In this document: positions 1 through 64,000 of the stretch, piece after piece
Layout of the letters: each line of letters opens with the position of its first letter
Position numbering within the stretch: the stretch's first letter is position 1
Assembly: GCA_026066175.1 (NCBI GenBank)
Contig: GCA_026066175.1_4721.1
Length of the DNA stretch: 64,000 nucleotides
Source of the DNA: a phage
Direction: 5' to 3' (one strand)
The notes under the pieces: model-generated
Database searches by the model: none
What the model saw: the letters and a program-made list of their open reading frames with translations, nothing else
What the model was told of the DNA's origin: nothing
Position numbers and translations under genes: made by a program

Positions 1-31
1 TCGCTTCGTCGAGGTAGGGGAGGATAACACT

Positions 32-1786
32 TTATGCCGCTACATACCCAGGCCAACGTTCTCTTGGCCAGTTTGTTGCGCCCTGTCCAACGTTGTCCTT
101 ACCAGAAGTTACATTACTTACGTCCCAACCACTAAGATCCTGGTTAAATGCGGTGTTGTTGCGCATCATGAGGTCGATCCTACGTAACGATTGGGTATTC
201 CAGCCGGAAATGTCTTGGTTGAATGCCGCGTTGTAAGCAAACATGTTAACAACGTCTTGTAATTTTGAAGTGTTCCAGCCGCTTATATCGCTATTGAACT
301 GCATGTTCGAGAACATACTGCTAGCGTTGACAAGACTACCTGTTTTCCAGTTAACCAGCTTGTCCCCATCAAGTGCAACGCAGCTACTGAACATGTAACT
401 CATGTCGTTAACTTTGGATACATCCCATTTATCTAACCCGTTACCAACGAACTCGTAACAAGCTTGGAACATCCAGCTCATATCGGTAACCTGGCTCACA
501 TTCCATTTGCTAAAGTCGAGGTTGAGTTTTGCGCATCCGGAGAAGGTTTTATACATACTGGTGATACGACTAACATCCCATTCTTGAATGTTAGGATCAT
601 TAAGTATAGATAAGAATTTGAACAATTCGTCTAACGACGTCCATTTCTCTGGGATACGGTTTGGTACGGTACGGAGTGATGAAAGGTTACTGATTGACGG
701 AGAGCGGAACATACCGTTATCCCAATTTACGATTTCTGTAATGTTGGACCCACGGATCGTTTGGCGTCCGTTACCATTATACACAGACCCTGTTGCAGTT
801 ATTGTATATTCGTTTGTATCAGCATACGTATATTCAGCCTGTGTAGGCCACTCACCTATTACATCCCTATTCCCGTCGCCCCAATCAATGGAAATATCTA
901 TCCAGCCATCAAGATCTAGGGTAACGGTCCCGCCATTGGTCTTCAGGACGTATTTACCTGCATTGTCGGTATAATAACAAACAATCATCGCACCGTACAG
1001 GTTACCAATTTGCCAATCATCCTTTTGAGTTACCGCGATATGTGCTGTGCCACGTTGTAGGAAAAGAACCGTACGGTTCTCGTCAGTCTGTAATGTGGTT
1101 AATGCTTGAGCCTTATCATCGTCGGTAATTTCACCAGCTTCCACTAAAGCACTTAACATTCTTTCGAAGTAATCGATGGGTAATTGGCGTCCTACAGACA
1201 TATCAACTGATGGAACAGCGAGATCATCCAATGCGGCGGCAGTTGCAAGCACTAATGATCCATTGGTGGTGTCTGTTTCTTGGAGGTAATGCAGTCCCGT
1301 AATCTGGTACGCTTGAATGATTGTAATCAGATCCAGCGTATCGTTAATGACCTGTACTTGTAAATGTCCAGACCAAACATAGCTGCTTTCAGCAATCGGT
1401 AATTCGACCGACTGAATACCCGATGTTTCAAAACTGATCTTCTTATTAAGATCGGCTTCCAGGAAATCAACCGCGAGGTCGAAATTTATACCGTACTTTT
1501 CAGCGATGGAATCTATGATGTTCCTGAAAGCAACATCGGTACTTACGATGAATCGTAAAGGGATTCCTGTGAACGCATTAGCAATATCTCGACGAACATA
1601 CGTAAGTGATTGTTCGAAGAAATAGGGACTGTTATCTCCAGGTTTGATGGTTACCTGACACATTTCAGGATGTTCAACTGGGATGAACGATTCAAATTTA
1701 ACATCGGATTCCTTCAACGAAAGCATGTTCTTCCGGTTTACCAGCGCCAGAAGATCGGCTTTCCATCCAGGATAAACAGTAGACAT
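32..1786 (-). CDS. Fibre / receptor-binding-like protein with C-terminal DUF285-type repeats
   Basis: C-terminal tandem repeats of the form FNQDISGWNTS / WDVSKVNDMSYMF typical of DUF285 repeats; N-terminal ~150 aa paralogous to the N-termini of 45949-47403 and 5434-6300; start moved to MSTVYPGW (GGAGTG 5 nt upstream). Confidence 0.55.
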   Translation of the reverse strand: MSTVYPGWKADLLALVNRKNMLSLKESDVKFESFIPVEHPEMCQVTIKPGDNSPYFFEQSLTYVRRDIANAFTGIPLRFIVSTDVAFRNIIDSIAEKYGINFDLAVDFLEADLNKKISFETSGIQSVELPIAESSYVWSGHLQVQVINDTLDLITIIQAYQITGLHYLQETDTTNGSLVLATAAALDDLAVPSVDMSVGRQLPIDYFERMLSALVEAGEITDDDKAQALTTLQTDENRTVLFLQRGTAHIAVTQKDDWQIGNLYGAMIVCYYTDNAGKYVLKTNGGTVTLDLDGWIDISIDWGDGNRDVIGEWPTQAEYTYADTNEYTITATGSVYNGNGRQTIRGSNITEIVNWDNGMFRSPSISNLSSLRTVPNRIPEKWTSLDELFKFLSILNDPNIQEWDVSRITSMYKTFSGCAKLNLDFSKWNVSQVTDMSWMFQACYEFVGNGLDKWDVSKVNDMSYMFSSCVALDGDKLVNWKTGSLVNASSMFSNMQFNSDISGWNTSKLQDVVNMFAYNAAFNQDISGWNTQSLRRIDLMMRNNTAFNQDLSGWDVSNVTSGKDNVGQGATNWPRERWPGYVAA

Positions 1787-1824
1787 AAGCACTCCAATCA
1801 TGGGGCGGTAACCGCCCCCATCAG

Positions 1825-4800
1825 TTAAATTGTCGGTTTCACGTCGCGTAATAGGGCAATATAATAGCCTAATCCTCGGAGGATCTCCCCACTCCAGAAA
1901 CCAAAATACATTCCGTCTCTGCCGAGATTAGCACTATCTGGTGCAGGACTCCACCCACCATTCATTGCGTCATCAACGGTGTAATGATTGATGTAGTTTT
2001 CAGCGATCTCGTTATAAACGTTAACAGCAACAGGATAGCCTTTATCGTTGGGATGTCCGTACAACATCGCTAACGACGCACCCGCTAGCCATAATCCTGC
2101 CATGTGACCAGTAAAGTCATTCGGGATAAACGCAGGCGGTTTCTCCATTGGAAAATCCGTTGGTGATTGATAAGCATTTTCCTGCTGGAACGTATATAAG
2201 AAATCGATCCAATGACTGATGTAATGGGTTAACTTCTCAGGGACAGTTAATTTACGATCGATCAATCCCGCGTAAAGCCGTACCGCTGAAAAGAAAGCCC
2301 GCGGCTGATAACCAGACCATGCTGTTTGATCGCCGAAGTGGTACATCGTAAAATCATTGACCTTTGATCCGCTTGGCGCATCCCAACGATCCCACACGTA
2401 CGCACTCGCACCCGGCCCTAAAACACCGAACTTCTGATAGTACCATTGCTGTGAGTCATACCAGAAATCCACAACATTCTGAATCATGAGGTCACGACGT
2501 TCAGCCGAAACGTCCATATCCAGGAAGACCCACGGATGCTGGTAACCCGGATAAGGCTGACCGCGCCAGCTGTCGAAAGTCGGTGCGTTAGGGATATAGT
2601 TGTTAGAAAACGGAATAATACCTGGGGTATAAGGTAGTGGATCAAGACGTTGGTTAACGATCGTGCAGTCACCAACACGTAATGTTCCCTCCGCTTCAAA
2701 GGTTGCTTTTAATGTAAACAACATGGTATATCCGTCATCCGTGGCGTAAGTTGATGGCGGATTGTTGATAGCGTAGAGCTTAAATACCCCTTCAGCGATA
2801 TCGCTATCATCTGGCAAGAACAGAATTTCAGTTGAGCCATCACCCCACACAGGTGCAGAAGGTTTAGGGTCAGTATCAGCATGGTTCGGTTGATACCCTG
2901 AGAGCGTCCATCCAGTAGCCGAAAGCGTCAATGTATTTCTTGCTGTGGTGGCCGGTAGCATCTGCCACCATCGCCAACCATTTGCATCTTCTACACGAAC
3001 GTTGTAGTCAATCGACGCGAAATAACTGACCTGCCTTACGATCTGTTTTGCCGTTGGATTGAATTCAAATTGCCCGCCTGCCGCAGTAAGCTGCGCTTTT
3101 AAGAACAGTCCGTCACAGGAATCTTCAACAGCGTCGCTGAACTCCGTGGTGATTGCCACGTCATCCTTCCAACCGACTTTATCCGCCGATATCAATACAG
3201 AACCTGTAACAGCATCACCGGTTGGCGTTGAAGCTTCATCAACCGCATCAGCAGGAATCAACGCGCCTATTTTGAAATCCCATTCTTTCGGTTCAACGCT
3301 GGAAGGTAATACCAGCTTGTACGTTTTGGCTTTCGCTTCGGTTTTGTCCAAAGAAAGCGATAGTGAGATCTCAACCGGAATTGCAACGCCCGCTACATCT
3401 TTACCTCCGCAGGTTACACGAAGAATTGAATCGCGATTGACGCGGAACGGAATGGCCTGCTGTTCAAGGTAAATCTGTGCCGAAGATGCTTGAATCACGA
3501 TCCAACCGTCAACATCACGTGTGATCGTGAACGGTGCTTTCGATGGATAGGTATACGTGTAAGCGATACCGTCGGTGTCGTAACGATCGGTTCCTTTTAC
3601 CTGGCGGAAGAACTTGTCATTCGCATCAATGCGGGTATATTCCTCAATCGTAAACAAAGATGCCTTATACGCTTTCTGATAGCGCTCCTGCTGCGTTAAA
3701 CGGTATAAGGTGTAGGCTGCTTCACAAAACCACTGTTCAGCGTCTGATGCGTTTCCCATGTAGTCTCTGGTGACCGGTACCTGGATTGGTCGGTTATGCT
3801 GACACTCATTCGTTTTAATGAGATATCCACCATATTCAACAGGTACACGGGGTGCCCATGCAACCAAATAAGAACCGGTAACGGATTTATCTTTGAGTAC
3901 GATAGTCCCTACCTCGTCATCCGCACACGCCTCAAGATCTTCACCGTCCGCTGTTACGTAACGTTTTGTTCGCAACGCCAATTTCTCAATGGGGAATACA
4001 GTACCTTTTGTATTCCAGTCAATCGTCCCATTTTCATTCGTCTTGAACACATCCGCATTTAGATTTTGCCATCCAAGCTTACCCTCATAGACCTGAACAA
4101 CAAGATCCATGTATTCCCCGAACGTTGGTGAACCGTGAGGGATCTTACCGATTCCGTTGGTAAACACAACCGCGGTATCATGGAAACCACCATGTGTTGG
4201 GTAATCGTCTTTCGCAAGCGGGTAATGAGCCAACACCGGCTGTTTCCCATTAACAATCCAGTTTGCTATCCAACGTGTTGGGGTATCCGGTGGTTCAAGT
4301 CCTGCATAGAACGCTTTTACGTACGCGTCGAACGATGATTCCGCTAACGTAAGAAAATGGGCTTTAAGCTGGGTATCGTCGGTCGTATGACTGAAAATGC
4401 TTGCACCCAGGATCAACAACGATTGTCCTTCCGTTGTCGCGTCGCCATCCGGTTGTGCTTCCTGACGCGTTGCTGCGATAAAGTGACGGTTATTCACCAA
4501 CACACCGCTTTCATTCAAGACGTAATGATCGGTTTCAGGATCGGTAAACGTTCCTGTATTTCGCGTTAAGAAGCGAGCGTGGCCGTAACCAACGAAATTC
4601 ACCGGAGACGCTGTGATCATCCATTTACCGATAAGTTGTGCGACGTCCTTATAACGTTCCGACGCCGCGATCTGTTTTACGTACCAGTCTTGTCGATTGA
4701 ACGTCCAAAGCAGGAAGTAATACGTCTTATTGATCTCCATTACCGGAAACGTGGGCGTCAACGGTTCCAACGTTAAATAGTTACTCCAGTCAATCTGACC

Positions 4801-5421
4801 ACCAACAACCGACGGGGTGATTTCAAGCAGTTGGCACCATTCGTAACGTTTCGGTTTCGCATCGTAGGTAACTGGCAATGACTGTTTATACGTTCCGACA
4901 CGGTTCAGGTTGTACTTCTTCCTGGCCGATCCTAAATCAACGTAAATGCTAGAACTCGAACTCGCTCCGTATGTACCTAAACCACCCAACGTTGAACGGT
5001 ACAATGAAATAAACAACGTATCTTCCCAGTAGGGATTATCCTCGGTAGGTTCTAACGCAATCTGAGCGGATATCGAGTTCCATGTACCGAGTTGATACGT
5101 TGCGTCGAGAGATTCATCCGTGAAGTACGACTCTGGTAAGCTGAGTTGATACCTTTCGTTAATTAATGCTAACGCGGCACGACCCGTAATATCTTCATTA
5201 CCAGTTTCTTTCTTTACGATCGCGCCGAATGGAAACAACGTTGCAAATGAACGTTTTGGTTTATTTACGGTTACCGTTCCTGTGTAGCTTCCTGTTCCCG
5301 TGAGTTGTTGGCCATCAACTGTTGCGGTAACGTTGATAGTCGCATCTGGAACGTTCGTTTTGTTGAGCGTGTTTAGTTGCTCGATCAATTCGTGTTTATC
5401 GTCGGGTAGAAATGTTGCCAT
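1825..5421 (-). CDS. Large (1198 aa) putative virion structural protein, tail fibre/tailspike-like
   Basis: Very long ORF lying between two fibre-domain paralogs; Trp/Tyr/Gly-rich C-terminal region; no catalytic motif recognised. Confidence 0.35.
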   Translation of the reverse strand: MATFLPDDKHELIEQLNTLNKTNVPDATINVTATVDGQQLTGTGSYTGTVTVNKPKRSFATLFPFGAIVKKETGNEDITGRAALALINERYQLSLPESYFTDESLDATYQLGTWNSISAQIALEPTEDNPYWEDTLFISLYRSTLGGLGTYGASSSSSIYVDLGSARKKYNLNRVGTYKQSLPVTYDAKPKRYEWCQLLEITPSVVGGQIDWSNYLTLEPLTPTFPVMEINKTYYFLLWTFNRQDWYVKQIAASERYKDVAQLIGKWMITASPVNFVGYGHARFLTRNTGTFTDPETDHYVLNESGVLVNNRHFIAATRQEAQPDGDATTEGQSLLILGASIFSHTTDDTQLKAHFLTLAESSFDAYVKAFYAGLEPPDTPTRWIANWIVNGKQPVLAHYPLAKDDYPTHGGFHDTAVVFTNGIGKIPHGSPTFGEYMDLVVQVYEGKLGWQNLNADVFKTNENGTIDWNTKGTVFPIEKLALRTKRYVTADGEDLEACADDEVGTIVLKDKSVTGSYLVAWAPRVPVEYGGYLIKTNECQHNRPIQVPVTRDYMGNASDAEQWFCEAAYTLYRLTQQERYQKAYKASLFTIEEYTRIDANDKFFRQVKGTDRYDTDGIAYTYTYPSKAPFTITRDVDGWIVIQASSAQIYLEQQAIPFRVNRDSILRVTCGGKDVAGVAIPVEISLSLSLDKTEAKAKTYKLVLPSSVEPKEWDFKIGALIPADAVDEASTPTGDAVTGSVLISADKVGWKDDVAITTEFSDAVEDSCDGLFLKAQLTAAGGQFEFNPTAKQIVRQVSYFASIDYNVRVEDANGWRWWQMLPATTARNTLTLSATGWTLSGYQPNHADTDPKPSAPVWGDGSTEILFLPDDSDIAEGVFKLYAINNPPSTYATDDGYTMLFTLKATFEAEGTLRVGDCTIVNQRLDPLPYTPGIIPFSNNYIPNAPTFDSWRGQPYPGYQHPWVFLDMDVSAERRDLMIQNVVDFWYDSQQWYYQKFGVLGPGASAYVWDRWDAPSGSKVNDFTMYHFGDQTAWSGYQPRAFFSAVRLYAGLIDRKLTVPEKLTHYISHWIDFLYTFQQENAYQSPTDFPMEKPPAFIPNDFTGHMAGLWLAGASLAMLYGHPNDKGYPVAVNVYNEIAENYINHYTVDDAMNGGWSPAPDSANLGRDGMYFGFWSGEILRGLGYYIALLRDVKPTI

Positions 5422-5433
5422 TTATACACCCCT

Positions 5434-6300
5434 TTAATCGTAACTAAAATAAAGCTGGCTGCTAATTCCGCTATCTGGATGCGGTTTTAACACGAGTACG
5501 GATTCACCAAACGATGGTTTTACGGGTGCTGAGGGACCGCTCGTGATACCGTTATAAACGACGGTAGCGTTCGTGACAAGTTCCCACGCAAGGGTATAAT
5601 CCATAGACGACAATGCCGTTGCTAAACAGTAAGCTGCACGTCCTGTCGGTGATGTTCCAGCCGCGAGCCGACGTATCGCACCTTGTATAGGCACATCAAG
5701 TAATATCCCGTAGGTACTTAACGCGTGAATACCGGATTGCGCTTGATCTTCAGGGTAGTACGATGTTAACGGTGTTTTCACCATAAACAACTCGGTGAGG
5801 TTATTGCTCTGTGCTTTCTTCGCAACGAATTGGAAAGTCCCATACCACGATTCTGAGGCGTTGGCACGAACAGCAATTGAAACCGTCTTCTCTTGGGTTT
5901 CGAATACGATCGATTGGGTTAACGTATCCTGATCGAATATTGCTAAATCAATCACTAATCCGTATTTTTGAAACAGCTGGCTTAAACAATCCGCGACGGT
6001 GGTTGCGTTAGCGACGATAACATAAGGTTGATGATGAATGAACAGTTTACTGATATCGCGTCGTTGGAGATAAATGGAGACAGGATCGTCGGAATAATAC
6101 CGTGATTGTGGCGCGGGATTAATGGACAAGCGTATACGTCCAGAGTTACCGTACCAGTCAGGCGTTATCGTGATATCCGATAAGGTTAGCGGTTGGTGTA
6201 TATCTTGGTTTAATCGAGAGAGTACATCCTCTTGCCATGTTCGTTCTGGGTACATTTTTTGACCTCGTAACTTATAAATATAACGGAGGACTGAATTCAT
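5434..6300 (-). CDS. Protein carrying the fibre N-terminal-like domain only
   Basis: Segment ITITPDWYGNSGRIRLSINP...YLQRRDISKLF...LFQKYGLVIDLAIFD aligns with TIKPGDNSPYFFEQSLTYVRRDIANAF...IAEKYGINFDLAVDF of 32-1786. Confidence 0.45.
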   Translation of the reverse strand: MNSVLRYIYKLRGQKMYPERTWQEDVLSRLNQDIHQPLTLSDITITPDWYGNSGRIRLSINPAPQSRYYSDDPVSIYLQRRDISKLFIHHQPYVIVANATTVADCLSQLFQKYGLVIDLAIFDQDTLTQSIVFETQEKTVSIAVRANASESWYGTFQFVAKKAQSNNLTELFMVKTPLTSYYPEDQAQSGIHALSTYGILLDVPIQGAIRRLAAGTSPTGRAAYCLATALSSMDYTLAWELVTNATVVYNGITSGPSAPVKPSFGESVLVLKPHPDSGISSQLYFSYD

Positions 6301-6309
6301 ACCATGGGA

Positions 6310-6371
6310 GAGGCGAAAAAAAAACGAAAAAATAGGAAAACGGTGTTCATCCTTTTTAGGGGATGAACACC
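6310..6371 (-). terminator. Intrinsic terminator
   Basis: 11-bp stem GGTGTTCATCC / GGATGAACACC followed on the minus strand by a long U-rich tract. Confidence 0.65.
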
Positions 6372-6382
6372 GGATAACAAAA

Positions 6383-6961
6383 TTAATGAGGAATGAGAGA
6401 ACTTAATTCGCTTTCTTCGATAACGAAGGTTTCGTTTTGGTTATCGAGATTCGTCAGCAAGACTTGTCCGACCGTAAAACAATCACCGCCTTTCTTCGGT
6501 ACCCAAACCGGTTCGTTGGTTACCGAATCAGGATACCATTTAAAGCGGTTGGTGTCCAGGAAGAACGCTGCTTTGTTTTCATTATCGGTAGAACGATAAC
6601 TGATCAATGCAGGCCACTCAATCCATGTCTTGGTGCACGGCACATGCAGGGGATACCACGCACGCCAATACTTACCAGGACGTTTTGGATCCTCCCAGTA
6701 TTCTGCCGTTAGCACGGCATCTTTATACTGTTTCTGCATCAGCATCTCAAGAACAGGTTCGTTGCCGAGCGGTAAACGCACCAATTCTCTTTCGACGTAC
6801 GCGGTATCGTCAAAAACGTCTCGATGTAAGTGGGTGGATACCCCAACAGGGGGTTTCGCGATCGTTGGTTTACGTTTCTGCTCTTTACGACGTGTATACA
6901 GAAACAATCCGATCGCTACTGCCACGAGTAAAACAAACAACACTACATTAATCCAATTCAT
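6383..6961 (-). CDS. Membrane-anchored hypothetical protein
   Basis: N-terminal hydrophobic helix VVLFVLLVAVAIGLFLY followed by basic RRKEQKRK; strong intrinsic terminator immediately downstream. Confidence 0.5.
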   Translation of the reverse strand: MNWINVVLFVLLVAVAIGLFLYTRRKEQKRKPTIAKPPVGVSTHLHRDVFDDTAYVERELVRLPLGNEPVLEMLMQKQYKDAVLTAEYWEDPKRPGKYWRAWYPLHVPCTKTWIEWPALISYRSTDNENKAAFFLDTNRFKWYPDSVTNEPVWVPKKGGDCFTVGQVLLTNLDNQNETFVIEESELSSLIPH

Positions 6962-7653
6962 TCGTCAACGTCTCCTTCTGCAAACAGGGTCAATTTGATT
7001 TCTGGATCATAGAACATGGTGATCACACCATCTTGTTCTGCTGAACGCTGCGCTGTCCATATTAACTGTTCATCCCGAATATCAAATTTATACCGTTCGT
7101 CGGTAACCACCGCTTCTGCATCGACGTAATGATAAATGGCACCTTCAGGATTCTCAATCCAGCCACGTACCATCAAACGGTCTTTCTGCTTACGTGTGAA
7201 GAATCGATACGGATCTTCACATGTTTGCCAAACATCACCGCTTTCGCTTACCAGTTCGTCATACACCTTCGAAAGCTCGTCAGGCACTGGAATCAGAATG
7301 TTATCCTGATAACTTGACCAGAAGCGACGTACGTCTTGTAATAGATCATCGCCCTGAAGTTCGATGGTTTCAGTATCATTGCCCTTTACAATTTCAATGC
7401 GGTCATGATAAACCCGAACCCAACCGTCATGCCAGTTATTACCATCAATCCGAAAAAGCAACGTATGAAAAACAACAACGTCGATATCGTCGAATGAGTC
7501 AAGTAACGCTTTAGCTGCTAACAACGGCGAATAATTCTTCGATTGCGTTGCTTTATGGATCTCTTCTTTGATGTACAGCTTTCCATGGATTGGGTGTTCT
7601 ATAACAAAACCACAGGAAAGCATGATGCTTCCTTGATAACGTGCTTCTTGCAT
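6958..7653 (-). CDS. Hypothetical protein
   Basis: 231-aa ORF in the minus-strand gene array; stop overlaps the start of the next gene. Confidence 0.45.
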   Translation of the reverse strand: MQEARYQGSIMLSCGFVIEHPIHGKLYIKEEIHKATQSKNYSPLLAAKALLDSFDDIDVVVFHTLLFRIDGNNWHDGWVRVYHDRIEIVKGNDTETIELQGDDLLQDVRRFWSSYQDNILIPVPDELSKVYDELVSESGDVWQTCEDPYRFFTRKQKDRLMVRGWIENPEGAIYHYVDAEAVVTDERYKFDIRDEQLIWTAQRSAEQDGVITMFYDPEIKLTLFAEGDVDE

Positions 7654-7738
7654 TTCTATTCCTCAAAATAATGATTGTCTTTTTACGTGACACGATTACA
7701 GTTTTATCAGTTCACAGGTTACTGATTTTCGGTAAGAA

Positions 7739-8269
7739 TTAATTTTGGCCTATCACCTTTTCTACCGCTTCAAGAATAGCGTCGTTTAGTCGTTGCCCAC
7801 GTTCCTCCATTGTTCCACCATCGCGATGTTTGTAGTTAACCGAGCAGATATCCCAAGCCCAGTAAGGCATCTCCGATGACTTGTCATCTCTGGTAGGATC
7901 GTTCAATCTGCTAGCACTAATCTGCCAGATGAAATCGGCGGGTTGTTGCCGTAAGCATTCACCTATAGCGTCTATATAAGACAACCCTTCGGTCGTCATA
8001 GCGACGATGACGTGCGGGTGTTTATTAACAACCTTCGTGATTGGTTTCCCATTAACAACCACTATACGGGTTACGTTATCGTGCCCTTCGCACGACCACA
8101 TCGGTGCGATACCAGGCGCATCCAATAATGCCTGACAGGCGGGTAAAATACGCGGTTCGACTACACCTGCTTCGATAGCAGCCCGTGCGCGCTCTTTAAA
8201 ACGCATCAGTTGTTCTTCAGTGATAACAAAAGAAAACATGGTTACTCCTTTCTGGTTCTTCCCCTCCAC
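7739..8269 (-). CDS. Hypothetical protein
   Basis: 176-aa ORF; no motif recognised. Confidence 0.45.
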   Translation of the reverse strand: MEGKNQKGVTMFSFVITEEQLMRFKERARAAIEAGVVEPRILPACQALLDAPGIAPMWSCEGHDNVTRIVVVNGKPITKVVNKHPHVIVAMTTEGLSYIDAIGECLRQQPADFIWQISASRLNDPTRDDKSSEMPYWAWDICSVNYKHRDGGTMEERGQRLNDAILEAVEKVIGQN

Positions 8270-8311
8270 AGCCTCAGGAAGAGAAGAACCATTTGTTACG
8301 TTGACGGATGA

Positions 8312-8569
8312 TCAAAATCCACTGATTGGATTGTTCAACGCTTTATCGCGGATTTTAATTGCCGCCAACATCGCTTTCTGATACGAATCGTAGGTATCGA
8401 CAGAAACCGTTAAATCGACCAATTTCTCTAACACAGATTCAGTCGCTTTTACGCGAACGCGAAACTTGGTAATGACATTATCTTTGTTACGGTAAACTGT
8501 GATGTGATGCAACGGCTGAACTTTAGTTTTATTAGTTTTAACGGATTTAGTTACTTTGATCGTTTTCAT
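8312..8569 (-). CDS. Hypothetical small protein
   Basis: Start moved to MKTIKVTK (AGGAAACCGCC upstream); the longer ORF-track start would translate through the terminator hairpin at 8624-8641. Confidence 0.4.
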   Translation of the reverse strand: MKTIKVTKSVKTNKTKVQPLHHITVYRNKDNVITKFRVRVKATESVLEKLVDLTVSVDTYDSYQKAMLAAIKIRDKALNNPISGF

Positions 8570-8623
8570 GGCGGTTTCCTTTTTAACTAGGATGATTGCA
8601 TATACAGGGTTTAACGGCATAAA

Positions 8624-8641
8624 CCCTCCCCGGAGGGAGGG
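8624..8641 (-). terminator. GC-rich stem-loop with TTTATGCC tail
   Basis: CCCTCCC / GGGAGGG stem; minus-strand tail TTTATGCCG. Confidence 0.5.
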
Positions 8642-8658
8642 CATACGAACAGTTCGAT

Positions 8659-9153
8659 TTACGTATGTCGGCGTTTGCCAAAGAAAATGTGATTATCTAC
8701 CACGGTGATGTTGGTAGCATGCTTTTTGAAATGTTTGGGGCGAAGGTGTTTCGCGTTGAAGAATACGGCTCCTTTAGTTGGATCAGCTTTTCGATAGGCG
8801 GGCATATCGTTACGTAAGACAGCAACTTTACGCGCGATTGCTCTTGCACGGTCGAAAGCGACTTTATCGGTAATGACGATCCTTTTACGTTTTGTCCAGG
8901 GGAATTGACCTCTTTGCAGAACCACATCTCTGACGTTCGTAGGGAATCGGGAATCCATCGAACGGTTATGTATTAAAAACGCCACGGAGTATTGTCCTTT
9001 CAACGATTCGCCTCTGGCCTCCATATACACGGCACAGGCGACGATCTCTTTCCGACAATCTATTCTAGGCCCTGCGTTCACCGATGCTTGACTGAACGGT
9101 GTGATAAGTAACATAACAAGCCCTAAAACCAACGTGTGTAAAATACCTTGCAT
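8659..9153 (-). CDS. Secreted cell-wall hydrolase, SleB / Hydrolase_2-like
   Basis: Signal-peptide-like N-terminus MQGILHTLVLGLVMLLITPFSQASV; motifs YMEARGES, HNR..RFPT, RGQFPW match the SleB-type hydrolase pattern; GAGGT upstream of the internal Met. Confidence 0.55.
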   Translation of the reverse strand: MQGILHTLVLGLVMLLITPFSQASVNAGPRIDCRKEIVACAVYMEARGESLKGQYSVAFLIHNRSMDSRFPTNVRDVVLQRGQFPWTKRKRIVITDKVAFDRARAIARKVAVLRNDMPAYRKADPTKGAVFFNAKHLRPKHFKKHATNITVVDNHIFFGKRRHT

Positions 9154-9398
9154 CTTAATAACCTCACGATAAGGTGCTGTCCACTGGCGTTTTCTTGTTG
9201 TCAACGCGTGCTGTTAATCAGCGGGCAGCAGGTTAGCGTCAGATGTTTGCCCGACATCCACGACAGAAATAAACGGTACTGAAAATACGGTCTCCTCTGG
9301 TTTGGCAATAAACATAACGTTGGATAACAGAACCCATTTCCCGCATCCAACGCGGTAAAGGTGTACATCGTTTGAATTCATATAGTTTCTCAAAGATG

Positions 9399-9701
9399 TT
9401 AACCTCTACCGTCGAGCCACAGGTTATATTTCTCACGGGTAGTCGGATCACGATAGATACGACGATACCTTAATTCCGGTAATAACCCGGTTCGTACCAA
9501 CTCATCCGTTATCTTCCGACGTCGTTCTACGCCATCATGAATACGACGTAACTCACGGAAGTTAAGCGGTGTTTGTTTCATCAGAATTCCCATTACAACC
9601 GGGCGATGATCGATTTCGTACAGTGACAATACTCCACGTATTTCGTCTAACACGCGTTCTCGATCGATCAATATACGGTCGTGGTATTTTAACTGTTCCA
9701 T
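9399..9701 (-). CDS. Hypothetical protein
   Basis: ORF in array; start tentatively placed at MEQLKYHD. Confidence 0.3.
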   Translation of the reverse strand: MEQLKYHDRILIDRERVLDEIRGVLSLYEIDHRPVVMGILMKQTPLNFRELRRIHDGVERRRKITDELVRTGLLPELRYRRIYRDPTTREKYNLWLDGRG

Positions 9702-10066
9702 AACGACCACTCTTGTTCTACACGTCGACATACCGGTAATAAACACCACCAACATAAGGCGCTAAACGATAACAGCGCGAGAATAGCTGTGATTCCATTC
9801 AGGTGTCCGCTGATTTGCCATGAAGTAAACATGAATAGAACATAACCTAAACCATACCCGATGAACCGTTTGATGTTATATACCGATTGTACACAGATGT
9901 ACAGCAACGGGATTTGCCCAACAATAGAAATAACGGATCGTACCACAAAGTTAATACGCGCTGACGTATCAATGAAATCCATTGTAACCGCATTAATACC
10001 AATCAACGTAAGTGTGATACCGAGAAAGATTTTTATATACGTGCTGAATTTAGTTGCTTTTTGCAT
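9689..10066 (-). CDS. Multi-pass membrane protein
   Basis: Several hydrophobic segments (IFLGITLTLIGINAV, ILALLSFSALCWWCLL). Confidence 0.4.
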   Translation of the reverse strand: MQKATKFSTYIKIFLGITLTLIGINAVTMDFIDTSARINFVVRSVISIVGQIPLLYICVQSVYNIKRFIGYGLGYVLFMFTSWQISGHLNGITAILALLSFSALCWWCLLPVCRRVEQEWSLWNS

Positions 10067-10277
10067 TGTGCTTATTCCTACCTACATTCCTCAACAATGT
10101 AACGATAACGAATACCGCTATCATCAAGAAGATGAACCATAACCCAACGTTGATTCGGGCTGCAGGTTCATCGACGAGAAAGAACATCCATCCGCAGAAC
10201 CCGATGACAATCCATACCAACACCATCCCGGTTAATCCACGTAACAGCAGATGTCCCATAATCCCTCCTGATTTCAT
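10050..10277 (-). CDS. Small membrane protein (holin-like by size and topology only)
   Basis: 75 aa with two hydrophobic stretches (VLVWIVIGFCGWMFFLV, LWFIFLMIAVFVIVTLL) and a basic C-terminus. Confidence 0.4.
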   Translation of the reverse strand: MKSGGIMGHLLLRGLTGMVLVWIVIGFCGWMFFLVDEPAARINVGLWFIFLMIAVFVIVTLLRNVGRNKHNAKSN

Positions 10278-10444
10278 TTATCCTGATACAACGATAACTC
10301 CAGTCGTAGAAATACCGCTAACGCAATAGACAGTAACGCTACGCGTACCCACATCCCACCTTGAACGCTGTTATACAGCATAAAGACCAGAGCGATGCCG
10401 CCCATATGCAGGCGGCACTTATCGAAAAGTGTTGGTTTATACAT
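10274..10444 (-). CDS. Small membrane protein (ORF absent from the supplied track)
   Basis: Hand translation: MYKPTLFDKCRLHMGGIALVFMLYNSVQGGMWVRVALLSIALAVFLRLELSLYQDK; stop overlaps the start of 10050-10277 (ATGA). Confidence 0.3.
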   Translation of the reverse strand: MYKPTLFDKCRLHMGGIALVFMLYNSVQGGMWVRVALLSIALAVFLRLELSLYQDK

Positions 10445-10664
10445 AGGAAATTAATCGTCGTGTGATTTTTACTTTACCTTTACCTGGGCCTTTCTTGCGA
10501 CGATTCAACAGACGGATGCGGTATCCGGTTACGGTATCCCCATCGTAATCAGCGCGTAACGATAACGAGAGAGCACGATGTTCCCGATCAACGCCCGGGT
10601 TGTTATAGAAACGATTGAAACTTAAAAGATGATTACTTGGAATCATTGTGTTATCCTTACTCAA
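10437..10664 (-). CDS. Small basic protein with KKGPGKGK motif
   Basis: C-terminus RLLNRRKKGPGKGKVKI resembles three small ORFs at 30600-31193. Confidence 0.35.
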   Translation of the reverse strand: MSKDNTMIPSNHLLSFNRFYNNPGVDREHRALSLSLRADYDGDTVTGYRIRLLNRRKKGPGKGKVKITRRLISYV

Positions 10665-11024
10665 TTATCGGCCCAGGTCGAGGTATTCAGCACCAACCAC
10701 GGTATTAGTGGTAGGATCAACCAATACGCGAACACGCGCGTAAGTACGATACCCTGGATTGAACACTTCGAAATCCGCAACACGCAGTTTCACTTTAGGG
10801 TCGGTTGGACTTTTCACACCTGGCAGTTCTTTCGGTTCACCGAAGTCTACGCCCATTTCTTCAAGGTCATTTGACGTAAACTCATTCATGGCCATATAGA
10901 CACGTGAGGCTGTATTGAATACATCACGGCTGTAGAGGAAATCGGTTTGGTTAGCATGTACAGAACCAATAAAACCACCGAACAGAATAGCAACAGCAAC
11001 AAACAGTTTTGTTAACGTTTTCAT
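10665..11024 (-). CDS. Secreted hypothetical protein
   Basis: Signal-peptide-like N-terminus MKTLTKLFVAVAILFGGFIGSVHA. Confidence 0.5.
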   Translation of the reverse strand: MKTLTKLFVAVAILFGGFIGSVHANQTDFLYSRDVFNTASRVYMAMNEFTSNDLEEMGVDFGEPKELPGVKSPTDPKVKLRVADFEVFNPGYRTYARVRVLVDPTTNTVVGAEYLDLGR

Positions 11025-11062
11025 GAGCGTTTCCTTAATAACTTAAATAGAACAATATCGTA

Positions 11063-11485
11063 TTAACGTACAGCTGCTACACCGCGTGAGCATGCCTGGA
11101 TACCATCGGTGTTCACGATGATGGTTTCGTTAAACGCGCGAATACGTGCACGACGGGCTTCTTTAAGGCTGGCGATAGCGCTAGCAACTTCGTTAACGTT
11201 AGCGAGACTTACGACCGGAATCAGACGAGCGTCAGGGCTGCAGATGTTCAAGCCTTGATAAATACGTCCGTTAATTCCTAAGGTATCAGACATCGGATAA
11301 TGCGCGCGGCATTGATTTTGGCCCATCACCACAAATGAACGATCGGAGAGACCAATTTGGTAACGACCGTCTTCACTGTAGGTGTAGCAATTGTGTCCAC
11401 GAAGCATCCAGTTTGCTTGTGCTTGAACGCTTACGAAAGCCAGAGATGCAACGATAGCCAGTACGATGTTTTTGATCAGTTTCAT
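11063..11485 (-). CDS. Secreted hypothetical protein
   Basis: Signal-peptide-like N-terminus MKLIKNIVLAIVASLAFVSVQA; AAGGAA upstream of the start. Confidence 0.5.
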   Translation of the reverse strand: MKLIKNIVLAIVASLAFVSVQAQANWMLRGHNCYTYSEDGRYQIGLSDRSFVVMGQNQCRAHYPMSDTLGINGRIYQGLNICSPDARLIPVVSLANVNEVASAIASLKEARRARIRAFNETIIVNTDGIQACSRGVAAVR

Positions 11486-11569
11486 GATAAGATTCCTTAT
11501 TAAAGATTAAAATGAATATTGAGAAATAAGAGATTGATAAGGCCCTCATCACGAGGGCCTCCGTAACCA

Positions 11570-11878
11570 TTAATTTGCCGAGAAGAAATGCATTATAGCA
11601 TCTACCGGCTGCGGGTTGCTTTCAAATTTGTCGTTAGTAAACACGACGCGCTGTCGTAGGACGTGTGCGGCTATGATATCGCTTTTATCTCCGGCAAGCG
11701 AAACGAAACTCATCGTCCCAGCAGGGATCGCGATTTCGAACGTTGATGTACGACCTTTAGCTTTCTTGATGCTCTGTAAGGTGCTGTTGAGCGTTTCCGT
11801 TTTCTGACCGATCAGAAGACCGGTAACAAAACGATTTTCGATTTTACCAGCAACGTTCATCTTGAATGAAGTTGACAT
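11570..11878 (-). CDS. Hypothetical protein
   Basis: 102-aa ORF followed by the stem-loop at 11541-11559. Confidence 0.45.
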   Translation of the reverse strand: MSTSFKMNVAGKIENRFVTGLLIGQKTETLNSTLQSIKKAKGRTSTFEIAIPAGTMSFVSLAGDKSDIIAAHVLRQRVVFTNDKFESNPQPVDAIMHFFSAN

Positions 11879-11928
11879 AATTACATCCTCTTAATACGGA
11901 TTGATTTTAGATTGATAACAACATAACA

Positions 11929-11947
11929 GCCCTCCGAAGTGGAGGGC
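11929..11947 (-). terminator. Stem-loop terminator
   Basis: GCCCTCC GAAGT GGAGGGC with a U-rich minus-strand tail. Confidence 0.45.
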
Positions 11948-11955
11948 CTGGTTAA

Positions 11956-12267
11956 TTACTTGTAGAAATGACGTAAAACCGTTGCGATAGGGAACAACCC
12001 TGTAACGGTGTTATCACCCGCGAACATCATGTTCGAACCGTTAACCGTGATGAAACGGATATCGGTTGCTGAACCATCGATGGCGACAAATCGCATCGAG
12101 TTAGGTGGAAGATCTTCAACAACATCCTCCAGGTATTCACGGTTTTCAAACGCTTCTTTAACACGACGCATGAAACGAATCAAGGTTCCTTCAGCATCAG
12201 CTTCCAAATGGCCTAAGGTTTCACGATTGTTACGAATAGCGAATACAGTCATCTTAAACATATTCAT
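11956..12267 (-). CDS. Hypothetical protein
   Basis: 103-aa ORF; preceded by promoter-like motif copy 1 and AAGAGGA. Confidence 0.5.
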   Translation of the reverse strand: MNMFKMTVFAIRNNRETLGHLEADAEGTLIRFMRRVKEAFENREYLEDVVEDLPPNSMRFVAIDGSATDIRFITVNGSNMMFAGDNTVTGLFPIATVLRHFYK

Positions 12268-12338
12268 CCTAGCATCCTCTTGTGTTGGATTGATTTCTAA
12301 ACATCTAGGTGAAGCATATTACTGCTTTGCTTCACCTT

Positions 12339-12370
12339 GGTAATATAGCCGTGAAAATTATTGTATTAGC
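12339..12370 (-). promoter_or_regulatory. Promoter-like motif, copy 1 (GCTAATACAATAATTTTCACGGCTATATTACC on the minus strand)
   Basis: Shares a near-identical core TTTCACGGCTATATTAC with the copy at 43614-43645; lies ~70 nt upstream of the minus-strand start at 12267. Confidence 0.45.
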
Positions 12371-12373
12371 TTA

Positions 12374-13327
12374 TCACGCCTTCGTTAAATAAGGTCGGAT
12401 CTCATTAATACGTTTAATCACAACGTCAGGGAAAAGTTTAATGATCTCATCTGGCGGTGCCTCGTCTTTCGTCCAACGATAACGTTCAACCTTTTCAATC
12501 CGTGGACTCCCTCCTACGTCAGCGATACGAAAGATGCTGGCAATACCCAAATCAAAACTTACACTGTAGATATCTTCTACGCCTCCTTTATCAGCAAGCA
12601 TTTTCGCAAAATGTTCGGTATCAGGAAGAATCGCCAAATTGCGTATACACCACACATTGTCACCCATCTCCTCAAGTTTCGGGTACGTCAACGTATGTCC
12701 GTGTTGCGTTAACCAGCGGTGGTTTTCAAGATAAAAGTCTTTATCTCCCGGACGATAACCCAATATCACTCTTGTATAGAAAAGATTAGGGGTATCCAGC
12801 AGTTCTCGAATTGTCGGTCCGGTGTGCTCCCAGAGACAAATCCGATTACGGTCTATGTCGTAATCGGCGTCATTGCTCACTTCCCAACTTATCGTAAGTT
12901 CGTCGATAACATTCCAGCCAAATACACAATCACAGCCGAGTAGGTTGACGATGGTTGAAATATCATGCTTGTCGAATATGCCAGGATTACGCGGAGGTTC
13001 CATTATGCGTAGCGGCTCCCACAGCTCGGCATAATCGTAAAGCAAATGACGACATAAGCTTTTTGTTAACGGCGTTTGTTCGCGGAACAGTGGAAGAATC
13101 ACTCTATCCAATAACGGACGCAGTGGGTGATTATCCGGTGGTAGCGGGGCAATTAACCGACCTCCCTCTTTAGAGCCGTCAAGACCGAACCCGTAACGCT
13201 CTGAAAGGAGCGCAATCAACACTTTTGCTATGCGATTACGTACTACGCGGTGGACATCATCGGTGTAGCCGAATGTCGGTTTATTACCGCAAACGAAGGT
13301 GAAGTATCTAGGCGTTAGCTTAACCAT
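12374..13327 (-). CDS. Hypothetical protein
   Basis: 317-aa ORF; no motif recognised. Confidence 0.5.
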   Translation of the reverse strand: MVKLTPRYFTFVCGNKPTFGYTDDVHRVVRNRIAKVLIALLSERYGFGLDGSKEGGRLIAPLPPDNHPLRPLLDRVILPLFREQTPLTKSLCRHLLYDYAELWEPLRIMEPPRNPGIFDKHDISTIVNLLGCDCVFGWNVIDELTISWEVSNDADYDIDRNRICLWEHTGPTIRELLDTPNLFYTRVILGYRPGDKDFYLENHRWLTQHGHTLTYPKLEEMGDNVWCIRNLAILPDTEHFAKMLADKGGVEDIYSVSFDLGIASIFRIADVGGSPRIEKVERYRWTKDEAPPDEIIKLFPDVVIKRINEIRPYLTKA

Positions 13328-13337
13328 CTTCTTTCCT

Positions 13338-13784
13338 TTAATCTAAATAGTAGATGATAGAAAGGTCTTTTCCATCAAATACGATATCCGTACAATCATG
13401 GAGCGTTGGCAAGACCATTTTTGCCGCGATTGGAACATACGCTTGTAATTCCATGAAGTTGTTCATACGGAACGCACGGCGTACCATCAACGGGGTTAAC
13501 GTAAAGGTTACGCTGACATTACCGTTTTGTGTTAAATGCATGATCGCATGACCGTGATCGCACCAGCAATGGTTCTCAATCCATCCAGTATAAACAAGAA
13601 CGTTTTTATTCTCGTCGTAATAAGCAATACCTGGTTGCTTTAGACGACTGGTGAATCGAGAAGCCTGCTCGTAGCCTGCGCGTAACATACGGGCGACCAA
13701 ACGGGTGTTGTTATCCATTCGGTTTTGTTCGTTGGTTTTCGTGGTGTTGAAAAGTTCGATACGTTCTGCTTTTGTAATTTGCAT
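13338..13784 (-). CDS. Hypothetical protein
   Basis: 148-aa ORF. Confidence 0.45.
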   Translation of the reverse strand: MQITKAERIELFNTTKTNEQNRMDNNTRLVARMLRAGYEQASRFTSRLKQPGIAYYDENKNVLVYTGWIENHCWCDHGHAIMHLTQNGNVSVTFTLTPLMVRRAFRMNNFMELQAYVPIAAKMVLPTLHDCTDIVFDGKDLSIIYYLD

Positions 13785-13786
13785 GA

Positions 13787-14203
13787 TTACTGTCCTAAGA
13801 AATTGCGGTTGAATAAAGGAATGCCTGAGCCACTAAAGATACGGGTGGTGGAATGTCCTTGATGTTCGGTTGATTCGTAATACTCGATAGGCCGTGATAC
13901 GGGTTTAGGGAGACGATCTAATGCTCGCAACACACCGAGCTTGATCAAATTGCTTTCGAACGGGTAGGGTTGTATCGTTAGCGAACAGAACACTCTCGTT
14001 CTATGCAGATGAATAAGCCGTTGTTGGAGCTTCGATAACCGTTTGTATTTAATCAGGAAACCGATAACATGGCTCTCTGGATGATCGTGGTGGTAGCGTG
14101 CGTTATCAAAGTAAGCGTGCTCTCCTCTTGCAATGAGATACTTTATTGCTTGCATGAATGAATAGCGCCGCAATTCACCGTCGGCTAACATCACACGAAT
14201 CAT
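13787..14203 (-). CDS. Hypothetical protein
   Basis: 138-aa ORF. Confidence 0.4.
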   Translation of the reverse strand: MIRVMLADGELRRYSFMQAIKYLIARGEHAYFDNARYHHDHPESHVIGFLIKYKRLSKLQQRLIHLHRTRVFCSLTIQPYPFESNLIKLGVLRALDRLPKPVSRPIEYYESTEHQGHSTTRIFSGSGIPLFNRNFLGQ

Positions 14204-14610
14204 GGCTTCGCATCCATGACAGGTCCGAACATCCAGAACGCAAGCTGCTGATACACTTGCTCAACGACAGCGGCTTCGGTTTGTTCGTTCATCACTCTCC
14301 CTTTTGTTTGTCTGATTCCAGGTGGTATATCGCCAGGATGGACATAACTTGTCGGAAATTGCCAGAGCAGACATTTACCTAACGTGGGTAAATAAACTTC
14401 GTCGAACTGGAAGGCTTTTGGATTCCAATGAAGCAACTGGTCCGATTCGACGTTCAGCGCTTTCTTACGTTTGCTTGGTGGGTTACCAAAATACTGAACG
14501 ATTTCCGACGCCAGAATCTGTTCAACAAAACGTTTTGCTTCTGCGTCATCGATGGGTGGTAAACGATGCGACAGATTCATCCTTCGCTGCTCTGTGTCGA
14601 TTCTCCGCAT
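14200..14610 (-). CDS. Hypothetical protein
   Basis: 136-aa ORF; ATGA overlap with the downstream gene. Confidence 0.4.
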   Translation of the reverse strand: MRRIDTEQRRMNLSHRLPPIDDAEAKRFVEQILASEIVQYFGNPPSKRKKALNVESDQLLHWNPKAFQFDEVYLPTLGKCLLWQFPTSYVHPGDIPPGIRQTKGRVMNEQTEAAVVEQVYQQLAFWMFGPVMDAKP

Positions 14611-14803
14611 GTTTTTTTACCAACTCACGAGCATCGAGCTTACCGTTGTGTCCAACCTGTCGATGTAATATCTGTCCCTGGAACAAAACGCAAAGTTCTT
14701 GAGGCGCGGTACTTTCCATACGTCCGTAAGCAACGATCACCGAGCGCCGACGGTCGATAACCTCGCGGATGAACCGCGGCTCAGTAATACTCACCACTAT
14801 CAT
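14546..14803 (-). CDS. Hypothetical small protein (uncertain)
   Basis: 85-aa ORF filling the gap 14611-14847, overlapping the neighbour in a different frame. Confidence 0.25.
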   Translation of the reverse strand: MIVVSITEPRFIREVIDRRRSVIVAYGRMESTAPQELCVLFQGQILHRQVGHNGKLDARELVKKHAENRHRAAKDESVASFTTHR

Positions 14804-14847
14804 TTAAAGCCCTCTTTATCTTTTTCCATTTCTCTTTACATAGCCAC

Positions 14848-15573
14848 TTAAGACGTTGCCATCTTATATTCCAGAGATTTCTTCGATAGACCATGAATAA
14901 TACCTTCTGGGGTTAACAGTAGACAATCTGGATTCTGTGTTTTGGAACGGTCGTCATGGCTGTTCAATGAAAACAGCAACGCAGAAATCCCCTTTGTTCT
15001 ATTTAACGTTGCAGCAATAACGTCGTATTGCCTTAACGCTTCTGACACGGTACGATGCGGAACCACACGCGACTGCTTAAAGCTGGCTAACCGCCACGTC
15101 TCGAACAGGCAACGCAGTTTAAACACATCCGTCGGAACAGCATTGGCCCCCTCTTCGATAACCTTAACACGATCAGCCTCAGGATATCCGACGGCAACAG
15201 CTCCAAAGTGACGCACGCCATCATGGAAAGCATCGACGGACGTTTCCGCATACTTACACACGGTACCAGAAACCACCATGACCTTCGCTAACCCACGGTA
15301 ATTGATGGTTAACGGAATACGGAATACACGGAACGCATGTTCTGGTGTTAATGCGGTATCATTGACCTTTGTTGCAGTCAGTTTACCGCGTTCATAACGC
15401 GCCTCGAACGTAAGCCCATCGTAAACAGGATTGATAACAACGCCCCCAGGGGAGGCGTTAGCGTTGAGATGGGTGTTAAGCCAATCCGATACTTCCTGTT
15501 TGGTGGTCACGATTAACATAAAACGGTCCTCCATTTCTGTTCCTTTATTGTTGAACGGTTTCTTCCAAACCAT
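14848..15573 (-). CDS. Hypothetical protein
   Basis: 241-aa ORF; the true start may be an internal Met. Confidence 0.45.
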   Translation of the reverse strand: MVWKKPFNNKGTEMEDRFMLIVTTKQEVSDWLNTHLNANASPGGVVINPVYDGLTFEARYERGKLTATKVNDTALTPEHAFRVFRIPLTINYRGLAKVMVVSGTVCKYAETSVDAFHDGVRHFGAVAVGYPEADRVKVIEEGANAVPTDVFKLRCLFETWRLASFKQSRVVPHRTVSEALRQYDVIAATLNRTKGISALLFSLNSHDDRSKTQNPDCLLLTPEGIIHGLSKKSLEYKMATS

Positions 15574-16195
15574 CTTTCTGTTTTGTTAATTCTGATTGCT
15601 TGCGATACACCGTCCACGAGTCGTATAACCCGGTAAACGTCAAATGACGGGCATTTAAGTTCACGGTGAATTCCGTCACGTTGACGAAATCCGAACGAAG
15701 CATCCGATGAAAGTTATCATCTCCGGTACAGCCTCCGTTTCCTTCGCCCTGATAAATCAGAAGCTGATGCGGTTGAATCCGCGTTGCAACCAATGTGGCT
15801 TGTGGTTCGTTGTAAGGCGGCCACGACAATAAAATGACATCGTATTGCGAAAGGTCGACGTTCGTGTAGTCAGCCTGCTGAATGTCCTCAATAAACGGAT
15901 GGGGATGTATTGTCGTATCGTAAGCGGTAACGTCCTCAACACCAAGTTTACGCAGTACGTGAGTCAGGTAACCTGTCCCACAACCCAGGTCAGCAACACG
16001 CCGTCCGTAACAGATGTTCGCTAACTGAAGCGCGGTTTCCATGGTTAACAGCGACCATCCAACGTGTTGGGTGTATTCTTCACGTGTGTCCCATTGTTGT
16101 TGAAATGACATCGGTTCGATGATACCGGCAAGCCGTGGATAGGGCAACGGCATCTTGTTTTCACCCTGAGTGAGTAACGCAATAACATCGTTCAT
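15545..16195 (-). CDS. SAM-dependent methyltransferase (class I)
   Basis: Motif I VADLGCGTGYLT; substrate not determinable from sequence. Confidence 0.6.
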   Translation of the reverse strand: MNDVIALLTQGENKMPLPYPRLAGIIEPMSFQQQWDTREEYTQHVGWSLLTMETALQLANICYGRRVADLGCGTGYLTHVLRKLGVEDVTAYDTTIHPHPFIEDIQQADYTNVDLSQYDVILLSWPPYNEPQATLVATRIQPHQLLIYQGEGNGGCTGDDNFHRMLRSDFVNVTEFTVNLNARHLTFTGLYDSWTVYRKQSELTKQKDGLEETVQQ

Positions 16196-16220
16196 TTCTT
16201 TTCCTTCTTATCGGCATAAA

Positions 16221-16239
16221 CCCTCCCATACCGGGAGGG
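16221..16239 (-). terminator. GC-rich stem-loop with TTTATGCC tail
   Basis: CCCTCCC / GGGAGGG; minus-strand tail TTTATGCCG. Confidence 0.5.
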
Positions 16240-16244
16240 TACAA

Positions 16245-16688
16245 TCATTCATTATCAATAACCCTGAGATTCGGTGCACCAAGTTCTCTTTTGGCTATCG
16301 CACTAAGTAACCGTTCTTCAACGAAACAGGTTTCTTTGCTGCCATCGATTGTACGCATATCACCTCGGAAATTGTTAAGAACCATGAACAGTTCGCAACC
16401 TTCGATCGGGATAGCGATATCGTAATTAACCTGGGATGCTGTGAAGCGAATACCTACCACGATACCAGGAACGTAGATGACGGGTGCGGTCGGTATCTGG
16501 GCGGCTTCATTATCTGGATCTGCCTCCATTATAAGCTCAACCCGGTCACCAATATGGAATTGCGAGTACCCGTTCACTTCGCGTAAATAAGCAGATTGCT
16601 GCATATTGACAAACTTCTCTTTGCTTGAGTCGCAAGGTAAATCCAGGACTTCTTCCAACGTTAAGAATTTGCGATCGAACCAACTCAT
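16245..16688 (-). CDS. Hypothetical protein
   Basis: 147-aa ORF. Confidence 0.45.
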   Translation of the reverse strand: MSWFDRKFLTLEEVLDLPCDSSKEKFVNMQQSAYLREVNGYSQFHIGDRVELIMEADPDNEAAQIPTAPVIYVPGIVVGIRFTASQVNYDIAIPIEGCELFMVLNNFRGDMRTIDGSKETCFVEERLLSAIAKRELGAPNLRVIDNE

Positions 16689-16689
16689 C

Positions 16690-17229
16690 TTAAGCTCCTT
16701 TATGTTTTGTTTTGATTGATGATGTTAACCAGGATGATCTTACCGTAAAGCCTTCGGATTCATAGAACGCTTGGGCTTCAGCGTTATCGGCACGAACATC
16801 CAAACCGATGGCGTGCCCACCGCAATGGTACGCGACGTTACGGGCTTCGTTCATCAAGGCATGACCAATTCCGCGTCCGCGATACTCTTGCTTTACGATA
16901 ATCGACGTCACGTCATGAATACCCATATGGCTCTCGGTGCTCACTTCCAGGAGTCCTACCGGTATTGAGGCAATAGCATCGATCATGACAATCAACATCG
17001 CGCCAGCTGGGAGACGGTCTTCCAATTCCAGGGAAGCGTACTCGTCTTTTAAACCAGGGATACGTTCTGGTAGGAAGGTATCTATCCAGGCTTCTGATTC
17101 CGCATCATCGAGAATGCGATACAGTTCACGAATCCGCTGTTTATGTGGATAGAGGTGTGGGTCAGCCGCCGTTGAAGCGATAATGCAATGAAACGGTCGT
17201 TCATTGATCACCAATGATTTAATACTCAC
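16690..17229 (-). CDS. GNAT-family N-acetyltransferase
   Basis: Acetyl-CoA-binding motif A: VKQEYRGRGIGHALMNEA. Confidence 0.6.
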   Translation of the reverse strand: MSIKSLVINERPFHCIIASTAADPHLYPHKQRIRELYRILDDAESEAWIDTFLPERIPGLKDEYASLELEDRLPAGAMLIVMIDAIASIPVGLLEVSTESHMGIHDVTSIIVKQEYRGRGIGHALMNEARNVAYHCGGHAIGLDVRADNAEAQAFYESEGFTVRSSWLTSSIKTKHKGA

Positions 17230-17735
17230 GCTAAGTTTTCCTCGTTTTCTAAGAGTCGATTACGATGACGTTTATACATTTGATGTAACGCTGTGATCTG
17301 ATAAAATTTCTTATAGCGTCTTTCAATCCGCTTCTGCACCTCTTTCCATGGGAGTTTATCGTATTGACGATAACGATGGATTTCATTTAACATGCGGAGT
17401 CGATCAGGGTCTGTGTTCTGTATCGTCCTGAGTTTGATACGCTGGTAACCGCGTTGTAACCCCGATTCAGAATACGTCACACCGAATTCATCTTGAATTA
17501 AGGTGATGATCTCCCGCCAACGTCGTTTCTCACCGTCGCGCAAATGCACGACCCGCGATAAAATATCGTTACGATTACGATGACTCAGCTTGATATTAAG
17601 CATTGAAGCGATCGCGCTTATCCCTCTCTGACTCCGTCCTAACGCTTCACCGATCTCCTTTGATGTCATGACGCCAGCGTTTCGGCGTATGAATGCGATT
17701 TCGGTTGTTGTATATTCACGGTTACCCACGATCAT
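17226..17735 (-). CDS. HTH/Myb-like DNA-binding protein, paralog 1 of 6
   Basis: YTTTEIAFIRRNAGVMTSKEIGEALGRSQRGI plus C-terminal W..I..I..EFG..Y shared with the five neighbours. Confidence 0.5.
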   Translation of the reverse strand: MIVGNREYTTTEIAFIRRNAGVMTSKEIGEALGRSQRGISAIASMLNIKLSHRNRNDILSRVVHLRDGEKRRWREIITLIQDEFGVTYSESGLQRGYQRIKLRTIQNTDPDRLRMLNEIHRYRQYDKLPWKEVQKRIERRYKKFYQITALHQMYKRHRNRLLENEENLA

Positions 17736-18190
17736 ATCACCTGATAATAATGAAGACGTTGACGTAACGTAATCGGTTTATATTGCTTTCCAAATTCCTT
17801 GTTAATAATAGAAACCGTTTCCTTCCACGTGGGTCCTTGTTCACGTAGTGTTTTCGCCCGCGTTAGCAGCCGCGTGCGTTCTGTGGTGTCATAGCGACGC
17901 AGTCCTAAACGTCTTGCTGTTGCCGCTACGCTGTCACGCGAACGGTTGAGTTGTAGAGCGATCTCTTTAAACGACAACGTTCTTATGTTTTCACTGATAA
18001 AAGCGATCTCATCTTTGGTGTACGGTTTGTTCGTACGAACGGAGGGGAATAACGCAAGTTTATTCTTTATAGCGCTTCTTGAACGATTTAGCTGTTTAGC
18101 GATTATCGCGGTTGATGGACGTGGTATCTGTTCAGCAAGACGCTCCAGGCGCTCAAACTCTTCTTTCGTCCAACGGCGCTTCTGTCCCAT
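17732..18190 (-). CDS. HTH/Myb-like DNA-binding protein, paralog 2 of 6
   Basis: WTKEEFERL...IAKQLNRSRSAI; YTKDEIAFI...KEIALQLNRSRDSV; WKETVSIINKEFGKQY. Confidence 0.5.
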   Translation of the reverse strand: MGQKRRWTKEEFERLERLAEQIPRPSTAIIAKQLNRSRSAIKNKLALFPSVRTNKPYTKDEIAFISENIRTLSFKEIALQLNRSRDSVAATARRLGLRRYDTTERTRLLTRAKTLREQGPTWKETVSIINKEFGKQYKPITLRQRLHYYQVI

Positions 18191-18662
18191 TGGCTACACT
18201 CTCCTTCTTCTTGTTAAGAAACCATCGTTGATAAACAGCATGCTTACTGTAATGTGTACCGAACACCGTGTTCACATGGTCCGCGATCACGCTCCAACGA
18301 TAGCCCTGACGGTGTTGTTCGTCAATGTAGTCCAACAATGTCTGACGGAACGTCTCTGATGTTCGATAGATTTTATTCCGCATAGCAAACAATCGAACGG
18401 TGTCGTACGGTCGATTAAGATCAATAGCGATTTCCTTTAACGTTTTGTGTTTGACGTTATCCCTTAAGTAGTTCAGCTCTCGAGTTGTAAACGGTATGCG
18501 TGTTTGTCGTCGCTGTAACGTCAATCGTCGGATACGGCTTTCGACACTATAGCGAGAGCGTTTTAAACGTTCCGCAATCTCTCTTATTGGCGTTGTGGTT
18601 TCTGTATACAGAAAAACTAACAACGTTATTTCATCGGGTTTCCAGGGCCTAATTTCCTTCAT
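18153..18662 (-). CDS. HTH/Myb-like DNA-binding protein, paralog 3 of 6
   Basis: WKPDEITLL...EIAERLKRSRYSV; FTTRELNYL...KEIAIDLNRPYDTV; WSVIADHVNTVFGTHY. Confidence 0.5.
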   Translation of the reverse strand: MKEIRPWKPDEITLLVFLYTETTTPIREIAERLKRSRYSVESRIRRLTLQRRQTRIPFTTRELNYLRDNVKHKTLKEIAIDLNRPYDTVRLFAMRNKIYRTSETFRQTLLDYIDEQHRQGYRWSVIADHVNTVFGTHYSKHAVYQRWFLNKKKESVANGTEAPLDERRV

Positions 18663-19107
18663 TGATTACTTCCCCTTCTTCCTTATTTCTCTTCTCGTGA
18701 TACCACCAACGCTGACGAACCGCTTGTTCACTCCAATCAGAGTTGAAATGTTCGTTCGCTGTGTTGGTAATTTGGTGCCAACTGTCGCCTTCTTTTAACC
18801 TTTTGTTCACAAAAGCTAAGAATGCATGCGTGTATTCTCCACAAGAGCGTCGTATGCCATGTCGGTACGCAATAGCTCTTAAACTGTTTGGATCGCGACC
18901 TAAATCTCTCGCAATCGCTTTATACGTTTTTCGAGCAATGTTTGCTCTGATATACGCTATTTCATGTGATTTGAAATATTGATACGCGCGCCGTCTTGGA
19001 ACACCCAGTCGATGTAGTCGTGCTTGAACGGCCCCGTACGTCGTCTCCATGATTTCCGCGATTTCATGAATCTTTAATCGCGGTTGCCGAAAATACAGTT
19101 TCAACAA
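18649..19107 (-). CDS. HTH/Myb-like DNA-binding protein, paralog 4 of 6
   Basis: IHEIAEIMETTYGAV; FKSHEIAYIRANIARKTYKAIARDLGRDPNSL; WHQITNTANEHF. Confidence 0.45.
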   Translation of the reverse strand: MLKLYFRQPRLKIHEIAEIMETTYGAVQARLHRLGVPRRRAYQYFKSHEIAYIRANIARKTYKAIARDLGRDPNSLRAIAYRHGIRRSCGEYTHAFLAFVNKRLKEGDSWHQITNTANEHFNSDWSEQAVRQRWWYHEKRNKEEGEVINEGN

Positions 19108-19151
19108 CTGCTTATCGGACTTATGATTCCATCGTCATATCGTTGGTCTCA

Positions 19152-19634
19152 TTAATAAATAACCCTGTTCCTACGCGTCTTTAAAACATGTGTGTAATAG
19201 AGGCTATGTACGCCGCTTAAGGTGTAATGTGTGCCAAACTCCTGATTGATGATGTTCTTTATCTTCTCCCATGTTAGTGCGTCCTTTCGAAGATCCTCTA
19301 CGCGATGATAAATCATTTCTCGACGGGATGCTTTGCAGGCTACAATACCGTAACGGTAACATAGTTTGTGGATTGAGTTCACGCTACGATTAAACGCCCG
19401 TGCGGCTTCGGCTAGGCTATGTGTTTTCACGTATTGTGCGATACGTGCCCGTTCGTCGAAGCTGCTGGTATGATGGCGTTGCTTTAGTTTCCACCGTTTT
19501 CGATTACGATTGAGGCGTCCTTGGACCGAACCTTCCGTCCGACCCAAGCGCGACGCAATTTCCAACATCGGGACGCCATCTTGATACAGCGTGATCAACA
19601 CAGCATCCTCTTCAGGTGTCCAGTCCTTGACCAT
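19152..19634 (-). CDS. HTH/Myb-like DNA-binding protein, paralog 5 of 6
   Basis: WTPEEDAVLITLYQDGVPMLEIASRLGRTEGSVQGRLNRNRKRW is a clear Myb/SANT-like repeat; WEKIKNIINQEFGTHY. Confidence 0.55.
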   Translation of the reverse strand: MVKDWTPEEDAVLITLYQDGVPMLEIASRLGRTEGSVQGRLNRNRKRWKLKQRHHTSSFDERARIAQYVKTHSLAEAARAFNRSVNSIHKLCYRYGIVACKASRREMIYHRVEDLRKDALTWEKIKNIINQEFGTHYTLSGVHSLYYTHVLKTRRNRVIY

Positions 19635-19644
19635 CGTACCTACC

Positions 19645-20103
19645 TCATCTTGCGTGATAACTTAAAAGACGCCCAAGCGAGGCGGGCGTATAGCGTGCTT
19701 TGAATTCTTTGTTGATTTGCTTGGTGAGGTCCTTCCACGCGAGCTTATCTCGAAGTTGATTAACCCGATTGCAAACCGCTAATCGTTTTAGTTTGTTAAT
19801 CATGATACCGTTACGATGACAATAACAACGTACCGAATGAACGCTCCGTCCGAGTTCTTCTGCGATCTCCGCTAACGTATGCGTTTCAGCAAGCTGGACT
19901 AGACGTCGTTTCTCCTCTTGACTGTAACTTGGCATTCGTGTAGGCAAAGAACGTTCTTTACGTCGCAAACGTAAGTAACGCGCTCGTACACTCTTCGGTG
20001 AACGGTTCATGCTTTGCGCGACTTCTGCATAACTCGCATTGGGGAGTGTTTTAAGAATCCGCAGCAACGTTGCATCTTCTGCTGGTGTCCAATGTCTACC
20101 CAT
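19645..20103 (-). CDS. HTH/Myb-like DNA-binding protein, paralog 6 of 6
   Basis: WTPAEDATLLRIL...EVAQSMNRSPKSVRARYLRL; LAEIAEELGRSVHSV; WKDLTKQINKEF. Confidence 0.55.
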   Translation of the reverse strand: MGRHWTPAEDATLLRILKTLPNASYAEVAQSMNRSPKSVRARYLRLRRKERSLPTRMPSYSQEEKRRLVQLAETHTLAEIAEELGRSVHSVRCYCHRNGIMINKLKRLAVCNRVNQLRDKLAWKDLTKQINKEFKARYTPASLGRLLSYHAR

Positions 20104-20107
20104 GTTC

Positions 20108-23230
<3,123 letters not shown>

Positions 23231-23256
23231 GTTGGGAGGGACACAGGCGAATCACC

Positions 23257-23889
23257 TTACGATTTCACAACACATTCGACTTCGTCGTTCATGTACGCGT
23301 CGTATAAAGACAAGACTTCTTTCATTTTGATTTCAGGTAACGCAACGGAACGTATCGCTTTCAAGATGTTCCGCGTTTGATGATGTTTTGCTGTGGCCTC
23401 ACGTGCTTTACAGAACCGACGGATACAGGTATTAACTTTACCGCCTTCAGCACGTTCGAGAGCAACATGCAGCTTCAAATCAAGCAATACATCGGTAAGT
23501 TCCTGAGTAGCCGGATCGTTACGAATGAGTCGTACGGTATGTTCATCAGGATTCAGCATCGTGAGGAACTGAAGTTTTATGTGCTCTGGTACCGGTTTCG
23601 TGTTCGCCATGATGGCATCAAGCTGTTCTTTAACGTCCAACTCGTTGAACACATAACGTTCGACGTGTACAACATGTGCTTTTCCTGATTCACCGTAAAT
23701 CGCCATCGCACGATAATCATCAAACAACACGACGTACATCAGATCTTGTTCTGGTCCTAGGGTACCATCGATGAGTTTCGGGGCATGTTTCTTGAAGAAA
23801 CCGTAACGAACAGCTTCATCCGGCTGGAGCGTCCACGCATTAACAGGCTGTTTTACGAGTTCCATGTAACACCTCATCAAGATCATCAC
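23257..23889 (-). CDS. Hypothetical protein
   Basis: 210-aa ORF. Confidence 0.45.
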   Translation of the reverse strand: MMILMRCYMELVKQPVNAWTLQPDEAVRYGFFKKHAPKLIDGTLGPEQDLMYVVLFDDYRAMAIYGESGKAHVVHVERYVFNELDVKEQLDAIMANTKPVPEHIKLQFLTMLNPDEHTVRLIRNDPATQELTDVLLDLKLHVALERAEGGKVNTCIRRFCKAREATAKHHQTRNILKAIRSVALPEIKMKEVLSLYDAYMNDEVECVVKS

Positions 23890-24154
23890 TTACACCAGAC
23901 GGCACAACCACACCGGTACGAATCACTGCCGCGATTTCCTGCATCGCTTTGCCTTTCAACGCAAAGGTTTCGTATACAACAGCACGTCGGGTTGTTAGGC
24001 CCACAAACTTACAGACGACCATGTTGTCTTCTGAAAGATACGCGGTTTCCAACTCACCGTGCAGCAGTTCTTTTTCTCGAGTATCAATGCCGATTAAGGC
24101 AATTTGATAGGCAGATAGTTTCCAATAACGCATATTCATCCTACTTGTAAACAA
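23840..24154 (-). CDS. Hypothetical protein
   Basis: 104-aa ORF. Confidence 0.3.
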   Translation of the reverse strand: MFTSRMNMRYWKLSAYQIALIGIDTREKELLHGELETAYLSEDNMVVCKFVGLTTRRAVVYETFALKGKAMQEIAAVIRTGVVVPSGVSDDLDEVLHGTRKTAC

Positions 24155-24966
24155 TCAAATATTCCGAAACCGAGTTCCTCGTTTCTACTTTAGCCGAGAT
24201 CATTCTCCTTACCGTAATCGGATGAAATTCTGATGCGGTACTATAGATTTCTTCAACCAATGGGCACGTACTATTACTGATTACGGTAGGGATACCCGAC
24301 TTACGAAGTTTGTCGGCCGTTTCTGCAAGGTATCGGTGGTCATCCAACGTGAATCCTTCCTTGGTATAACCTGTAAAAGAGGCTGTGGTCGAAATAGGGA
24401 TATACGGCGGGTCGCAATATACGACATCGCCCGATCTCACGTTTTCGAGGTGTCGTCTAAACCCACCACTTACAATTTCCACCCCCCCCCCCCTCGACGG
24501 TGGTACGAAGATGGTTAGCAGCCGTCCGTAATTCGTATTTCGGACAATAGATCGTCTTGTATCGTCCGTGCGCAACGTTAAATAATCCGTTTTGGTTATA
24601 GCGACACAAACCATTGAATCCGTAACGGTTCAGGTATATGAAACACACCGCACGTTCCCAAGGATCGTTGCTTTGATTAAAACGATCGCGTACCTCGTAA
24701 TAACGTTTAACGTCTTCCGGTGAAATTTGGAATAAACGTTCAACATCCTCAATGAATTGTTTCGGACATGTCACCAACGCTCTCCAAACATTAAGGATAT
24801 CCTCGTTAGCATCCCCAATGGAATAACTAGGATATTTCAGTGAAAGCGTCACCGCGCCAGAGCCGACGAACGGTTCAACCAAGCGTTTTCCATCCGGCAA
24901 CACATTCCTAATTTCAGGGATAAGTTTGGTTTTGTTACCCAACCATTTAAGAAACGTTTTATTCAT
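24141..24966 (-). pseudogene. dam: Dam-family N6-adenine DNA methyltransferase, split by a frameshift in a 12-nt homopolymer
   Basis: N-terminal ORF (24457-24966) has FLKWLGNK...LVEPFVGSGAV; C-terminal ORF (24141-24614) has VVYCDPPY; the two frames meet in the run of 12 C on the plus strand (12 G in coding sense) at 24482-24493; one fewer G gives ...RTTVEGGGVEIVSGGF... in frame. Confidence 0.75.
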
Positions 24967-25387
24967 CGAGAGACCCCTGCGACCCGATGAACTCGATGCT
25001 TATTTCCGTTCGAATCGGGTTGATAAGAATTTCACGTACACGCTCCAACCATTCGGGATTATCCGTCAGAACAACATCGGCGTATTTCAACGGTGTATGT
25101 TCGAACGTATCGGTTGTGCTTACCATCAATACACCGTTAAGTTCTACGTACAGCGGTATACGTCCACGAATACGTTGCCATGTGTCATGGGTCAGATCTT
25201 CGCATTCAAGCGCAATCGCGATGATGGGGCTGATGTTAAGTGGGAAGCTAGGATGCAACGTGCGGCGAAATGTCACCCAGTTCTCAACATGAGAAACCGC
25301 AAGTTCTATCGAACAACATTTTGGTGGTATCTGAATATGAATTTGTTGGACAAGTTTATTGGGGTTTTGTACAGACTTATCGGCCAT
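24959..25387 (-). CDS. Hypothetical protein
   Basis: 142-aa ORF. Confidence 0.45.
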   Translation of the reverse strand: MADKSVQNPNKLVQQIHIQIPPKCCSIELAVSHVENWVTFRRTLHPSFPLNISPIIAIALECEDLTHDTWQRIRGRIPLYVELNGVLMVSTTDTFEHTPLKYADVVLTDNPEWLERVREILINPIRTEISIEFIGSQGSLDE

Positions 25388-26356
25388 TTACTTTTTCCTG
25401 AAAATCAGCGTCGGTAATCCATTTCTTACAGCGTAGTATAACACCAATAAGTTAATCTTACCGGCCGATACCGTCAGGGTCTTCTTACGACGCGGTAAAC
25501 TGATCGGGATCTCGGTGGCGATTTCGCTGACGTTATGGAACGATTGAGCGTATCGACGCAGTGACGCTTCACCGAGGATCGGTAAGAAGAGATCTTCAGT
25601 AAAGGTACTATCGCAAATATACTGGATGTTAATAAGCGGGGGATTAAACTCATCCAGGAAATCGAAGAGTTCATCAACGATTTTCAACAGGTTCGCGGGT
25701 AATGGAACTTCACGAACATATTTCTGATTCCCTTTCTCAAGTAGAATCATCGTCATGCAGTAATCCTGGATGATATCAACAACGTCTTGCTGGGTGGTTG
25801 CCGCATTTAACAACGTGCAGGCTTCCGACCAGGAGAGTTGTCGGCGTGTCTCGTAGTAAGACGGTTGTAATACCGCGTAGAACTCACGGAGTAAACGACC
25901 AACATCACCACGGGTACGTATCGCTAACTCAACAGCATAACCTGTCTTTTCAGCATCGCTCAGAATGTCGTTACGCCACAAAACGTAATCGTCAAGCATG
26001 CTGCGGTATTTCTCGGTCCAATCAGATGAAAGATAATAACCGATTTCTTCAATAAGGACATTTACCTTACCGCCCAATGCCTCGCGACGAGGATCGACCG
26101 AAGGCTCGAATGTAAACGGTAATTTAGGTATGCCGAAACCATCAGCCACGATAACGTCGCTAAGGAAGGTCCCTAATGGCGACCAAGGACCCAGAAGATC
26201 CTGATACAGCATGGGGTGCATGCTATTAATCAAGGTGAATCGATCATCAAAGAAACGAATGCTTGGGTGCTCGGCGAGCGCAAGTTCCGCGTAGACTTTC
26301 TCAAGCTGTATTTTTATTGCGTCCCGTGTTTTATCGATAGGGCCTATAGAAGCCAT
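25388..26356 (-). CDS. Hypothetical protein
   Basis: 322-aa ORF. Confidence 0.5.
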   Translation of the reverse strand: MASIGPIDKTRDAIKIQLEKVYAELALAEHPSIRFFDDRFTLINSMHPMLYQDLLGPWSPLGTFLSDVIVADGFGIPKLPFTFEPSVDPRREALGGKVNVLIEEIGYYLSSDWTEKYRSMLDDYVLWRNDILSDAEKTGYAVELAIRTRGDVGRLLREFYAVLQPSYYETRRQLSWSEACTLLNAATTQQDVVDIIQDYCMTMILLEKGNQKYVREVPLPANLLKIVDELFDFLDEFNPPLINIQYICDSTFTEDLFLPILGEASLRRYAQSFHNVSEIATEIPISLPRRKKTLTVSAGKINLLVLYYAVRNGLPTLIFRKK

Positions 26357-26370
26357 GTCGTATATCCTCG

Positions 26371-26637
26371 TTAAAATGTGCCCATGATAGACAGGGCAAC
26401 GTGATCTTTACTCGCACGTGCTTGTAAGGACATATCCAGATTGCCTTTCTTAACACGCCAACGTGCGATCAGTTCTGGCTGCTCGACGGAATATAACCCT
26501 TCCCGGTGTTTATTCAACCATTTCGCGATCGGATGCAATTTATCGGGATCGACGACACCCAATTCCAATCCGCCTGCCGTCAGTGGTTTAGAATAAAAGT
26601 CAAGCGCGTTCCGTAAAAAGTCATCCTCGATACTCAT
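26371..26637 (-). CDS. Hypothetical protein
   Basis: 88-aa ORF. Confidence 0.4.
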   Translation of the reverse strand: MSIEDDFLRNALDFYSKPLTAGGLELGVVDPDKLHPIAKWLNKHREGLYSVEQPELIARWRVKKGNLDMSLQARASKDHVALSIMGTF

Positions 26638-26750
26638 CGCAGCATACCTACCATGCCGATAACCGCAAACAGTACGCCAACAGCGCTATACGCCAGCAGG
26701 ACTTTTGCAGCCCACGATTTTATTTCTACGTACTCTTCATTATTTACCAT
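26634..26750 (-). CDS. Very small membrane peptide (ORF absent from the supplied track)
   Basis: Hand translation: MVNNEEYVEIKSWAAKVLLAYSAVGVLFAVIGMVGMLR; stop overlaps the start of 26371-26637 (ATGA). Confidence 0.25.
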   Translation of the reverse strand: MVNNEEYVEIKSWAAKVLLAYSAVGVLFAVIGMVGMLR

Positions 26751-26826
26751 ATTTCACCCCGTTAGGTTATTGTCTGATCTCATACCTTTACCGAAGCGCA
26801 TCCCCGCCATTAAGACGGGGTGTTTA

Positions 26827-27201
26827 TTACCAGAGACGATTACCTTCCTCGTCCCACCAAGCAATCGCTTGCGTCGACTCAAATGAGTGAGGACGTAATG
26901 CCATGCCTTTGCGGTCAACGACTAACCGTAATTCGGTACCGAACCATTCAATCGAGATAAACAAACCCTTCCGAATGATGGCCTGGTAACCCGATAACCG
27001 TTCAAAGAGCCGTTGAAAGATCGTATCGTGTTCACACGACGTTAACGCTTCTGAATAACGCTGCAGGGATCTTGCATCAACAGGTAACCGTGTTTTACAG
27101 TTCCACCACAATACCGCGTACATCAATGCCGCATTACGCAAACGTAACGATTGAACCGGTGTGAGTTGTCGTCCTTCAACATCATCAATAATAACATACA
27201 T
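26827..27201 (-). CDS. Hypothetical protein
   Basis: 124-aa ORF. Confidence 0.4.
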   Translation of the reverse strand: MYVIIDDVEGRQLTPVQSLRLRNAALMYAVLWWNCKTRLPVDARSLQRYSEALTSCEHDTIFQRLFERLSGYQAIIRKGLFISIEWFGTELRLVVDRKGMALRPHSFESTQAIAWWDEEGNRLW

Positions 27202-27433
27202 TGCGTTTTATTCCGCGCTTGTTTCCTTAACATGGACACATTCCGCATCGATAATCACGCCGGTAGAACGATTCGTCTCGTTGGAGGAATCAAATCCGCT
27301 ATTAAACAACATCGCGAACGTGTTGTTATCCATACGAGCAAAGGTCTCCGCAATACGATCGGGATGAAAATCGGTGCGGTTGATGGTCGATTTCACAAGA
27401 ACTCCTATAAACAAATTAGTAATGGTGTTGAAA

Positions 27434-27913
27434 TTAAAGCAGGATCTGCGGGCAGCAGCAAGATTCGTAACCGCCTTCATACGGTAGTGTATTGCTGGTG
27501 TCAGGCCAAACAAGTTGAATACCCGCAACCTTCCCATAACGGACAACAGCGGTTGTTGCGTATTCTTGATTGAATGCGTCGATATCTTCGATTTCACGTA
27601 CATCCAAACGAAGGGTTTCACCAGTACCTTTCAGGGTCAGGTTACCATCAAAAGCACCTAATGGAACGGTCTTTGTTTTGACCATGAAATTACCCAGTTT
27701 GTTAATCGCGTTACCTAACGCCGGACAATAACCAGATACGAAGATTTCCGGCATTCCGTGTTCGGTTAACCCAACGGTATACATAAAGCCAGGCTCGTCG
27801 CTTCCTTCATCAGGAGCGACACCGATAATAGCCCAATGCTTTTTCTCGATTTGTTCTTCAACGAGATCATTCAGTTTGGAGAAATTATTATTAAGTTTAG
27901 CAACATTACTCAT
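27434..27913 (-). CDS. Hypothetical protein
   Basis: 159-aa ORF. Confidence 0.45.
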   Translation of the reverse strand: MSNVAKLNNNFSKLNDLVEEQIEKKHWAIIGVAPDEGSDEPGFMYTVGLTEHGMPEIFVSGYCPALGNAINKLGNFMVKTKTVPLGAFDGNLTLKGTGETLRLDVREIEDIDAFNQEYATTAVVRYGKVAGIQLVWPDTSNTLPYEGGYESCCCPQILL

Positions 27914-28193
27914 GTTCTCTTTCCTTTAATGCGTTTTCTAACCAACGGACGTAGCTTTCACGATAGATGTGAATATGTCTTTTCCCGTCCCGGAAGTTAG
28001 GGTCAATGAGGTGAACAGCGGCGGACGTAGACGCCACCGCGTGCTGAAGATGTTTTCGCGTTAATCGTCCAAGTTTTACCCAACGTCTGATGTAACGTGC
28101 ATCTGTTGCTAAGCATGTTCGCTCATCAACGAAAGGCACCAGGACTTGGACGATGCTGCCGTAATACACCATCGAACTATTGAACATCTGCAC
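27906..28193 (-). CDS. Hypothetical protein
   Basis: 95-aa ORF. Confidence 0.35.
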   Translation of the reverse strand: MQMFNSSMVYYGSIVQVLVPFVDERTCLATDARYIRRWVKLGRLTRKHLQHAVASTSAAVHLIDPNFRDGKRHIHIYRESYVRWLENALKEREHE

Positions 28194-28217
28194 CTCCGTG
28201 CAAATGGATGGAGCTGA

Positions 28218-28517
28218 TTAGTGAAGAATTACTGTTTGTGACCCGTTCTCGTATTCGGCCTGCAACTCGTCGTAACGACGATTGACAACTTTGATTGCGT
28301 TATCGATCTCCGACGTATCTGACGCAACCGATCGTCTCGCTTCCAATCGGTCTAACAACGCATCGCGCATACCTTCTGCGGCGGCGAGCTCACAGGTTGC
28401 CTGGTGTCGATCGTCTGAAAAGATGAAGAATGATTTGTTTTCTTCATCGGCCAGGAAGTAGTTACGAATCTCAGCCAATCGTTCCTCTGAGATTGGTCCA
28501 CGGTTATTTTCGCTCAT
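28218..28517 (-). CDS. Small acidic helical protein
   Basis: 99-aa ORF in the AT-richer stretch. Confidence 0.4.
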   Translation of the reverse strand: MSENNRGPISEERLAEIRNYFLADEENKSFFIFSDDRHQATCELAAAEGMRDALLDRLEARRSVASDTSEIDNAIKVVNRRYDELQAEYENGSQTVILH

Positions 28518-28529
28518 CTTGTATCCCTC

Positions 28530-28850
28530 TTAAAGTTTTAATGTATTTACGCCGTTTATAAGGGCATTGATTTCATCATCGATATTACTCACTCGTTCGA
28601 TAATCTTCTCCACTTGAATGATAGATTTCTTGTAAATACTCGCTGTCGCCGCAAGACCTTGTCCGTAAACACTCGAAATGTATATTCGAAGTTCTTTTAG
28701 GCGATCGAGCAACGACTGTGCTAGTTCTAAATATAACAATGTTTCGTTTGTTGGAATCGCTGTATTGAAAACACGTAACTTATGTTCTAACAACGATGTT
28801 GCGGCTTCAAGTTGGTAGGTGTATCTACGGTAAGCTTTAGGGTCAATCAT
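28530..28850 (-). CDS. Small helical protein
   Basis: 106-aa ORF in the AT-richer stretch. Confidence 0.4.
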   Translation of the reverse strand: MIDPKAYRRYTYQLEAATSLLEHKLRVFNTAIPTNETLLYLELAQSLLDRLKELRIYISSVYGQGLAATASIYKKSIIQVEKIIERVSNIDDEINALINGVNTLKL

Positions 28851-28857
28851 AACGACT

Positions 28858-29253
28858 TTATTTGTCAGGGTCTGGAAAATAGTAAAATCGCCAATGTAAC
28901 ATGGTAATTGCGTTTCTTATTCGATGTGCCTGAACACGGCGTCCAAGGAAGGACTTGTAGCATGAATCGCGATCCATAAACAACTCATGATTCGCTTTCA
29001 TCAGAATCACGATGTCCCTTAGATACGAATGGCAACACTCGATAAATGGGTCCGTATCGTACGTATATTTCCTCGCACTACCTATCCCCAACTCTCTATT
29101 TAACTCGCGACTGTTTATCATCAGCTTCGCATAACCGATAAGCCGAACGAAGTCCCGTAAATTGCGACGAAAGCAAAAATGTCGCCAGGTTCTTAGTACG
29201 TTATGTGACGGACCGGCGAGCGTCTGAGCCTCCGTATTAGAGTTAGTCATCAT
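28858..29253 (-). CDS. Hypothetical protein
   Basis: 131-aa ORF. Confidence 0.35.
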   Translation of the reverse strand: MMTNSNTEAQTLAGPSHNVLRTWRHFCFRRNLRDFVRLIGYAKLMINSRELNRELGIGSARKYTYDTDPFIECCHSYLRDIVILMKANHELFMDRDSCYKSFLGRRVQAHRIRNAITMLHWRFYYFPDPDK

Positions 29254-29875
29254 TGATACCTTCTATTAGTTGTACAGCAACTTCTTTTTCGGTGTTATAA
29301 AAGAACTTGCGGTGGAACTGAACAAGAAGCTTTTCAAATTTACATTGGACGATCTTTTTGCGTTCGATATGACCCAGGGAGAGCAAAGCACCCATGCAAC
29401 GTACAGCTTGCTCAAGAACTTGTTTTGCGGTATCGTGATCGTCTGGCAACGGTAAATCATTATCGTCCTGAGCGATAAGCCGTTTAATGATATTATCGAT
29501 ACGTACGCCATCACCATCGATGAACGCCGTTTTCTCCCATTTTTCGATTCGTTGGCGTGCCTCTTCCTGTATGAGTTGACGATATTCGGTTAACTCTTTT
29601 ATCTGGGTTTCTAAATCGTTTACGATTTGTTGGACGGACTGAAATTCACTTTTATTTTTATACCACCAATCGTTATGCGATGAAATCTTTTTAGCTTGTA
29701 ATACCACGCCACGACATACGTTAACCAAATGGTCACCATCCGGTAGCTCGGTACCGAAATGACGTTTGTGTTGATAACGCATCACACGTAGTAAACGTTT
29801 AGCCAGGAAACTTTGTTTATCGAGTTTCTTCTTCAGTTGTGTATATTTCTCTTCTCTTATTTCCATTAATTCCAT
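29243..29875 (-). CDS. Coiled-coil-like hypothetical protein
   Basis: 210-aa Lys/Glu/Gln-rich ORF. Confidence 0.4.
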   Translation of the reverse strand: MELMEIREEKYTQLKKKLDKQSFLAKRLLRVMRYQHKRHFGTELPDGDHLVNVCRGVVLQAKKISSHNDWWYKNKSEFQSVQQIVNDLETQIKELTEYRQLIQEEARQRIEKWEKTAFIDGDGVRIDNIIKRLIAQDDNDLPLPDDHDTAKQVLEQAVRCMGALLSLGHIERKKIVQCKFEKLLVQFHRKFFYNTEKEVAVQLIEGINDD

Positions 29876-30264
29876 GATGTTGTACCTCGTTCAGCGATCA
29901 GGAGAGTCTTGGTTACGCTTTTTGCTAACACACCGCAGTTACGATATATGCGCCTAAGGGACGATTTCAATTCGCAATAACGACTAAAATAAACTTTCAA
30001 GTCGTCTCTTGTTACCTCATCAGTATGTATTTTCGTAGAAACGCCGAGATCGATAAACTCTTTTCTTAATTGAGATAGTTCGTCAAGAAGGCGATGATAA
30101 CTTAGAGAGATAATAGATTTATCGGATAGTGGCTCGCCAGTTATCTGGCTCTGACGCTCATCGAAGTATTGTAAGTGCCATTCGATTCGCTTATGCAATT
30201 TATCGAGTAAACCAATAAAAGTATTATAGTTGGTAACGGCCAGGTTAACTTGGCTAGTTAACAT
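29866..30264 (-). CDS. Hypothetical protein
   Basis: 132-aa ORF. Confidence 0.4.
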   Translation of the reverse strand: MLTSQVNLAVTNYNTFIGLLDKLHKRIEWHLQYFDERQSQITGEPLSDKSIISLSYHRLLDELSQLRKEFIDLGVSTKIHTDEVTRDDLKVYFSRYCELKSSLRRIYRNCGVLAKSVTKTLLIAERGTTSWN

Positions 30265-30596
30265 TTCACATTCTCCGTTATTTGCTTTAAACAGTTACGT
30301 ATACTTTTCAATCGATGGTTAAATTCAGAACGATAGCACTTTCGTACATCCCGTCCTGCTCGCGCTTTGTTTGCCTGATGAAGCTGTTCATTCACCTGGG
30401 ATGCTATACGTAAACGCTGTAATAATGACCTCAGCCGAACAACAACCAACGGCTGTTCTTTCACTTTCTCGAGTTTAAGTAGATAGTCAATATGAAACTT
30501 TATTCCGATGATCTGATTCCTATTTTTGCGGTACTGGCGAATATGCCAACATCGACGGAAATAGGCGATGCTAAACATGGGGTAGATTCTCTTCAA
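30258..30596 (-). CDS. Basic hypothetical protein
   Basis: 112-aa Arg/Lys-rich ORF. Confidence 0.35.
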   Translation of the reverse strand: MKRIYPMFSIAYFRRCWHIRQYRKNRNQIIGIKFHIDYLLKLEKVKEQPLVVVRLRSLLQRLRIASQVNEQLHQANKARAGRDVRKCYRSEFNHRLKSIRNCLKQITENVKC

Positions 30597-30599
30597 ATG

Positions 30600-30797
30600 C
30601 TACCTCCGATAATACTTCGGATTAGGTGCTTTATGGTACTTATAAATACCTATTTTCTTCTGTTTGTCTTTACCAGGTCCTCGCTTAACGCGTTTGTTGA
30701 AAACACGATCCAAATATCGAGTAGCTATAAATCTGGACAAATACACCGGATCGATATAATCCATGGTACCTGCTTCTGTTTCTTCGAGACACTGCAT
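30600..30797 (-). CDS. Small basic protein with KRGPGKDK motif
   Basis: RVFNKRVKRGPGKDKQKK; member of a four-copy small-protein family. Confidence 0.3.
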   Translation of the reverse strand: MQCLEETEAGTMDYIDPVYLSRFIATRYLDRVFNKRVKRGPGKDKQKKIGIYKYHKAPNPKYYRR

Positions 30798-30823
30798 CCG
30801 TAACTCCTCTTTCCTCTAAGAAA

Positions 30824-31027
30824 TCAATCCAACATAAGCCACGACATCGCTTTCACGAGATAATCCAATGCAACGTCCATGATTCTTCGTTCCGACGTTT
30901 GTGTGATGCGTGCCGTAAATCGCTTTCCTTTATTACAACCCTTCTTGTATTTCCCTTTGATATAACGAACACCAATCGTGTCACGAATAACAAGTTCGGC
31001 TACGTCGTAGGGCGATATCTTAGTCAC
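30824..31027 (-). CDS. Small basic protein with KKGCNKGK motif
   Basis: RYIKGKYKKGCNKGKRF. Confidence 0.3.
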   Translation of the reverse strand: MTKISPYDVAELVIRDTIGVRYIKGKYKKGCNKGKRFTARITQTSERRIMDVALDYLVKAMSWLMLD

Positions 31028-31037
31028 CGTGTTTACC

Positions 31038-31193
31038 TCAAGTAGAGAAGGTTATCGGCTTTATTTCTACCTGTCCGTACATCCAGGTGTATCTCGATTT
31101 TCCTTTACGAGGACCTTTCTTAAATTTGGTGCTTATCGAAATACGATAACAGTACGACCAGGTCGCACGATTTATAGTGATCTTGTCCGCCAT
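31038..31193 (-). CDS. Small basic protein with KKGPRKGK motif (ORF absent from the supplied track)
   Basis: Hand translation: MADKITINRATWSYCYRISISTKFKKGPRKGKSRYTWMYGQVEIKPITFST; GAGGG upstream. Confidence 0.25.
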   Translation of the reverse strand: MADKITINRATWSYCYRISISTKFKKGPRKGKSRYTWMYGQVEIKPITFST

Positions 31194-31202
31194 GCCTTAC
31201 CC

Positions 31203-31496
31203 TCAGTGCAATTGTTTCTTAAACCCAGCATTAAGGAGCTGGGTTCTTTCATCGATAGTATCCAACGTGGTCAATAACAACCTGCGTTGTTCTTTCGTCA
31301 ACATCTCTCCTTTAAGACGCTGTTCTATTTCTATCTTCAGTAGCATCGGCATCGTTTGCGATAGCACGCTATCCGCTTCTATCTCGTAATTATCTTCCGG
31401 CGTGGGTAATACATCACTAACACCGACAAGATAATGGCCGATAACGGTTCGTCGTCTTTCCATTGCCTCCAGCAGTTCGCTGCTCACTTCATCCAC
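31203..31496 (-). CDS. Hypothetical protein
   Basis: 97-aa ORF with a GTG start preceded by AAAGGAGGA. Confidence 0.4.
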   Translation of the reverse strand: MDEVSSELLEAMERRRTVIGHYLVGVSDVLPTPEDNYEIEADSVLSQTMPMLLKIEIEQRLKGEMLTKEQRRLLLTTLDTIDERTQLLNAGFKKQLH

Positions 31497-31539
31497 GATT
31501 ATCCTCCTTTAAGGGCGAGGTACCTCGCCCTTAAGATCT

Positions 31540-32559
31540 TTATACCGCTACTTGTGCTTTAATAGCAGGGTGTGATTGATATCCGACGAACACAAAGTCT
31601 TCGTAACGGTAATCCGTGATACTCTCCGGTTTCCGCACAATTTTCAGTTTCGGTAGTGGATACGGCTCACGACTAAGTTGTTCTTTAACCTGTTCGAAGT
31701 GGTTATGGTAGATGTGACAATCTCCACCTGTCCACACAAACTCCCCAACGTCCATGTTCAGCTGTTGCGCAAGCATGTGTGTTAACAACGAATAGGAAGC
31801 AATGTTAAAGGGCGTCCCGAGCAGCGCGTCCTGGCTACGACAAGTCAGCATACACGACAGTGCGCGCGTAGGTACGTTATGCGCATTCAACCAGAGTTCG
31901 GTTTCGCTCTGTTTAACATCGTCGGTAACCCATCGTGCTCTTAGCGCATCGTTGCGGTGGACGTAATAAACACGTTCATCGATAGTGAGTTCATGGGTGT
32001 AGAACTGATAGAAACTGTGGCATGCAGGAAGCGCCATATCGTCTAAATTGCCTACGTTCCATGCGCTAACGATAATCCGTCGAGAATCAGGATCTTCTTT
32101 GAGTTGACGCATCACGTTTGCAATTTGGTCATGGTGTTTAACATACAAGAGATGTTTAACCATACCGTCGTTAACAATACCGCAATACTCATAACCGCGT
32201 TGCATCAAAGTACGGGTACGTTCGGTGTCGTGCGGAACAACAACTTTGTAGTCGATCCATTCACGCCATTGTCTACCGTAAATCGGCCCTAGGTTCCCTT
32301 CTTTATCAGCCCACTCATTCCAAATACGTACGCCGTTATCCTGAAGATACGCGACGTTCGTATCACCGTTAAGGAACCAGAGTAGTTCGTGAACAACGCT
32401 CTTAAGGTGAATCTTCTTGGTGGTGACCAACGGAAACCCTTTCTTTAAGTCAAAATGCATTTGACGTCCGAATACCGAACGTGTGCCGGTACCGGTACGA
32501 TCAGCTTTATCGCGACCGCTATCCATGATGTCTTGTAAGAGATCTAAGTACTGTTTCAT
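31540..32559 (-). CDS. thyA: Thymidylate synthase (ThyA family) with two insertions
   Basis: Collinear with E. coli ThyA from MKQYL..DRTGTGT..FPLVTTK..HELLWFL to [14 protein letters not shown], the catalytic Cys in [21 protein letters not shown] and C-terminal REP.PLPKL; ~40-aa and ~30-aa insertions give 339 aa versus 264. Confidence 0.85.
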
Positions 32560-32768
32560 TTCAATCCTCTAAACGCTTTAGGTAGTTCCTGAAGTTTGTC
32601 ACGATATTTAGAATCGCTTAACGTGTAACAACAACCACGTAACACGTTGTATGCGTAATCAGCTTGTAAACCACGAACCATCGGATCCGACGATAGATTC
32701 AATGGTACATCATCAAAAATCCACACTTCAACGTTCTTCTTGTGTTCCTTCGTTAACATCGTTTTCAC
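32556..32768 (-). CDS. Hypothetical small protein
   Basis: 70-aa ORF, ATGA-coupled to thyA. Confidence 0.35.
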
Positions 32769-32828
32769 CTCACGATAAAGTAAATAGGATTTGTCGAGAC
32801 GCCCTATTCTTTTATCGTTGGTTTTCCA

Positions 32829-33692
32829 TTAGTAATAATATCTGATACGTTCGGGTTTTGCTAAAACACTCTGTTCGAATGGCCTTACATGTACGCAAAC
32901 ATCGACAGAATAATAGATACTACCATCGCCACACCATCGCATTACCACACATCCCTTTCTTGTACGAATATGGTAAAACGTCCACTGTGTTTGCCAGTTA
33001 TCGTCTGTGGATTCTTCCGTTCTTTCTTCCGCATCAAGAATCTTTTCACCGACAATATCGCTTAAATCACCATCGATATCGCTGAGATATACCGTCTCGC
33101 AACACTCACGGCTGTGGTACATTTCTACCACGTTATCGTCTTCGCGATGAAAAAGGATAGCTTTACAGTATTCCAGCTGTTCCTCGGTTATTTCTGACGC
33201 GTTAAGTAATTCGTCGTTATCAGTCACCATCCAGATATTTTTGATTACATGCCCGTCGAGCTCCTCCATTGTAAATACCTCGATATTCGGACGAACGGGT
33301 TCAGGTTGAACAATCGGAATACGAACACAACCAATTAAGGCCATCCGTCCTTTCTTTGGTCTAACCGCAAGGTAAGGTGATTTTCTTGGGTGGTTATGCA
33401 GACGTATTTCTAATTCGTCGAATTTAATCCCGTATATACCTAAGAAACGATCGAACAACCGATGAAACTCATCTGTTGCTTCTTCCAACGTTATGGCGTC
33501 TACCGTGAGTTTATGTCCCCTGAACACTCTGGTTAAATCGATAACGTCCAGTGTCTTGAAATATATTTCCGTAAGGGGATGATTTGTATTTTCCAGGTAC
33601 GTAATGGTTCTTTGAACCCAGATTTTAGGCGCAGCGCCTTTAAAACGTTTCAGGTATTTAAAGCGATAACGGGTATGATCTGATGTTATCAT
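32829..33692 (-). CDS. Hypothetical protein
   Basis: Start moved to MITSDHTRY (GAGAGGAGG upstream); the longer ORF would read through the terminator hairpin. Confidence 0.45.
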   Translation of the reverse strand: MITSDHTRYRFKYLKRFKGAAPKIWVQRTITYLENTNHPLTEIYFKTLDVIDLTRVFRGHKLTVDAITLEEATDEFHRLFDRFLGIYGIKFDELEIRLHNHPRKSPYLAVRPKKGRMALIGCVRIPIVQPEPVRPNIEVFTMEELDGHVIKNIWMVTDNDELLNASEITEEQLEYCKAILFHREDDNVVEMYHSRECCETVYLSDIDGDLSDIVGEKILDAEERTEESTDDNWQTQWTFYHIRTRKGCVVMRWCGDGSIYYSVDVCVHVRPFEQSVLAKPERIRYYY

Positions 33693-33766
33693 TTTAGCCT
33701 CCTCTCTTAGCTTCAGAGAATTCTCAAAATCCGTTAGTTTTGATAGACCGAGTAAGACGGCATAAA

Positions 33767-33787
33767 AGCCTCCCTCCATGGGAGGCT
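33767..33787 (-). terminator. GC-rich stem-loop with TTTTATGCC tail
   Basis: AGCCTCCC / GGGAGGCT; minus-strand tail TTTTATGCCG. Confidence 0.5.
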
Positions 33788-33800
33788 TTATTACGATAAT

Positions 33801-34349
33801 TTACATTACGCGGACAGCGAATTCAAGGACGTATACGTCATCGGCGTCCATTGGGTTTGTGGTCGAATAACCAATGAAACAATACCCCATCGCTGAAACG
33901 AAATCTTCGAGTTTATCAATGCTATTTGCGAGAATGCGATCATCGATGCTCAAACGGCATTTACGCGTTATTTTGTTACCGCGCGGTACGGCGGATAACA
34001 AACACATGAAATGCGTGATGCGGTTGTTATGGATAAACTGCGAATAGACATCAGAAGGATTGAGACTCCCCATAACGTCCTGAATGTGTGCACGACGTCC
34101 AGGTGATACATATTCCGAGTATGCGAATGTCGCTACCGTACGACGATCTTCAGTGAAATACGTATTACCTTCAGGGTGGTAGCTCTCCACGGTTCCATCT
34201 TCGCGGGCGACGGTTACGATAGGTGCACCGTATTCGTCACGGCTGAAATCAACTTTGCATTTATCCGTGAGTGGTAGTATCGTGCACGGCTTCGCGGTGT
34301 TCTCATCCGGGAGATCATAACCACTCATCATTTTCAAGAACATAGACAT
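33801..34349 (-). CDS. Hypothetical protein, paralog A of a local three-gene family
   Basis: N-terminus MSMFLKMMSGYDLPDENTAKP..TVATFAYS resembles 34436-34975; C-terminal KITRKCRLSIDDRI resembles 35051-35362. Confidence 0.45.
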   Translation of the reverse strand: MSMFLKMMSGYDLPDENTAKPCTILPLTDKCKVDFSRDEYGAPIVTVAREDGTVESYHPEGNTYFTEDRRTVATFAYSEYVSPGRRAHIQDVMGSLNPSDVYSQFIHNNRITHFMCLLSAVPRGNKITRKCRLSIDDRILANSIDKLEDFVSAMGYCFIGYSTTNPMDADDVYVLEFAVRVM

Positions 34350-34401
34350 AATAGAACCTCATGGTAATAGAAGATAGAGTTAATAGATACTACAACAGAT
34401 T

Positions 34402-34425
34402 GAGGGGGTATTATCCCACCCCCTC
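34402..34425 (-). terminator. Stem-loop
   Basis: GAGGGGGT / ACCCCCTC. Confidence 0.4.
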
Positions 34426-34435
34426 GCAGGGATTA

Positions 34436-34975
34436 TTACTTCTTATAAGGCGTGACTCTAAAGACACCCTCATTCTGATCATAAACAACCACGAACTGTC
34501 CGGCGAATAGATGACGGAGTAATGAGTCGATATTGTTTATAAATTGACTGTCATTTATCTGTACAAAATCGATTACGCGATCTCGCTTCAAACTACGATC
34601 GATTAAGCGTATTTCAAGCAACGCCATGATAAGTTTATCGTTAAGATATCCGCCTGCCTCCAAGGCTTTTCCATAACTGACGTTTTTGATATCAGCACGC
34701 ATACGCTCGACGTCTACCATGGGGAAACCGCAAGAATACGCATATGTTGCGACAGTGTTACCGTTATCCATCACGTAGACGTTACCGCCGGGATAATCGA
34801 TAAAACGTTGGGTTTTGTCACCATGAACAGCGATTTCTAACGTCGGTTTACCCATCGAATTGCGGTTGAATTCGATGGTCGTCAAGCGATCCGGCACCAC
34901 ATGCAGTGTAAACGGTTTCGAGTTGTTTTGATCGCTGGTATCGCAGTTGCCCATCATTTTTACAATAACACTCAT
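34436..34975 (-). CDS. Hypothetical protein, paralog B
   Basis: MSVIVKMMGNCDTSDQNNSKP..TVATYAYS. Confidence 0.45.
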   Translation of the reverse strand: MSVIVKMMGNCDTSDQNNSKPFTLHVVPDRLTTIEFNRNSMGKPTLEIAVHGDKTQRFIDYPGGNVYVMDNGNTVATYAYSCGFPMVDVERMRADIKNVSYGKALEAGGYLNDKLIMALLEIRLIDRSLKRDRVIDFVQINDSQFINNIDSLLRHLFAGQFVVVYDQNEGVFRVTPYKK

Positions 34976-35050
34976 GTTTAACTCCTTAGTAGTCCTAGTA
35001 GTAGTTAATGAGGGAGTTCACCTCATCAGATAACCTATACTGGTAAGATC

Positions 35051-35362
35051 TTACCGAAACGTTACGTGAAATGAAACAATGTAACCTTCTGGTTTGTCAG
35101 CCTTATATCGAGTACAGAAATAACCAAACTTCGTTAGGAATTCACACAACGCATCGGCCTGATATAACGGTATACGGTCGTCATCGAGTAACGAGCATTG
35201 ATGTGTAATCTTCTCCGAAGGATCGACACGACACAAATAAAGAAGGAATCCTACTATAGCCTGATTACTCGTAAAGTTGTCGAACTCGTCTTTGGCTTTA
35301 AACTCTTTAATGGACGTTAGCGTTTTCGTCAATCGCTCACGATCAAGCATGTTAACCTCCAT
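35051..35362 (-). CDS. Hypothetical protein, paralog C (C-terminal domain only)
   Basis: KITHQCSLLDDDRI...GYFCTRY resembles the C-terminus of 33801-34349. Confidence 0.4.
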   Translation of the reverse strand: MEVNMLDRERLTKTLTSIKEFKAKDEFDNFTSNQAIVGFLLYLCRVDPSEKITHQCSLLDDDRIPLYQADALCEFLTKFGYFCTRYKADKPEGYIVSFHVTFR

Positions 35363-35414
35363 ACAAACATAACCCTCCTCCTTCCCTTACGGGTTGGAGG
35401 AGGGGATTATGCTG

Positions 35415-35729
35415 TTATTCTGTTTTAGGTGACGAACCGTTCTTCTTGAAGTCGGATTCGTATTTCACATTAGAATCGAGAACCTCACGAACGGTTTTAT
35501 CTGTACAACCGCGGGCGATATACGCGTTCAAATCGTCACGCAATTTACGCATCGTTGTTTTATCCACATCAGAAACATCTGACTTGGTAAGACGGAATGC
35601 AATCGCATCACGAATTTTATTCAACGTTGCTGGATTATTACGCTGCTCTGCAAATACCGCTTTGATGAAGGTACCGCTGTCTTTCGAAGCAACGGCAGCA
35701 TCAAGAATCTCAATATGCTTTTCAGACAT
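35415..35729 (-). CDS. Hypothetical protein
   Basis: 104-aa ORF. Confidence 0.4.
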   Translation of the reverse strand: MSEKHIEILDAAVASKDSGTFIKAVFAEQRNNPATLNKIRDAIAFRLTKSDVSDVDKTTMRKLRDDLNAYIARGCTDKTVREVLDSNVKYESDFKKNGSSPKTE

Positions 35730-35780
35730 TTTCTTTCCTTTAATAAACGATCATCGTCATATTCATTGCGCAGGATACCG

Positions 35781-37094
35781 TCACTTAGACACCGCCATGC
35801 TTCGCGCTAACGCAACGTCGTACGCATCCATGATTGCGTCGCCGATAGCAGTATGACGAATCAACGGAATACCTACGTCTGGATACTCTTTGGTACCCAT
35901 GATCGATACCGGTTTGTCCTGATAGGCTGCGATCATCGAACGAATGTCCTGAACCTGGTTGTATCGGCAGATGGGTTTAAAGCCTGCTTTACGGAACCAA
36001 TACTCTAATTGAGGCCAATCGGTTTCACCGCGGGCAAGATAATAGAAGGTATCTTTACCGTAGTATTCTGTCATTTTGTCACGAATATTGTTAACGAACG
36101 CATTGACTTCAGCAATGGCTTCTTTATAGCCCATTACCTTACCATGCTGGAAACAATAATCACGTGCTTCTTTCGGTGCTTTGGTTTGCCACCACTCTAC
36201 CGTTGATTCGCTGATACGACCACCGTCAGCGATTTGACCGTGCACGTCAGGGAAGACATCAATACGCGGACCGTTAACGATGGATTCTGGATTAGCCAGA
36301 TCGAAGAACACGATACCGATTTCTAACAACACCCCGTTCTTTTCCAGACTAAGGTTCTCAACATCCAAACAGAATGCAGGCTTCTCTACCGCTAATGGCT
36401 CGAATGAATGGTTGCTGGTATCCGACTCAGCTTCGAGTTCGGTGGCGTCCAGATCGGTATCCGCAGGTTTCAGTTCTAATACAGCATTATCAAGCCCGGT
36501 TAACGAAAAATAGTCTTCGAAGAAATCGGGTACCGTCATGCCATGCAAATCGATACCACAATCTTCCATCCATTGTTTAAACTGGCACTCATCGACATCG
36601 ATCGCTAAACGGCATGGTCCGTAACGATTATCCAATGACGCATCAATCCAGAAGAAAGTGCGTATAAGTAAGTAAGGATTATGCTCCGCGATGATTTCTT
36701 GGCTAGCGTGAGCATCATACACCATTACCTGTATTATTTCCTTACGTGTGTTATACGGATCAACCATCAATCGCCGCACGACTTCTCCCAGGTATTCCAG
36801 CGCACGTGTGTACACGGTAGATCCAACTTGTCCGTACGCGCTTATACCCGTCAATAGTTCCTTATAAGACGCGTCTGAAAGCGAAGACGATAGCACACGC
36901 GCCAGCTCGGCATTGTATATACTGCATGATTTCTTCGGGGCGATAGCATCATGTAACGCTTTAATAAACGCTGGTCCATCAATATCAAACAACCATCCTT
37001 GGCGTCGGTGGGCGGTATATCGTAATAACGCACCGATAGCTGCCTGGGGTGGTGTATATTCTTTTTCGTTAATTTCAAACAGTAGTTCGCTCAT
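35781..37094 (-). CDS. Two-domain protein with C-terminal DnaQ-like 3'-5' exonuclease (DEDDh)
   Basis: Exo I FCLDVENLS (D.E), Exo III RHTAIGDAIMDAYD (H...D); ~200-aa N-terminal domain of unknown function. Confidence 0.55.
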   Translation of the reverse strand: MSELLFEINEKEYTPPQAAIGALLRYTAHRRQGWLFDIDGPAFIKALHDAIAPKKSCSIYNAELARVLSSSLSDASYKELLTGISAYGQVGSTVYTRALEYLGEVVRRLMVDPYNTRKEIIQVMVYDAHASQEIIAEHNPYLLIRTFFWIDASLDNRYGPCRLAIDVDECQFKQWMEDCGIDLHGMTVPDFFEDYFSLTGLDNAVLELKPADTDLDATELEAESDTSNHSFEPLAVEKPAFCLDVENLSLEKNGVLLEIGIVFFDLANPESIVNGPRIDVFPDVHGQIADGGRISESTVEWWQTKAPKEARDYCFQHGKVMGYKEAIAEVNAFVNNIRDKMTEYYGKDTFYYLARGETDWPQLEYWFRKAGFKPICRYNQVQDIRSMIAAYQDKPVSIMGTKEYPDVGIPLIRHTAIGDAIMDAYDVALARSMAVSK

Positions 37095-37110
37095 TTTAAC
37101 ACCTTTTTTG

Positions 37111-37446
37111 TTATTCTGGTTTATCTGCTGACAGACCGAGACCCGCCAGTATTACGTAGTCGTACCACGCTTTTACTTTTGCTTTCGCGTCATCTAAACT
37201 GAATTCGGTGACGTAAGGAAATTCGCCGTTGACTTGGAAAGGCAGCTCGCAGGTGTAGCCGGTATGATCCTTCCAACCTTTCCATTCGATAATCAGAAGA
37301 CCAAAAACAGTCTCAGCGGTAACATGATTGTAGCGGCACGCTTCGTTTGGCGGATATTCTTCCGACCAGGTAATCTCCTGCTGTGCTAAAAGCTGTTGTA
37401 CGACCGCTAACGGTTGTTCCTCATTAAGTTCGATACTATCGATCAT
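37111..37446 (-). CDS. Hypothetical protein
   Basis: 111-aa ORF. Confidence 0.4.
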   Translation of the reverse strand: MIDSIELNEEQPLAVVQQLLAQQEITWSEEYPPNEACRYNHVTAETVFGLLIIEWKGWKDHTGYTCELPFQVNGEFPYVTEFSLDDAKAKVKAWYDYVILAGLGLSADKPE

Positions 37447-38039
37447 CGGATACCCTCTTTCTCTTTATCGTAATCACTGCAAACATTAACGAATGCCGTA
37501 TTGCTGGATAGCACACTTACCATCTTACGGATTGCATCCAGCGGTTCAAGTTTAGGATCAATTAACGCACCGGTCAACACGCTGATTGCTCGTGCGATCT
37601 CAGCCAAATTAACATTTGGGTCTTTGTCGTCAATAATGAGCAAACTCTTTGCTGACTTCCGGCGACGCTTGACGATCAACAAGAACGTAATCAGGTTCTC
37701 ACGCCACGCATCAGAATCCAGATTACGTATCAGGGTTAATGCCCGACGTTCTTCTGCCCAGGATGGTTTCTCACGGATCACCGGCATGTAAGCTAATTGT
37801 TCGGCAAGTCCTTTCAGACTGACGCGGTTGGTCCCACCAGGATGTTCGCTGATCCTCAACATCTCGGTTAATATACGCACATATGCGGTTGTTGTTGATA
37901 CGCCACGTAGCGGCAAGAACAAATTATGTCCTGGAACACCATCATGGCTCAACGGTGCGATATAAGTCATGAACCAGCGAATATCATCGTCGGTTTGTTC
38001 TCCAACGACGAATGTAAACGCCTCACGTAAAACACTCAC
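37443..38039 (-). CDS. Hypothetical protein
   Basis: 198-aa ORF. Confidence 0.45.
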   Translation of the reverse strand: MSVLREAFTFVVGEQTDDDIRWFMTYIAPLSHDGVPGHNLFLPLRGVSTTTAYVRILTEMLRISEHPGGTNRVSLKGLAEQLAYMPVIREKPSWAEERRALTLIRNLDSDAWRENLITFLLIVKRRRKSAKSLLIIDDKDPNVNLAEIARAISVLTGALIDPKLEPLDAIRKMVSVLSSNTAFVNVCSDYDKEKEGIR

Positions 38040-38325
38040 GATGAAATCTCCTTAACGCTTCTTGTATACGTAATCTCTTCGGTAGGTACAGACGTTTGTA
38101 CAAATCGATTAACAGATAACGCAACACTGACGCGACCACCAGGTACTCACCCTCGGATTCGGAATAGCGGATCATGTTAATCGGGTAATTCAAATAAGAA
38201 TAAGAAAAGAGATCATCGTTAGTAAGGCGATGATCCTCAAGATACTGACGAAATATGTTTGCTAAGGCATCGTACTCCATTCCGTAGTAACGCAACGACA
38301 CCTGTCTTGCAGACAGTCGTTTCAT
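38023..38325 (-). CDS. Hypothetical protein
   Basis: 100-aa ORF. Confidence 0.4.
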   Translation of the reverse strand: MKRLSARQVSLRYYGMEYDALANIFRQYLEDHRLTNDDLFSYSYLNYPINMIRYSESEGEYLVVASVLRYLLIDLYKRLYLPKRLRIQEALRRFHRECFT

Positions 38326-39164
38326 GCTGGGTTACCTTTTAGTTTTTCGCGTATCGCTTCAACAACGCTTGAAGGATCAGTAATAATGGCCGCGATAAGA
38401 TAATCGATAGGTATGTCAAGAATGATTTTCTTCAATTGAAAGGTCGTATCTTTACGACGTACACCGTAAAACACACCATCCTTAAACACGACTTCGTATG
38501 AAATTGGGAGCTGGCTAATGATGGTATTGGCGTAATCCCCTAACCACATCGACCCCGCCATCAAGTGCGCACAAATTGCATGACTGATACGCACATCCTT
38601 GTTCTTCTGGCTGACATCTTTGATTTTAGCCATGGCGACCAGAAGTTCACCAACCTTATTCAGCATGTCGTCGTATACCCCGAAGAACTTAATCAACTGC
38701 CGCGTCCCTAACGACATATACGTCTCTCGAGGTAACACACAACACACCTGTGGTAACGTACCGACACCATAGACGCAACTGTGGGGTGATAACGGAAGCA
38801 GGTCAGCAACCGCATTTTTGATGTTGTTGTAAGCCGTGATATCGTTGAAGGGTGAAAGGCCTTTTGTCATTGGCTTATCGATCGCTACATCGAACTCGGC
38901 AAACGTCCATGCGGCTTTACGAAGTTGCCCCTTTTGGTAGGGCGGGGCCAATACCGCAACAACACGAAGACGGTACTCATGGGTATCACGCAATGTGAGT
39001 TGAATGCCTTCATCATCCCCTTTACGTACAAGCAGATAACGACTTGCGCATCCATCACACACCACCGTGGGTTCATGTTGACCGTACGCGGCGAGGATCG
39101 GTTTACTAAGATCTTTATCGCAGTGTTTACAATGATGATCTTGTTCCTGATAACAGATTTTCAC
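38322..39164 (-). CDS. Hypothetical protein with N-terminal zinc-ribbon-like motif
   Basis: CKHCDK...VVCDGCASRY. Confidence 0.45.
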   Translation of the reverse strand: MKICYQEQDHHCKHCDKDLSKPILAAYGQHEPTVVCDGCASRYLLVRKGDDEGIQLTLRDTHEYRLRVVAVLAPPYQKGQLRKAAWTFAEFDVAIDKPMTKGLSPFNDITAYNNIKNAVADLLPLSPHSCVYGVGTLPQVCCVLPRETYMSLGTRQLIKFFGVYDDMLNKVGELLVAMAKIKDVSQKNKDVRISHAICAHLMAGSMWLGDYANTIISQLPISYEVVFKDGVFYGVRRKDTTFQLKKIILDIPIDYLIAAIITDPSSVVEAIREKLKGNPA

Positions 39165-39178
39165 GATTAACCCCTCTG

Positions 39179-40135
39179 TTAATGTAAAACGCGATTTGCC
39201 GGAGCTACAACGGCGTTATCCATAGACAGATTCGTTGCTTTACGATCAGGACTGAATCGACGCGCATTTTCTTCGTGATGGTTAGCAGGGTTATCTTGTC
39301 CCATCAGTTCCTCTGCCTCACTGAACGAGAGTTCTCGAAAGCCTTTCGGATACAAGAACAACGGCTCATCAACATCCAACCCTTCGACAAATCCATGCGA
39401 TAACCAGACACTACCATCTACACTGTAAAGAATCGGTTCGATATCATAATCCAGAACGTACTGATACCAGTAGTTAAACAACTGGGCAATCCAACGGTTA
39501 CGCAGTAAGTAATCAATGACAATCGCGCTACGTACGCTGTGACACCAGCCGATTTTACCGTCAACTCTCTGCAGCAAGGTGCCGTCATTTGCTTGCCGGA
39601 TAACCGCATTAAACAGCCACACGAGATCGGTTGCGAAACTTGCCGCGTCTCGGATGTCGGGGATGTAACGCATGGGTATCGTCAGATGAGAACGGTATTT
39701 AGCCAATGCTTCTTCACCGTTGTCCCCTTCAACACAGAGAATACCATTCGCCGATAGATGACCTTGATTCAACGACTGGGCGATGTAAAGCTCGCCAATC
39801 TCGTTAACATGTTCGACTGTCCCTAGGGTTAACTCGGACATAAAACGGTCGAGATCAATAGGCATCGTCGTGCTCGCAATAAACGGATTCATAGGTCGGT
39901 TTTTATCCGAGAAAACGATCGACCAAACAGCTGCACATTTCTCATCGGTTGGCACAAACGAAACATGCCATTCCTTACGTTTATTCACCACGGACACTTT
40001 CGATGCTTTCCAGCAATGCGTACAAACATAACCGGTGTCTTGTAATGGCGTATCCGAAAACACATCGTAACGAATCGATGCAATTGCGATATCATGCCCG
40101 CAGTGAGGGCAGGTGGTATCAATAAGCGTTTTCAT
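39179..40135 (-). CDS. Hypothetical protein with N-terminal zinc-ribbon-like motif
   Basis: Start moved to MKTLIDTTCPHCGH...VCTHCWK. Confidence 0.45.
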   Translation of the reverse strand: MKTLIDTTCPHCGHDIAIASIRYDVFSDTPLQDTGYVCTHCWKASKVSVVNKRKEWHVSFVPTDEKCAAVWSIVFSDKNRPMNPFIASTTMPIDLDRFMSELTLGTVEHVNEIGELYIAQSLNQGHLSANGILCVEGDNGEEALAKYRSHLTIPMRYIPDIRDAASFATDLVWLFNAVIRQANDGTLLQRVDGKIGWCHSVRSAIVIDYLLRNRWIAQLFNYWYQYVLDYDIEPILYSVDGSVWLSHGFVEGLDVDEPLFLYPKGFRELSFSEAEELMGQDNPANHHEENARRFSPDRKATNLSMDNAVVAPANRVLH

Positions 40136-40139
40136 TTTG

Positions 40140-40366
40140 TTAAATTCCTTTTGATAAAAATACGTGGATGTCTGTAAGCTGTTCTTCGGGGATATCATCA
40201 GCTGCTGTTAGAACCTTGGGACCATGTTCGTTGAGGTAGGCTTCCCGCTGAAGCTGATGGAATCGATTGGCTTCTTGGAACTCGGTGTCCGTCATGTAAA
40301 CCAACTTGTACTTCGAACGTTTATTCGGATTATATCTCTTATTACGTTTCTTTGGTTTCTTCGCCA
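40140..40366 (-). CDS. Small basic protein
   Basis: Start moved to MAKKPKKRNKRYNP (GAGG upstream); the longer ORF would read through the hairpin at 40380-40407. Confidence 0.4.
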
Positions 40367-40379
40367 TAATAGCCTCGTG

Positions 40380-40407
40380 AAGGTGGATGGCGCGTACCAT
40401 CCACCTT
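40380..40407 (-). terminator. Stem-loop
   Basis: 11-bp stem AAGGTGGATGG / CCATCCACCTT. Confidence 0.4.
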
Positions 40408-40415
40408 CCTCCATG

Positions 40416-40946
40416 TTAAAGTGCGTTCAATTCTTCAGGTGTACGTACGGTACGGGTGTTAGGATCAACCATTGCCGGTGTGCCAGCAGGACATTTGCGA
40501 ACATCGATCCGCATCTCAGGTTCGATCGGACGAATACGGTATGTTTTACCGTCATCGGTTAATACCGAAATCGTCAACGCCTGGTTCAGTTCATTAACGA
40601 AGTTCACCAAACGTTGTTGACCTCCTTTCGCCCAGAAGTTAAGATCGGTTTCTCCATTGAAATAGCTGATCCCTTCAGCGGTGCCAATCGTGATCTTAAC
40701 GATGCCAGGATAATCACGAAGAAGAGGTGCTTGATAACCTTCGTCCTCTGTATCCAGTTTTACCCACGCACCACCTGTGGACAAGCAATTAACTTCTAAC
40801 GCGGTTGGTGCACTAACCTCCGCTGATGACCAGGTATACATGGTACCTAGTTTTGCGTGTCCGGTTTCCAGTTCGCTGTAATCCCAAGCCTGTGCTGACG
40901 CGGTAATAAAGAAAGCAGCAAGAAACAACTTTTTCATTCTTTTCAA
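40416..40946 (-). CDS. Secreted hypothetical protein
   Basis: Signal-peptide-like MKKLFLAAFFITASAQA. Confidence 0.5.
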   Translation of the reverse strand: MKRMKKLFLAAFFITASAQAWDYSELETGHAKLGTMYTWSSAEVSAPTALEVNCLSTGGAWVKLDTEDEGYQAPLLRDYPGIVKITIGTAEGISYFNGETDLNFWAKGGQQRLVNFVNELNQALTISVLTDDGKTYRIRPIEPEMRIDVRKCPAGTPAMVDPNTRTVRTPEELNAL

Positions 40947-40991
40947 TTCCTATTAGAGTGACCGATTATAGTGGTCGAGATTGCTAATAAC

Positions 40992-41426
40992 TTAATTCTG
41001 GTATTGTTTTCGTAATGCGCGATTACGTTTGCGTTCTTGGTTTTTAACGGTACCAAGAAACAGCTTCAATTCTGACGGTTTAAGCGTACCCTCACGTACC
41101 GCACCGTTTTGTTCGATGTGGTACGTCCAATGATCAACTTCCGCGGTTAAGACTAACGTGGTAGGTTGTTCGTCAGGTAGCGCACGCGGCGAGAAAATAA
41201 ACAACAACTCAAAAGGCGTTTCTCGGCTAATAACAGGACGGATGCTCACATCGAGACCCTCCCATCGCTGGGGTTTAAGCATACCGCCAGCAGCACTGAT
41301 CGTTTCCGAACGTTGATCTACAAACTCAGCGAGTTCCCGATCGTCATTAAAGTAGATCTCATGCAAGATATCCGTGTCGATATAAAACCCGCGTTTAAAA
41401 TCGTGACGAACAATTGAATTCTTCAT
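40992..41426 (-). CDS. Hypothetical protein
   Basis: 144-aa ORF. Confidence 0.45.
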   Translation of the reverse strand: MKNSIVRHDFKRGFYIDTDILHEIYFNDDRELAEFVDQRSETISAAGGMLKPQRWEGLDVSIRPVISRETPFELLFIFSPRALPDEQPTTLVLTAEVDHWTYHIEQNGAVREGTLKPSELKLFLGTVKNQERKRNRALRKQYQN

Positions 41427-41478
41427 TTTAACGCCTTTTGTTGTTTGCTATCATGTCCTATACGAACATGAAAAATCG

Positions 41479-41754
41479 TTAATCTTTACCGTTGAACGTA
41501 ACGCCACGGCCGGTTACCGACGAAGGAACCTTGAGATAATAGAAGTAAATGTAATTGTCGCGATGGCTAAAATGGTTTTTGCAAGCATAGTACTCTCCAG
41601 CTCCAATGAATGATTTAATACGTGTAATTTGAGGGTGTCGTGCAAGCAACGCACGTATCACGATTTCCATCTGATGGTCATTCAAACCCGGTCGTGCGTC
41701 GACGTGGAAATGAAGGTCCTTGAGGAACCGTTTCCAGGGATCAGGCTTTGACAT
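41479..41754 (-). CDS. Hypothetical protein
   Basis: Start moved to MSKPDPWK (AAGGAGGTGACG upstream). Confidence 0.4.
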   Translation of the reverse strand: MSKPDPWKRFLKDLHFHVDARPGLNDHQMEIVIRALLARHPQITRIKSFIGAGEYYACKNHFSHRDNYIYFYYLKVPSSVTGRGVTFNGKD

Positions 41755-41794
41755 CGTCACCTCCTTTAATAAGTAGCAGGAATGCGGCATAGAA

Positions 41795-41812
41795 CCCTCC
41801 CCGGAGGGAGGG
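41795..41812 (-). terminator. GC-rich stem-loop with TTCTATGCC tail
   Basis: CCCTCCC / GGGAGGG. Confidence 0.5.
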
Positions 41813-41821
41813 TATGTAATG

Positions 41822-42379
41822 TTATTCCATCCAGACTTCTTCGTCGTAATGGTTCTCTATTGCGTTGCGCCAGAAGCGAACGGTATCCAAACTGATCGGC
41901 GTATAGAAATGTTGATCAACACCGACGTTGAGTCCGTTTGCTTTCGCTAACATACAACGATGGATATGTCCAAACAGATTGAAATACCCTGGGTTTCTTT
42001 CACTGGGTTTATGGCATAACCAATAAGACTCGTCGTTATTGATCGGCAATACCAACGGATGTTCATAAACCGCAGCAAATCCCATATCAAGGAGCTTGTC
42101 GCGGAAAGCATCAAAACTCAACCCGCTCGCCTTGCAGGCGTCCTCGTCCCAATTCCCGAGTACTAACTGAACCTGGATATCAGAACGAATGGCTTCAATG
42201 AACTCGAACTTGCCCCAATCGCCCAGATGCCACAACACGCTGTTCTTAGGGAGATTGTTGATGGCTTTCAGCATGTGTTGGTTCATGTCAGCCACGCTTG
42301 CAAACGGACGACGTGAATACACCCGGGTGCGTTCGCTGTCAAAATGCGTATCTGAAGTAAAGAAGATAGATGGGATCAT
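41822..42379 (-). CDS. Calcineurin-like metallophosphoesterase
   Basis: FFTSDTHFD (D.H), WHLGDWGK (GD), LVLGNWDED (GN.D), LFGHIHR (GH.H). Confidence 0.6.
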   Translation of the reverse strand: MIPSIFFTSDTHFDSERTRVYSRRPFASVADMNQHMLKAINNLPKNSVLWHLGDWGKFEFIEAIRSDIQVQLVLGNWDEDACKASGLSFDAFRDKLLDMGFAAVYEHPLVLPINNDESYWLCHKPSERNPGYFNLFGHIHRCMLAKANGLNVGVDQHFYTPISLDTVRFWRNAIENHYDEEVWME

Positions 42380-42858
42380 CGATCTAATTGCTCCAGAAAT
42401 GCACGCCCTGATTTACTTGCACGCAAATGTTGTTCTGCGGAAGTCAGCAGCACGTCGGTTGGCGTATAGGCTACACTGCCTTTCCACTCCGTCTTCAGCT
42501 TACCCTCTTCGATGCTGAACTGAATCAGTTGTTGGGTGCCAAAATTAAGCGTGTTGGTTGCTGCGCTGAATACACCACCCATCATGCTGTAACCAAAGAC
42601 TTTCGCATCTTCTGCATAGAAGTCGTTGTCGATCAATTTGTTCTGTAGTTCCAGCTGATCGGACGGCAGCAGTCCACCATCAAAGACACTTAGAATACCG
42701 GCTAAGCGATAAATACTCACCTTTCCTGAAACACCCACCACGTAATTGCCGTATGGTGTTTCCTCAAGCTTCGCGACGACGGTGCGATCATCGGAGGTTT
42801 TCATTGAAACCTCAATGCCATCATCGATTTCCGTTAATGTTAAATCAACAATACTCAT
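42376..42858 (-). CDS. Hypothetical protein
   Basis: 160-aa ORF, ATGA-coupled to the phosphoesterase gene. Confidence 0.45.
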   Translation of the reverse strand: MSIVDLTLTEIDDGIEVSMKTSDDRTVVAKLEETPYGNYVVGVSGKVSIYRLAGILSVFDGGLLPSDQLELQNKLIDNDFYAEDAKVFGYSMMGGVFSAATNTLNFGTQQLIQFSIEEGKLKTEWKGSVAYTPTDVLLTSAEQHLRASKSGRAFLEQLDR

Positions 42859-42879
42859 TTGTTTTCTCCGCGTTCATGT

Positions 42880-43566
42880 TTAACACATGATTTCACCATG
42901 TTTCTTTTCAACATACGTATAAACATCATCCAAATAAGCGATGAGTTTATCACGATTCGCACAAAGCGATTTGATCGTTGCAATCTCTTTCGTATAAAGC
43001 TGCTGGCCCAGGGCTGGATAAGTAATCCAAGCATAACCATCAGGTGCGAACTTAGAGATAAGGTAATCGGCGGTTTCCTGTAATGCGAACTCCTTGCTCA
43101 TCTGGCCGTAGCGGTGTTCGATAGCACGAATACCAAAACGTTCACTATCAAGACGACCCATATCCGCCAAACGAAGAACCTGAGAAGCCACAGAACTACG
43201 TGGACCGGAATACGAAGCACGATGTTCAGCAATGAGTACGCGTATCTCCTCGATATCTTCCGGTGTGAAAATATGTTGCTCATTACGAAGTAAGATAATC
43301 GACGCGCGAATACCGCCAATAAGGTGGTGGTATGTTCTGTTCTCATGACAAGCGATATCATGCATGAACGCTGCGGTTAACAGACGACGGCGTTCAACCG
43401 GTCGAATGATACCAACCACATCAGCAAGTTCATTTGCCAGTTCGACAACAGCAAGGACATGTTCTTCTTGATGGGCAAGATCGTTCTTTTTAATGTTATC
43501 AATAACTTCAGTGCGTGTTTCCTGAGATAAGAAATTTAAGCAGTCTAACGAAAATAAAGATTTCAT
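42880..43566 (-). CDS. Putative HD-domain phosphohydrolase
   Basis: AAFMHDIACHE with His residues upstream; weak call. Preceded by promoter-like motif copy 2 and AAGAGG. Confidence 0.4.
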   Translation of the reverse strand: MKSLFSLDCLNFLSQETRTEVIDNIKKNDLAHQEEHVLAVVELANELADVVGIIRPVERRRLLTAAFMHDIACHENRTYHHLIGGIRASIILLRNEQHIFTPEDIEEIRVLIAEHRASYSGPRSSVASQVLRLADMGRLDSERFGIRAIEHRYGQMSKEFALQETADYLISKFAPDGYAWITYPALGQQLYTKEIATIKSLCANRDKLIAYLDDVYTYVEKKHGEIMC

Positions 43567-43613
43567 CGTACGTACCTCTTTGACTGTATTAATAAATCGT
43601 GTTTACTCACGTA

Positions 43614-43645
43614 AGTAATATAGCCGTGAAAGGATTTGTATTGGC
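43614..43645 (-). promoter_or_regulatory. Promoter-like motif, copy 2
   Basis: GCCAATACAAATCCTTTCACGGCTATATTACT on the minus strand, ~48 nt upstream of start 43566. Confidence 0.45.
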
Positions 43646-43709
43646 ACGTTCGACGTTCATCGTATTTTATGGATTGTCGAATGACGTCATTTTAAGGGAC
43701 ATCCCCGGC

Positions 43710-43745
43710 CTCCTCCCCAGGAAAGGTGTGGGGAGGAGTTTTTAC
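43710..43745 (+). terminator. Plus-oriented terminator-like hairpin with T5 tail, ~30 nt before the SNF2 helicase start
   Basis: CTCCTCCCC / GGGGAGGAG followed by TTTTTAC. Confidence 0.5.
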
Positions 43746-43772
43746 CAGACTTTTATTAATTCGAGTGCGAGT

Positions 43773-45854
43773 ATGTTAGATAGAATAAATCGCCTAATGA
43801 ACCGGATAACGGTTAAAAATCAAAGCAACAATACCGTGCATGTTGGGGGTATCGATGCCTGGCGTCTTTCGGACGATATCCAGCGAATCTGGGGTACCTC
43901 TCGGTTTATGAAATATATGTTTCGTAACTTCTCTTCCAGCGGTCTTAGCATTCACAACTTCTATCTGCCTGATTTCGTTTATATTCTTGAAACGATCATT
44001 GATGCAAAGAACACCCGCAGCAACAAGCGGATGCTAAAACGCCTTGTTGAAGTCTTGTTAGAAGAAACCTGGCTGCAAAATACCACCATCGAACAGCCAG
44101 CCATTCTTGATAAAGCGCGCATGAAGAAAATGATGACGCTTTCTTTGTTCGATTATCAAGATGAGTATCTCGACATTTATAACCGCAACGTTCCGAAATA
44201 TCGATTAAAAGGCCATGTGTGTGCGATGGGTGCCGGGGCGGGTAAAACAATTACCGCGTTGGCGTTAAGCGCTGCCTTGGGTGTTGACGTCTTCGTGGCA
44301 TGCTGTCCTAAGAACACCATGCGTTCGGCATGGCAATCAGATTTACATAAAGCGCTTGTGGATCCTGCAACCGAATCCGCATTCTGGTCTGATGTGATGC
44401 CCCCAACCCAGTTACAGAAAAGCGATAAATATTACTTCCTGCATTACGAGCAGATGGGATTGTTAAACGAGATCATGCTCAAGCATAAACGCACAGCAAA
44501 ACGTGTGTTGATCGTTGTCGATGAAAGCCATAACTTCAACGATAAGAACAGTCAACGTTCTCAGCGTTTGGTTGATCTGGTACAGACGATGCGTCAAACC
44601 ATGAATGCGGACATACATGTCTTATTTATGTCGGGTACGCCTGTTAAACAGATGGGTTCTGAAATGATCCCATGTTTAGGTTGCATTGACCCGATGTTCC
44701 AAGGCCAGGTGGTTGATAGCTTCAAGTCGATTTACGGTTTAACCAGCAGTCGTGCTAATGATATCTTAAGGCATCGTCTTGGATTCATGATGCATGTCGT
44801 ACCCAAAGAAGCTTACCGTAAGACACGGCCTGAGGTTCAGGACGTATACGTGAAACTGCCTAACGGTAGTGATTACACCATCTCAAGTATCCGTGACGAT
44901 ATGGCGGTGTTTGTGCGTGACCGTGCAAAATACTACAAAGATAACTGGGGGCATTACCGGAAGATTTTCGATGATGCGCTGGATTTCTATCGTCGGACCA
45001 TACGGACGGAAGGTGAGCGTAAAGAACTGTCTCGTTATGAATCCATCGTCGCCCGCTTTCAGAAAGGTTACGATCCTGTCAGGGATAAAGAAGACGCCAT
45101 GTTCTGCAACGTGTTCGAGAAACGAGCGATCATGCCGATTCTTCCTCCCGATTTACGGATTGCGTTCAAAGACGCCAAAAGCGTCATCAAGTACGTCGGA
45201 TTGAAGATTCAAGGGGAAGCCTTGGCAAGGGTTCTTGGCGCAGCGCGCATTCAATGCCACGTTGATATGGTCGAGTATATCGATTTTGAAGGGTATATCA
45301 ACAATGCTGAAGCCAAAGTGCTGATCTTCACGTCATACGTTCAGGTAGTTGAACGCGTTGATAACCTGCTTCGCGATGCGGGCTTCTTACCAGAACCGAT
45401 CTACGGGAAGACCAACAAGAACATTAACCAGATCCTCGCGCGATTACGCGATGATCCTGACAGCGGTCCCGCTATCGCAACCTTTGATAGTTTAGCGGAA
45501 GGGGTTCCTATGTTAATGTGTAACGTCGGCCTTTTCTTAAATAACCCCTGGCGTTCCTCCGATGAGATCCAAGCCATCAGTCGTCTCGACCGTGTTGGTC
45601 AAACCCAACCTGTTCGTATCTATCGTTTCATGCTGGATACTGGCAGCGAAGGTAACGTTTCAACACGAAGCCAAGAGATCATGGAGTTAAGTCGTCAGCT
45701 GGTTGAAGAAATCACAGGTGTTAAATACAATGTGAATAAACAAGCCGACGTTAACCTACAAGAAACGCTGGCTATGGAAGGGTACGATAGATACTTGACG
45801 ATTAATACCCCTGGGTTTGAAATCAAACCGCGTTCCACGTTCTTAGAATGGTAA
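43773..45854 (+). CDS. SNF2-family (SF2) helicase/ATPase
   Basis: Motif I CAMGAGAGKT, motif II VVDESHNF, motif III MSGTPVKQ; start placed at ATG 43773 (MLDRINRL) because the track ORF begins with GTG at 43599 and would translate through a terminator-like hairpin. Confidence 0.7.
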   Translation: MLDRINRLMNRITVKNQSNNTVHVGGIDAWRLSDDIQRIWGTSRFMKYMFRNFSSSGLSIHNFYLPDFVYILETIIDAKNTRSNKRMLKRLVEVLLEETWLQNTTIEQPAILDKARMKKMMTLSLFDYQDEYLDIYNRNVPKYRLKGHVCAMGAGAGKTITALALSAALGVDVFVACCPKNTMRSAWQSDLHKALVDPATESAFWSDVMPPTQLQKSDKYYFLHYEQMGLLNEIMLKHKRTAKRVLIVVDESHNFNDKNSQRSQRLVDLVQTMRQTMNADIHVLFMSGTPVKQMGSEMIPCLGCIDPMFQGQVVDSFKSIYGLTSSRANDILRHRLGFMMHVVPKEAYRKTRPEVQDVYVKLPNGSDYTISSIRDDMAVFVRDRAKYYKDNWGHYRKIFDDALDFYRRTIRTEGERKELSRYESIVARFQKGYDPVRDKEDAMFCNVFEKRAIMPILPPDLRIAFKDAKSVIKYVGLKIQGEALARVLGAARIQCHVDMVEYIDFEGYINNAEAKVLIFTSYVQVVERVDNLLRDAGFLPEPIYGKTNKNINQILARLRDDPDSGPAIATFDSLAEGVPMLMCNVGLFLNNPWRSSDEIQAISRLDRVGQTQPVRIYRFMLDTGSEGNVSTRSQEIMELSRQLVEEITGVKYNVNKQADVNLQETLAMEGYDRYLTINTPGFEIKPRSTFLEW

Positions 45855-45861
45855 TTAAGAA

Positions 45862-45890
45862 GCTCTGCCCGAAGGCAGAGCTTTATGCCG
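45862..45890 (+). terminator. Terminator after the SNF2 helicase gene
   Basis: GCTCTGCC CGAA GGCAGAGC followed by TTTATGCCGG. Confidence 0.6.
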
Positions 45891-45948
45891 GATTTACCAC
45901 GAAATCGTATGACGCGATATGCGTCTTTAATTAAAGGAAAAGCGCGAA

Positions 45949-47403
45949 ATGAAAATCAAACAAAGCTGGAAAGACGAATTACTTGCATTAGTTAACAGCA
46001 AAAACAGTTTACAACTGACATTAGACGACGTAAAGTTTGAATTAACCGAACCGGTAAGCGAAGTGCCCGGAACGGTCGTTGTTACAATCAAACCGAACGA
46101 TAATAGTCGCTACTTTAACGAGCAGTCTCTGACCTACGTCCGTCGAGACATTGCTAAAAACTTCACCGGGATTCCGTTACGGGTTATCGTTAAGCAAGAT
46201 ACCGCTGTAAGGGATATCATCAATACGATTGCTGAACGTTACGGATTGGTATTTGACACAACCGTCGACTTCCTCGAATCAGAGCTGAATAAACAAATTA
46301 CTTTCGCAGACACCGGTATTAAAGACGTTACTGTTCCGGTTGCAAACACGTCTTATGTTTGGGCTGGTAATCTTCAGTTCAATATTGCGAACGATACGTT
46401 AAGCTTGATTACTATCATCAAGAAAACCAATCTTACGAATCTGGTTTATCTGGATGGTGTTGAAGCTGACACATCGGGGTCGTTACTGTTAGCCACCACA
46501 GCACTTGTTAACGATAGCGTAAATAAGCCGATGGTTGAAAACGAAGATATCGTCGATGAATTCTACAACGTTCTTAATGCTCTAGCCAAATATGGTGACA
46601 TAACTGGCGATGAATTAAATGCCGCCTTACATGCGTACGATGAAGCAGAAAACAGGAATAAAACCACGGTAATAACTCTTGGTGATATCCAGTGTGTTGC
46701 AACAGAAAAAGACGATTGGGAAATTGGACGTTTACGCGGTCAGATGGTTCTCGCGCTCAAATCCGACAAACAACCTGAGCGCGAGAACACGTTAAGGTTG
46801 TTTACGAATGGCGGTGACGTCTCACTAACGTTAAACACAATGAAAGATATCAGTATCGATTGGGGTGATGGGAATAAAGTAACGTTGGATGCTGAAGAAA
46901 GATACGCGCACCACACATACGCCGACAATAACCAGTACCAAATCGAAATTGTGTCTCGTACGGACCCAGATGTGCTGCGACCAAATTATATTTCTGGGAG
47001 TGAGATAACCGAAGTAATTCACTGGGCTACTACTTCAACAATAGCTCTGAATTTTGTTGGATGCGATAATTTAGCGACTGTTCCAGATGAGATCCCAACT
47101 TCGTGGACAACGTTGGACAGCATGTTTGAAAGTTGTACGAATTTGAATGATCCGTCTATCTCTAACTGGAATACAAGTAACATCACATCAATGAATGGTA
47201 TGTTCGGCGGATGCACTAAATTTAACCAACCTTTAGCTGCCTGGGATGTCAGCTCAGTAACTGACATTGGTGGTATGTTTGTCGGATGTGACAGTTTTAA
47301 CCAAGATTTAAGTGGGTGGCGATTACCGTCAGGAGTAAACCACACCAATTACGATGATGGTGCTTTCTCGTGGCAGACGGAACATAAACCGACATTCCAG
47401 TAA
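45949..47403 (+). CDS. Fibre / receptor-binding-like protein with C-terminal DUF285-type repeats (paralog of 32-1786)
   Basis: N-terminal ~150 aa aligns closely with 32-1786; C-terminal ITSMNGMFGGCTKFNQPLAAWDVSSVTDIGGMFVGCDSFNQDLSGW repeats. Confidence 0.6.
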   Translation: MKIKQSWKDELLALVNSKNSLQLTLDDVKFELTEPVSEVPGTVVVTIKPNDNSRYFNEQSLTYVRRDIAKNFTGIPLRVIVKQDTAVRDIINTIAERYGLVFDTTVDFLESELNKQITFADTGIKDVTVPVANTSYVWAGNLQFNIANDTLSLITIIKKTNLTNLVYLDGVEADTSGSLLLATTALVNDSVNKPMVENEDIVDEFYNVLNALAKYGDITGDELNAALHAYDEAENRNKTTVITLGDIQCVATEKDDWEIGRLRGQMVLALKSDKQPERENTLRLFTNGGDVSLTLNTMKDISIDWGDGNKVTLDAEERYAHHTYADNNQYQIEIVSRTDPDVLRPNYISGSEITEVIHWATTSTIALNFVGCDNLATVPDEIPTSWTTLDSMFESCTNLNDPSISNWNTSNITSMNGMFGGCTKFNQPLAAWDVSSVTDIGGMFVGCDSFNQDLSGWRLPSGVNHTNYDDGAFSWQTEHKPTFQ

Positions 47404-47422
47404 AAAAAAATAGTTAGCATAA

Positions 47423-47456
47423 CTTCCTCCCTACCCATAACGGGCGGGGAGGAAGG
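47423..47456. terminator. Probable bidirectional terminator between convergent genes
   Basis: CTTCCTCCC / GGGAGGAAG; GTTTATG on the plus strand and a T9 run on the minus strand. Confidence 0.55.
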
Positions 47457-47472
47457 TTTATGTGGTTATGAC

Positions 47473-47811
47473 TTAGAACCAGAGTTCTTTCATGAAGTAG
47501 GCTTCCATATCGTAAATAAGCCACTCATCTGGGATTTCTAAAGGATCGTCTTCGGTTAAGGTGAGCATGTGCAGGGCGAACGCACGCTTAATATCTTCCA
47601 ACAGCTTATCATCACCGTAACCTTCGGGTAGTTTACGGTCAACCAGCTGGGTTTGTTTATAGACATCGCGGAACGCTTCAGGATTATGTTTATCCATCGG
47701 GAATTGTTCAGCAGCCTGAACCATCGAAAGCGTCCAGCTTACAACATTGTAACGCTCACCGTTAATTTCACTGAACTTATCATCGATTAAACAGATTTGT
47801 TGTATATTCAT
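47473..47811 (-). CDS. Hypothetical protein
   Basis: 112-aa ORF. Confidence 0.4.
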   Translation of the reverse strand: MNIQQICLIDDKFSEINGERYNVVSWTLSMVQAAEQFPMDKHNPEAFRDVYKQTQLVDRKLPEGYGDDKLLEDIKRAFALHMLTLTEDDPLEIPDEWLIYDMEAYFMKELWF

Positions 47812-48701
47812 ACATTTTCTCCATTCTTATCTTGGCCGCAATCACACTCTTCGGTGTCTTTCTTACTTAAACGTAAGACACCGAGTGCGGCATGCTTGAG
47901 TTCTTGCAAAGCGCTTTTCAGCTGACCTTCTTCATCGAAATCAAAATACTTCTCGTTGTAGCTTAATGCTGGAATCATATTTACGAGAGGTTCGATGGCA
48001 GGCATCAGCATCTCAATCACAACCTTAGGATCAACGAAACGTTCGAACCCTTCAGGAAGTTTACTGGTGATAACTTTGTCGTTCTTGATGAAGAATTTAT
48101 TCTTGAACAGATCGTCAAGGATAGCATTCTCTTCATCGGTACGTTCAGCGTAAGGCCGATCGATCATCTGTACGAAAACACCGTTAAGGGCTTCAGGCAT
48201 TGCGGGGTTCTCACGAAGGTTAAACCCTGCTGGGATTTCGATATCGATCTTCGCCCAGTCGATAACCTGATGGTCTCGCGTATAGATGACGTCAACCTCC
48301 CACGCCAAGCCATCGGTACCTTCTACGGTATAACGTGTTTTAGCTTGACCTTCTGGTGCCATACGCTCGATAGCATCGAACATCTCGACCGGAATTTCCA
48401 CTTCGCTTTCCATGGCATCCCCTGGACCGCGATAAACCTTCGTGGTCATGAAGTACTTCGGTTCTTCGTTGTCGATCTGGATTGCTCGAGCACGTACCTG
48501 GCCTTTAACACCACCCACCGACGTGTTATCGTACAACCACTGGTGTTGCACCATGTGTTCAATTTTCGTGGCGTTCTGACGTAGGATATCTACACCGTCT
48601 TCAGCCAGTTTACCAAAGAAGACCAGCTCACGTTCCTGCTGTGTCTCTCCGCTCAACATCATTAAATTGGCGATTTGTCTCACGCCTTTTACTTTCGACA
48701 T
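47808..48701 (-). CDS. Hypothetical protein
   Basis: 297-aa ORF. Confidence 0.5.
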   Translation of the reverse strand: MSKVKGVRQIANLMMLSGETQQERELVFFGKLAEDGVDILRQNATKIEHMVQHQWLYDNTSVGGVKGQVRARAIQIDNEEPKYFMTTKVYRGPGDAMESEVEIPVEMFDAIERMAPEGQAKTRYTVEGTDGLAWEVDVIYTRDHQVIDWAKIDIEIPAGFNLRENPAMPEALNGVFVQMIDRPYAERTDEENAILDDLFKNKFFIKNDKVITSKLPEGFERFVDPKVVIEMLMPAIEPLVNMIPALSYNEKYFDFDEEGQLKSALQELKHAALGVLRLSKKDTEECDCGQDKNGENV

Positions 48702-48749
48702 ACATGCTCCGGTTACAAGGGCTTCATCGGAAGCCCTTCTGCTTTAATA

Positions 48750-51011
48750 TTACAATTCGAAATCTTCATCGATAACGCGTTGGGTTAGCACCTTGTCGCT
48801 GAAGAACTCCACCTTACGTTGATGGTATTTCCGATGTGCTTCAATCGACGTACACACCAGATACCAGAACGTGGGTGTCATACCCTCGAACTTCCCTTTC
48901 AGCTGACGTAGTCGACCTAACACCTGAATGTTACCAGTTCTCGACCCCATCGCTAACGTCATGAACGTCATCACCAAGTCAGGAAGATCGATTCCTGTAC
49001 CAGCCGATTTTACCGTTGTCACACTGATATCATTATCCAGTAACACCATGAAATCTTCTTCAGCGGTATAAGGACCTATCTCCAACTCAGGGATACGTTC
49101 ACTTAAGTAATGCGATAACGACTTGCACATATCAACGGTTGCACAATACACCAACATCTTCATGCCTTCCTGATATTGGTTCATGAAACCTTTGATAATA
49201 ACCGTATAGATAAAGTTGAAATAGGCGAGTTTGAGTTGCTTATTCTTCATGATAGACTGTTCGAATACCGTGTGAGAATAAGAACCTCCAAAGCCTTTGT
49301 ATCGGACTTTATCCGTACTGCGTAGTCGATACGTCACCGCATTTACCGCGATGTATTTCTTGTATTCACATTTCGCATAACGTGCTTCTTTCGGATACAT
49401 CAAATACAGCATCCGCTCGATGAACGGATCGTCAGACACCGCCGTTGCCGACAGATAAATGATTTCCGGAATATTCGCGTAACACTTCACTTTGAACAAG
49501 AAATGCAGAGCTTCGTGACATTCATCGTGGATTAACAATCCAATGCCTGTTTTCTCCCAGAACTCGACTGGATGGAAAACATAAGGTGCGACACAGTTGT
49601 TCTTTTCATAATCGGTTATATAACGCTGAAACATGTTCAGTGAGAATAACGCAATTTTGAAATCCAACTCACCTTGTTCTACCAACGTCTGAAATTCCAA
49701 CATGCTGTAACGAGGAATGTCGGGATGCGGTGGGTCAGACTGGGCTGTACCACGTATCTCGATAACATCACCTGGTTCCATACCGAAGAAACTTAGCAGT
49801 GAGCTACGCCATCCAGGCATGTACCTCGGTGACAGAATGATGCCCGTCCGTACACCACGTCGGAAGGTGATCTCCTGCGACATTGCGGTGTTGTGCGTGA
49901 CGATATGGTCTTTAATAACATAAAGGCTTTCGTCGTTGTCCACCGTGATGCAACGTGCCTTCGCTTTCACCGTCGGCACGATGCCGCCAATCGCTAAACC
50001 AGGAAGCGTGTTAACGGGAAGATCATCTGGAATCTCAATGCCGTCAGGAATAAGCTTAAGCAAATCGGAATGGTAAATTAATGTCTCCATCGTGTAACTA
50101 TTGATGGGGCATTTATACGCGATTCCCCCTAACCGATAAGCCAACTCCCAGACCTCGGTCATTATCTGCGAATCGGTGGTTCTGACCGCAAGGTGAGCCC
50201 ACCCTTCTTCAACACGCAGCACGCAACGATCTTTGATGAGTTCTCTGAAACGATCAAGACCCACGAGTTCTTTCGGTTCGTAAAGTCGGATTCTTACCGG
50301 ACGAGATCGTGACGATCTGTCATTAAGACGTTCCATGATTTCACTCGTGCTGAGCACCTTGTCAGGATCCGTGCATTGCCAGAGATGATCACCACACGCT
50401 TCAACCATTCGTCCATCTTCAAAGAAGACAGCGTAAAGCTGAATATCGTCATGATCAAAGATAGCAGTTACGTTCGTCGGTAAACCATCCGCGCCGATGA
50501 CCTCATCACCCACCTGGAGCTCACCAATCGGCTTCCAACCGCTTGGAACCTTAACGGGTGTATGGAGAGCCAATGCTTTCCCAGACCCCGTGCCTGCGGT
50601 GTTTAGGCTCATTCTGAAAGGGGTATCCTTACCCCCATCCATGTACTCCAACCATTCTTGCTGATCTTCACGCCACGGAAACTTCCAGTTCTTCACAAAC
50701 TCCACTTCCTTACCTGGAACCGGATCGTGGTAAACGATTTCCAACCACTCCTTTCGAATTCCTCGAGAAAAGATAAAATCCAAAAACGACTTCAGCTGTT
50801 CACGAAGTAAGTAGACCTCGCTATAATCGCTTCTTGCTGCGGCGTAGGTGTTGATGGTATCGGTGACCATTCTCCGTGTACGAGGGTCGCGTCGTTTCCG
50901 TAGATGCAAACAACGGTCTCGAAGGTAATGGCCAATCAAATGGGCAAATCGAAGTCCGTATCCGCTCAGCTTCATGCCATGCGAGAAGACGTCGATACGA
51001 GCTAACTTCAT
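48750..51011 (-). CDS. SF2 (DExH) helicase carrying an intein-like insertion in motif I
   Basis: Host motifs NTAGTGSGK | T (AGTGSGKT after excision), LLIHDECHEA, YLSATA, SAGTGIDLPDLV; about 229 aa inserted between K and T. Confidence 0.65.
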   Translation of the reverse strand: MKLARIDVFSHGMKLSGYGLRFAHLIGHYLRDRCLHLRKRRDPRTRRMVTDTINTYAAARSDYSEVYLLREQLKSFLDFIFSRGIRKEWLEIVYHDPVPGKEVEFVKNWKFPWREDQQEWLEYMDGGKDTPFRMSLNTAGTGSGKALALHTPVKVPSGWKPIGELQVGDEVIGADGLPTNVTAIFDHDDIQLYAVFFEDGRMVEACGDHLWQCTDPDKVLSTSEIMERLNDRSSRSRPVRIRLYEPKELVGLDRFRELIKDRCVLRVEEGWAHLAVRTTDSQIMTEVWELAYRLGGIAYKCPINSYTMETLIYHSDLLKLIPDGIEIPDDLPVNTLPGLAIGGIVPTVKAKARCITVDNDESLYVIKDHIVTHNTAMSQEITFRRGVRTGIILSPRYMPGWRSSLLSFFGMEPGDVIEIRGTAQSDPPHPDIPRYSMLEFQTLVEQGELDFKIALFSLNMFQRYITDYEKNNCVAPYVFHPVEFWEKTGIGLLIHDECHEALHFLFKVKCYANIPEIIYLSATAVSDDPFIERMLYLMYPKEARYAKCEYKKYIAVNAVTYRLRSTDKVRYKGFGGSYSHTVFEQSIMKNKQLKLAYFNFIYTVIIKGFMNQYQEGMKMLVYCATVDMCKSLSHYLSERIPELEIGPYTAEEDFMVLLDNDISVTTVKSAGTGIDLPDLVMTFMTLAMGSRTGNIQVLGRLRQLKGKFEGMTPTFWYLVCTSIEAHRKYHQRKVEFFSDKVLTQRVIDEDFEL
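49890..50576 (-). mobile_element. Intein-like element inside helicase motif I (protein residues ~146-374)
   Basis: Begins ALALHTPVKVPSGWKPIGELQVGDEV and ends CITVDNDESLYVIKDHIVTHN followed by Thr; removing it restores AGTGSGKT. Confidence 0.55.
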
Positions 51012-53047
51012 AACGTGATTACATCCTCCGGTTTAGGTTCTTTACGCGGTAGAAGCATGTAGTCGATCGGATGATCTGGCTTCATGGTTGGGATATAACT
51101 GTTCGGGTTTTGGAACGCATCCAGTTGCTCTTGGTGAGCGAACTTCATACTCAAGGAGCGCATGTTCATGTTCTTCTTGAAGGTACTGAAATAACGAGTC
51201 GTTCCCTGTTTCGGCATGCGGTAATCTTTCGTGTGTGGTGAACGAATCATACTCGCGTAGAGAATAACGTCCAGATGCGATAGATTCATTCGTAAACGTT
51301 GCGCACACAGACGATGCCAATAATACAGTACGTTGGCTACTTCTTCTGGTGTCGCTTCATCTTCCGAAAGGAATCCTGCACTGAACGAACCTTTCCCGAA
51401 TTTGAATTCACGTTCGATTTCTTTTGCGTATTCCATCATGTTTTTATGGATGAGTGGCATCTGGAATAGCGTCCGTGAATTGTCCCAATGTTTCAAGTCG
51501 AAGATCACAATCCCGTCTGCTGTTACTTCCCAGCTATGGCGTTTGAGATAACGGATAAACGCTTTGCTTGGTACAACAGGACGTCCACAGAAATCGAAAT
51601 TGACTTTGAGTTTACGATAGCTCTCATCTTTCCTGTCGTAAATCTCCATATCGCAAAGCGTCATGTTGAACAGACGTTGCGGGATAAGCGAACTGATCTC
51701 TTCCGCTTCAGCTACATCGTACAACATGTTCGCCAGACCGAGTTTCATCTTAATCAGCACGTGTTTGCCTTTCAGCTCACGGGCTAATTTGATGTCGTTC
51801 ATGTTCTGGCTGTAACGAAGGATATGTTGATATTCCGGCGGGATTGGTGACGTAGACACGGTGGACGAACCATCGTGATGTTTGGTCGAAAGAATGTTCT
51901 GGGTAACCTGTTGTGAACCTGTACGTGCTGAGCAGTCTCCGATGTTGTCGGTCAATGCAAAGTTATGGCTTAATTCACCATAGCACGTTGCACAGACACC
52001 AGCAGGATCAGAATGATGACAGTAACAAACGGAACGCATGTTCACAATGGTACCGATCAATTCTTTCATGTGAGGCTGTATCGACAACAGCGAACCATCT
52101 TCACGTAAGATGAATCGACCGTGGAAACCTTTAAGATCGGTTTCATCACGTATCGGCATCGGAATGGTTTCTCTGCTTCCACAATCACCAGGATGCAGAC
52201 GTTGTACAACCGCCGTTGCGATTTGCAGCTCACGTCCGAAATATTCTGACTTCTTAATCTGCTCCTTGTTGAACAACAAAGATTTTGCCGCAGAGCGACT
52301 TTCTTTTAAGCTGTCCGGAAGCGAGATCAAGCCTGCTGCATACGAGCGCATCACTGGGTCACGGAAGATCTCCGAGTTGATATCGGTTAAGAAACCACGC
52401 ATCCCAATACACTGCAATACCTGTCCGATTGACACGTGTTCGGTTCTTACCGCACGTGCGATCGGGTTGGCATGCAATGTTTTATCGGTACTTAAAACTT
52501 TTGTTAGTTTCTTGTATGCGCTCTCAATACCTTCGCGGGTGGGTTCCGCTTCAGCGATGATTTTCTTCACTTCGGGATGTACGGTAATCTGATAAAAATC
52601 ATCCGCACAGATGGTCGTTACGTATTCCTCCAACGCATACGTAAAGAAGTTATAAACGTGGTTAAACATATCGAACAACGCTTTCCAGAGAACCTCACGA
52701 TTCTCTTGCGGATACGCATACATGCATTGACGATAGGCTGCGCTTTGTAATGCAACGGAAGAACCTGCCGTAAACTTGCGTTTATCCACCAGGTTCTCTT
52801 TCGTTAACGGTGTCTCAGGATACATGCGATGTAAAGACCAATGCATGTAGCTAAAGAAAATGCGTCGCGCACGCAATTCATGAACACCATCGTCCATCTC
52901 GATATACACACGGTCATTAGGCTGTGCCCACTCGAACACCTCATCAACCGGCCAATGCATAAGCTCTCGCGCCCGTACACGGCGTTTCGTGGTGATCGTC
53001 TGTACTGTATTCATTATTTTTACTTTCCGATTAAGTGGTTTTATCAT
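51008..53047 (-). CDS. Large hypothetical protein with a Cys cluster
   Basis: 679-aa ORF, ATGA-coupled to the helicase gene; CYCHHSDPAGVCATCYG; no family recognised. Confidence 0.5.
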   Translation of the reverse strand: MIKPLNRKVKIMNTVQTITTKRRVRARELMHWPVDEVFEWAQPNDRVYIEMDDGVHELRARRIFFSYMHWSLHRMYPETPLTKENLVDKRKFTAGSSVALQSAAYRQCMYAYPQENREVLWKALFDMFNHVYNFFTYALEEYVTTICADDFYQITVHPEVKKIIAEAEPTREGIESAYKKLTKVLSTDKTLHANPIARAVRTEHVSIGQVLQCIGMRGFLTDINSEIFRDPVMRSYAAGLISLPDSLKESRSAAKSLLFNKEQIKKSEYFGRELQIATAVVQRLHPGDCGSRETIPMPIRDETDLKGFHGRFILREDGSLLSIQPHMKELIGTIVNMRSVCYCHHSDPAGVCATCYGELSHNFALTDNIGDCSARTGSQQVTQNILSTKHHDGSSTVSTSPIPPEYQHILRYSQNMNDIKLARELKGKHVLIKMKLGLANMLYDVAEAEEISSLIPQRLFNMTLCDMEIYDRKDESYRKLKVNFDFCGRPVVPSKAFIRYLKRHSWEVTADGIVIFDLKHWDNSRTLFQMPLIHKNMMEYAKEIEREFKFGKGSFSAGFLSEDEATPEEVANVLYYWHRLCAQRLRMNLSHLDVILYASMIRSPHTKDYRMPKQGTTRYFSTFKKNMNMRSLSMKFAHQEQLDAFQNPNSYIPTMKPDHPIDYMLLPRKEPKPEDVITL

Positions 53048-53122
53048 ACAGTGTATTCATTCCGTTGGAATTTACTCCGGGAGTCCCTTCCCTTAGGTTA
53101 TATAGGTGTTAATATATCTCGG

Positions 53123-53608
53123 TTATCCTGCTTTCTTCTGAAGGCTATAAGGATCCATCGCATCGGAGCGGTCGGCAACGATGGTAAGAATGAAGCCTTT
53201 TATCTGTCTCACTTCGGTAACCCGGAGTCCCCTATCGTTACGATAAACATTTTCTTCGCCGACCAGTTTTGGTCGAATAACATAAACCCCATCAACGAAC
53301 GGAAACGTTGAATACGGATAAATACCAATACGAATAATATTCGGATGATCACCTCGAGGGTCACGTCCAAACACATCAACTCTACCGTAAATCGTGCCGT
53401 CCGCACCTTCCACTTCAATAAGGTCGTTGCGAATATCCTGAAACAGTTGTTCTAAGGTCTCTACGGGATATGTATAAGCGACGCCTAATGCAACATCCTC
53501 AATGGTCTTAACGCTAAATCCGTTAAGCCAAATAATCCGATCATCTGTCCATGTTTCTTCATACGCTGTTAATCCGTCGCCGTATATGTTGGCGTGTGCT
53601 ATCTCCAT
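53123..53608 (-). CDS. Hypothetical protein
   Basis: 161-aa ORF. Confidence 0.45.
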   Translation of the reverse strand: MEIAHANIYGDGLTAYEETWTDDRIIWLNGFSVKTIEDVALGVAYTYPVETLEQLFQDIRNDLIEVEGADGTIYGRVDVFGRDPRGDHPNIIRIGIYPYSTFPFVDGVYVIRPKLVGEENVYRNDRGLRVTEVRQIKGFILTIVADRSDAMDPYSLQKKAG

Positions 53609-53720
53609 AATCTCATTTCCTCTTCTCTGTTAGGATAAATGACATGCTGGATAACGTTGCCTTTGCATATATTGCTTTATTTCCGTCAGAAATAACGGAA
53701 AATAAAAACAACGGCATAAA

Positions 53721-53752
53721 CCCCTCCCACCTCCACATGGGAGAGGGAGGGT
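53721..53752 (-). terminator. GC-rich stem-loop with TTTATGCC tail
   Basis: CCCTCCCACCTCC / GGGAGAGGGAGGG (imperfect); minus-strand tail GTTTATGCCG. Confidence 0.45.
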
Positions 53753-53757
53753 GTATG

Positions 53758-54120
53758 TTATTCTACATTATCTTCTACGGCTTCGGATTCATCCGCTTCT
53801 GCGAAGCTTTCCTGAACCGCAGTGGTATCCCAGTTCGCTGCGTAATCAGCCATGGCTTCGCGCAGCGCTTCTTCACCCGCATCACCAGCCAGGTCAAGTA
53901 CAACCAACCCTTGTGCGACGTTCTGCGCTACGGTATCGATAACCGTTGCATCCTCTTCAAAGCTACGTACCGGTTCAATGGTACCAACATCAACAGCGTA
54001 GTTCGTGGTTGCGGTAAGGACAGCAACCTGTAATGCGTTGCTGTCTTCGTCATGAAGTGCTGCTTCAATACCGATTGGACGGGCCAGTTCTTGCAGTGTC
54101 AATTTACGAATTAAGTTCAT
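53758..54120 (-). CDS. Highly acidic small protein
   Basis: 120 aa, Asp/Glu-rich throughout (e.g. EADESEAVEDNVE at the C-terminus). Confidence 0.45.
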   Translation of the reverse strand: MNLIRKLTLQELARPIGIEAALHDEDSNALQVAVLTATTNYAVDVGTIEPVRSFEEDATVIDTVAQNVAQGLVVLDLAGDAGEEALREAMADYAANWDTTAVQESFAEADESEAVEDNVE

Positions 54121-54143
54121 TATGTCTTTTCCTCAGGTGAATG

Positions 54144-54494
54144 TTAGCAATCGTTTAAAACTTTTTCGATACGATGGTTGACAAGCTCATTGAACGACTC
54201 TTCTGCTTGTTCGATAATTTCATCAACGTCAATATCTAATCGTTGGGGTTGGATGACGTGCTCTTTCATGGTTTCCAGCCAGTATTCGGCTTTAATCATG
54301 ACGTTAACAACATGTTCAACCTGACTGCGTAGGTCGATAATCTGGCAATCAGGATTATTAATATCGATGACGTGTCCGTGGTGGTTGATAAACCCAAGCT
54401 TATTCGATGCTTTTACGGCATCGCGAGTAAGTTCTTGCAGGATTAACGCATTTACGTAATTCACTGCGACGGAACGATTTTCTTTATCACTCAT
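54144..54494 (-). CDS. Hypothetical protein
   Basis: Start moved to MSDKENRS (AAGAGGA upstream). Confidence 0.4.
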   Translation of the reverse strand: MSDKENRSVAVNYVNALILQELTRDAVKASNKLGFINHHGHVIDINNPDCQIIDLRSQVEHVVNVMIKAEYWLETMKEHVIQPQRLDIDVDEIIEQAEESFNELVNHRIEKVLNDC

Positions 54495-54612
54495 ACCAGG
54501 GATCCTCTTTAAGTGTTCACATTCTAGTGTTAAGCAGTTAAAATAAACCGTTCCTTTAATCAGCATAAGCATCCTCCTCCCACCGCACGGGCAGGAGGAG
54601 GCGTAATATGCG

Positions 54613-55023
54613 TCAGAAAGGAAGACGATCTTTATATTCTAACAACGTATCTTCGAAGCAGGCTGCTAGCTCAGACTGCAATTCGATTCGACCTTGTTCA
54701 CCAAACAACTCCAACAGCATCAATCCACGCGCTGTTTTCGTTGCGACCTCTTCACAAATACAAAGGTCGTGTGCAACGTCATCACCAACATCCTTACGTA
54801 ACTGTGCTGCAATGGGCTTAAGATTGCCGTCCTCGTCGTATTCGTCACGAAACGCATCATAAGCCGCATCAATGTTCGCCGTCCGCGTCAATCCTTCGGA
54901 ATCTCGCCAGTCTCGATAGAGTCCAAGCAGACGATTGTGATTCTTCGTCTTGACGTTAGGTGCTGGAAGATTGCGCAATAGATGCGGAGTAATCAATGCA
55001 ATCACGCTGTCTGAATGATCCAT
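54613..55023 (-). CDS. Hypothetical protein
   Basis: Start moved to MDHSDSVIAL (GAGGT upstream). Confidence 0.4.
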   Translation of the reverse strand: MDHSDSVIALITPHLLRNLPAPNVKTKNHNRLLGLYRDWRDSEGLTRTANIDAAYDAFRDEYDEDGNLKPIAAQLRKDVGDDVAHDLCICEEVATKTARGLMLLELFGEQGRIELQSELAACFEDTLLEYKDRLPF

Positions 55024-55033
55024 ATCTACCTCG

Positions 55034-57202
55034 TTAGCTTTCGCAATCATCCGCATCGATGATCTGACCACCAGCAACATTCAACTGGTGATACAATATC
55101 CTCAACGCACGGTTACCCCCAATGGGATACTTCTCGAAGTTGGTCGCAATCGGAATCGCAGAGGGTTTGTCGGTTGCATAGATGCTTTCCGTGATGCTAT
55201 CCACCTGTTTCGGGTTGTTCGCGTAATCCATGAATACGCTTGCGAACCATCCACCGGCGAAGGCGGTGACTTCGCGATGTTCAGATTCACCACAATAACG
55301 TGTTGGTTGCTCTTTACCAGGAGAACTGTACTTATCACTGTTGCTGAGTTTCGACGGCAAACCATGTGCTTGCAGTTTAGGAATACCTACCGCAGACCAA
55401 TCGTTTGCTGTCTTCTCCAACATCATGATGTACGTATCACCAATCGCAATATCGTTCTTGGTGGTTCGCCATTGACCAGAACGACCACGATAGCGTACAG
55501 GGCCTTTCTTCAACGGGAACTCTCGAATCAGGTTCTCCATACGCTCCGAGCCTGCTGCGATACTGTCTGTCGGGATATAGACTTCTGTACCATGGCGTTG
55601 TACGTAACGTAGATGGTCCCATTTATCGTCATCTGTGATACAATGTTTCTCAACAACCTGCTCCACAAACTCAGGACTAACGATATAGTAGTAACGCATC
55701 AATGTGTTCCATGCGGTTTCCAGATCGCCTGCATCCATTACCGGTTTCAGTTCACGCATGATCTGGTCGCCAACACCATTGATATACGGTGCGTTAACAC
55801 GACTTAAACTCATCCTTTTAATTACCGTGCTGTCGTCGAACATAAAGTCCGCAACATTCCCCCATTGGTCTACGGGCATCTCGTCATCTTCCATGATATC
55901 CGTTACGACGAATTTATCACCCGCCATACCGGTAAATTTAAATCCGATACCAGGGACCACATCGTAGGTATACGTGATGGTCACACGCCAGTCATCAAGA
56001 TTCTCCTTACGATAATCACGGGTCGGCAACACATGACGTAGCTGACCGTTCGGATTGCGAATGTCAATACCATGCTCAGCATCAGCGAGGTTCAACCACC
56101 ACATCACCGTCTGATGATGTCTGATGGGTGTACCAGCACGTTCACGTTCGTATTTACGCACCGCATCCTGAATACGGGTATACAGCAGACCGATGGCGTT
56201 TTCATATTTCAGGAATTGACGATACGGAGGACGCATCTTCTCTTCCATCATAATCGCACGCTCGCGGGCTTGACATCCAGAACGACGATGTCGATCGCTG
56301 ACAACATCGATATCCGTTACACGCGCATTCGGCTCAGCGTAAGTGAGATCATCGTAAACATAATCCACACGCTGAAGATTGCACGTCATCATGTCAACGA
56401 CGCTGAGGATAGGATCGATTTCGCGTGTTGCTGCAAGTAACCCATCTTTACGAATACGCTCACCGTTCTCGGGTATTGCTTGATATACCTCGTCATCACC
56501 GTAGAGATTGATTGGGTATCGCGATTTACCTGATGTAATTGTTCGCTTCTCAATACCGGTACTGGTGAAATGCTTCAATACACCACGACGAGCAACACCA
56601 CCATCTTCAATACACTGGTAGAAGCTACCGAAACACACCTTGCAATCGCGACCGTAACCCCACTCGCGTGTTTCTTGATTGATCGCTGGGCTTTCCATCA
56701 AACGAGAATATCGCGGTACAATCTGGCCTCGACGAAGGGAATGGAACAAGTTGGTTGGTCGAAAACGGAAACCGTACTGCTGATGCATGATGTGATGCTC
56801 AGGCACTTCAAGCAAGCGTAGCTCGTGACGGTTACCATCCTCTTGGTTTTCATACAGCACGTAATGCATCGTGTTTGTTTTGATGCTGTTTGCTGTATGT
56901 CCTGGTTGAAACCGCGGAATGATATCTATGATGCGAGATTCAACTGGAAACTCTACTGACCAAGTGTTCTGTCCGTACTGGTATTCAATCCCCGTCGTTA
57001 ATCGGGACGGCTTCGCATCTTTGATAACCAACGCTTGGCTAAGATGTCCACCAAACATCGCAGCGCGCTGTGCTGAGTTATAATGCAATAGCCCGTTAAG
57101 TCCAGTCCCTACACCCGTATACTCCTGTTTAATGGGAATGATTTTACCTTCAGCGATTGCCTGCTTCACAGATTCATAAAGAGGTTTTTCTTTATAATGC
57201 AT
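55034..57202 (-). CDS. Large hypothetical protein
   Basis: Start moved to MHYKEKPLYE (AGGAAG upstream); no family recognised. Confidence 0.5.
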   Translation of the reverse strand: MHYKEKPLYESVKQAIAEGKIIPIKQEYTGVGTGLNGLLHYNSAQRAAMFGGHLSQALVIKDAKPSRLTTGIEYQYGQNTWSVEFPVESRIIDIIPRFQPGHTANSIKTNTMHYVLYENQEDGNRHELRLLEVPEHHIMHQQYGFRFRPTNLFHSLRRGQIVPRYSRLMESPAINQETREWGYGRDCKVCFGSFYQCIEDGGVARRGVLKHFTSTGIEKRTITSGKSRYPINLYGDDEVYQAIPENGERIRKDGLLAATREIDPILSVVDMMTCNLQRVDYVYDDLTYAEPNARVTDIDVVSDRHRRSGCQARERAIMMEEKMRPPYRQFLKYENAIGLLYTRIQDAVRKYERERAGTPIRHHQTVMWWLNLADAEHGIDIRNPNGQLRHVLPTRDYRKENLDDWRVTITYTYDVVPGIGFKFTGMAGDKFVVTDIMEDDEMPVDQWGNVADFMFDDSTVIKRMSLSRVNAPYINGVGDQIMRELKPVMDAGDLETAWNTLMRYYYIVSPEFVEQVVEKHCITDDDKWDHLRYVQRHGTEVYIPTDSIAAGSERMENLIREFPLKKGPVRYRGRSGQWRTTKNDIAIGDTYIMMLEKTANDWSAVGIPKLQAHGLPSKLSNSDKYSSPGKEQPTRYCGESEHREVTAFAGGWFASVFMDYANNPKQVDSITESIYATDKPSAIPIATNFEKYPIGGNRALRILYHQLNVAGGQIIDADDCES

Positions 57203-57233
57203 AGGACTTCCTATTATCGAATTGAGGTACGTC

Positions 57234-57587
57234 ATGTCTAATACGCCCCTGAACGACTTTCTTAAGACAAACCCCGATGACCTCATCCACAACCTTGATT
57301 TCAGGAACGTTGTTGAGATGCATCTGGAATATTTCAAAAATGCCGGTTTGGTTTCTACGATAGACATACCACCCGAACGCGCCTACGAATTCGATGGTAA
57401 CTTTTATGGATTATGTCGGGTTATGCTTGGCGAAGGCAGTGAACCTATGCACTGGGTTACCCTAAGAATCAACGGTTATCGTGATCCTACGGAATACACC
57501 GCCGATGTCCTAACGATGAAGATTGTCGATTCAAGCGCCATCAACACGTTAAAACAGCAATATCGCACAATCCACTACAGCGCTTAA
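57234..57587 (+). CDS. Hypothetical protein
   Basis: Start at MSNTPLNDFL with GAGGT upstream; followed by a plus-oriented terminator hairpin. Confidence 0.45.
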   Translation: MSNTPLNDFLKTNPDDLIHNLDFRNVVEMHLEYFKNAGLVSTIDIPPERAYEFDGNFYGLCRVMLGEGSEPMHWVTLRINGYRDPTEYTADVLTMKIVDSSAINTLKQQYRTIHYSA

Positions 57588-57592
57588 GATAA

Positions 57593-57630
57593 CCCTCCCA
57601 CGGCGTAAAGCGGCGGGAGGGCATTTATGC
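57593..57630 (+). terminator. Terminator after plus-strand gene 57234-57587
   Basis: CCCTCCC...GGGAGGG followed by CATTTATGCCG. Confidence 0.5.
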
Positions 57631-57653
57631 CGTCGTTCGATGCTTTTAGCGCA

Positions 57654-58934
57654 TCAGAAGCGATTTACAGGACGACCTGTCCACGCGTTCAGGATAGTGT
57701 TACGTTCCATCTCAGCGCGACGACGCAGCCCGTTCGGCGTCTGCGGTGCTGGTGGCATCCCCCATCCTGCAGGTTGCGCACCCATGCCTGGCCAAGCCCC
57801 AGTATTGAACATCGTACCGTTACGTTCCGCTACACGGTTCATCAGCATATCGAACGTACTATTACCTCCTGGTTGGTTAGCACCTCCTTCCCACGGATTA
57901 GGTTGAACCGGCGCGGTCTTACCTAACAGGTTATCGATGACATTACCTGATGCAGTAGGACGTGGTTGCATACCTTCATGTGCGGCGGCTGATGGATTTG
58001 GCTTAACCGTAGGTTGCGGTCGACTGTTGAGCGTTACACCCATGTTGTATTTCGCTGGAGGAATCTGTCCGCGATGCTGATTAATCGGTTCAAAGTCCTC
58101 AACCCAGGTAACGTCGCAATACCCATTCTCTTTACCGTCGTACTTATCACCAAACAGTTTGATGAGGTTATTCAACGGTTCCATCAGCTTAGCGAAGCTG
58201 TGGATAAGGCAATCGAAATACGGTGCATGCGGATCGCTTGACCCAGCGTTATACGTTTCACTGACTTCGCTTGCGTGCGGGATAACATACTCAACCAGGT
58301 TTCTCAGCATGTTAAGATCTTTCTTGGAGATCTCAACACCACACCAGTACGTTTTCTTATCTTTCGTGCTGATGTGTTCTTCTTCCATGAACGGGAAAGT
58401 AACAACGGCAACACGGGTCATCTTCTTACCCATGTAGGTTGCACCAGTACGACGAAGATAGATTTTAGACAGCGTATACGGTGTATCACGTTTCAGCCAA
58501 ACGGTAACCAGTTTACCCAGGGTCGTTAACGTCTTATCGCTGGCGTCCGCAAGGATGTTGAAGAACTCTTTCTGCTTCGGACCGAAACGTTTTGCTTCTT
58601 TCGGGTTGATCGCGGTTTCAACCATCCAAATCAGCATGGAGCACAGCGTAGCGTTAAAACGGACAACCATCGCACGACGCAGGAACTGCAGCACTTCCGA
58701 TTCGCCGTTCATCACGTCTTCACTTAACGGATGGAACAGCACACGTTCGGCAAGATGGCTTCCTGTACGCACTTCGGTAACCGGCATCAGCAACGGCATG
58801 CTTTCCACGGTAGCGGCAACTGCAACAACCTTACCATCACCATCTGTAAAGCGGTACTCTAACTCATGAGCATCGTTTTCAAAATAGTTAACGCTTTGTA
58901 GCGCTTTACGATAAGCTTCAATAAGCTTCGACAT
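57654..58934 (-). CDS. Hypothetical protein with Gly/Pro/Asn-rich C-terminal region
   Basis: 426-aa ORF; low-complexity C-terminal third. Confidence 0.5.
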   Translation of the reverse strand: MSKLIEAYRKALQSVNYFENDAHELEYRFTDGDGKVVAVAATVESMPLLMPVTEVRTGSHLAERVLFHPLSEDVMNGESEVLQFLRRAMVVRFNATLCSMLIWMVETAINPKEAKRFGPKQKEFFNILADASDKTLTTLGKLVTVWLKRDTPYTLSKIYLRRTGATYMGKKMTRVAVVTFPFMEEEHISTKDKKTYWCGVEISKKDLNMLRNLVEYVIPHASEVSETYNAGSSDPHAPYFDCLIHSFAKLMEPLNNLIKLFGDKYDGKENGYCDVTWVEDFEPINQHRGQIPPAKYNMGVTLNSRPQPTVKPNPSAAAHEGMQPRPTASGNVIDNLLGKTAPVQPNPWEGGANQPGGNSTFDMLMNRVAERNGTMFNTGAWPGMGAQPAGWGMPPAPQTPNGLRRRAEMERNTILNAWTGRPVNRF

Positions 58935-58962
58935 ATTGTATTTCCTTTTCTTTTACGACAAT

Positions 58963-58983
58963 GGTCCCCCATGACAGGGGACC
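58963..58983 (-). terminator. Stem-loop
   Basis: GGTCCCC CATGACA GGGGACC. Confidence 0.4.
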
Positions 58984-58989
58984 TATGGA

Positions 58990-60576
58990 TTAGAAGTTGC
59001 CTTTGGTGGTTACAGCATCAACCAGGTTGAACAAATCGATGCTCAGCTTATACACTTCCTGCTGGCTACGGTTAAGCAGCGGGCTATAAGCAGAAGGGTT
59101 GATGTTCGGCATGGTGTATGGAATCGGGGCAGAGCCATCAACGCTGATCTTGAACTGGCTATCCAGGAACAGGTTAATTGCGCCACTTACCATAACCGCA
59201 TTCGGGTTGTTCCCTAACATCGACGGTAAGATGTTGATGATCATATCGGAACGCATCTGCTCAGCAGCACGGTTACAGTCGTAGCCTTTAATGAACGGTA
59301 CCGCATCGGTAACCGCAACCGCCCACTGGCCTGGCATGATGCCCAGCTCTGGGTGACCGTGGTTGTCTGCAATGAAACGGAACGATTCCAGCATGCGATA
59401 CGTCATCGCCGCAGGCATCATGGACGCCAGCGAGGAGCAATAGATCGTTGGATAATCGATCACATCCCAGCTTTGGCTATCCGTTGGCATCCAACCGAAT
59501 TCGGTGGTTGCTGATGTACCGCGACGGGCTTCCACATACGGGAACAGCGTCAGGACATCACGGATATGTTCACCGAAATGCCGTTTCATTTCACCCCAGC
59601 TCAGGCTACCGTTAAACGAAAAGCCCTCATCACGCATGATCTCATTGAACATCGTGTGCGCAACCAGCGGTTGTTCACGGACGTATTGAGAAGCCTCAAC
59701 GTAAACATCCTCGTTGTTGGCCTCGCCGGGATGAGAACCTAGCTCGAAGGTCTGACGAACGGTACCCACGCTATCGAACGCTTTCTTCAGATAGATGGTT
59801 GGGATATTTGTATCGATGCTGGCGGGTTTTACCTTCTCTGTTGCAAAACACAGCGCAGCATCCATACCACGAACAACCGGTTCCTGTTGTGGTCGGTATG
59901 TTGAGTGGTTCACGACGTCCGCATACATCGGGTCGAACTGTTGCATCACGTTCTGCATCGAAGGATCCATGAACTGATTGTCCATACCACCATTACCGAG
60001 CCAACGTGCAGTCGATGCGTAGGTCAGCGTATCCTGCACACGGGTACTGAACTGAACGTCGTTGTTCATTGGGTCATACGCCCCGGTAAGCAGATGGATA
60101 GCATCTTGAGGAGCTGCACGTACAACCTGTTTACCGAACATATCAACGGTGGTTGTTTCCAGCACGATAATGACGTTGGTGAAGAAGAACTGCAATTCGT
60201 TCGGTAGATCTTGTACGCGGGTTGTGTATGCATCCAACGGAACAGAATAATCGGTGTATCCAGACACGTAATGAACACGTTTGCTTCCTGGAGCTAACGC
60301 AACCGATTCTTCTGCTGCCATCATGAAATGGAAACGACGGGTACCCCAACCATTAGCAATCTCTGAAACCCCTTCCGGCTGTGCGGTTTGCTCTAACATC
60401 CCGGCAGCCAGTTTATTGATCGCTGATGGTGTTGTCGCGGTGCCGAATCGCGTTGTGTTAATAAACTCTTCCAGGCTATGCATGCTGTCAGCGTGGAACT
60501 GAATTGGACGACGGTGCACATTGTTGTATGGTGCGGTTTCAACCATCAGGATTTCACGAACATTCATCGATACCAT
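58990..60576 (-). CDS. Hypothetical protein
   Basis: 528-aa ORF. Confidence 0.5.
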   Translation of the reverse strand: MVSMNVREILMVETAPYNNVHRRPIQFHADSMHSLEEFINTTRFGTATTPSAINKLAAGMLEQTAQPEGVSEIANGWGTRRFHFMMAAEESVALAPGSKRVHYVSGYTDYSVPLDAYTTRVQDLPNELQFFFTNVIIVLETTTVDMFGKQVVRAAPQDAIHLLTGAYDPMNNDVQFSTRVQDTLTYASTARWLGNGGMDNQFMDPSMQNVMQQFDPMYADVVNHSTYRPQQEPVVRGMDAALCFATEKVKPASIDTNIPTIYLKKAFDSVGTVRQTFELGSHPGEANNEDVYVEASQYVREQPLVAHTMFNEIMRDEGFSFNGSLSWGEMKRHFGEHIRDVLTLFPYVEARRGTSATTEFGWMPTDSQSWDVIDYPTIYCSSLASMMPAAMTYRMLESFRFIADNHGHPELGIMPGQWAVAVTDAVPFIKGYDCNRAAEQMRSDMIINILPSMLGNNPNAVMVSGAINLFLDSQFKISVDGSAPIPYTMPNINPSAYSPLLNRSQQEVYKLSIDLFNLVDAVTTKGNF

Positions 60577-60577
60577 T

Positions 60578-62164
60578 TTATTTTTTTCCTCTTAAATTTA
60601 CTACATGTTCATTTAATCGAACAACTAATTGCACAAGCTGCTGACGGATATCTGCTGGGCAAAGCATCAATCCTTTACGATCAGCGGGGACTTTCTCAAG
60701 GATTTCAGGGCCTGCTGCTGAAACATCCCAATCCCATTCACAAAACGCATCGGCTACCATGTTAATACCGACAACCGGTAAAGTTGTACGTTCATCTTCA
60801 TACATGGCATGCGGATACAATTTATTGACGGTAATAATCTCCTGTGGTTTTAATTGGTGGATAATCTGATAAACATCATCACGTTTAACCTGGATGCCTA
60901 CGGTTAATGCGGCCAGTTGAGGGAAACCCCAATGGTCTAACAAGCATGCCGCAATCGCTAACGCTTTTGCCTGATGCACGGCTTCAATCGGTGCCAGACT
61001 TCTCGCCGGAAGATGGCTGTCCAACAACCATTGCGCCAGTGCTCGGCATCCGCGATTGATCGGTTTTAACTCAACGGTATCATCATGCTTCGCGTAGGTG
61101 TATCCGTCGTAACGTTTTGCGATACGCGCATACATGTCTTCAACCTTACCGTACGGTGCGGTTTCATCAACGTCGTGTAACACCCGTTCCATCTGGGTAA
61201 GATAAGCGATATCAAGAATGAGTACACGTGGTGAACGTTTATCTTTCACCATCAGCGCATCAATCACACCTTGGCTATCTTCATCTTGCGCATTCCCTCG
61301 CGGAGTTTTCTCACGTATGGGTCCGCTGAAACGACGTTCCGTACAGAGGTTATTCACATAACTGAAAATCAGCGTCACCAGATGCGTACAACTGACCAAC
61401 ACCCCATCTTTAACGACGGGCTGCACGGCTTGGTCCAAATCACGTACCGCAAGGCGTCTGACGATGGCTTGCGAACGCAACCAACCCGGCACTTTTTCTG
61501 TTGACATGTAATCCACGGTCATCGACAACGTGATCTTTTTATCGCCTGTCTGTGCACGGATATAGTCTTCCAGTCGGTCATAAGCTGCGATATCATGAAT
61601 GCGTGTTTTATACATCAGCGACATCGCCACTTCTTCTTTACGTACTGTCCCGTACGTTTTCCCCGCATCAATCAGGAACTCAGCCCAGATAGGCACCATC
61701 AAACGAACGTAAATCGCTAACGCGGTTAACTCAACATAATCGTTTCGTAAATAGGTTTTCTCTGGGATATCATCCTCGCCTAATGTCGTTTTCATATCCG
61801 GCGGTAATTTTACCCAACCTGGGGTATTACACAACGCCAGAATCTCTTCGTATACAACAGGTTTGTAGATTTCACCAACAGCGCGGCTCAGCTCCTCCAT
61901 TTGTTGTTGTGGCGCAATGTAATTATCCATCGCTTCACGTGCTTTAACGAACCCTTCAAAGATATCATCGGTTCGACGTGGGTTCTTTTGCTCTATCCAG
62001 GCAAGATACTTGTTAATCTCTCGCATCTGATTGCTGGCCATATCCCCATCGATCTTGATATACCCTTGGCCTGAAAATTCCACGGTACGTCCATCACGAT
62101 GTTTGATAAGATAATGGTCTAGCTTTTCTTTGCCTTGCGTCGTAATGACGGGCACAATGTGCAT
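60578..62164 (-). CDS. Hypothetical protein
   Basis: 528-aa ORF; preceded by promoter-like motif copy 3 and AAGAGG. Confidence 0.5.
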   Translation of the reverse strand: MHIVPVITTQGKEKLDHYLIKHRDGRTVEFSGQGYIKIDGDMASNQMREINKYLAWIEQKNPRRTDDIFEGFVKAREAMDNYIAPQQQMEELSRAVGEIYKPVVYEEILALCNTPGWVKLPPDMKTTLGEDDIPEKTYLRNDYVELTALAIYVRLMVPIWAEFLIDAGKTYGTVRKEEVAMSLMYKTRIHDIAAYDRLEDYIRAQTGDKKITLSMTVDYMSTEKVPGWLRSQAIVRRLAVRDLDQAVQPVVKDGVLVSCTHLVTLIFSYVNNLCTERRFSGPIREKTPRGNAQDEDSQGVIDALMVKDKRSPRVLILDIAYLTQMERVLHDVDETAPYGKVEDMYARIAKRYDGYTYAKHDDTVELKPINRGCRALAQWLLDSHLPARSLAPIEAVHQAKALAIAACLLDHWGFPQLAALTVGIQVKRDDVYQIIHQLKPQEIITVNKLYPHAMYEDERTTLPVVGINMVADAFCEWDWDVSAAGPEILEKVPADRKGLMLCPADIRQQLVQLVVRLNEHVVNLRGKK

Positions 62165-62218
62165 AACAACCTCTTTTCGCGGTTCCCTGTTAAACGTTTT
62201 CTATAACGCCATCAAGGA

Positions 62219-62250
62219 GGTAATATAAGCGTGAATAATTTTGGATTCCT
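62219..62250 (-). promoter_or_regulatory. Promoter-like motif, copy 3 (degenerate)
   Basis: AGGAATCCAAAATTATTCACGCTTATATTACC on the minus strand, ~55 nt upstream of start 62164. Confidence 0.35.
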
Positions 62251-62366
62251 GCTGAGTCATCGCTCAGCATGCAAGGCATCCCGCCGAAGCGAGACACCTT
62301 GCACTAACGGAAAATACTCGCGTTACCTTCTGAATCGAAGACCCAGAATGCGATACTAAAGCATCA

Positions 62367-63155
62367 TTAGAATGCTAAGCCATCAAAGGCGATTGACGGA
62401 TCATCATCGTCATTTGCGCTAGGCGCGTCCCAACGCGTGTCAGGGGCTGCTGGAGCCGAACTTGAGGCATTAGAGTTACCGTTGTACTGGCCGTTACCAG
62501 CATTACGGTTACCGCCACCGTTGTTATTGTTACGATTGTAGCTGTTGTTACCATTACTTACGCTACGGCTTTCACCGTCAAAGTTGGTTGCGAGGATGCT
62601 TGGTAACACCGCACGATGAATACGTACGAATTCCAGCGCACAAAGCGGAGAAACAACACCGATCTGCAAAGGTTGTCCAGACTCATCAACCAAAGCGTGG
62701 AAACGCGGTGGTTTGAACACGAATTGGATGTTCGGTTTTTGGTATGCGGTTACCGCGATGTACACCGAACCATCGTCATTCTTACCGACCCACGTTGTGC
62801 TCTCGGTAATCTGCTTTTTCTTACCTGGGTTATTGCGATCATCGATAACCTTTTCGTTCTTCATCGCAAAGCGTTGACCAGGTTTACCCTTAGCAACCTG
62901 CTCAAGGATCGCCAGTAGGTTATAGAACGCGTATGAACTCATACGTGCCCAAATGCTTTCAGCACGACCCTGTTGGTCTTTACGTCCTGTATAAACCGTA
63001 ATACGTGGTTGATTTTTAGCGACGCTAATTTTCAATGATGGAATTGAATTACCGCCCTCAACCTTCTCGTCCGCCCACAGTTTCCAGTTGTTGTCGTCAT
63101 AAGCCGTAGGAATGATATTTCCTTGTGGTTTACTGCCCGAATTCCAATTGCTCAT
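62367..63155 (-). CDS. SSB-like protein (globular N-domain, Asn/Gly-rich linker, acidic C-terminal tip)
   Basis: Linker NGNNSYNRNNNNGGGNRNAGNGQYNGNSNASSS and C-terminal ANDDDDPSIAFDGLAF; architecture-only inference, no OB-fold motif recognised. Confidence 0.3.
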   Translation of the reverse strand: MSNWNSGSKPQGNIIPTAYDDNNWKLWADEKVEGGNSIPSLKISVAKNQPRITVYTGRKDQQGRAESIWARMSSYAFYNLLAILEQVAKGKPGQRFAMKNEKVIDDRNNPGKKKQITESTTWVGKNDDGSVYIAVTAYQKPNIQFVFKPPRFHALVDESGQPLQIGVVSPLCALEFVRIHRAVLPSILATNFDGESRSVSNGNNSYNRNNNNGGGNRNAGNGQYNGNSNASSSAPAAPDTRWDAPSANDDDDPSIAFDGLAF

Positions 63156-63229
63156 TTTCAGCCTCGTTACGTAGTGTGAATCAATTTCTGACTTCAGATG
63201 ATAGTCAATATTAGTTAAAAATTACAGCC

Positions 63230-63931
63230 TCAACGAAACATGTCCAACAGAAAACGTTTCGCAAACGGGTCTCGTAATTGGTTAACGCCGAAGCGGGTAC
63301 GGTCTTCCGTGGTTAACGGATTCCATTGACTTTGTTTCGCAAGGTCTAATAACATCCTTTTTACTTTCACCGGTCCGCTATTGAACTGTACCGCTTGGTC
63401 ACCGAACGTACCCAGGGTCATTTTCGTAAAGGGGAGGTTCGCAACCTCTGGACGATCACCCCCCGTCAGTTTGGTTGACCATTGATGTTTTCGTTTCAAA
63501 GTTCCGGTATGGCTCTCTACCAAAATAAGTTCACCAAAACCGGTTCTTGCTAACAGGTCAGAAACATAATGGGTGGTGATATACGACGTCTTGGTTATCG
63601 TGGGTAATTTACAATCCATTGATTCGATATTCGGAAACTTCTCTACCGACGATAGCAACCCATGATAAAGTGCTGCAAGCCCTTTTTGTTTTTCGGTATG
63701 CGGCTCCTTGTGTATGGCGTGCGGATAAACACGCTTGATCGATGCGTAGGTTGGCGCATAAATCCGTAAACGAATATGCGGGATAACTTCGTTAGCCAGT
63801 TGCCGTAATTGCGACAATTCGTTTTGGAAATCACCAGCAATCATTGACACCGGTAATCGGTGCTGCTCAACATCCTCGTAGCTTTCAACGAAGTTACGTG
63901 CTAACGTACGCAGGTTAAAAAGCCAATCCAT
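63230..63931 (-). CDS. Hypothetical protein
   Basis: 233-aa ORF. Confidence 0.45.
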   Translation of the reverse strand: MDWLFNLRTLARNFVESYEDVEQHRLPVSMIAGDFQNELSQLRQLANEVIPHIRLRIYAPTYASIKRVYPHAIHKEPHTEKQKGLAALYHGLLSSVEKFPNIESMDCKLPTITKTSYITTHYVSDLLARTGFGELILVESHTGTLKRKHQWSTKLTGGDRPEVANLPFTKMTLGTFGDQAVQFNSGPVKVKRMLLDLAKQSQWNPLTTEDRTRFGVNQLRDPFAKRFLLDMFR

Positions 63932-64000
63932 CGGCGTCTCCGGCTGTTGCTGTATTGCCGTGAGTGTTACCGACGTCCCTACCGATAACGGATAATCACC

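Follow-up and report, generated by a model that had tools for sequence, protein, structure and literature searches.

What could a terminator-like hairpin be doing directly in front of a gene, where no gene precedes it on the same strand? The question is raised by positions 43710-43745 of the 64,000-nt stretch of phage DNA analysed here (the window). An earlier reading, made from the letters alone (the sequence-only reading), had described a hairpin followed by TTTTT at this place, about 30 nt before the ATG of an SNF2-family helicase gene, and both the sequence and RNAfold agree with it. Three explanations had been offered: a transcription attenuator controlling the helicase, the 3' end of a small plus-strand RNA, or an insulator against antisense read-through. 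The comparative evidence set out below fits the first two and does not favour the third.

By its similarity to known genomes, the window is that of a Goslar-like nucleus-forming jumbo phage of Escherichia coli (Chimalliviridae). It shares 82% identity with Escherichia phage vB_EcoM_Goslar (MK327938) over the alignable 56.6 kb and 86% over 1 kb around the hairpin site, and a metagenome contig, JACXXQ010000003.1 (L080), is identical to it over the compared stretch. Six stretches have no collinear Goslar match (1-1790, 17717-19031, 32827-33710, 36391-37107, 46499-47158 and 49892-50574), so the gene content of the two phages differs there; positions 1443-1765 resemble, at 66% identity and in reverse orientation, a portion of Goslar gp161.

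The hairpin lies in a 206-nt divergent intergenic region (43567-43772), as the sequence-only reading had it. To the left, the region is bounded by an HD-domain hydrolase gene (42880-43566, minus strand), the first gene of a leftward array, whose orthologues carry the Pfam HD domain. To the right stands the SNF2-family helicase gene (43773-45854, plus strand), the orthologue of Goslar gp160 and phiKZ gp203. The order of HD gene, divergent gap and helicase is the same in the Goslar annotation and in the window ORF map, and the window helicase is 92.5% identical to Goslar gp160, with precomputed Pfam matches to SNF2-rel_dom, Helicase_C and ResIII. Its orthologues in phiKZ and 201phi2-1 are annotated as structural proteins or were identified by mass spectrometry. 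Four other orthologues (P0012, P0022, P0039 and P0084; e.g. L114 2001-5135) are about 1030-1060 aa long, their SNF2 helicase being interrupted by a LAGLIDADG_3 (intein-type) domain.

No upstream plus-strand gene is available for the hairpin to terminate, a point made from the letters that the Goslar annotation bears out: from 134,640 up to and including the HD gene (about 8 kb), all genes are on the minus strand, and in the roughly 45 kb upstream of the helicase there is a single plus-strand gene, the small gp145. The divergent region itself does not extend the helicase. The helicase frame is open for 58 codons upstream of the true ATG (43599-43772), across the entire leader, and automatic gene prediction might place the start too far upstream, at GTG 43599. 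Such an N-terminal extension (in-frame open ORF 43599-45854) was ruled out by two separate 1-nt indels relative to Goslar, and is also countered by the Goslar helicase start, annotated at the same ATG. As single-base indels occur in relatives on either side of the conserved block described below, the stretch 43599-43772 is non-coding.

On its minus strand, the divergent region carries an early-promoter-like motif for the leftward HD array (43607-43645), with the core CGGCTATATTAC at 43615-43626. The motif, GTAATATAGCCGTGAAA, occurs in three 39-nt copies in the window (12332-12370, 43607-43645 and 62212-62250), all in the same orientation, with CGGCTATATTAC as the minus-strand core, and all in minus-strand gene regions, which makes the leftward promoter proposed by the sequence-only reading plausible. 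The copy adjoining the HD gene is conserved in all lineages, distant relatives included. Early promoters of jumbo phages are AT-rich motifs of about 10 nt, and the 39-nt motif with its CGGCTATATTAC core is likely the early (virion polymerase) promoter of the Goslar clade. We also noticed a host sigma-70 promoter-like site at 43641-43668. It was set aside because it is a weak match (9/12), is not kept in the other lineages, and phiKZ transcription is independent of the host apparatus.

The plus strand at 43710-43745 reads CTCCTCCCC AGGAAAGGTGT GGGGAGGAG TTTTTAC. The hairpin, which we named HP3 (43710-43738), consists of a 5' arm (43710-43719), a loop (43720-43728) and a 3' arm (43729-43738); with the innermost A/T pair included, the arms are CTCCTCCCCA and TGGGGAGGAG. 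Folded alone, HP3 forms 10 pairs, including A43719-U43729, at -19.6 to -19.9 kcal/mol (RNAfold), and 7 of its 9 core pairs are G-C, as in the stable GC-rich stem-loop of an intrinsic terminator. The U-run TTTTT (43739-43743), the other hallmark of such terminators, follows directly and marks the predicted 3' end of the transcript, 29 nt before the helicase ATG at 43773. The minus-strand side of the stem is followed by GCCGGGGATG, with no T-run, so the terminator shape is oriented to the plus strand alone.

HP3 is more than a chance stem. The window contains about 13 distinct stems that pair perfectly over 9 bp or more, versus 3.4 matches expected from Markov simulations, and such a stem followed by T5 was found in none of 30 simulated windows (0/30). 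The HP3 pattern itself occurs once in the window and not at all in shuffles, and among the hairpin-plus-T-run candidates on both strands HP3 ranks sixth by energy. Its loop of 9-11 nt is longer than that of a typical intrinsic terminator, and HP3 was missed by a standard terminator scan because this was limited to loops of 3-8 nt. The bare observation of the hairpin is not new, since the Goslar GenBank record (MK327938, regulatory feature 142891-142915) annotates the same hairpin, on identical sequence, as a 'putative transcriptional terminator, -14.80'. That automated call lacks the leader position, the upstream promoter motif and the conserved block.

How does HP3 relate to the terminators that this type of phage is known to use? 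In phiKZ, terminators share a CCYCCCC...GGGRRGG hairpin, the full motif being BCCYCCCCHWWDGGGRRGGBYTTATKYYGT, which Putzeys et al. (2024, PMC10914365) obtained from the 3' ends that they mapped. Requiring the fixed loop length, we obtained no match to the full motif in the window, so only its 3' half is informative; this half is enriched, with 9 matches versus 0.73 expected. The window carries a hairpin family with a CCCTCCC-type 5' arm and a GGGAGGG-type 3' arm, in which the C-arm always comes first in the direction of transcription, and most of these hairpins are followed by TTTATGCCG. Members with the (G)TTTATGCCG tail lie at 8614-8641 (minus), 16211-16239 (minus), 33757-33796 (both strands), 35368-35415 (both strands), 45862-45890 (plus), 47423-47465 (plus), 53711-53761 (both strands) and 57593-57632 (plus). 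The family corresponds to the phiKZ-type terminator motif in an E. coli phage, and its tail contains TATG, the phiKZ late start motif; this tail may be a stop signal, a restart promoter or both.

The arms of HP3, CTCCTCCCC and GGGGAGGAG, fit the CCYCCCC/GGGRRGG pattern, with the same polarity as the other window hairpins. Its loop and tail do not fit: the canonical motif has a loop of about 4 nt and the tail TTTATGCCGT with TATG, whereas HP3 has its 9-11-nt loop and the tail TTTTTACCAG without TATG. HP3 is absent from the nine matches to GGRRGGBYTTATKYYGT (at most 2 mismatches allowed), differing from it at 5 positions by eye. Canonical phiKZ-type terminators also stand after genes, whereas HP3 stands before a gene in a divergent region. 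On sequence grounds, we regard HP3 as an atypical member of the phage's terminator family. This membership bears on a further claim of the sequence-only reading, that a GGAGG in the right arm could be a sequestered Shine-Dalgarno sequence. A CCCTCC-type 5' arm paired with a GGGAGG-type 3' arm is typical of the terminator hairpins of this phage, the GGAGG lies 35 nt from the ATG with no start codon 5-10 nt after it, and GGAGG is missing from the corresponding stems of relatives (GTCCGAAGG, GGGGGT); the idea was abandoned.

The sequence around HP3 is unusually well kept. A perfect match of 87 nt to Goslar (43658-43745), in a window that averages 82% identity, starts 13 nt before the G of a TATG motif and stops just past the U-run, so that HP3 itself is identical in Goslar. 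This run is the seventh-longest perfect Goslar match in the window. The longest, of 159 nt (9218-9376), falls in a 252-nt gap between gp098 and gp099 that is unannotated in Goslar; this gap holds a minus-strand ORF of 55-59 codons (MNSNDVHLYRVGCGKW...; candidates 9214-9393) and a strong hairpin (9317-9353), and 9218-9376 is probably an unannotated small gene or RNA.

We then compared eight distinct Goslar-type haplotypes obtained from metagenomes and read-set assemblies. Variable columns number 4 of 83 in the element and 38 of 135 in the flanking non-coding sequence (p = 1.3e-5). The changes within the block are confined to one double change, one inserted A and two U-run variants. The double change, in L023, converts the innermost pair of HP3 from A-U to G-C; the U-run variants are TTTTTT (L122) and TGTTTT (L068). 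Exact-pattern scans of IMG/VR returned Goslar-type contigs only, plus chance matches in coding DNA. The metagenome scan, in which 80 of 93 stretches were listed, contained 7 Goslar-like ones among all stretches screened.

At the start of the block lies ATTTTATGG (43664-43672, plus strand), with TATG at 43668-43671. The late promoter of phiKZ, used by its non-virion RNA polymerase, is TATG with the G as +1; all four bases are required, and the sequence downstream of TATG strongly affects promoter strength. As a sequence, ATTTTATGG matches this start-site motif, which places the predicted +1 at G43671. It occurs once in the window, 39 nt before HP3 on the same strand, and is invariant in all three Goslar-clade lineages described below; the sequence just upstream of it varies. 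A late promoter would fit the helicase, since its phiKZ and 201phi2-1 orthologues are virion-associated.

Helicase orthologues of other genera also begin at divergent junctions. In 201phi2-1 (gp300) and two metagenomic phages, L119 and L120, the helicase ATG is preceded at 25-50 nt by (C)ATTTTATG, and no hairpin intervenes. As this motif stands near the ATG there, it appears to mark the usual position of the helicase promoter, to which the Goslar clade has added a leader. Most simply, about 75-95 nt of structured leader with a terminator at its end would have been inserted in this clade between the gene and its usual promoter.

Alternatively, the bases that stay invariant after TATG could act at the DNA level, as a downstream promoter element, rather than as RNA structure, given the dependence of phiKZ promoters on this sequence. 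This is one form of a broader alternative in which HP3 does not terminate at all, the leader being an mRNA-stabilising or protein-binding structure, or the DNA being a downstream promoter element or operator. Stem-loops at the 5' end are known stabilisers of bacterial mRNAs, and the tail of HP3 is unlike the canonical terminator tail of the phage, both of which speak for this alternative. We nevertheless hold it to be improbable in view of the lineage comparison below, where a U-rich run directly follows a strong hairpin in all three lineages despite total turnover of the stem, and where compensatory changes and G·U pairs indicate RNA rather than a DNA site. Similar hairpin-plus-U elements also coincide with mapped 3' ends in phiKZ (PMC10914365), and eight 201phi2-1 terminators work in reporters (PMC11512511).

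Between ATTTTATGG and HP3, two further structures were predicted. HP1 (43672-43688) is a start-proximal stem-loop with an outer helix (43672-74/43686-88) and an inner helix (43676-78/43683-85), and is built around TGTCGAATGA (43675-43684), a sequence found once in the window and unchanged in every lineage. In the window the outer helix pairs GAU with GUC, and in the L011 and L012 groups GGG with CCC, amounting to two double changes; the register of the inner part is ambiguous in the fold prediction. HP2 (43696-43706) is a tentative small GC hairpin pairing GGG 43696-98 with CCC 43704-06; it is weak and has an alternative fold in the window, and at its position the relatives have GGAC/GUCC (L011) or GGGGG/CUCCC (L012 group). 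Taking together the promoter motif, the terminator and the conservation boundaries, we predict a short RNA of 73 nt (43671-43743) that would double as the 5' leader of the helicase mRNA.

Classical attenuation requires more than a terminator, and bacterial leader attenuators (amino-acid operon leaders, riboswitch platforms) resemble the HP3 unit in having a GC-rich stem and a U-run between promoter and start codon. Unlike them, the HP3 leader has neither a conserved antiterminator nor a conserved leader peptide, and the polymerase is presumably the phage's own. We found no conserved competing antiterminator in the three lineages, in all of which the 5' arm of the strong hairpin is essentially unpaired until its 3' arm has been transcribed. 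A candidate leader peptide ORF, ATGACGTCATTTTAA, has 4 codons and is conserved in neither length nor frame; a leader peptide is also excluded by the length of the G-run, which goes from 5 to 7 in the L012 group, and by 1-nt indels that break the frames. With both lacking, regulated attenuation of this kind is not supported, and constitutive dampening, or control by a protein factor, is possible.

A protein search extended the comparison to more distant helicases, 63% and 56-58% identical to that of the window, whose contigs keep the divergent HD/helicase arrangement. Three Goslar-clade lineages can thus be compared (helicases 56-100% identical): that of the window, L011 and the L012 group. All three share the leftward GTAATATAGCCGTGAAA, then ATTTTATGG, a stem-loop around UGUCGAAUGA, a small GC hairpin, and a strong hairpin with a U-run, the equivalent of HP3. 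The terminator stems themselves are unrelated (CTCCTCCCCA/TGGGGAGGAG, GCCTTCGGACGTG/CATGTCCGAAGGT and GCCCCCT/AGGGGGT), the stem of the L012 lineage being GCCUUCGGACGUG/CAUGUCCGAAGGU and that of L011 GCCCCCU/AGGGGGU, and MAFFT was unable to align them. The U-rich tails of the other two lineages are CTTTTTC and TATTTCTTTATGCCGT, and the T-run after the strong hairpin is found on the plus strand only. Both distant hairpins contain G·U pairs, which on the opposite strand would be C·A mismatches. Within the L012 group (six haplotypes), variable columns number 2 of 106 in the element and 30 of 126 in the flanks (p = 4.5e-7). This pattern, in which layout and boundaries are kept and stems are replaced, suggests a plus-strand RNA whose structure matters, at the limited statistical weight of three lineages; with only three independent lineages found, the covariation has little statistical power.

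The same order of parts is known from related phages. In phiKZ and 201phi2-1, 5' UTR elements consist, as does the HP3 unit, of a start, a hairpin terminator less than 250 nt downstream, and then the gene. Across the phages examined in the phiKZ study, 42 mapped 3' ends lie in 5' UTRs, and one phiKZ terminator, T102, yields an RNA of about 71 nt with more than 90% termination before PHIKZ221 (PMC10914365), close to the 73 nt predicted in the window. In 201phi2-1, 8 of 11 small RNAs are derived from 5' UTRs by the same premature termination, and the eight terminators mentioned above were functional in reporter assays (PMC11512511). Those elements were mapped experimentally, whereas that of the window is predicted, and the window element has no sequence similarity to any phiKZ/201phi2-1-type element compared. 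For Goslar itself, the RNA-seq paper (Armbruster et al., bioRxiv 10.1101/2023.09.20.558163) gives gene-level counts.

HP3 thus ends a conserved block with a TATG-type motif at its opening, and transcript-end sequencing has revealed just such an order of parts in phiKZ and 201phi2-1. The attenuator and small-RNA 3'-end explanations of the sequence-only reading both fit this comparative evidence. With somewhat better than even confidence, we propose that HP3 is an intrinsic terminator within the 5' leader of the helicase message, giving rise to an RNA of about 73 nt and a read-through mRNA. In this proposal, the non-virion RNA polymerase of the phage would start at the G of TATG (43671), and the nascent RNA would fold into the start-proximal stem-loop around UGUCGAAUGA and then the small GC hairpin. 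HP3 and its U-run would halt most polymerases near 43743, releasing the short RNA, and a read-through fraction would continue into the helicase message. The element would set low helicase expression from a late-type promoter, since most transcription would stop at HP3 and the read-through fraction alone would make message; the short RNA would be a by-product or possibly a regulator. The analysis shows the anatomy of the element, its strand specificity and the conservation of its structure and boundaries; the start site, the occurrence of termination and its efficiency are what we infer.

Could the short RNA be a gene in its own right, functional in trans or by protein binding, with most helicase transcription beginning elsewhere? 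The conservation of the invariant UGUCGAAUGA and of the three-hairpin layout goes further than a simple terminator would require, and conserved small RNAs derived from 5' UTRs have been reported in this phage family (PMC10914365, PMC11512511). In the L012 group, moreover, the hairpin is followed by TTTATGCCGT, which would allow a separate TATG start for the helicase there; if it is a second start, the L012 helicase would be independent of read-through and the short RNA a separate unit. A tail like that of L012 also follows window hairpins that have no same-strand gene downstream (47423-47455 and 57593-57632), and for this reason the TATG-containing tail may belong to the stop signal and not be a promoter. 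Against a separate RNA gene, the window and L011 have no TATG or other recognisable start between HP3 and the helicase ATG, the sole TATG overlapping the start codon. No target was found for the RNA either, matches to the invariant 10-mer being at chance level (5 versus 7.5 expected), and Rfam 15 gave only chance-level matches near HP3 (E 2.4-9.5), with none at the gathering score across the window; a tRNA search likewise found nothing. We therefore consider a stand-alone RNA gene unlikely. Similarly doubtful in our estimate is a function for the 73-95-nt RNA as a trans-acting sRNA exported from the phage nucleus, or as a leader bound by a protein of the phage, perhaps its helicase or polymerase, which would make termination conditional.

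The insulator explanation holds that HP3 keeps stray plus-strand transcription, antisense through the HD array, from entering the helicase. Plus-strand RNA arriving from upstream would indeed be antisense, since all the neighbouring genes on that side are minus-strand, and in phiKZ 9% of the mapped 3' ends are antisense to genes (PMC10914365). A terminator-like hairpin is also present in the divergent region upstream of the phiKZ helicase orthologue, PHIKZ203 (210.6-212.8 kb). That hairpin, GGAGCCC...GGGCTCC between gp203 and gp204 (L010 3020-3050, corresponding to phiKZ 213,020-213,050), looks bidirectional, and we found no clear equivalent of the window leader upstream of gp203; TTTATGCC adjoins it towards gp204 and TTTAATG towards the helicase, with TTTATGG further upstream on the helicase strand. 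An insulator leaves unexplained the invariant ATTTTATGG, the hairpins between this motif and the terminator, and the point at which conservation begins, and helicase orthologues of other genera share the divergent layout without any hairpin. Thus, insulation is very improbable as the role of HP3, and a terminator within the helicase leader is the reading that we retain.

This class of element is known from phiKZ and 201phi2-1, and the hairpin was already annotated in Goslar. In the main text of the phiKZ study, where PHIKZ203 does not appear, and in the text of the 201phi2-1 study, where the word 'helicase' does not, no such element is reported before an SNF2 helicase. What appears to be new is modest: a putative promoter-leader-terminator unit before the SNF2 helicase, its clade-wide conservation with turnover of the stem, and the invariant UGUCGAAUGA stem-loop. 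The 'terminator' of the Goslar annotation would then be part of such a unit and not a gene-end signal. Nucleus-forming jumbo phages rely on polymerases of their own for transcription, and little is understood of the way in which they adjust gene dosage. A leader terminator kept throughout the clade, in front of a gene whose orthologues are virion proteins, offers a testable case of control by premature termination in an E. coli phage, and its leader supplies a candidate conserved small RNA.

Follow-up and report, generated by a model that had tools for sequence, protein, structure and literature searches.

A highly probable class 3 intein at the P-loop of a conserved SF2 helicase in a Goslar-like jumbo phage

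Class 3 inteins have been defined by a non-nucleophilic residue 1, by Thr or Ser at position +1 and by a triplet made up of Trp (B:12), Cys (F:4) and Thr (G:5) (PMC2807308), and in this class the block F Cys, not residue 1, acts as the first nucleophile (PMC2807308). For the MP-Be DnaB intein this has been tested by mutating the cysteine and by detecting a thiol-labile branched intermediate (PMC2807308). The K/T position of the P-loop has been described as a classic site of intein insertion (PMC5050341). Within a 64,000-nucleotide stretch of phage DNA (the window; GenBank assembly GCA_026066175.1), a first-pass annotation had read the ORF at 48750-51011 as an SF2 helicase bearing an insert in motif I. 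Our analysis indicates, with little room for doubt, that this insert, 229 aa long, is an intein of class 3 (WCT type) at the P-loop site of a conserved SF2 helicase. This kind of intein, a selfish element, has already been described; the present one is a new, unannotated and ordinary example of it, and leaves the picture of splicing mechanisms unchanged.

The helicase reading of the ORF, which lies on the minus strand and encodes 753 aa, was borne out by GTGSGK/T (motif I), DECH (motif II), SAT (motif III) and QVLGRLRQ (motif VI), all read directly in its translation, the DECH box and the SAT-like motif being found downstream of the insert as first noted (Table 1). The host protein matched the phrog_16 DNA helicase family (E = 2.5e-24) and, weakly, an XPB-like helicase (E = 1.5e-6), and Pfam helicase domains were detected at sub-threshold level only. 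Goslar gp164 and Erwinia phage RAY gp250 are orthologs of it, and the helicase was present in 289 phage records. It is a core gene of the chimalliviruses, the nucleus-forming jumbo phages, and the source phage is itself a Goslar-like nucleus-forming jumbo phage. Comparison of the exteins with Goslar gave a dN/dS of 0.011, that is, very strong constraint.

The insert spans from ALALHTPV to IVTHN, between NTAGTGSGK on its N-terminal side and Thr on its C-terminal side, and thus interrupts the Walker A motif between its Lys and Thr (GSGK/T). Comparison with intein-free helicase homologues, the check that had been proposed, turned the approximate limits of the first reading (residues ~146-374, ~229 aa) into limits exact to the residue, as Escherichia phage Goslar gp164 (524 aa) corresponds to the window protein minus residues 146-374. 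Removal of these residues yielded the canonical P-loop and the protein of ~524 aa that had been anticipated, with GTGSGKT intact and 521 of 524 positions identical to gp164 in a gap-free alignment (99.4%). In gp164 the sequence around the insertion point is uninterrupted, GGGTCTGGTAAA being directly followed by ACAGCCATGTCG, and at the DNA level the alignment of the window with Goslar stops at 49892 and restarts at 50574. Both boundaries are therefore proven by the Goslar allele, which is without the intein. Exact in-frame removal restores a conserved host protein, and intein-free homologues exist: the helicase runs uninterrupted through this position in 165 phage records, where a contiguous domain in the homologues would have spoken against an intein.

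Table 1. Features of the helicase precursor gene and its insert in the window
Feature	Coordinates	Strand	Details
Precursor gene: SF2 helicase plus intein	48750..51011	-	753 aa plus stop codon; from the ORF list
N-extein	50577..51011	-	aa 1-145; colinear with Goslar gp164 residues 1-145
First part of Walker A, TAGTGSGK	50577..50600	-	end of the N-extein
Intein, very probably class 3	49890..50576	-	229 aa, protein residues 146-374; absent from Goslar gp164
Block A, ALALHTPVKVPSG	50538..50576	-	residue 1 = Ala, a non-nucleophile; aligned from residue 1 to ALALYTPLPTPTG of 6RIX
Block B, GRMVEACGDHLWQC	50373..50414	-	His64 at 50385..50387; WCT Trp66 at 50379..50381
Central domain	49998..50363	-	intein residues 72-193, ~120 residues; putative remnant of the second LAGLIDADG half-domain
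Block F, KARCITVDNDESLYVI	49914..49961	-	WCT Cys209 at 49950..49952, predicted first nucleophile (role per PMC2807308)
Block G and +1, DHIVTHN/T	49887..49910	-	WCT Thr227, His228 and Asn229 (49890..49892)
Thr+1 (Thr375)	49887..49889	-	doubles as the Walker A Thr
C-extein	48750..49889	-	aa 375-753 plus stop; colinear with Goslar gp164 residues 146-524
DECH	49515..49526	-	aa 496-499, in the C-extein
SAT	49443..49451	-	aa 521-523, in the C-extein
Motif VI, QVLGRLRQ	48903..48926	-	aa 696-703, in the C-extein

The intein-like character ascribed to the insert was substantiated by a phmmer search against the PDB, in which the class 3 DnaB inteins 6RIX, 6RIY and 6BS8 were the closest solved structures (E = 1.3e-13), aligned from residue 1. 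Queried by itself in a word-indexed protein search, the intein gave one partial, uninformative match; an exhaustive HMMER search, run in its place, retrieved 10,086 relatives at E ≤ 0.001, which together with the phmmer match is far beyond chance. The AF2 model of the intein (pLDDT 96.1) found in Foldseek, as its top seven matches, chains of class 3 DnaB inteins (6rix, 6riy and 6bs8; TM 0.83-0.87 on target length), and of 54 PDB structures matched at E ≤ 0.001 the 50 listed were inteins, bacterial intein-like domains or the hedgehog autoprocessing domain. The insert thus shows a HINT fold and all four splicing blocks (A, B, F and G), ends in His-Asn and is followed by a nucleophilic residue at +1. 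The TIGR01443 (intein_Cterm) model scored 15.9 bits on the intein against a cut-off of 15.6, and Pfam Hint models remained sub-threshold on the insert (E 0.007-0.03), so that standard domain annotation overlooks this intein. No further inteins were found when HMMs built from the N- and C-terminal splicing regions were run over the whole 64 kb of the window.

Residue 1 being Ala, and not Cys, Ser or Thr, splicing cannot start at this residue, and an alternative mechanism had been suggested on this ground. That mechanism turns out to be one already named, as all residues of the class 3 (WCT) type are present, namely Trp66, Cys209 and Thr227 together with Thr+1, with the triplet spaced as in the MP-Be DnaB intein, whose Ser62/His65/Trp67 also match block B in spacing. 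Conservation was counted over 185 aligned inteins, comprising that of the window and 184 relatives from the 150 best matches. Cys in block F and Asn in block G were found in all 185, His and Trp of block B in 184 and 181, and Thr and His of block G in 182 and 181, respectively; the +1 residue was Thr or Ser in 178 of the 184 relatives, and residue 1 was Ala in 110 of the 185 inteins, the window's included. A class 2 (KlbA) intein, considered for the sake of Ala1, was ruled out by Thr+1 and the WCT triplet. We likewise rejected a Hint domain that does not ligate, such as a bacterial intein-like (BIL) one, as the terminal His-Asn, Thr+1 and the precisely restored GSGKT fit a true intein.

Taking the MP-Be DnaB, Msm DnaBi1 and Mch DnaB1 inteins as models, we infer that the intein splices in the following order. 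A 753-aa precursor would be made with a split ATP-binding loop and, for this reason, would probably be inactive as an ATPase. Cys209 of block F, aided by His64 and Trp66, would then attack the Lys145-Ala146 peptide bond, giving a thioester branched intermediate, cyclisation of Asn229 would free the intein, and an O-to-N acyl shift would yield the 524-aa helicase with GTGSGKT intact. Activity in splicing is further suggested by conservation, as W, C, T, H, N and T+1 were invariant in 12 of 12 full-length variants examined.

The selection pattern was derived by comparing the window with a variant allele, the DNA-level analysis covering the variants other than the Cys1 variant. dN/dS was 0.028 in the N-terminal and 0.115 in the C-terminal splicing domain, as compared with 0.017-0.045 in the exteins and 0.36 in the central domain. 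Purifying selection on the splicing domains is strong, which lends indirect support to splicing. The central domain is relaxed and yet non-neutral, and may still have some role, for instance in supporting folding.

The central part of ~120 aa had been judged too short for a typical LAGLIDADG endonuclease, and alignment with the intein of Erwinia phage Rebecca gave this judgement a concrete form, as one half-domain only was found. In this alignment the central domain pairs with the C-terminal half of Rebecca's LAGLIDADG_3 domain, the first half-domain is missing, and the window intein is ~105 residues shorter, the first LAGLIDADG motif being included in the loss. The profile of the central domain matches, albeit weakly (E = 0.002), the part of PI-SceI that surrounds the second LAGLIDADG motif (residues 312-369). 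The LAGLIDADG half-domain fold runs alpha-beta-beta-alpha-beta-beta-alpha; the model of the central domain (pLDDT 85.8) shows a helix-strand-strand-helix-strand-strand arrangement, which in the model of the whole intein is followed by a short helix, and Foldseek placed PI-SceI, I-DmoI and I-Vdi141I best, again with weak scores (E 0.02-0.2). A Pfam scan of the insert gave no LAGLIDADG match. In the remaining motif, ELIKDRC, the Asp is the sole acid at the end of the motif helix and is replaced by Gly (KGRC) in close variants, so that the window intein lacks what marks a LAGLIDADG endonuclease, two motifs (or one in each monomer of a homodimer) that both close with a conserved catalytic Asp or Glu. 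The alignment to the Rebecca intein, these weak matches and the model suggest that the central domain is a folded remnant of one LAGLIDADG half-domain, from which the first half-domain has been deleted and in which the catalytic acid is not conserved. With both lost, the intein is probably not mobile alone, and its endonuclease appears to be dead.

The distribution of the intein was patchy. In the 90%-identity cluster that holds the window protein (158 sequences), each of the 15 listed members bears the intein; a second cluster (140 sequences) contains Goslar gp164, and its listed full-length members have the intein-free 524-aa form. Goslar-like phages with and without the intein are thus split roughly evenly, a pattern that, with a dead endonuclease, is not accounted for by current homing. 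In the orthologous helicases, gp040 of Pseudomonas phage EL and gp251 of Erwinia phage Rebecca, related WCT inteins occupy GK/T, and the EL intein appears, like that of the window, to retain a half-domain remnant. Several phage EL inteins have been listed in InBase. When the extein DNA near the insertion site was compared between the window and Goslar, no co-conversion or homing footprint and no excess divergence were detected; the differences (~7.7%) were spread evenly, with three synonymous changes within 12 nt of the site. No free-standing homing endonuclease gene was found beside the helicase, whose flanking genes are the same as in Goslar.

These data bear on whether the intein might still be mobile, the half-LAGLIDADG acting as a homodimeric endonuclease in the style of I-CreI, or a nuclease acting in trans, with homing into intein-free Goslar-like genomes. 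That both alleles are common within one phage lineage would suit such mobility, as would a central domain that is well folded (pLDDT 86-96 in the models) and non-neutral; however, the exchange of the motif-helix Asp for Gly, the missing Pfam match, the lack of any extra nuclease gene adjoining the helicase as compared with Goslar and the undisturbed extein DNA around the insertion site make it scarcely credible. Just as hard to sustain is the opposite extreme, a decayed pseudo-intein that no longer splices, leaving the helicase dead or working with the insert in place. Class 3 intein pseudogenes are known, e.g. Arth_1007 (PMC3196547), and the homing endonuclease is clearly degenerate here, but all catalytic residues are intact and invariant across the variants, and the splicing domains (dN/dS 0.03-0.12) come near the extein values. 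Moreover, the gene whose Walker A motif is interrupted belongs to the chimallivirus core, and the constraint on the exteins relative to Goslar would be unexpected for a dead protein.

Splicing might also be conditional, responding to the redox state of Cys209 or some other cue, and the helicase would then be switched on only under permissive conditions, as has been proposed for Msm DnaBi1. This closest solved relative likewise resides in a helicase P-loop and is reversibly inhibited by H2O2 through a disulfide of its catalytic Cys (PMC6195587), and the window intein carries extra cysteines at or near block B (Cys61 at B:7, and Cys68) and in the central domain, a Cys at B:7 being found in 80 of the 185 aligned inteins. 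Against this, Cys48, the disulfide partner in Msm DnaBi1, is described as non-conserved (PMC6195587), and Goslar and about half of its relatives do without the intein, which is thus dispensable for the phage life cycle; we regard conditional splicing as very improbable. Very improbable, too, is a fuller form of the idea, a post-translational switch in which Cys209, possibly with Cys61 or Cys68, would sense redox state or compartment while the folded half-LAGLIDADG is repurposed, e.g. for DNA binding or docking. If true, activation of a nucleus-localised core helicase would be timed to the stage of chimallivirus infection, e.g. before or after import into the phage nucleus. Most likely, the intein is a fixed passenger, which persists since its imprecise loss would wreck an essential gene.

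The main practical gain is one of annotation, the predicted mature product being a 524-aa core helicase of nucleus-forming jumbo phages; the named members of the public cluster that holds the window protein are labelled "hypothetical protein". The locus further provides, within one phage lineage, naturally occurring alleles with and without the intein that form a clean pair, and a decay series usable for study, in which a full endonuclease (Rebecca) is followed by a half-domain remnant (window, EL) and then by none (Goslar). The protein-engineering toolbox gains a compact class 3 intein that has Thr+1 and could be modelled with confidence.

Among the described systems, the EL gp040 and Rebecca gp251 inteins are found in the same host gene, adjoining the RNA polymerase beta subunit gene, at the same GK/T position and with the same WCT residues, and share 31-41% identity with the window intein (tblastn); in both records the entire ORF is annotated simply as helicase. 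Unlike the window intein, that of Rebecca has both LAGLIDADG motifs and passes the Pfam LAGLIDADG_3 model (41 bits), and it may therefore still be mobile. PI-SceI, the Sce VMA1 intein and the model for LAGLIDADG endonucleases of inteins, has a LAGLIDADG domain inserted in a HINT domain, as the window intein probably does, but belongs to class 1, with Cys1, two half-domains and catalytic aspartates, whereas in the window intein a single putative half-domain remains, in which the acid is not conserved. The class 2 (KlbA) inteins share Ala1 and hence the impossibility of the standard first acyl shift; in these, however, WCT is absent and Cys+1 attacks the N-terminal junction directly, whereas the window intein has Thr+1 and the WCT triplet. 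The MchDnaB1 intein of Mycobacterium chimaera (6RIX/6RIY), DnaBi1 of M. smegmatis (6BS8) and the DnaB prototype of mycobacteriophage Bethlehem start, like the window intein, with a non-nucleophile, two mycobacterial DnaB inteins even beginning with the same ALAL. The class 3 DnaB inteins also have in common with it the WCT triplet, the terminal THN, Thr or Ser at +1, the helicase P-loop as insertion site and the HINT fold (TM 0.83-0.87), although identity over the structural alignment is ~20%. They differ in their host, the replicative helicase DnaB rather than an SF2 helicase, and the mycobacterial mini-inteins have a short disordered linker in the place where the window intein carries a folded 120-residue domain, the putative endonuclease remnant.

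The SF2 helicase ORF proposed in the first-pass annotation was recovered with an ATG start and a length of 753 aa. The insert within its motif I was recovered too, flanked by ...NTAGTGSGK on the N-terminal side and by Thr on the C-terminal side. A megablast search of 50,697 phage genomes with the helicase gene gave Escherichia phage vB_EcoM_Goslar as the sole match; the two matching pieces account for 69% of the query, are 92.3% identical to it and extend over 1575 nt in Goslar. The Goslar product gp164, annotated as 'DNA helicase' (524 aa), represents the intein-free allele and supplied the comparison with an uninterrupted homologue that the annotation had proposed. Pairwise alignment of the two proteins showed a single gap, exactly residues 146-374, with 521 of 524 residues identical elsewhere, and the alignment of the window with the colinear Goslar DNA ends at 49892 and restarts at 50574. 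Both intein boundaries are thus fixed by the Goslar allele, and once the insert is excised, the remaining 524 aa contain an unbroken GTGSGKT Walker A motif, as had been claimed.

Among all PDB sequences searched with phmmer, the best matches to the insert were class 3 DnaB mini-inteins (Mycobacterium chimaera 6RIX, E=1.3e-13, and 6RIY, E=2.8e-13; M. smegmatis 6BS8, E=6e-13), the alignment running from residue 1 (ALALHTPVKVPSGW in the window, ALALYTPLPTPTGW in the DnaB inteins) and resuming at RCITVDNDESLYV...THN and RCVEVDNPAHLYL...THN, respectively. Exhaustive HMMER searching of 1.84 billion representative proteins yielded 10,086 relatives at E<=0.001. An AlphaFold2 model, for which an alignment of 31 related mini-inteins served as input, had a mean pLDDT of 96.1 and a pTM of 0.90, and in Foldseek comparison with the PDB ranks 1-7 were occupied by class 3 DnaB intein chains (TM 0.83-0.87, target-normalised), with PI-SceI and numerous further inteins ranking below them. 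At residues 352-375 the NCBIfam model TIGR01443 (intein C-terminal splicing region) marginally exceeds its curated cut-off; Pfam Hint models match the insert only below threshold, which is probably why the named public copies of the protein are labelled 'hypothetical protein'. No second intein was found in the window.

The earlier suspicion that Ala1 implies an alternative splicing mechanism proved justified, the alternative being the known pathway of class 3 inteins as defined by Tori et al. (PMC2807308). The full class 3 signature is present: Ala1, the WCT triplet (Trp66 of block B, Cys209 of block F and Thr227 of block G), His228-Asn229 and Thr+1, the first C-extein residue. Trp66 lies two residues past the block B His64, and the block B spacing (61/64/66) matches that of the MP-Be DnaB intein prototype (62/65/67; PMC2807308). 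Splicing regions were aligned for 184 inteins taken from the 150 best database matches; residue 1 is Ala in 109, Pro in 25 and Cys in only 5 of these, and the +1 residue is Thr in 138 and Ser in 40. With the window intein added, block B His is found in 184 of 185 sequences, block B Trp in 181, block G Thr in 182, and block F Cys and the terminal Asn in all 185. The P-loop xGK precedes most of the 184 inteins, and the Walker A K/T position has been described as the 'classic' P-loop insertion site for inteins (PMC5050341). Assignment to class 2 (KlbA) was rejected, as KlbA also starts with Ala1 but lacks the WCT triplet and uses Cys+1. The window intein is a class 3 member in every feature tested, and block F branched-intermediate chemistry is predicted: the internal block F cysteine would attack the N-terminal junction, the N-extein would be transferred to Thr+1, Asn cyclisation would follow, and an acyl shift would finish ligation (PMC2807308).

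In Erwinia phage Rebecca, the orthologous helicase gp251 (860 aa) is interrupted at the identical GK/T site by a related intein with two LAGLIDADG motifs (FGAMLGDGGF and LLQGLLDTDGTV; Pfam LAGLIDADG_3 score 41 bits, cut-off 22.5). In a four-way alignment the window intein lacked ~105 residues of Rebecca's, the first motif included, which upholds the view that its central part is too short for a typical LAGLIDADG endonuclease. This central part aligned to the second half-domain of Rebecca (...FRELIKDRCVLRV... versus ...LLQGLLDTDGTVQ..., and WELAYRLGGIAYK versus QYLVRSIGGIAAI), and a profile of 23 such regions matched PI-SceI at residues 312-369, where the second LAGLIDADG motif of that protein lies (E=0.002). 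Modelled alone, it folded as helix-strand-strand-helix-strand-strand (pLDDT 85.8), with best, although weak, PDB matches (E 0.02-0.2) to PI-SceI, I-DmoI, I-Vdi141I, I-AniI and the WhiA LAGLIDADG domain. We consider it, with moderate confidence, a remnant of a single LAGLIDADG half-domain. An active endonuclease is unlikely, because the lone acid terminating the motif helix (the Asp of ELIKDRC) is replaced by Gly in close variants (KGRC). A 129-aa partial protein (P0031) on a 454-bp Salmonella Enteritidis contig covers the central domain of an intein variant and is 75% identical to that of the window intein, which shows how quickly the remnant changes in this lineage.

The exact window protein is public; it falls into a cluster formed at 90% identity, whose 158 sequences lie on contigs of up to ~248 kb and whose named members come from Salmonella and E. 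coli assemblies; the intein was present in 15 of 15 listed members. Goslar gp164 belongs to a second cluster (n=140), where the full-length members listed have the intein-free 524-aa form. W, C, T, H, N and T+1 are invariant in the further 12 listed members of full intein-bearing length (753 aa); 11 of these variants depart from the window protein at 25-30 of 124 central positions and at 10-14 of 379 C-extein positions. Nei-Gojobori dN/dS between the window gene and one variant allele (locus L007) was 0.045 for the N-extein, 0.017 for the C-extein, 0.60 for intein residues 1-5 (five codons only), 0.028 for residues 6-72, 0.36 for the central remnant and 0.115 for the C-terminal splicing region; for the exteins of the window and Goslar it was 0.011. 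Constraint on the splicing domains equals that on the host protein, as expected if splicing failure kills an important gene, and this selection pattern speaks for what would still be a working, splicing intein. That splicing might moreover be conditional, under redox control as in M. smegmatis DnaBi1, is suggested by analogy and is very improbable. Among otherwise close variants of this intein, the first five residues are hypervariable (ALALH, AVRLT, AIPLN, CLEIS). The Cys1 variant (P0007; locus L009 1501-3762, Salmonella Panama assembly) retains the full WCT triplet, a natural Ala1/Cys1 polymorphism within one class 3 intein lineage.

No domain contiguous with the helicase at the insertion site emerged as a general feature of homologues: searched by tblastn, the intein-free helicase matched 289 phage records, and 165 of these have it uninterrupted (at least 80% of the length in one contiguous match). 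For Rebecca, Proteus phage 10, Salmonella phage SA002 and others the match began only from about residue 155. The intein is absent from Rebecca's close relatives RAY, Ea35-70, Simmy50 and others, and a mini-intein occupies the identical site in Pseudomonas phage EL gp040, as it does in many metagenomic helicases of 700-800 aa. Across the family the element thus has a patchy distribution at a single conserved site, the usual picture of a homing intein and its decayed descendants. Neither a recent homing footprint in the flanking extein DNA nor an added nuclease gene adjoining the helicase was found. Jumbo phages such as Pseudomonas phage EL, Vibrio phage phiKT1028 and Aeromonas phage PS1 carry related class 3 inteins at up to four places per genome, the interrupted genes being annotated as helicase, terminase large subunit or DarB-like antirestriction protein. 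Several of the orthologous helicases bear the annotation 'terminase large subunit', probably owing to the predominance of intein-containing terminases among database matches.

Since the window is colinear with Goslar ~103.5-162.5 kb at 72-88% nucleotide identity, it comes from a nucleus-forming jumbo phage of the Goslar-like type. Genome assemblies of Salmonella, E. coli and Shigella have lately been shown to contain many phages of this type (PMC12768965). The helicase has gp250 as its ortholog in Erwinia phage RAY; gp250 is among the core genes of phages that encode chimallin, and its product localises inside the phage nucleus (PMC10299810). The stop codon of the upstream RNA polymerase gene overlaps the helicase start codon (ATGA), a gene pairing also kept in Goslar, EL and Rebecca. 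Elsewhere in the window, one ORF has no Goslar counterpart, three segments that break the blastn alignment with spacing kept look like replaced or highly diverged sequence, and a reverse-orientation match suggests a second, diverged gp161 paralogue near the window start.

Features of the helicase gene and of its surroundings in the window
Feature	Position	Strand	Description
Helicase precursor ORF	nt 48750..51011	-	753 aa
Intein	nt 49890..50576	-	ALALHTPV...IVTHN, protein residues 146-374, 229 aa (translation)
Intein residues 1-5	nt 50562..50576		hypervariable
DECH	aa 496-499	-	downstream of insert (translation)
SAT	aa 521-523	-	downstream of insert (translation)
QVLGRLRQ	aa 696-703	-	downstream of insert (translation)
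RNA polymerase beta subunit fragment	nt 51008..53047	-	phrog_3015, E=9e-170
316-aa ORF	nt 32829..33779	-	only match phrog_2650, function unknown, E=1e-22; Goslar alignment 132925 to 132928 over ~880 nt of window
Alignment break	nt 17717..19031		
Alignment break	nt 36391..37107		
Alignment break	nt 46499..47158		within gene matching Goslar gp161, BspA-like leucine-rich repeat protein
Reverse-orientation match	nt 1443..1765		66% identity to part of Goslar gp161 (145152..145477)

In the literature searched, no paper was found to report an intein for Goslar-like phages or for this chimallivirus helicase. Mildly interesting features are the clean plus/minus polymorphism, the well-folded remnant of half an endonuclease, the hypervariability of the first five residues, with a natural Cys1 variant, and the location of the intein in a core protein targeted to the nucleus. 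Descriptions of class 3 inteins in P-loops of phage helicases and terminases date back to 2010, and a phage origin has been proposed for them (PMC2807308, PMC5050341); the window intein is a new individual member of this known kind.

Follow-up and report, generated by a model that had tools for sequence, protein, structure and literature searches.

Two large proteins of a Goslar-like jumbo phage assigned as C-terminal-half beta' and beta subunits of the phage-nucleus RNA polymerase

Two large genes in the 64,000-nucleotide stretch of phage DNA analysed here (the window) almost certainly encode parts of the non-virion multisubunit RNA polymerase (nvRNAP) of a Goslar-like jumbo phage, a member of the nucleus-forming Chimalliviridae; one is the C-terminal half of beta', the other that of beta. 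The enzyme to which they belong is already known as the phiKZ/Goslar-type split RNA polymerase used inside the phage nucleus. The assignment is supported by computed orthology and synteny, by the conservation of motifs and by purifying selection, and no finding speaks against it. The two genes are:

51008–53014, minus strand: nvRNAP beta' C-terminal-half subunit (beta'C), 668 aa, orthologue of phiKZ gp74 and Goslar gp165
55034–57202, minus strand: nvRNAP beta C-terminal-half subunit (beta-C), 722 aa, orthologue of phiKZ gp71-73 and Goslar gp171, uninterrupted (no intron)

An initial annotation had placed ORFs at 51008–53047 (679 aa) and 55034–57202 on the minus strand, and both are found there, as is the ATGA overlap of the first with the helicase ORF at 48750–51011, which follows from the coordinates. 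The lengths need some adjustment. The mechanical ORF at 51008–53047 does have 679 codons, but its product is likely 668 aa, starting at the second Met (53014), because the frame of the first 11 codons is not kept in Goslar (indel) and the Goslar gp165 annotation begins at that Met. The 723 aa given for the other ORF are 722 aa plus the stop. The beta-C ORF could be extended to 57367 (777 aa), with the extension overlapping a conserved gene on the opposite strand; the 57202 start agrees with Goslar gp171.

Neither protein is an orphan lacking a recognisable family, as had been proposed. Beta'C falls in PHROG 3015 (E=9e-170) and beta-C in PHROG 3295 (E=5e-181), both 'RNA polymerase beta subunit' families in PHROGs, and the PDB matches are to phiKZ gp74 for beta'C (7OGP_D, E=1e-85, query residues 22–665) and to phiKZ gp71-73 for beta-C (7OGP_C, E=4e-86). 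Homologues are detected by tblastn in more than 300 phage genomes, with one matching place per genome. Amino acid identity is 96.6% between beta'C and Goslar gp165 and 99.4% between beta-C and Goslar gp171; relative to phiKZ, beta'C matches gp74 over its full length (E=5e-94, 29.7% identity), and beta-C matches gp71 (E=6e-42) and gp73 (E=3e-39). Weaker matches are to the AR9 nvRNAP and to bacterial beta' (733–944) and beta (1063–1241), where identity is about 24–28% over short stretches. The orphan appearance arises because Pfam nearly misses both proteins: there is no Pfam Rpb1 match for beta'C, and beta-C has one sub-threshold match to Rpb2_6 (E=0.005, 16.4 bits against a 23.4-bit cut-off).

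Residues 206–398 of beta'C match E. coli beta' 733–944, a region that includes the bridge helix, zinc site and trigger loop. The functional elements of this subunit are placed as follows:

52208–52321, minus strand: bridge helix, ORF residues 243–280, LPDSLKESRSAAKSLLFNKEQIKKSEYFGRELQIATAV, mapping to the phiKZ gp74 bridge-helix residues L242–Y279 (PMC8287921)
51983–52183, minus strand: beta' zinc-binding site, C289 (DCGS) with C343, C352 and C355, mapping to phiKZ gp74 and E. coli ligands
51860–51949, minus strand: trigger-loop N-terminal arm, residues 367–396, with ILSTKHHDGSS aligned to E. coli TMRTFHIGGAA
51440–51856, minus strand: trigger-loop insertion domain (as defined in PMC7618050), residues ~398–536, equivalent by pairwise alignment to phiKZ gp74 396–533

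The Cys cluster singled out in the initial annotation, CYCHHSDPAGVCATCYG, pairs with E. coli beta' VSCDTDFGVCAHCYG, which contains the Zn ligands C888, C895 and C898; the fourth ligand is the upstream DCGS cysteine, equivalent to E. coli C814. In phiKZ gp74, the residues corresponding to C289, C343, C352 and C355 are C288, C341, C350 and C353, and all four cysteines are invariant in a 7-phage alignment. Beta'C C341 is not a conserved ligand, and Goslar has Asn there. The bridge-helix residues pair with a segment within the E. coli 733–944 alignment that we take to hold the bacterial bridge helix. ESRS and EY.NR of this helix are kept in 7 phages (family alignment), and LSTKH of the trigger-loop arm is kept family-wide.

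Residues 420–601 of beta-C match E. coli beta 1063–1241, and the elements located in this subunit are:

55913–55939, minus strand: active-centre loop KFTGMAGDK with lysines K422 and K430, mapping to phiKZ K386 and K394
56603–56608, minus strand: E199-D200 of the double-psi beta-barrel (IEDGG), Asp invariant and Glu in 5 of 7 phages (family alignment)
55280–55291, minus strand: C-terminal GESE motif (RYCGESE), GE.E in 6 of 7 phages

The two phiKZ lysines touch nascent RNA, and K422 and K430 are invariant in 7 phages. KFTGMAGDK pairs with E. coli beta DKMAGRHGNK, and GFKFTGMAGDKFVV, containing both conserved lysines, pairs with E. coli beta GDKMAGRHGNKGVI. The peptide quoted earlier as an acidic stretch, TGMAGDKFVVTDIMEDDEMP, is present like the Cys cluster and contains K430, with K422 just upstream of it. 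The reported lack of multisubunit RNAP motifs is thus contradicted by the very peptides that had been quoted, one being the beta' zinc site and the other including the second beta lysine. We presume that IEDGG is the equivalent of the E. coli GYNFEDS motif. RYCGESE is likely equivalent to bacterial beta GQRFGEME, judging from its position downstream of the E. coli-aligned stretch.

Could the proteins be decaying or catalytically dead RNAP paralogues, reused for example as scaffolds? Their divergence from bacterial beta and beta' is extreme, the Pfam scores are sub-threshold and substitutions flank the catalytic lysines. The E. coli beta RHGNKG loop reads MAGDKF in beta-C, the Gly after the second lysine being replaced by Phe in the Goslar lineage only, and the residue opposite E. 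coli beta H1237 in the alignment is apparently not His. However, every residue to which the phiKZ structures point as functional is kept, and each genome holds a single nvRNAP-matching copy, which leaves no other set to take over; msRNAP subunits are, moreover, core genes of the Chimalliviridae. Codon differences from Goslar are 171 synonymous and 4 non-synonymous for beta-C and 189 and 23 for beta'C. Both genes are under strong purifying selection, and they are genuine genes, as first annotated, rather than chance ORFs. Loss of function is very unlikely on this evidence.

The window is collinear with the genome of the nucleus-forming Escherichia jumbo phage Goslar at 75–89% nucleotide identity (about 88% across the RNAP-gene locus), and from these values the source phage is probably a separate species within Goslar's genus. 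Gene order is as in phiKZ gp67–gp75 (ChmC, fifth nvRNAP subunit, PicA, gp70-like, beta-C, beta'-C, helicase), and identical synteny, fifth subunit and downstream helicase included, is found in four other chimalliviruses. The genes surrounding the two RNAP genes are:

62367–63155, minus strand: ChmC-like RNA-binding protein, 99.2% identity to Goslar gp176, PHROG 3284 (E=1e-35)
60578–62164, minus strand: fifth nvRNAP subunit, orthologue of phiKZ gp68 and Goslar gp175, sigma-like, assembly and promoter-binding
58990–60576, minus strand: PicA-like nuclear protein-import factor (phiKZ gp69, Goslar gp174), a context gene of the conserved block
57654–58934, minus strand: phiKZ gp70-like protein (BLASTP against phiKZ gp70 E=1e-23; 95.5% identity to Goslar gp173)
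53123–55023, minus strand: five small acidic ORFs, homologues of Goslar gp166-gp170, between the beta-C and beta'-C genes
48750–51011, minus strand: phiKZ gp75-like SF2 helicase, ATGA-coupled to beta'C (BLASTP against phiKZ gp75 E=7e-43)

ChmC is gp176 in Goslar, and the conserved block encodes it together with nvRNAP subunits. The fifth subunit matches PDB chains 7OGP_B and 9RJS_B (E=5e-28, query residues 23–518), phiKZ gp68 (BLASTP E=1e-32) and Goslar gp175 (99.6% identity), which bears the nvRNAP label in the Goslar mass spectrometry table. The PicA-like protein matches phiKZ gp69 (BLASTP E=1e-14) and is 86% identical to Goslar gp174, the PicA of that phage (bioRxiv 10.1101/2024.03.21.585822).

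Two features of the locus lie beside the RNAP genes. The five small ORFs share 87–95% amino acid identity with Goslar gp166-170 (87–90% for the four larger) and have no PHROG or Pfam match; the block does not occur between the beta-C and beta'-C genes of phiKZ, Eowyn, PCH45, Ea35-70 or EC001 and constitutes a Goslar-lineage insertion separating them. The helicase holds a 229-aa intein (junctions GSGK/ALALHT...IVTHN/TAMSQ) that is absent from Goslar gp164, to which the BLASTP match is split into residues 1–146 and 374–753.

Chimalliviruses carry two paralogous split RNAPs, and RefSeq uses the one name 'RNA polymerase beta subunit' for both, Goslar gp165 and gp171 included. The two proteins might instead be subunits of the virion-packaged vRNAP, the enzyme injected along with the DNA to transcribe early genes, but this is highly improbable and effectively refuted. 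The best, near full-length matches are to phiKZ nvRNAP chains, whereas the phiKZ vRNAP paralogue gp80 gives beta'C only an 85-aa local match (E=4e-4, compared with E=5e-94 for full-length gp74). The genes also lie within the conserved ChmC/gp68/PicA/helicase block, the site of the phiKZ nvRNAP genes. Mass spectrometry of Goslar virions assigns the vRNAP to gp78, gp196, gp205, gp207 and gp210, and lists gp165, gp171 and gp175 as 'nvRNAP' at about 0–0.9 copies per virion, less than one copy for gp165 and gp171.

The same virion data bear on a structural role in capsid, portal or tail, with the genes lying near replication genes by chance. Big unannotated jumbo-phage proteins are frequently structural, a generality that the sequences do not support here, and Goslar gp168, homologue of one of the small ORFs, is abundant in virions. 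However, gp165 and gp171 are near absent from them, RNAP catalytic and structural motifs are conserved, and homology runs end to end with RNAP chains of solved structures. A structural role has a negligible probability and is refuted by the solved-chain homology and the virion mass spectrometry. Instead of the capsid, portal or tail fold that the initial annotation had set against an enzymatic role, the homology is to an RNAP family solved by cryo-EM. Its suggestion of enzymes that are 'possibly very divergent replication or transcription components' was right, both proteins being subunits of a split multisubunit RNAP that has diverged strongly.

By homology to the phiKZ nvRNAP, beta'C and beta-C would join the N-terminal halves of both subunits, that of beta' bearing the DFDGD Mg site. 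The genes for these N-terminal halves, DFDGD motif included, lie outside the window, and we infer the complete enzyme from Goslar. The sigma-like subunit encoded at 60578–62164 would complete a five-polypeptide enzyme without alpha or omega. In this assembly the Cys4 zinc site, the bridge helix and a trigger loop containing the phage-type insertion domain would come from the beta'-C half. The beta-C half would provide the flap, the C-terminal clamp elements and the second double-psi beta-barrel, whose two lysines would hold the nascent RNA. The nuclear location of the enzyme, its assembly, its timing and its activity are proposed by analogy with the phiKZ, RAY and Goslar literature. The early genes for the nvRNAP subunits would be transcribed by the virion-packaged RNAP, and the nvRNAP would then pass by import into the phage nucleus, which chimallin encloses, and could there transcribe middle and late genes with no need for the host polymerase. 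In Erwinia phage RAY, nvRNAP beta subunit 2, beta' subunit 2 and the helicase encoded next to them are found in the phage nucleus, and these two subunits appear to be the counterparts of the window proteins, by name and adjacent gene order.

Goslar gp165 and gp171 match the window genes in length, order, strand, neighbours and the five-small-ORF block between them, and the phages differ in the helicase, which carries an intein in the window but not in Goslar. Homology to phiKZ gp74 and gp71-73 (PDB 7OGP/7OGR/8QUE/9RJS) extends end to end at only about 28–30% identity, and the shared elements are the Cys4 zinc site, the bridge helix, the two lysines that contact RNA and the trigger loop, insertion domain included. 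The phiKZ beta-C gene, however, is broken at the second-lysine codon by an intervening sequence containing gp72, the PhiPA3 counterpart of which is described as a self-splicing intron, whereas the window gene is continuous. Likewise, the phiKZ beta-C and beta'-C genes adjoin, whereas ~2 kb with five small ORFs separates them in the window. The nvRNAP of Bacillus phage AR9 (PDB 7S00/7UM0) has the same split beta/beta' architecture (E=5e-14 for beta'C and 3e-17 for beta-C) but is much more distant, in a phage that encodes no chimallin, and uses a different promoter-recognition subunit (gp226). Bacterial rpoC and rpoB encode homologous catalytic-core elements, but the phage-type enzyme splits each into two genes, lacks alpha and omega and has a trigger-loop insertion unrelated to E. 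coli SI3. The phiKZ vRNAP (gp178, gp149, gp180, gp80) and the Goslar vRNAP are paralogous split msRNAPs of the same phages, packaged in the virion and responsible for early transcription.

Two large reverse-strand open reading frames (ORFs) from the six-frame ORF list are considered here:

51008..53047, minus strand: beta'-C ORF in its long version, 679 aa
55034..57202, minus strand: beta-C ORF, 722 aa plus stop

The initial annotation described both as orphans with no recognisable family, a description overturned by PHROGs and PDB sequence matches to RNA polymerase (RNAP) subunits at E <= 1e-85. The protein we call beta'-C matches PHROG 3015 (phrog_3015, 'RNA polymerase beta subunit'; E=9e-170), with residues 22-669 on profile positions 3-652 of 653; beta-C matches PHROG 3295 (phrog_3295, with the same label; E=5e-181), with residues 24-719 on positions 10-693 of 698. 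The best PDB matches are chains of 7OGP, the cryo-EM structure of the phiKZ non-virion RNAP (nvRNAP): chain D, gp74, for beta'-C (E=1e-85, residues 22-665 vs 4-671) and chain C, gp71-73, for beta-C (E=4e-86, in two stretches). By BLASTP, beta'-C aligns over its full length with phiKZ gp74 (E=5e-94), and beta-C matches gp71 (E=6e-42) and gp73 (E=3e-39). The phiKZ enzyme is composed of gp55 and gp74 (beta'-like), gp123 and gp71-73 (beta-like) and gp68 (PMC8287921), and because the counterparts of the window proteins are gp74 and gp71-73, we identify them as the C-terminal halves of beta' and beta. Judged by sequence, matches of nearly full length (E~1e-85) to the chains of a cryo-EM structure settle the fold of both. 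Amino acid identity to Escherichia phage vB_EcoM_Goslar is 96.6% for beta'-C (gp165) and 99.4% for beta-C (gp171), and RefSeq labels both Goslar proteins 'RNA polymerase beta subunit'. The RNAP assignment is already known: the phiKZ nvRNAP subunits to which these proteins are orthologous have been characterised by structure and biochemistry, and the annotated Goslar proteins are near-identical to them.

More distant relatives fall in the same family. Chains of the Bacillus phage AR9 nvRNAP are matched at E=5e-14 (beta'-C) and E=3e-17 (beta-C) in the PDB, and phmmer and BLASTP recognise bacterial beta and beta' as homologues (E down to 7e-5 and 3e-7), with beta'-C aligning to beta' 733-944 and beta-C to beta 1063-1241. 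Homologues were found by tblastn in 311 (beta'-C) and 307 (beta-C) phage records, all from large phages encoding multisubunit RNAPs; Goslar aside, identity is <=32% among the matches listed (all in the <60% band). Pfam is far less informative: for beta-C, RNA_pol_Rpb2_6 scores below the gathering threshold (16.4 bits vs a 23.4-bit cut-off, E=0.005), and the scan of beta'-C returned noise, with no RNA_pol_Rpb1 domain match. This near-miss explains the impression of orphan genes, but the near-absence of Pfam matches is no evidence of orphan status. Split, divergent polymerases escape motif checks by eye and Pfam alone, and a PHROGs or PDB sequence search detects them immediately.

The initial annotation had also found no multisubunit RNAP signature motif. 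Alignment to E. coli beta' and beta contradicts this, as both a zinc site and the active-centre lysines can be placed. The Cys cluster noted in the 679-aa ORF is indeed present and is the beta' zinc site by alignment to the phiKZ and E. coli ligands: the phiKZ counterparts of C289 (in DCGS), C343, C352 and C355 are C288, C341, C350 and C353, and the E. coli ones are C814, C888, C895 and C898. All sequences of a seven-phage alignment keep these four cysteines; C341 of beta'-C is not conserved (Asn in Goslar). Residues 243-280 map onto phiKZ L242-Y279 as the predicted bridge helix, and residues 367-396 onto phiKZ T365-V383 as a putative trigger-loop arm, in which ILSTKHHDG aligns to E. coli TMRTFHIGG. 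A phage-type trigger-loop insertion domain would occupy residues ~398-536 (phiKZ 396-533). The bridge-helix and trigger-loop motifs are kept in the seven-phage alignment.

In beta-C, the active-centre stretch GFKFTGMAGDKFVV aligns to E. coli GDKMAGRHGNKGVI. K422 and K430 have the same spacing as phiKZ K386 and K394, which belong to the double-psi beta-barrel and contact the nascent RNA; all seven phages have both, and their E. coli equivalents are the lysines of DKMAGRHGNK. The peptide singled out earlier as an acidic stretch is present; K430 lies inside it and K422 three residues upstream. The family likewise keeps the double-psi beta-barrel ED and a C-terminal GESE motif. We also note that the second lysine is followed by Phe here (F431, 55910-55912) and in Goslar (GDKF), where bacterial beta (GNKG) and the five remaining phage lineages of the comparison (G.KG) have Gly. 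This Gly-to-Phe change beside a catalytic lysine might be a sign that the active-centre loop has co-adapted in the Goslar lineage.

The window gene for beta-C is continuous, whereas the phiKZ reading frame is broken exactly at the codon of the second lysine (K394) by a gp72-containing stretch. In phiKZ (6837-8086), the RefSeq gp71 coding sequence runs on into the interrupting sequence and ends in Asn instead of Lys; the reconstructed spliced product has 700 aa, the length of PDB chain 7OGP_C.

Comparison with Goslar bears on both the reality and the extent of the genes. A megablast search with 51008-57202 returned Goslar as the only match (87.9% identity over 100% of the query), and collinearity with Goslar extends over the whole window, at 75-89% nucleotide identity. 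Codon differences are mostly synonymous (171 synonymous vs 4 non-synonymous for beta-C, with 167 of the 178 base differences at third positions; 189 vs 23 for beta'-C), which argues that both are real genes. Dead RNAP paralogues would be the alternative for such divergent sequences; purifying selection, retention of functional residues and presence in single copy lead us to reject it in favor of functional subunits.

With regard to gene starts, 679 aa holds only as the size of a mechanical ORF, and the 723 aa given for the second is in fact 722 aa plus the stop. In Goslar, an indel upstream of the second ATG means that the initial 11 codons of the 679-aa ORF are not kept in frame, and we reject the long version on this ground. 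Because Goslar gp165 starts at the equivalent of Met12, the beta'-C product is most likely 668 aa (51008..53014). For beta-C, the longest ORF version reaches 57367 (777 aa). The start at 57202 is preceded by AGGAAG and gives a product of the same length as Goslar gp171, and a conserved opposite-strand gene lies beyond it at 57234-57587; for these reasons we reject 777 aa in favor of 722 aa. Both peptides quoted in the initial annotation are found in the two ORFs, and the ATGA coupling it reported between the 679-aa ORF and the helicase is borne out by the coordinates, with the ATG of the helicase ORF 48750..51011 (51011-51009) overlapping the beta'-C TGA (51010-51008).

Two questions concern which enzyme these subunits belong to and whether they could instead be virion components. 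Phages of this type also carry a virion RNAP (vRNAP), but the phiKZ virion beta'C paralogue gp80 gives beta'-C only an 85-aa local match (E=4e-4), compared with the full-length match to gp74, and tblastn with each protein hits essentially a single place in each genome. For the Goslar virion, a 2026 preprint assigns the vRNAP five other subunits (gp78, gp196, gp205, gp207 and gp210), and its Table S4 labels gp165, gp171 and gp175 'nvRNAP', with an estimated 0.17-0.40, 0 and 0.39-0.92 copies per virion, respectively. We therefore reject a vRNAP assignment, given the marginal gp80 match, the different Goslar genes and the presence of gp165 and gp171 at under one copy per virion; beta-C and beta'-C belong to the nvRNAP set, the virion-content basis being their Goslar orthologues. 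The initial annotation had named a capsid, portal or tail fold as the outcome that would speak against its view. Neither protein has a capsid, portal or tail match in PHROGs or Pfam, and the matches are to RNAP chains instead; together with the low copy number of the Goslar orthologues, this excludes virion structural proteins. Its guess of divergent transcription components has proved apt, given the homology to phiKZ nvRNAP chains. As a separate observation, Goslar gp188, which lies outside the window and is a homologue of phiKZ gp55, the nvRNAP beta' N-half (Prichard et al.), is listed at roughly 87-205 copies per virion in the virion mass spectrometry table. This high count may be a gene-numbering issue or true packaging of one nvRNAP subunit.

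The two genes lie in the following block:

62367-63155, minus strand: ChmC-like, 99.2% to Goslar gp176
60578-62164, minus strand: fifth nvRNAP subunit, gp68-like, 7OGP_B E=5e-28, 99.6% to Goslar gp175
58990-60576, minus strand: PicA-like, Goslar gp174
57654-58934, minus strand: gp70-like, phiKZ gp70 E=1e-23
55034-57202, minus strand: beta-C, phiKZ gp71-73 / Goslar gp171
53123-55023, minus strand: five small ORFs, Goslar gp166-gp170
51008-53014, minus strand: beta'-C, phiKZ gp74 / Goslar gp165
48750-51011, minus strand: SF2 helicase, phiKZ gp75 E=7e-43

The order ChmC, gp68, PicA, gp70, beta-C, beta'-C, helicase is that of phiKZ gp67-gp75, and the stretch running from the gp68-like gene through the helicase recurs in Eowyn, PCH45, Ea35-70 and EC001, judged by gene order and size in annotation tables; conservation of the block is also reported in the ChmC paper. 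A position in this block likewise favours the nvRNAP over the vRNAP set for the two subunits. By collinear Goslar annotation, the rest of the window holds tail proteins, ligase, thymidylate synthase and many small ORFs, with no further RNAP subunits. Scans of 47000-64000 gave 23 sigma-70 promoters vs 27.4 expected in shuffles and 18 intrinsic terminators vs 16 expected. At shuffle expectation such scans say nothing on operon structure; these phages in any event rely on polymerases of their own.

Several features of the neighbouring genes deserve mention. The small plus-strand gene at 57234-57587, a homologue of Goslar gp172 (95.7% identity; phrog_3455, E=1e-20), is divergent to beta-C and begins only 31 bp from the start codon of the latter, so that the beta-C promoter must be inside or beyond this small gene; Eowyn, PCH45 and EC001 have a small opposite-strand gene at this position. 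The PicA-like protein is only 86% identical to Goslar gp174, compared with 99.2-99.6% for the gp175-like, ChmC-like and beta-C proteins (99.6%, 99.2% and 99.4%), and its relatively fast evolution fits the published idea of fast-evolving import selectivity. The helicase carries a 229-aa intein (about 49890-50575) directly after the Walker A lysine, with the junction AGTGSGK/ALALHT...IVTHN/TAMSQ vs AGTGSGK/TAMSQ in Goslar gp164, which lacks it; the first residue of the intein is Ala, its last two are His-Asn, and Thr occupies the +1 position. The orthologous EC001 helicase has 914 aa and may contain an insertion as well.

The five small acidic ORFs, spanning ~2 kb, are 87-95% identical in amino acid sequence to their Goslar counterparts. 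In phiKZ, Eowyn, PCH45, Ea35-70 and EC001 the genes for beta-C and beta'-C directly adjoin or overlap each other, and they are separated in the Goslar lineage alone. The four larger small ORFs, all but the 31-aa gp167-like one, were scanned and have no PHROG or Pfam match, nothing matching the small ORFs was found in the syntenic loci of the five other phages, and tblastn of the gp168-like ORF (53758-54120) matched Goslar only. This ORF and the gp170-like one (54613-55023) are paralogues (Smith-Waterman z=9, a score reached in 0 of 300 shuffles), and Goslar gp168 is reported at >200 copies per virion. That the block encodes lineage-specific transcription accessory factors, or proteins that are injected and act when the vRNAP hands over to the nvRNAP, with F431 reflecting active-centre co-adaptation, is a speculative idea that we regard as very improbable. 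The mildly unusual features are only this block, the Gly-to-Phe change, the helicase intein and the relatively fast-evolving PicA.

Two apparent large orphans thus become core genes of nucleus-forming jumbo phages, with phiKZ orthologues that are structurally solved and Goslar ones that are annotated. Goslar itself belongs to the Chimalliviridae and is a jumbo phage that forms a nucleus, and reading the window as a Goslar-like chimallivirus provides a frame for the ChmC/PicA/nvRNAP block, the helicase intein and the tail genes.

By homology to phiKZ, beta-C and beta'-C would join the beta' N-half (DFDGD), the beta N-half and the sigma-like gp68 homologue in a five-polypeptide polymerase lacking alpha and omega subunits. 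The gp68-like subunit is the only one of these partners encoded inside the window, both N-half genes being outside. The vRNAP would transcribe early genes coding for nvRNAP subunits, and the nvRNAP would then enter the chimallin shell and transcribe middle and late genes there. Activity and localisation of the nvRNAP are known for phiKZ and Erwinia phage RAY only. In RAY, the phage nucleus is the site of localisation of nvRNAP beta subunit 2, beta' subunit 2 and the helicase encoded next to them; from their names and the adjacency of their genes, the two subunits appear to correspond to beta-C and beta'-C. An active, rifampicin-resistant nvRNAP imported into the phage nucleus is predicted, by the same homology, for the window phage.

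Follow-up and report, generated by a model that had tools for sequence, protein, structure and literature searches.

What is the role of a small, extremely acidic protein that a nucleus-forming phage encodes among the genes of its RNA polymerase? The question arises at positions 53758-54120 of a 64,000-nucleotide stretch of phage DNA (contig GCA_026066175.1_4721.1; the whole stretch is here called the window), which comes from a relative of the nucleus-forming jumbo phage Escherichia phage Goslar and shares about 85% nucleotide identity with it over the region of this gene. A sequence-only reading of the locus had taken the product for a possible mimic of DNA.

The acidic gene and its family

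The gene lies on the minus strand, with its ATG at 54120 and a TAA stop codon at 53758-53760, and encodes 120 amino acids; the sequence-only reading had called the same frame, and the peptide that it quoted is present in the translation. The Goslar ortholog, gp168 (HOV27_gp168, YP_009820853.1), is also 120 aa long, with 90% amino acid identity, the same neighbours and the same flanking hairpins, but it differs at 11 positions in the C-terminal 17 residues. Comparison with Goslar gp168 shows 40 synonymous changes in codons 1-103 against 2 non-synonymous ones (dN/dS 0.009), and 15 non-synonymous changes in the 17 codons 104-120; the dN/dS of the whole gene is 0.059. The corresponding values are 0.009 for the non-virion RNA polymerase beta subunit, 0.007 for the helicase and 0.107 for the median of the window. 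Because dN/dS is 0.009 in codons 1-103 and a Shine-Dalgarno sequence, GAGGA (54130-54134, minus strand; conserved in Goslar and L005), stands 9 nt 5' of the ATG, this is a real gene and not a chance frame. To judge from these differences, residues 1-103 are under very strong purifying selection and the tail is free to change while staying acidic. A core dN/dS as low as that of the RNA polymerase and the helicase points to a fixed phage-internal partner rather than an arms-race target. An antisense ORF of 129 aa (53644-54033, plus strand) overlaps the acidic gene and is longer than it; with a dN/dS of 0.51 over a 36-residue match it was ruled out as a gene and is a shadow frame, which could misguide gene callers.

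The family is very narrow. A word-indexed search of 5.8 billion proteins, run with the single sequence and with a profile, returned about two dozen members, none below 87% identity and most of them encoded on contigs about 240 kb long. An exhaustive search of 1.84 billion representatives found one further homolog, P0024, at 55% identity, and a scan of IMG/VR added solely Goslar itself and one close relative. P0024 retains the N-terminal segment, the motif TATTNYAVDVGTIE, the acidic tail and the gene order polymerase beta, gp170-like, gp168-like. Within the collections searched, the family is confined to Goslar-like phages and this one divergent relative. Five of the close homologs (P0001, P0012, P0013, P0015 and P0020) are on contigs of about 240 kb filed under assemblies of Shigella sonnei, Shigella flexneri, E. 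coli O157 and Salmonella Enteritidis; Goslar-like phage genomes apparently accompany bacterial isolates, as a carrier state or as contamination.

Calculation of pI and charge confirmed the strong acidity that had been claimed for the protein: its pI is 4.05, and 26 Asp and Glu residues stand against 5 Lys and Arg, giving a net charge of -21. Its net charge per residue (-0.175) is the most negative among the 88 genes of the window (mean 0.004, sd 0.062, z = -2.9), mainly because basic residues are scarce (4.2%) rather than because acidic ones are unusually numerous. The accompanying statement that there are no basic patches holds after residue 14, where R52 and R87 alone are basic, but not in residues 1-14, which contain R5, K6 and R14; the net charge is +2 over residues 1-14 and +1 over residues 1-20. 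These first 14 codons (MNLIRKLTLQELAR; 54079-54120, minus strand) encode the sole net-positive segment, which is kept in P0024, and M1, N2, L3, I4, K6, L9, E11, R14 and P15 are invariant throughout the family, P0024 included. The segment is possibly one of targeting or anchoring. Codons 20-103 (53812-54063, minus strand) encode a constrained acidic core that holds the invariant motif TATTNYAVDVGTIE and falls on the folded side of a charge-hydropathy plot. Codons 104-120 (53761-53811, minus strand) encode a variable polyacidic C-terminal tail that falls on the disordered side and is probably disordered; its acidity is preserved in 21/21 family members.

Searches for known relatives were negative. 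An hmmscan against Pfam-A gave no family at E ≤ 0.1, with Ocr (PF08684), ArdA (PF07275), Ugi and Gam among the families covered and likewise no match to the inner-body PF12699 or DUF7941 domains, and sequence searches of PHROG, NCBIfam and the PDB gave nothing significant. AlphaFold2 models had a mean pLDDT of 37.7 with 20 sequences and 41.8 with 21 sequences including P0024, too low to use. For an AlphaFold3 model of Goslar gp168, the authors of a 2026 preprint on the Goslar virion reported no structural match (doi 10.64898/2026.04.21.720040). The family is without a characterised relative, and its Goslar member had already been flagged, as function-less, in that preprint.

Genomic setting and flanking hairpins

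The acidic gene sits between the orthologs of gp165 and gp171, both labelled as non-virion RNA polymerase subunits in the Goslar proteomics tables. The same two polymerase genes are adjacent in seven jumbo phages of different genera (Desertfox, 2050HW, Aphrodite1, Phobos, N1M2, SPFM13 and Aeromonas D3), with gaps of about 20-190 bp where the match covers both gene ends. In Goslar-like phages they are separated by 2 kb with five small genes (gp166-gp170; 53123-55023 in the window), so the acidic gene is part of a lineage-specific island. Directly upstream and in the same orientation lies a gp169-like gene of 116 aa (54144-54494, minus strand). Its start at 54494 is conserved and has a Shine-Dalgarno sequence, and its length is that of Goslar gp169; a 142-aa ORF at 54144-54572 on the same strand is over-extended, its first ATGs lying inside the upstream hairpin and TATG element. 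The phage of P0024 is without a gp169-like gene, which weakens the idea of gp169 as an obligatory partner of gp168. Two genes upstream of the acidic gene is a gp170-like gene of 136 aa (54613-55023, minus strand). Its product matches the acidic protein with a BLASTP E-value of 5e-5 and an hhalign E-value of 2.7e-4 (probability 42%), and at E 0.006-0.009 it is the best non-self match among the ORFs of the window; it is a weak paralog across the C-terminal half.

Conserved hairpins flank this part of the island. A G+C-rich hairpin, CACCCTCCCTCTCC-CATG-TGGAGGTGGGAGGGG (53712-53753, minus strand), adjoins the acidic gene at its 3' end, just past the stop codon, and TATGCCG follows it; the folding energy of 53680-53765 is -34.1 kcal/mol (z = -4.8). 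This hairpin and its TATG are invariant in three phages, the bases between them varying, and the element resembles a terminator joined to a TATG motif of the phiKZ type. A similar hairpin, CCTCCTCCTGCCC-GTGC-GGTGGGAGGAGG with TTATG (54561-54601, minus strand), divides the gp170-like gene from the gp169-like and gp168-like pair. Here the differences among the three phages are in or beside the loop, with one atop the 5' arm, and the TATG is again invariant. Both intergenic regions are more conserved in the three phages than the synonymous sites of the genes, and a terminator-like hairpin also stands upstream of the gp168-like gene in the divergent relative. In this arrangement, the gp169-like and gp168-like genes form a two-gene unit bracketed by hairpin and TATG elements.

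In phiKZ, TATG, with the G as start site, is the core of the late promoters read by the non-virion polymerase (PMC4666361), and a combined function of the hairpin and TATG as terminator plus promoter is plausible. We did not accept the element as a pure late promoter: the one at 47404-47472 is without a downstream gene, and gp166, which follows such an element, does not count as a virion protein and becomes more abundant when ChmC is knocked down. The element recurs in the window as a hairpin of the CCCTCCC...GGGAGGG type on the coding strand, followed directly by (T)TTATGCCG. It is found on the minus strand at 8615-8641, 16212-16240, 33758-33789, 41785-41813 and 53712-53753 and on the plus strand at about 45860-45890, with variants at 54561-54601, 11929-11947, 35363-35414 and 47404-47472, and 6 of the 11 TATGCCG sites in the window come after such a hairpin. 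Its role may be that of a conserved terminator, that of a terminator joined to a late promoter with the phiKZ-type TATG, or both. A scan for sigma-70 promoters and simple terminators, of a kind that misses bulged hairpins, gave counts not above shuffled expectation.

The 149-nt region 3' of the acidic gene (53609-53757) is nearly invariant in the three phages, while the synonymous sites of the gene have diverged (dS about 0.9). It contains a second conserved hairpin (TTTTCCGTTATTTCTGACGGAAA; 53680-53702, minus strand). The Goslar annotation places here a 31-aa ORF, gp167, but an indel shifts its frame between phages, and the conservation therefore looks non-coding, made up of the two hairpins and a conserved AAATAAAGCAATATATGCAAAGG stretch. 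Rfam gave no match for the conserved intergenic hairpins or for this region.

A 16-mer, TTCACG(GC/CT)TATATTAC, occurs three times in the window against 0.18 expected (12340-12355, 43615-43630 and 62220-62235, all on the minus strand). Each copy is intergenic and heads a block of minus-strand genes, one of which is the non-virion RNA polymerase cluster. The 16-mer is a candidate for an early promoter, one read by the virion RNA polymerase, and we take it to resemble the phiKZ early consensus. The acidic gene is not in an early-promoter position: the nearest copy (62220-62235) is about 8 kb upstream, with several hairpins between.

Two further features of the neighbourhood were noted. The only plus-strand gene in the polymerase cluster (57222-57587) corresponds by position to Goslar gp172, assigned to the inner baseplate at 6 copies (doi 10.64898/2026.04.21.720040), and would therefore be a structural gene embedded antisense in the cluster. 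The helicase gene (48750-51011) encodes 753 aa in the window and 524 aa in Goslar. The 229 additional residues (49890-50576, minus strand) interrupt the Walker A motif (GTGSGK / ALALHT...IVTHN / TAMSQE), end like an intein (Ala1, C-terminal HN, +1 Thr) and give a weak match to a Hint domain, and the flanking exteins are 98-99% identical to Goslar; the insertion is probably an intein absent from Goslar.

The Goslar ortholog in purified virions

Data on particles come from one preprint and concern the Goslar ortholog, not the window phage itself. Virions purified by PEG and CsCl were analysed there by label-free mass spectrometry (doi 10.64898/2026.04.21.720040). Goslar gp168 was detected with 8 peptides (50% coverage) at an estimated 219 copies (range 146-344), an estimate that leans on one peptide, EAMADYAANWDTTAVQK, with 228,000 of the 301,000 total area. 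The protein is described solely as abundant and virion-associated, and it is among ten function-less proteins at more than 200 copies that lie outside the 28-protein cryo-EM atomic model; the GFP tagging in the same study covered only gp60, gp61, gp208 and gp209 (doi 10.64898/2026.04.21.720040). The other products of the island were estimated at about 92 (gp169), 3 (gp170) and 1 (gp166) copies per virion, and the polymerase subunits gp165, gp171 and gp175 at no more than 1 (doi 10.64898/2026.04.21.720040). The low copies of gp170 and gp166 relative to gp169 and gp168 match the hairpin-bounded gp169-gp168 unit. According to the authors, the virions were accompanied through purification by nucleus fragments and PhuZ filaments, chimallin amounting to about 126 copies and PhuZ to about 171 (doi 10.64898/2026.04.21.720040).

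We compared the virion preparation with infected-cell lysate at 110 min (TMT, Table S4, doi 10.1101/2023.09.22.559000), relative to the major capsid protein. In this comparison, which sets label-free quantification against TMT from different experiments and quantifies gp168 poorly because of its few tryptic sites, gp168 was enriched 36-fold in virions and gp169 62-fold. Two other abundant, unmodelled proteins, gp158 and gp58, were enriched 20-fold and 6-fold, respectively, and gp58 has been shown to be injected. The ratios for PhuZ and chimallin were 0.9-fold and 0.5-fold, and that for the non-virion RNA polymerase subunit gp171, undetected in virions, was zero. Thus gp168 is more abundant than chimallin in the virion sample, whereas in the lysate chimallin leads by about 40-fold. 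The direction is clear despite the mixed quantification, and gp168 behaves as cargo, not as carry-over. Its 219 copies and 36-fold enrichment, against 0.5-0.9-fold for chimallin and PhuZ, place it in the operational class of virion-packaged chimallivirus proteins.

On knock-down of ChmC, the ratios reported for gp168 were 1.13/0.88 and 0.93/0.69, for the capsid 0.78/0.63 and for chimallin 0.98/0.91 (doi 10.1101/2023.09.22.559000). The response of gp168 is intermediate between early and late behaviour, and its timing is ambiguous. Prohead proteases of the phiKZ type cut at S/A/G-x-E. The acidic protein has candidate sites, among them G17-I18-E19, which is not kept in P0024, and no AALHDED... 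peptide from a cut after E19 is present in the part of the Goslar virion peptide table that the analysis covered.

The window also encodes orthologs of Goslar gp158 (42376-42858, minus strand; about 926 copies per virion in Goslar) and gp162 (47473-47811, minus strand; about 127 copies). Both products are small and acidic, with pI 4.5 and 4.4, and acidic character may be common to several unmodelled high-copy virion proteins of the window phage.

Proposed packaged cargo and the alternatives

The reading that we favour, with somewhat less than even confidence, is that the acidic protein is high-copy virion cargo, most likely internal to the capsid and outside the symmetric shell. It builds on a real gene with a clear pattern of conservation and a defined place in the genome, whose Goslar ortholog is both present and enriched in CsCl-purified virions; an internal location, ejection and any decoy activity are inferred. 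The protein would be produced from its own two-gene unit (gp169-like and gp168-like), which interrupts the non-virion RNA polymerase cluster, and a few hundred copies would be loaded into each virion. The conserved N-terminal amphipathic segment, the obvious docking candidate, would dock it during head assembly, and the strong conservation of the core speaks for a constant contact within the phage. With basic residues nearly absent, the folded acidic core and polyacidic tail would keep the protein from sticking to the packaged DNA. It would then exit with the genome at injection and, once released, might serve for example as a polyanionic decoy for host nucleic-acid-binding proteins.

Packaged or injected proteins of chimalliviruses offer the nearest comparison: Goslar gp58 and gp53 and phiKZ gp92-97 ('inner body', PF12699 family); gp22 and gp23 (DUF7941); and gp60 and gp61. 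Like these, gp168 is found at hundreds of copies in purified virions, lies outside the symmetric cryo-EM model and lacks an assigned function. Unlike them, it has neither PF12699 nor DUF7941, is far smaller, and has its gene in the RNA polymerase cluster rather than in the block of structural genes. T4 IPI* and P1 DarA/DarB are small or accessory proteins present at high copy in the head and delivered with the DNA. The acidic protein has no sequence relation to them, and it counts against packaging that no capsid-targeting or other packaging signal and no protease site could be demonstrated in it. The location of the gene also counts against packaging, as the non-virion RNA polymerase genes around it are early genes in phiKZ (PMC4666361), and so do the nucleus fragments and PhuZ filaments in the preparation, the dependence of the copy estimate mostly on one peptide and the intermediate response to ChmC.

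Several of these points would suit a nucleus- or polymerase-associated protein that merely co-purifies with virions, which is the best surviving alternative and in our view an unlikely one. The gene lies between polymerase subunit genes with a weak paralog (gp170-like) nearby, the preparation contains nucleus fragments and PhuZ filaments, and the response to ChmC knock-down is weak. Yet the polymerase proteins themselves (gp165, gp171 and gp175) are at no more than one copy in the same preparation, gp168 rises from about 40-fold below chimallin in lysate to above it in virions, and the polymerase of other jumbo phages works without the island.

The protein could instead be external, as a flexible or sub-stoichiometric decoration of the capsid or tail, or a remnant of assembly or scaffolding, with no role after injection; we rank this next and consider it improbable. 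Small size and acidity are common traits of scaffold and decoration proteins, the strong conservation fits a structural contact, and the copy range of 146-344 brackets both the 276-282 tail tube and sheath subunits and, by our arithmetic, the 260 hexamers of a T=27 capsid. Nevertheless, gp168 is unseen in the 3.2-4.2 Å maps of any substructure, and there is no sign of a symmetric binding site or of protease processing.

The proposal of the sequence-only reading, that the protein is a DNA mimic which inhibits a restriction enzyme, for example one of type I, or another DNA-binding protein of the host, comes third, and we regard it as doubtful. Such a mimic of DNA or other nucleic acid could act early inside the cell or as a decoy delivered by the virion. 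Ocr (T7 gp0.3) is small and extremely acidic with few basic residues, and the acidic protein resembles it in size, extreme acidity and scarcity of basic residues. The net charge of -21, the few basic residues past residue 14 and a tail that stays acidic although its sequence varies all fit a mimic, as does a gene in a lineage-specific accessory island. Polyacidic C-terminal tails are also carried by the DNA-binding proteins T7 gp2.5 and bacterial SSB, and the tail of the acidic protein, short, predicted to be disordered and drifting in sequence with charge kept, is like theirs; here, however, the body of the protein is acidic too. High-copy presence in the virion would deliver the protein at injection, and T4 IPI* and P1 Dar are anti-restriction proteins delivered by packaging in the virion.

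Several observations weigh against mimicry. The protein gives no match to Ocr, ArdA or any other profile and, in the preprint, no structural match; its core is extremely conserved, unlike typical counter-defence genes; and, unlike genes for Ocr and ArdA, its gene is not in an early-gene position, lying in the non-virion RNA polymerase cluster and not beside an early-promoter-like motif. Moreover, the virion preprint describes chimallivirus DNA as already shielded from restriction enzymes, inside a vesicle and a protein nucleus (doi 10.64898/2026.04.21.720040). Core conservation, gene position and the phage's own shielding of its DNA argue against an Ocr-type, rapidly evolving, first-expressed anti-restriction gene.

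Packaging and mimicry can also be joined. About 200 copies of gp168 per particle would enter the early infection vesicle or the host cell together with the genome and, as a polyanionic decoy, block the sites at which a host factor binds nucleic acid in the minutes until a phage nucleus has formed; the protein would then represent a new fold and family of DNA or RNA mimic. The target might be a nuclease, a sensor of restriction or another defence, a nucleoid protein or RNase E. We hold this specific combination of delivery, decoy and target, as a whole, to be slightly more doubtful than mimicry in general.

That the protein is an acidic regulator like RraA or Dip, acting on host RNase E or the RNA degradosome, is very improbable. 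A weak NCBIfam match to RraA (TIGR01935; E 0.02, residues 24-106 against profile positions 6-92) and a similar local strand-helix-strand pattern fit with phage mRNAs that chimalliviruses leave exposed in the cytoplasm (doi 10.1101/2023.09.22.559000); but the match scores 14.7 bits against a cut-off of 123.8, Pfam gave no match, RraA-like families included, and the PDB profile search returned no RraA chain. Membership of the RraA family itself was rejected, with an hhalign probability of 0.7% against E. coli RraA.

High-copy cargo remains the reading that we prefer, and packaged chimallivirus proteins are a kind already known, to which a family with no characterised relative would be added. Should the protein merely be structural filler, the finding would be ordinary. 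If it is a delivered nucleic-acid decoy, it would found a new mimic family and add a layer to the defence evasion of chimalliviruses. Nucleus-forming phages survive the first minutes of infection on the contents of the particle alone, and most of their high-copy packaged proteins lack an assigned function. A protein that is conserved as strongly as a polymerase, lineage-specific, nearly free of basic residues and apparently packaged is thus a compact candidate, and a tractable one, for work on the function of such cargo.
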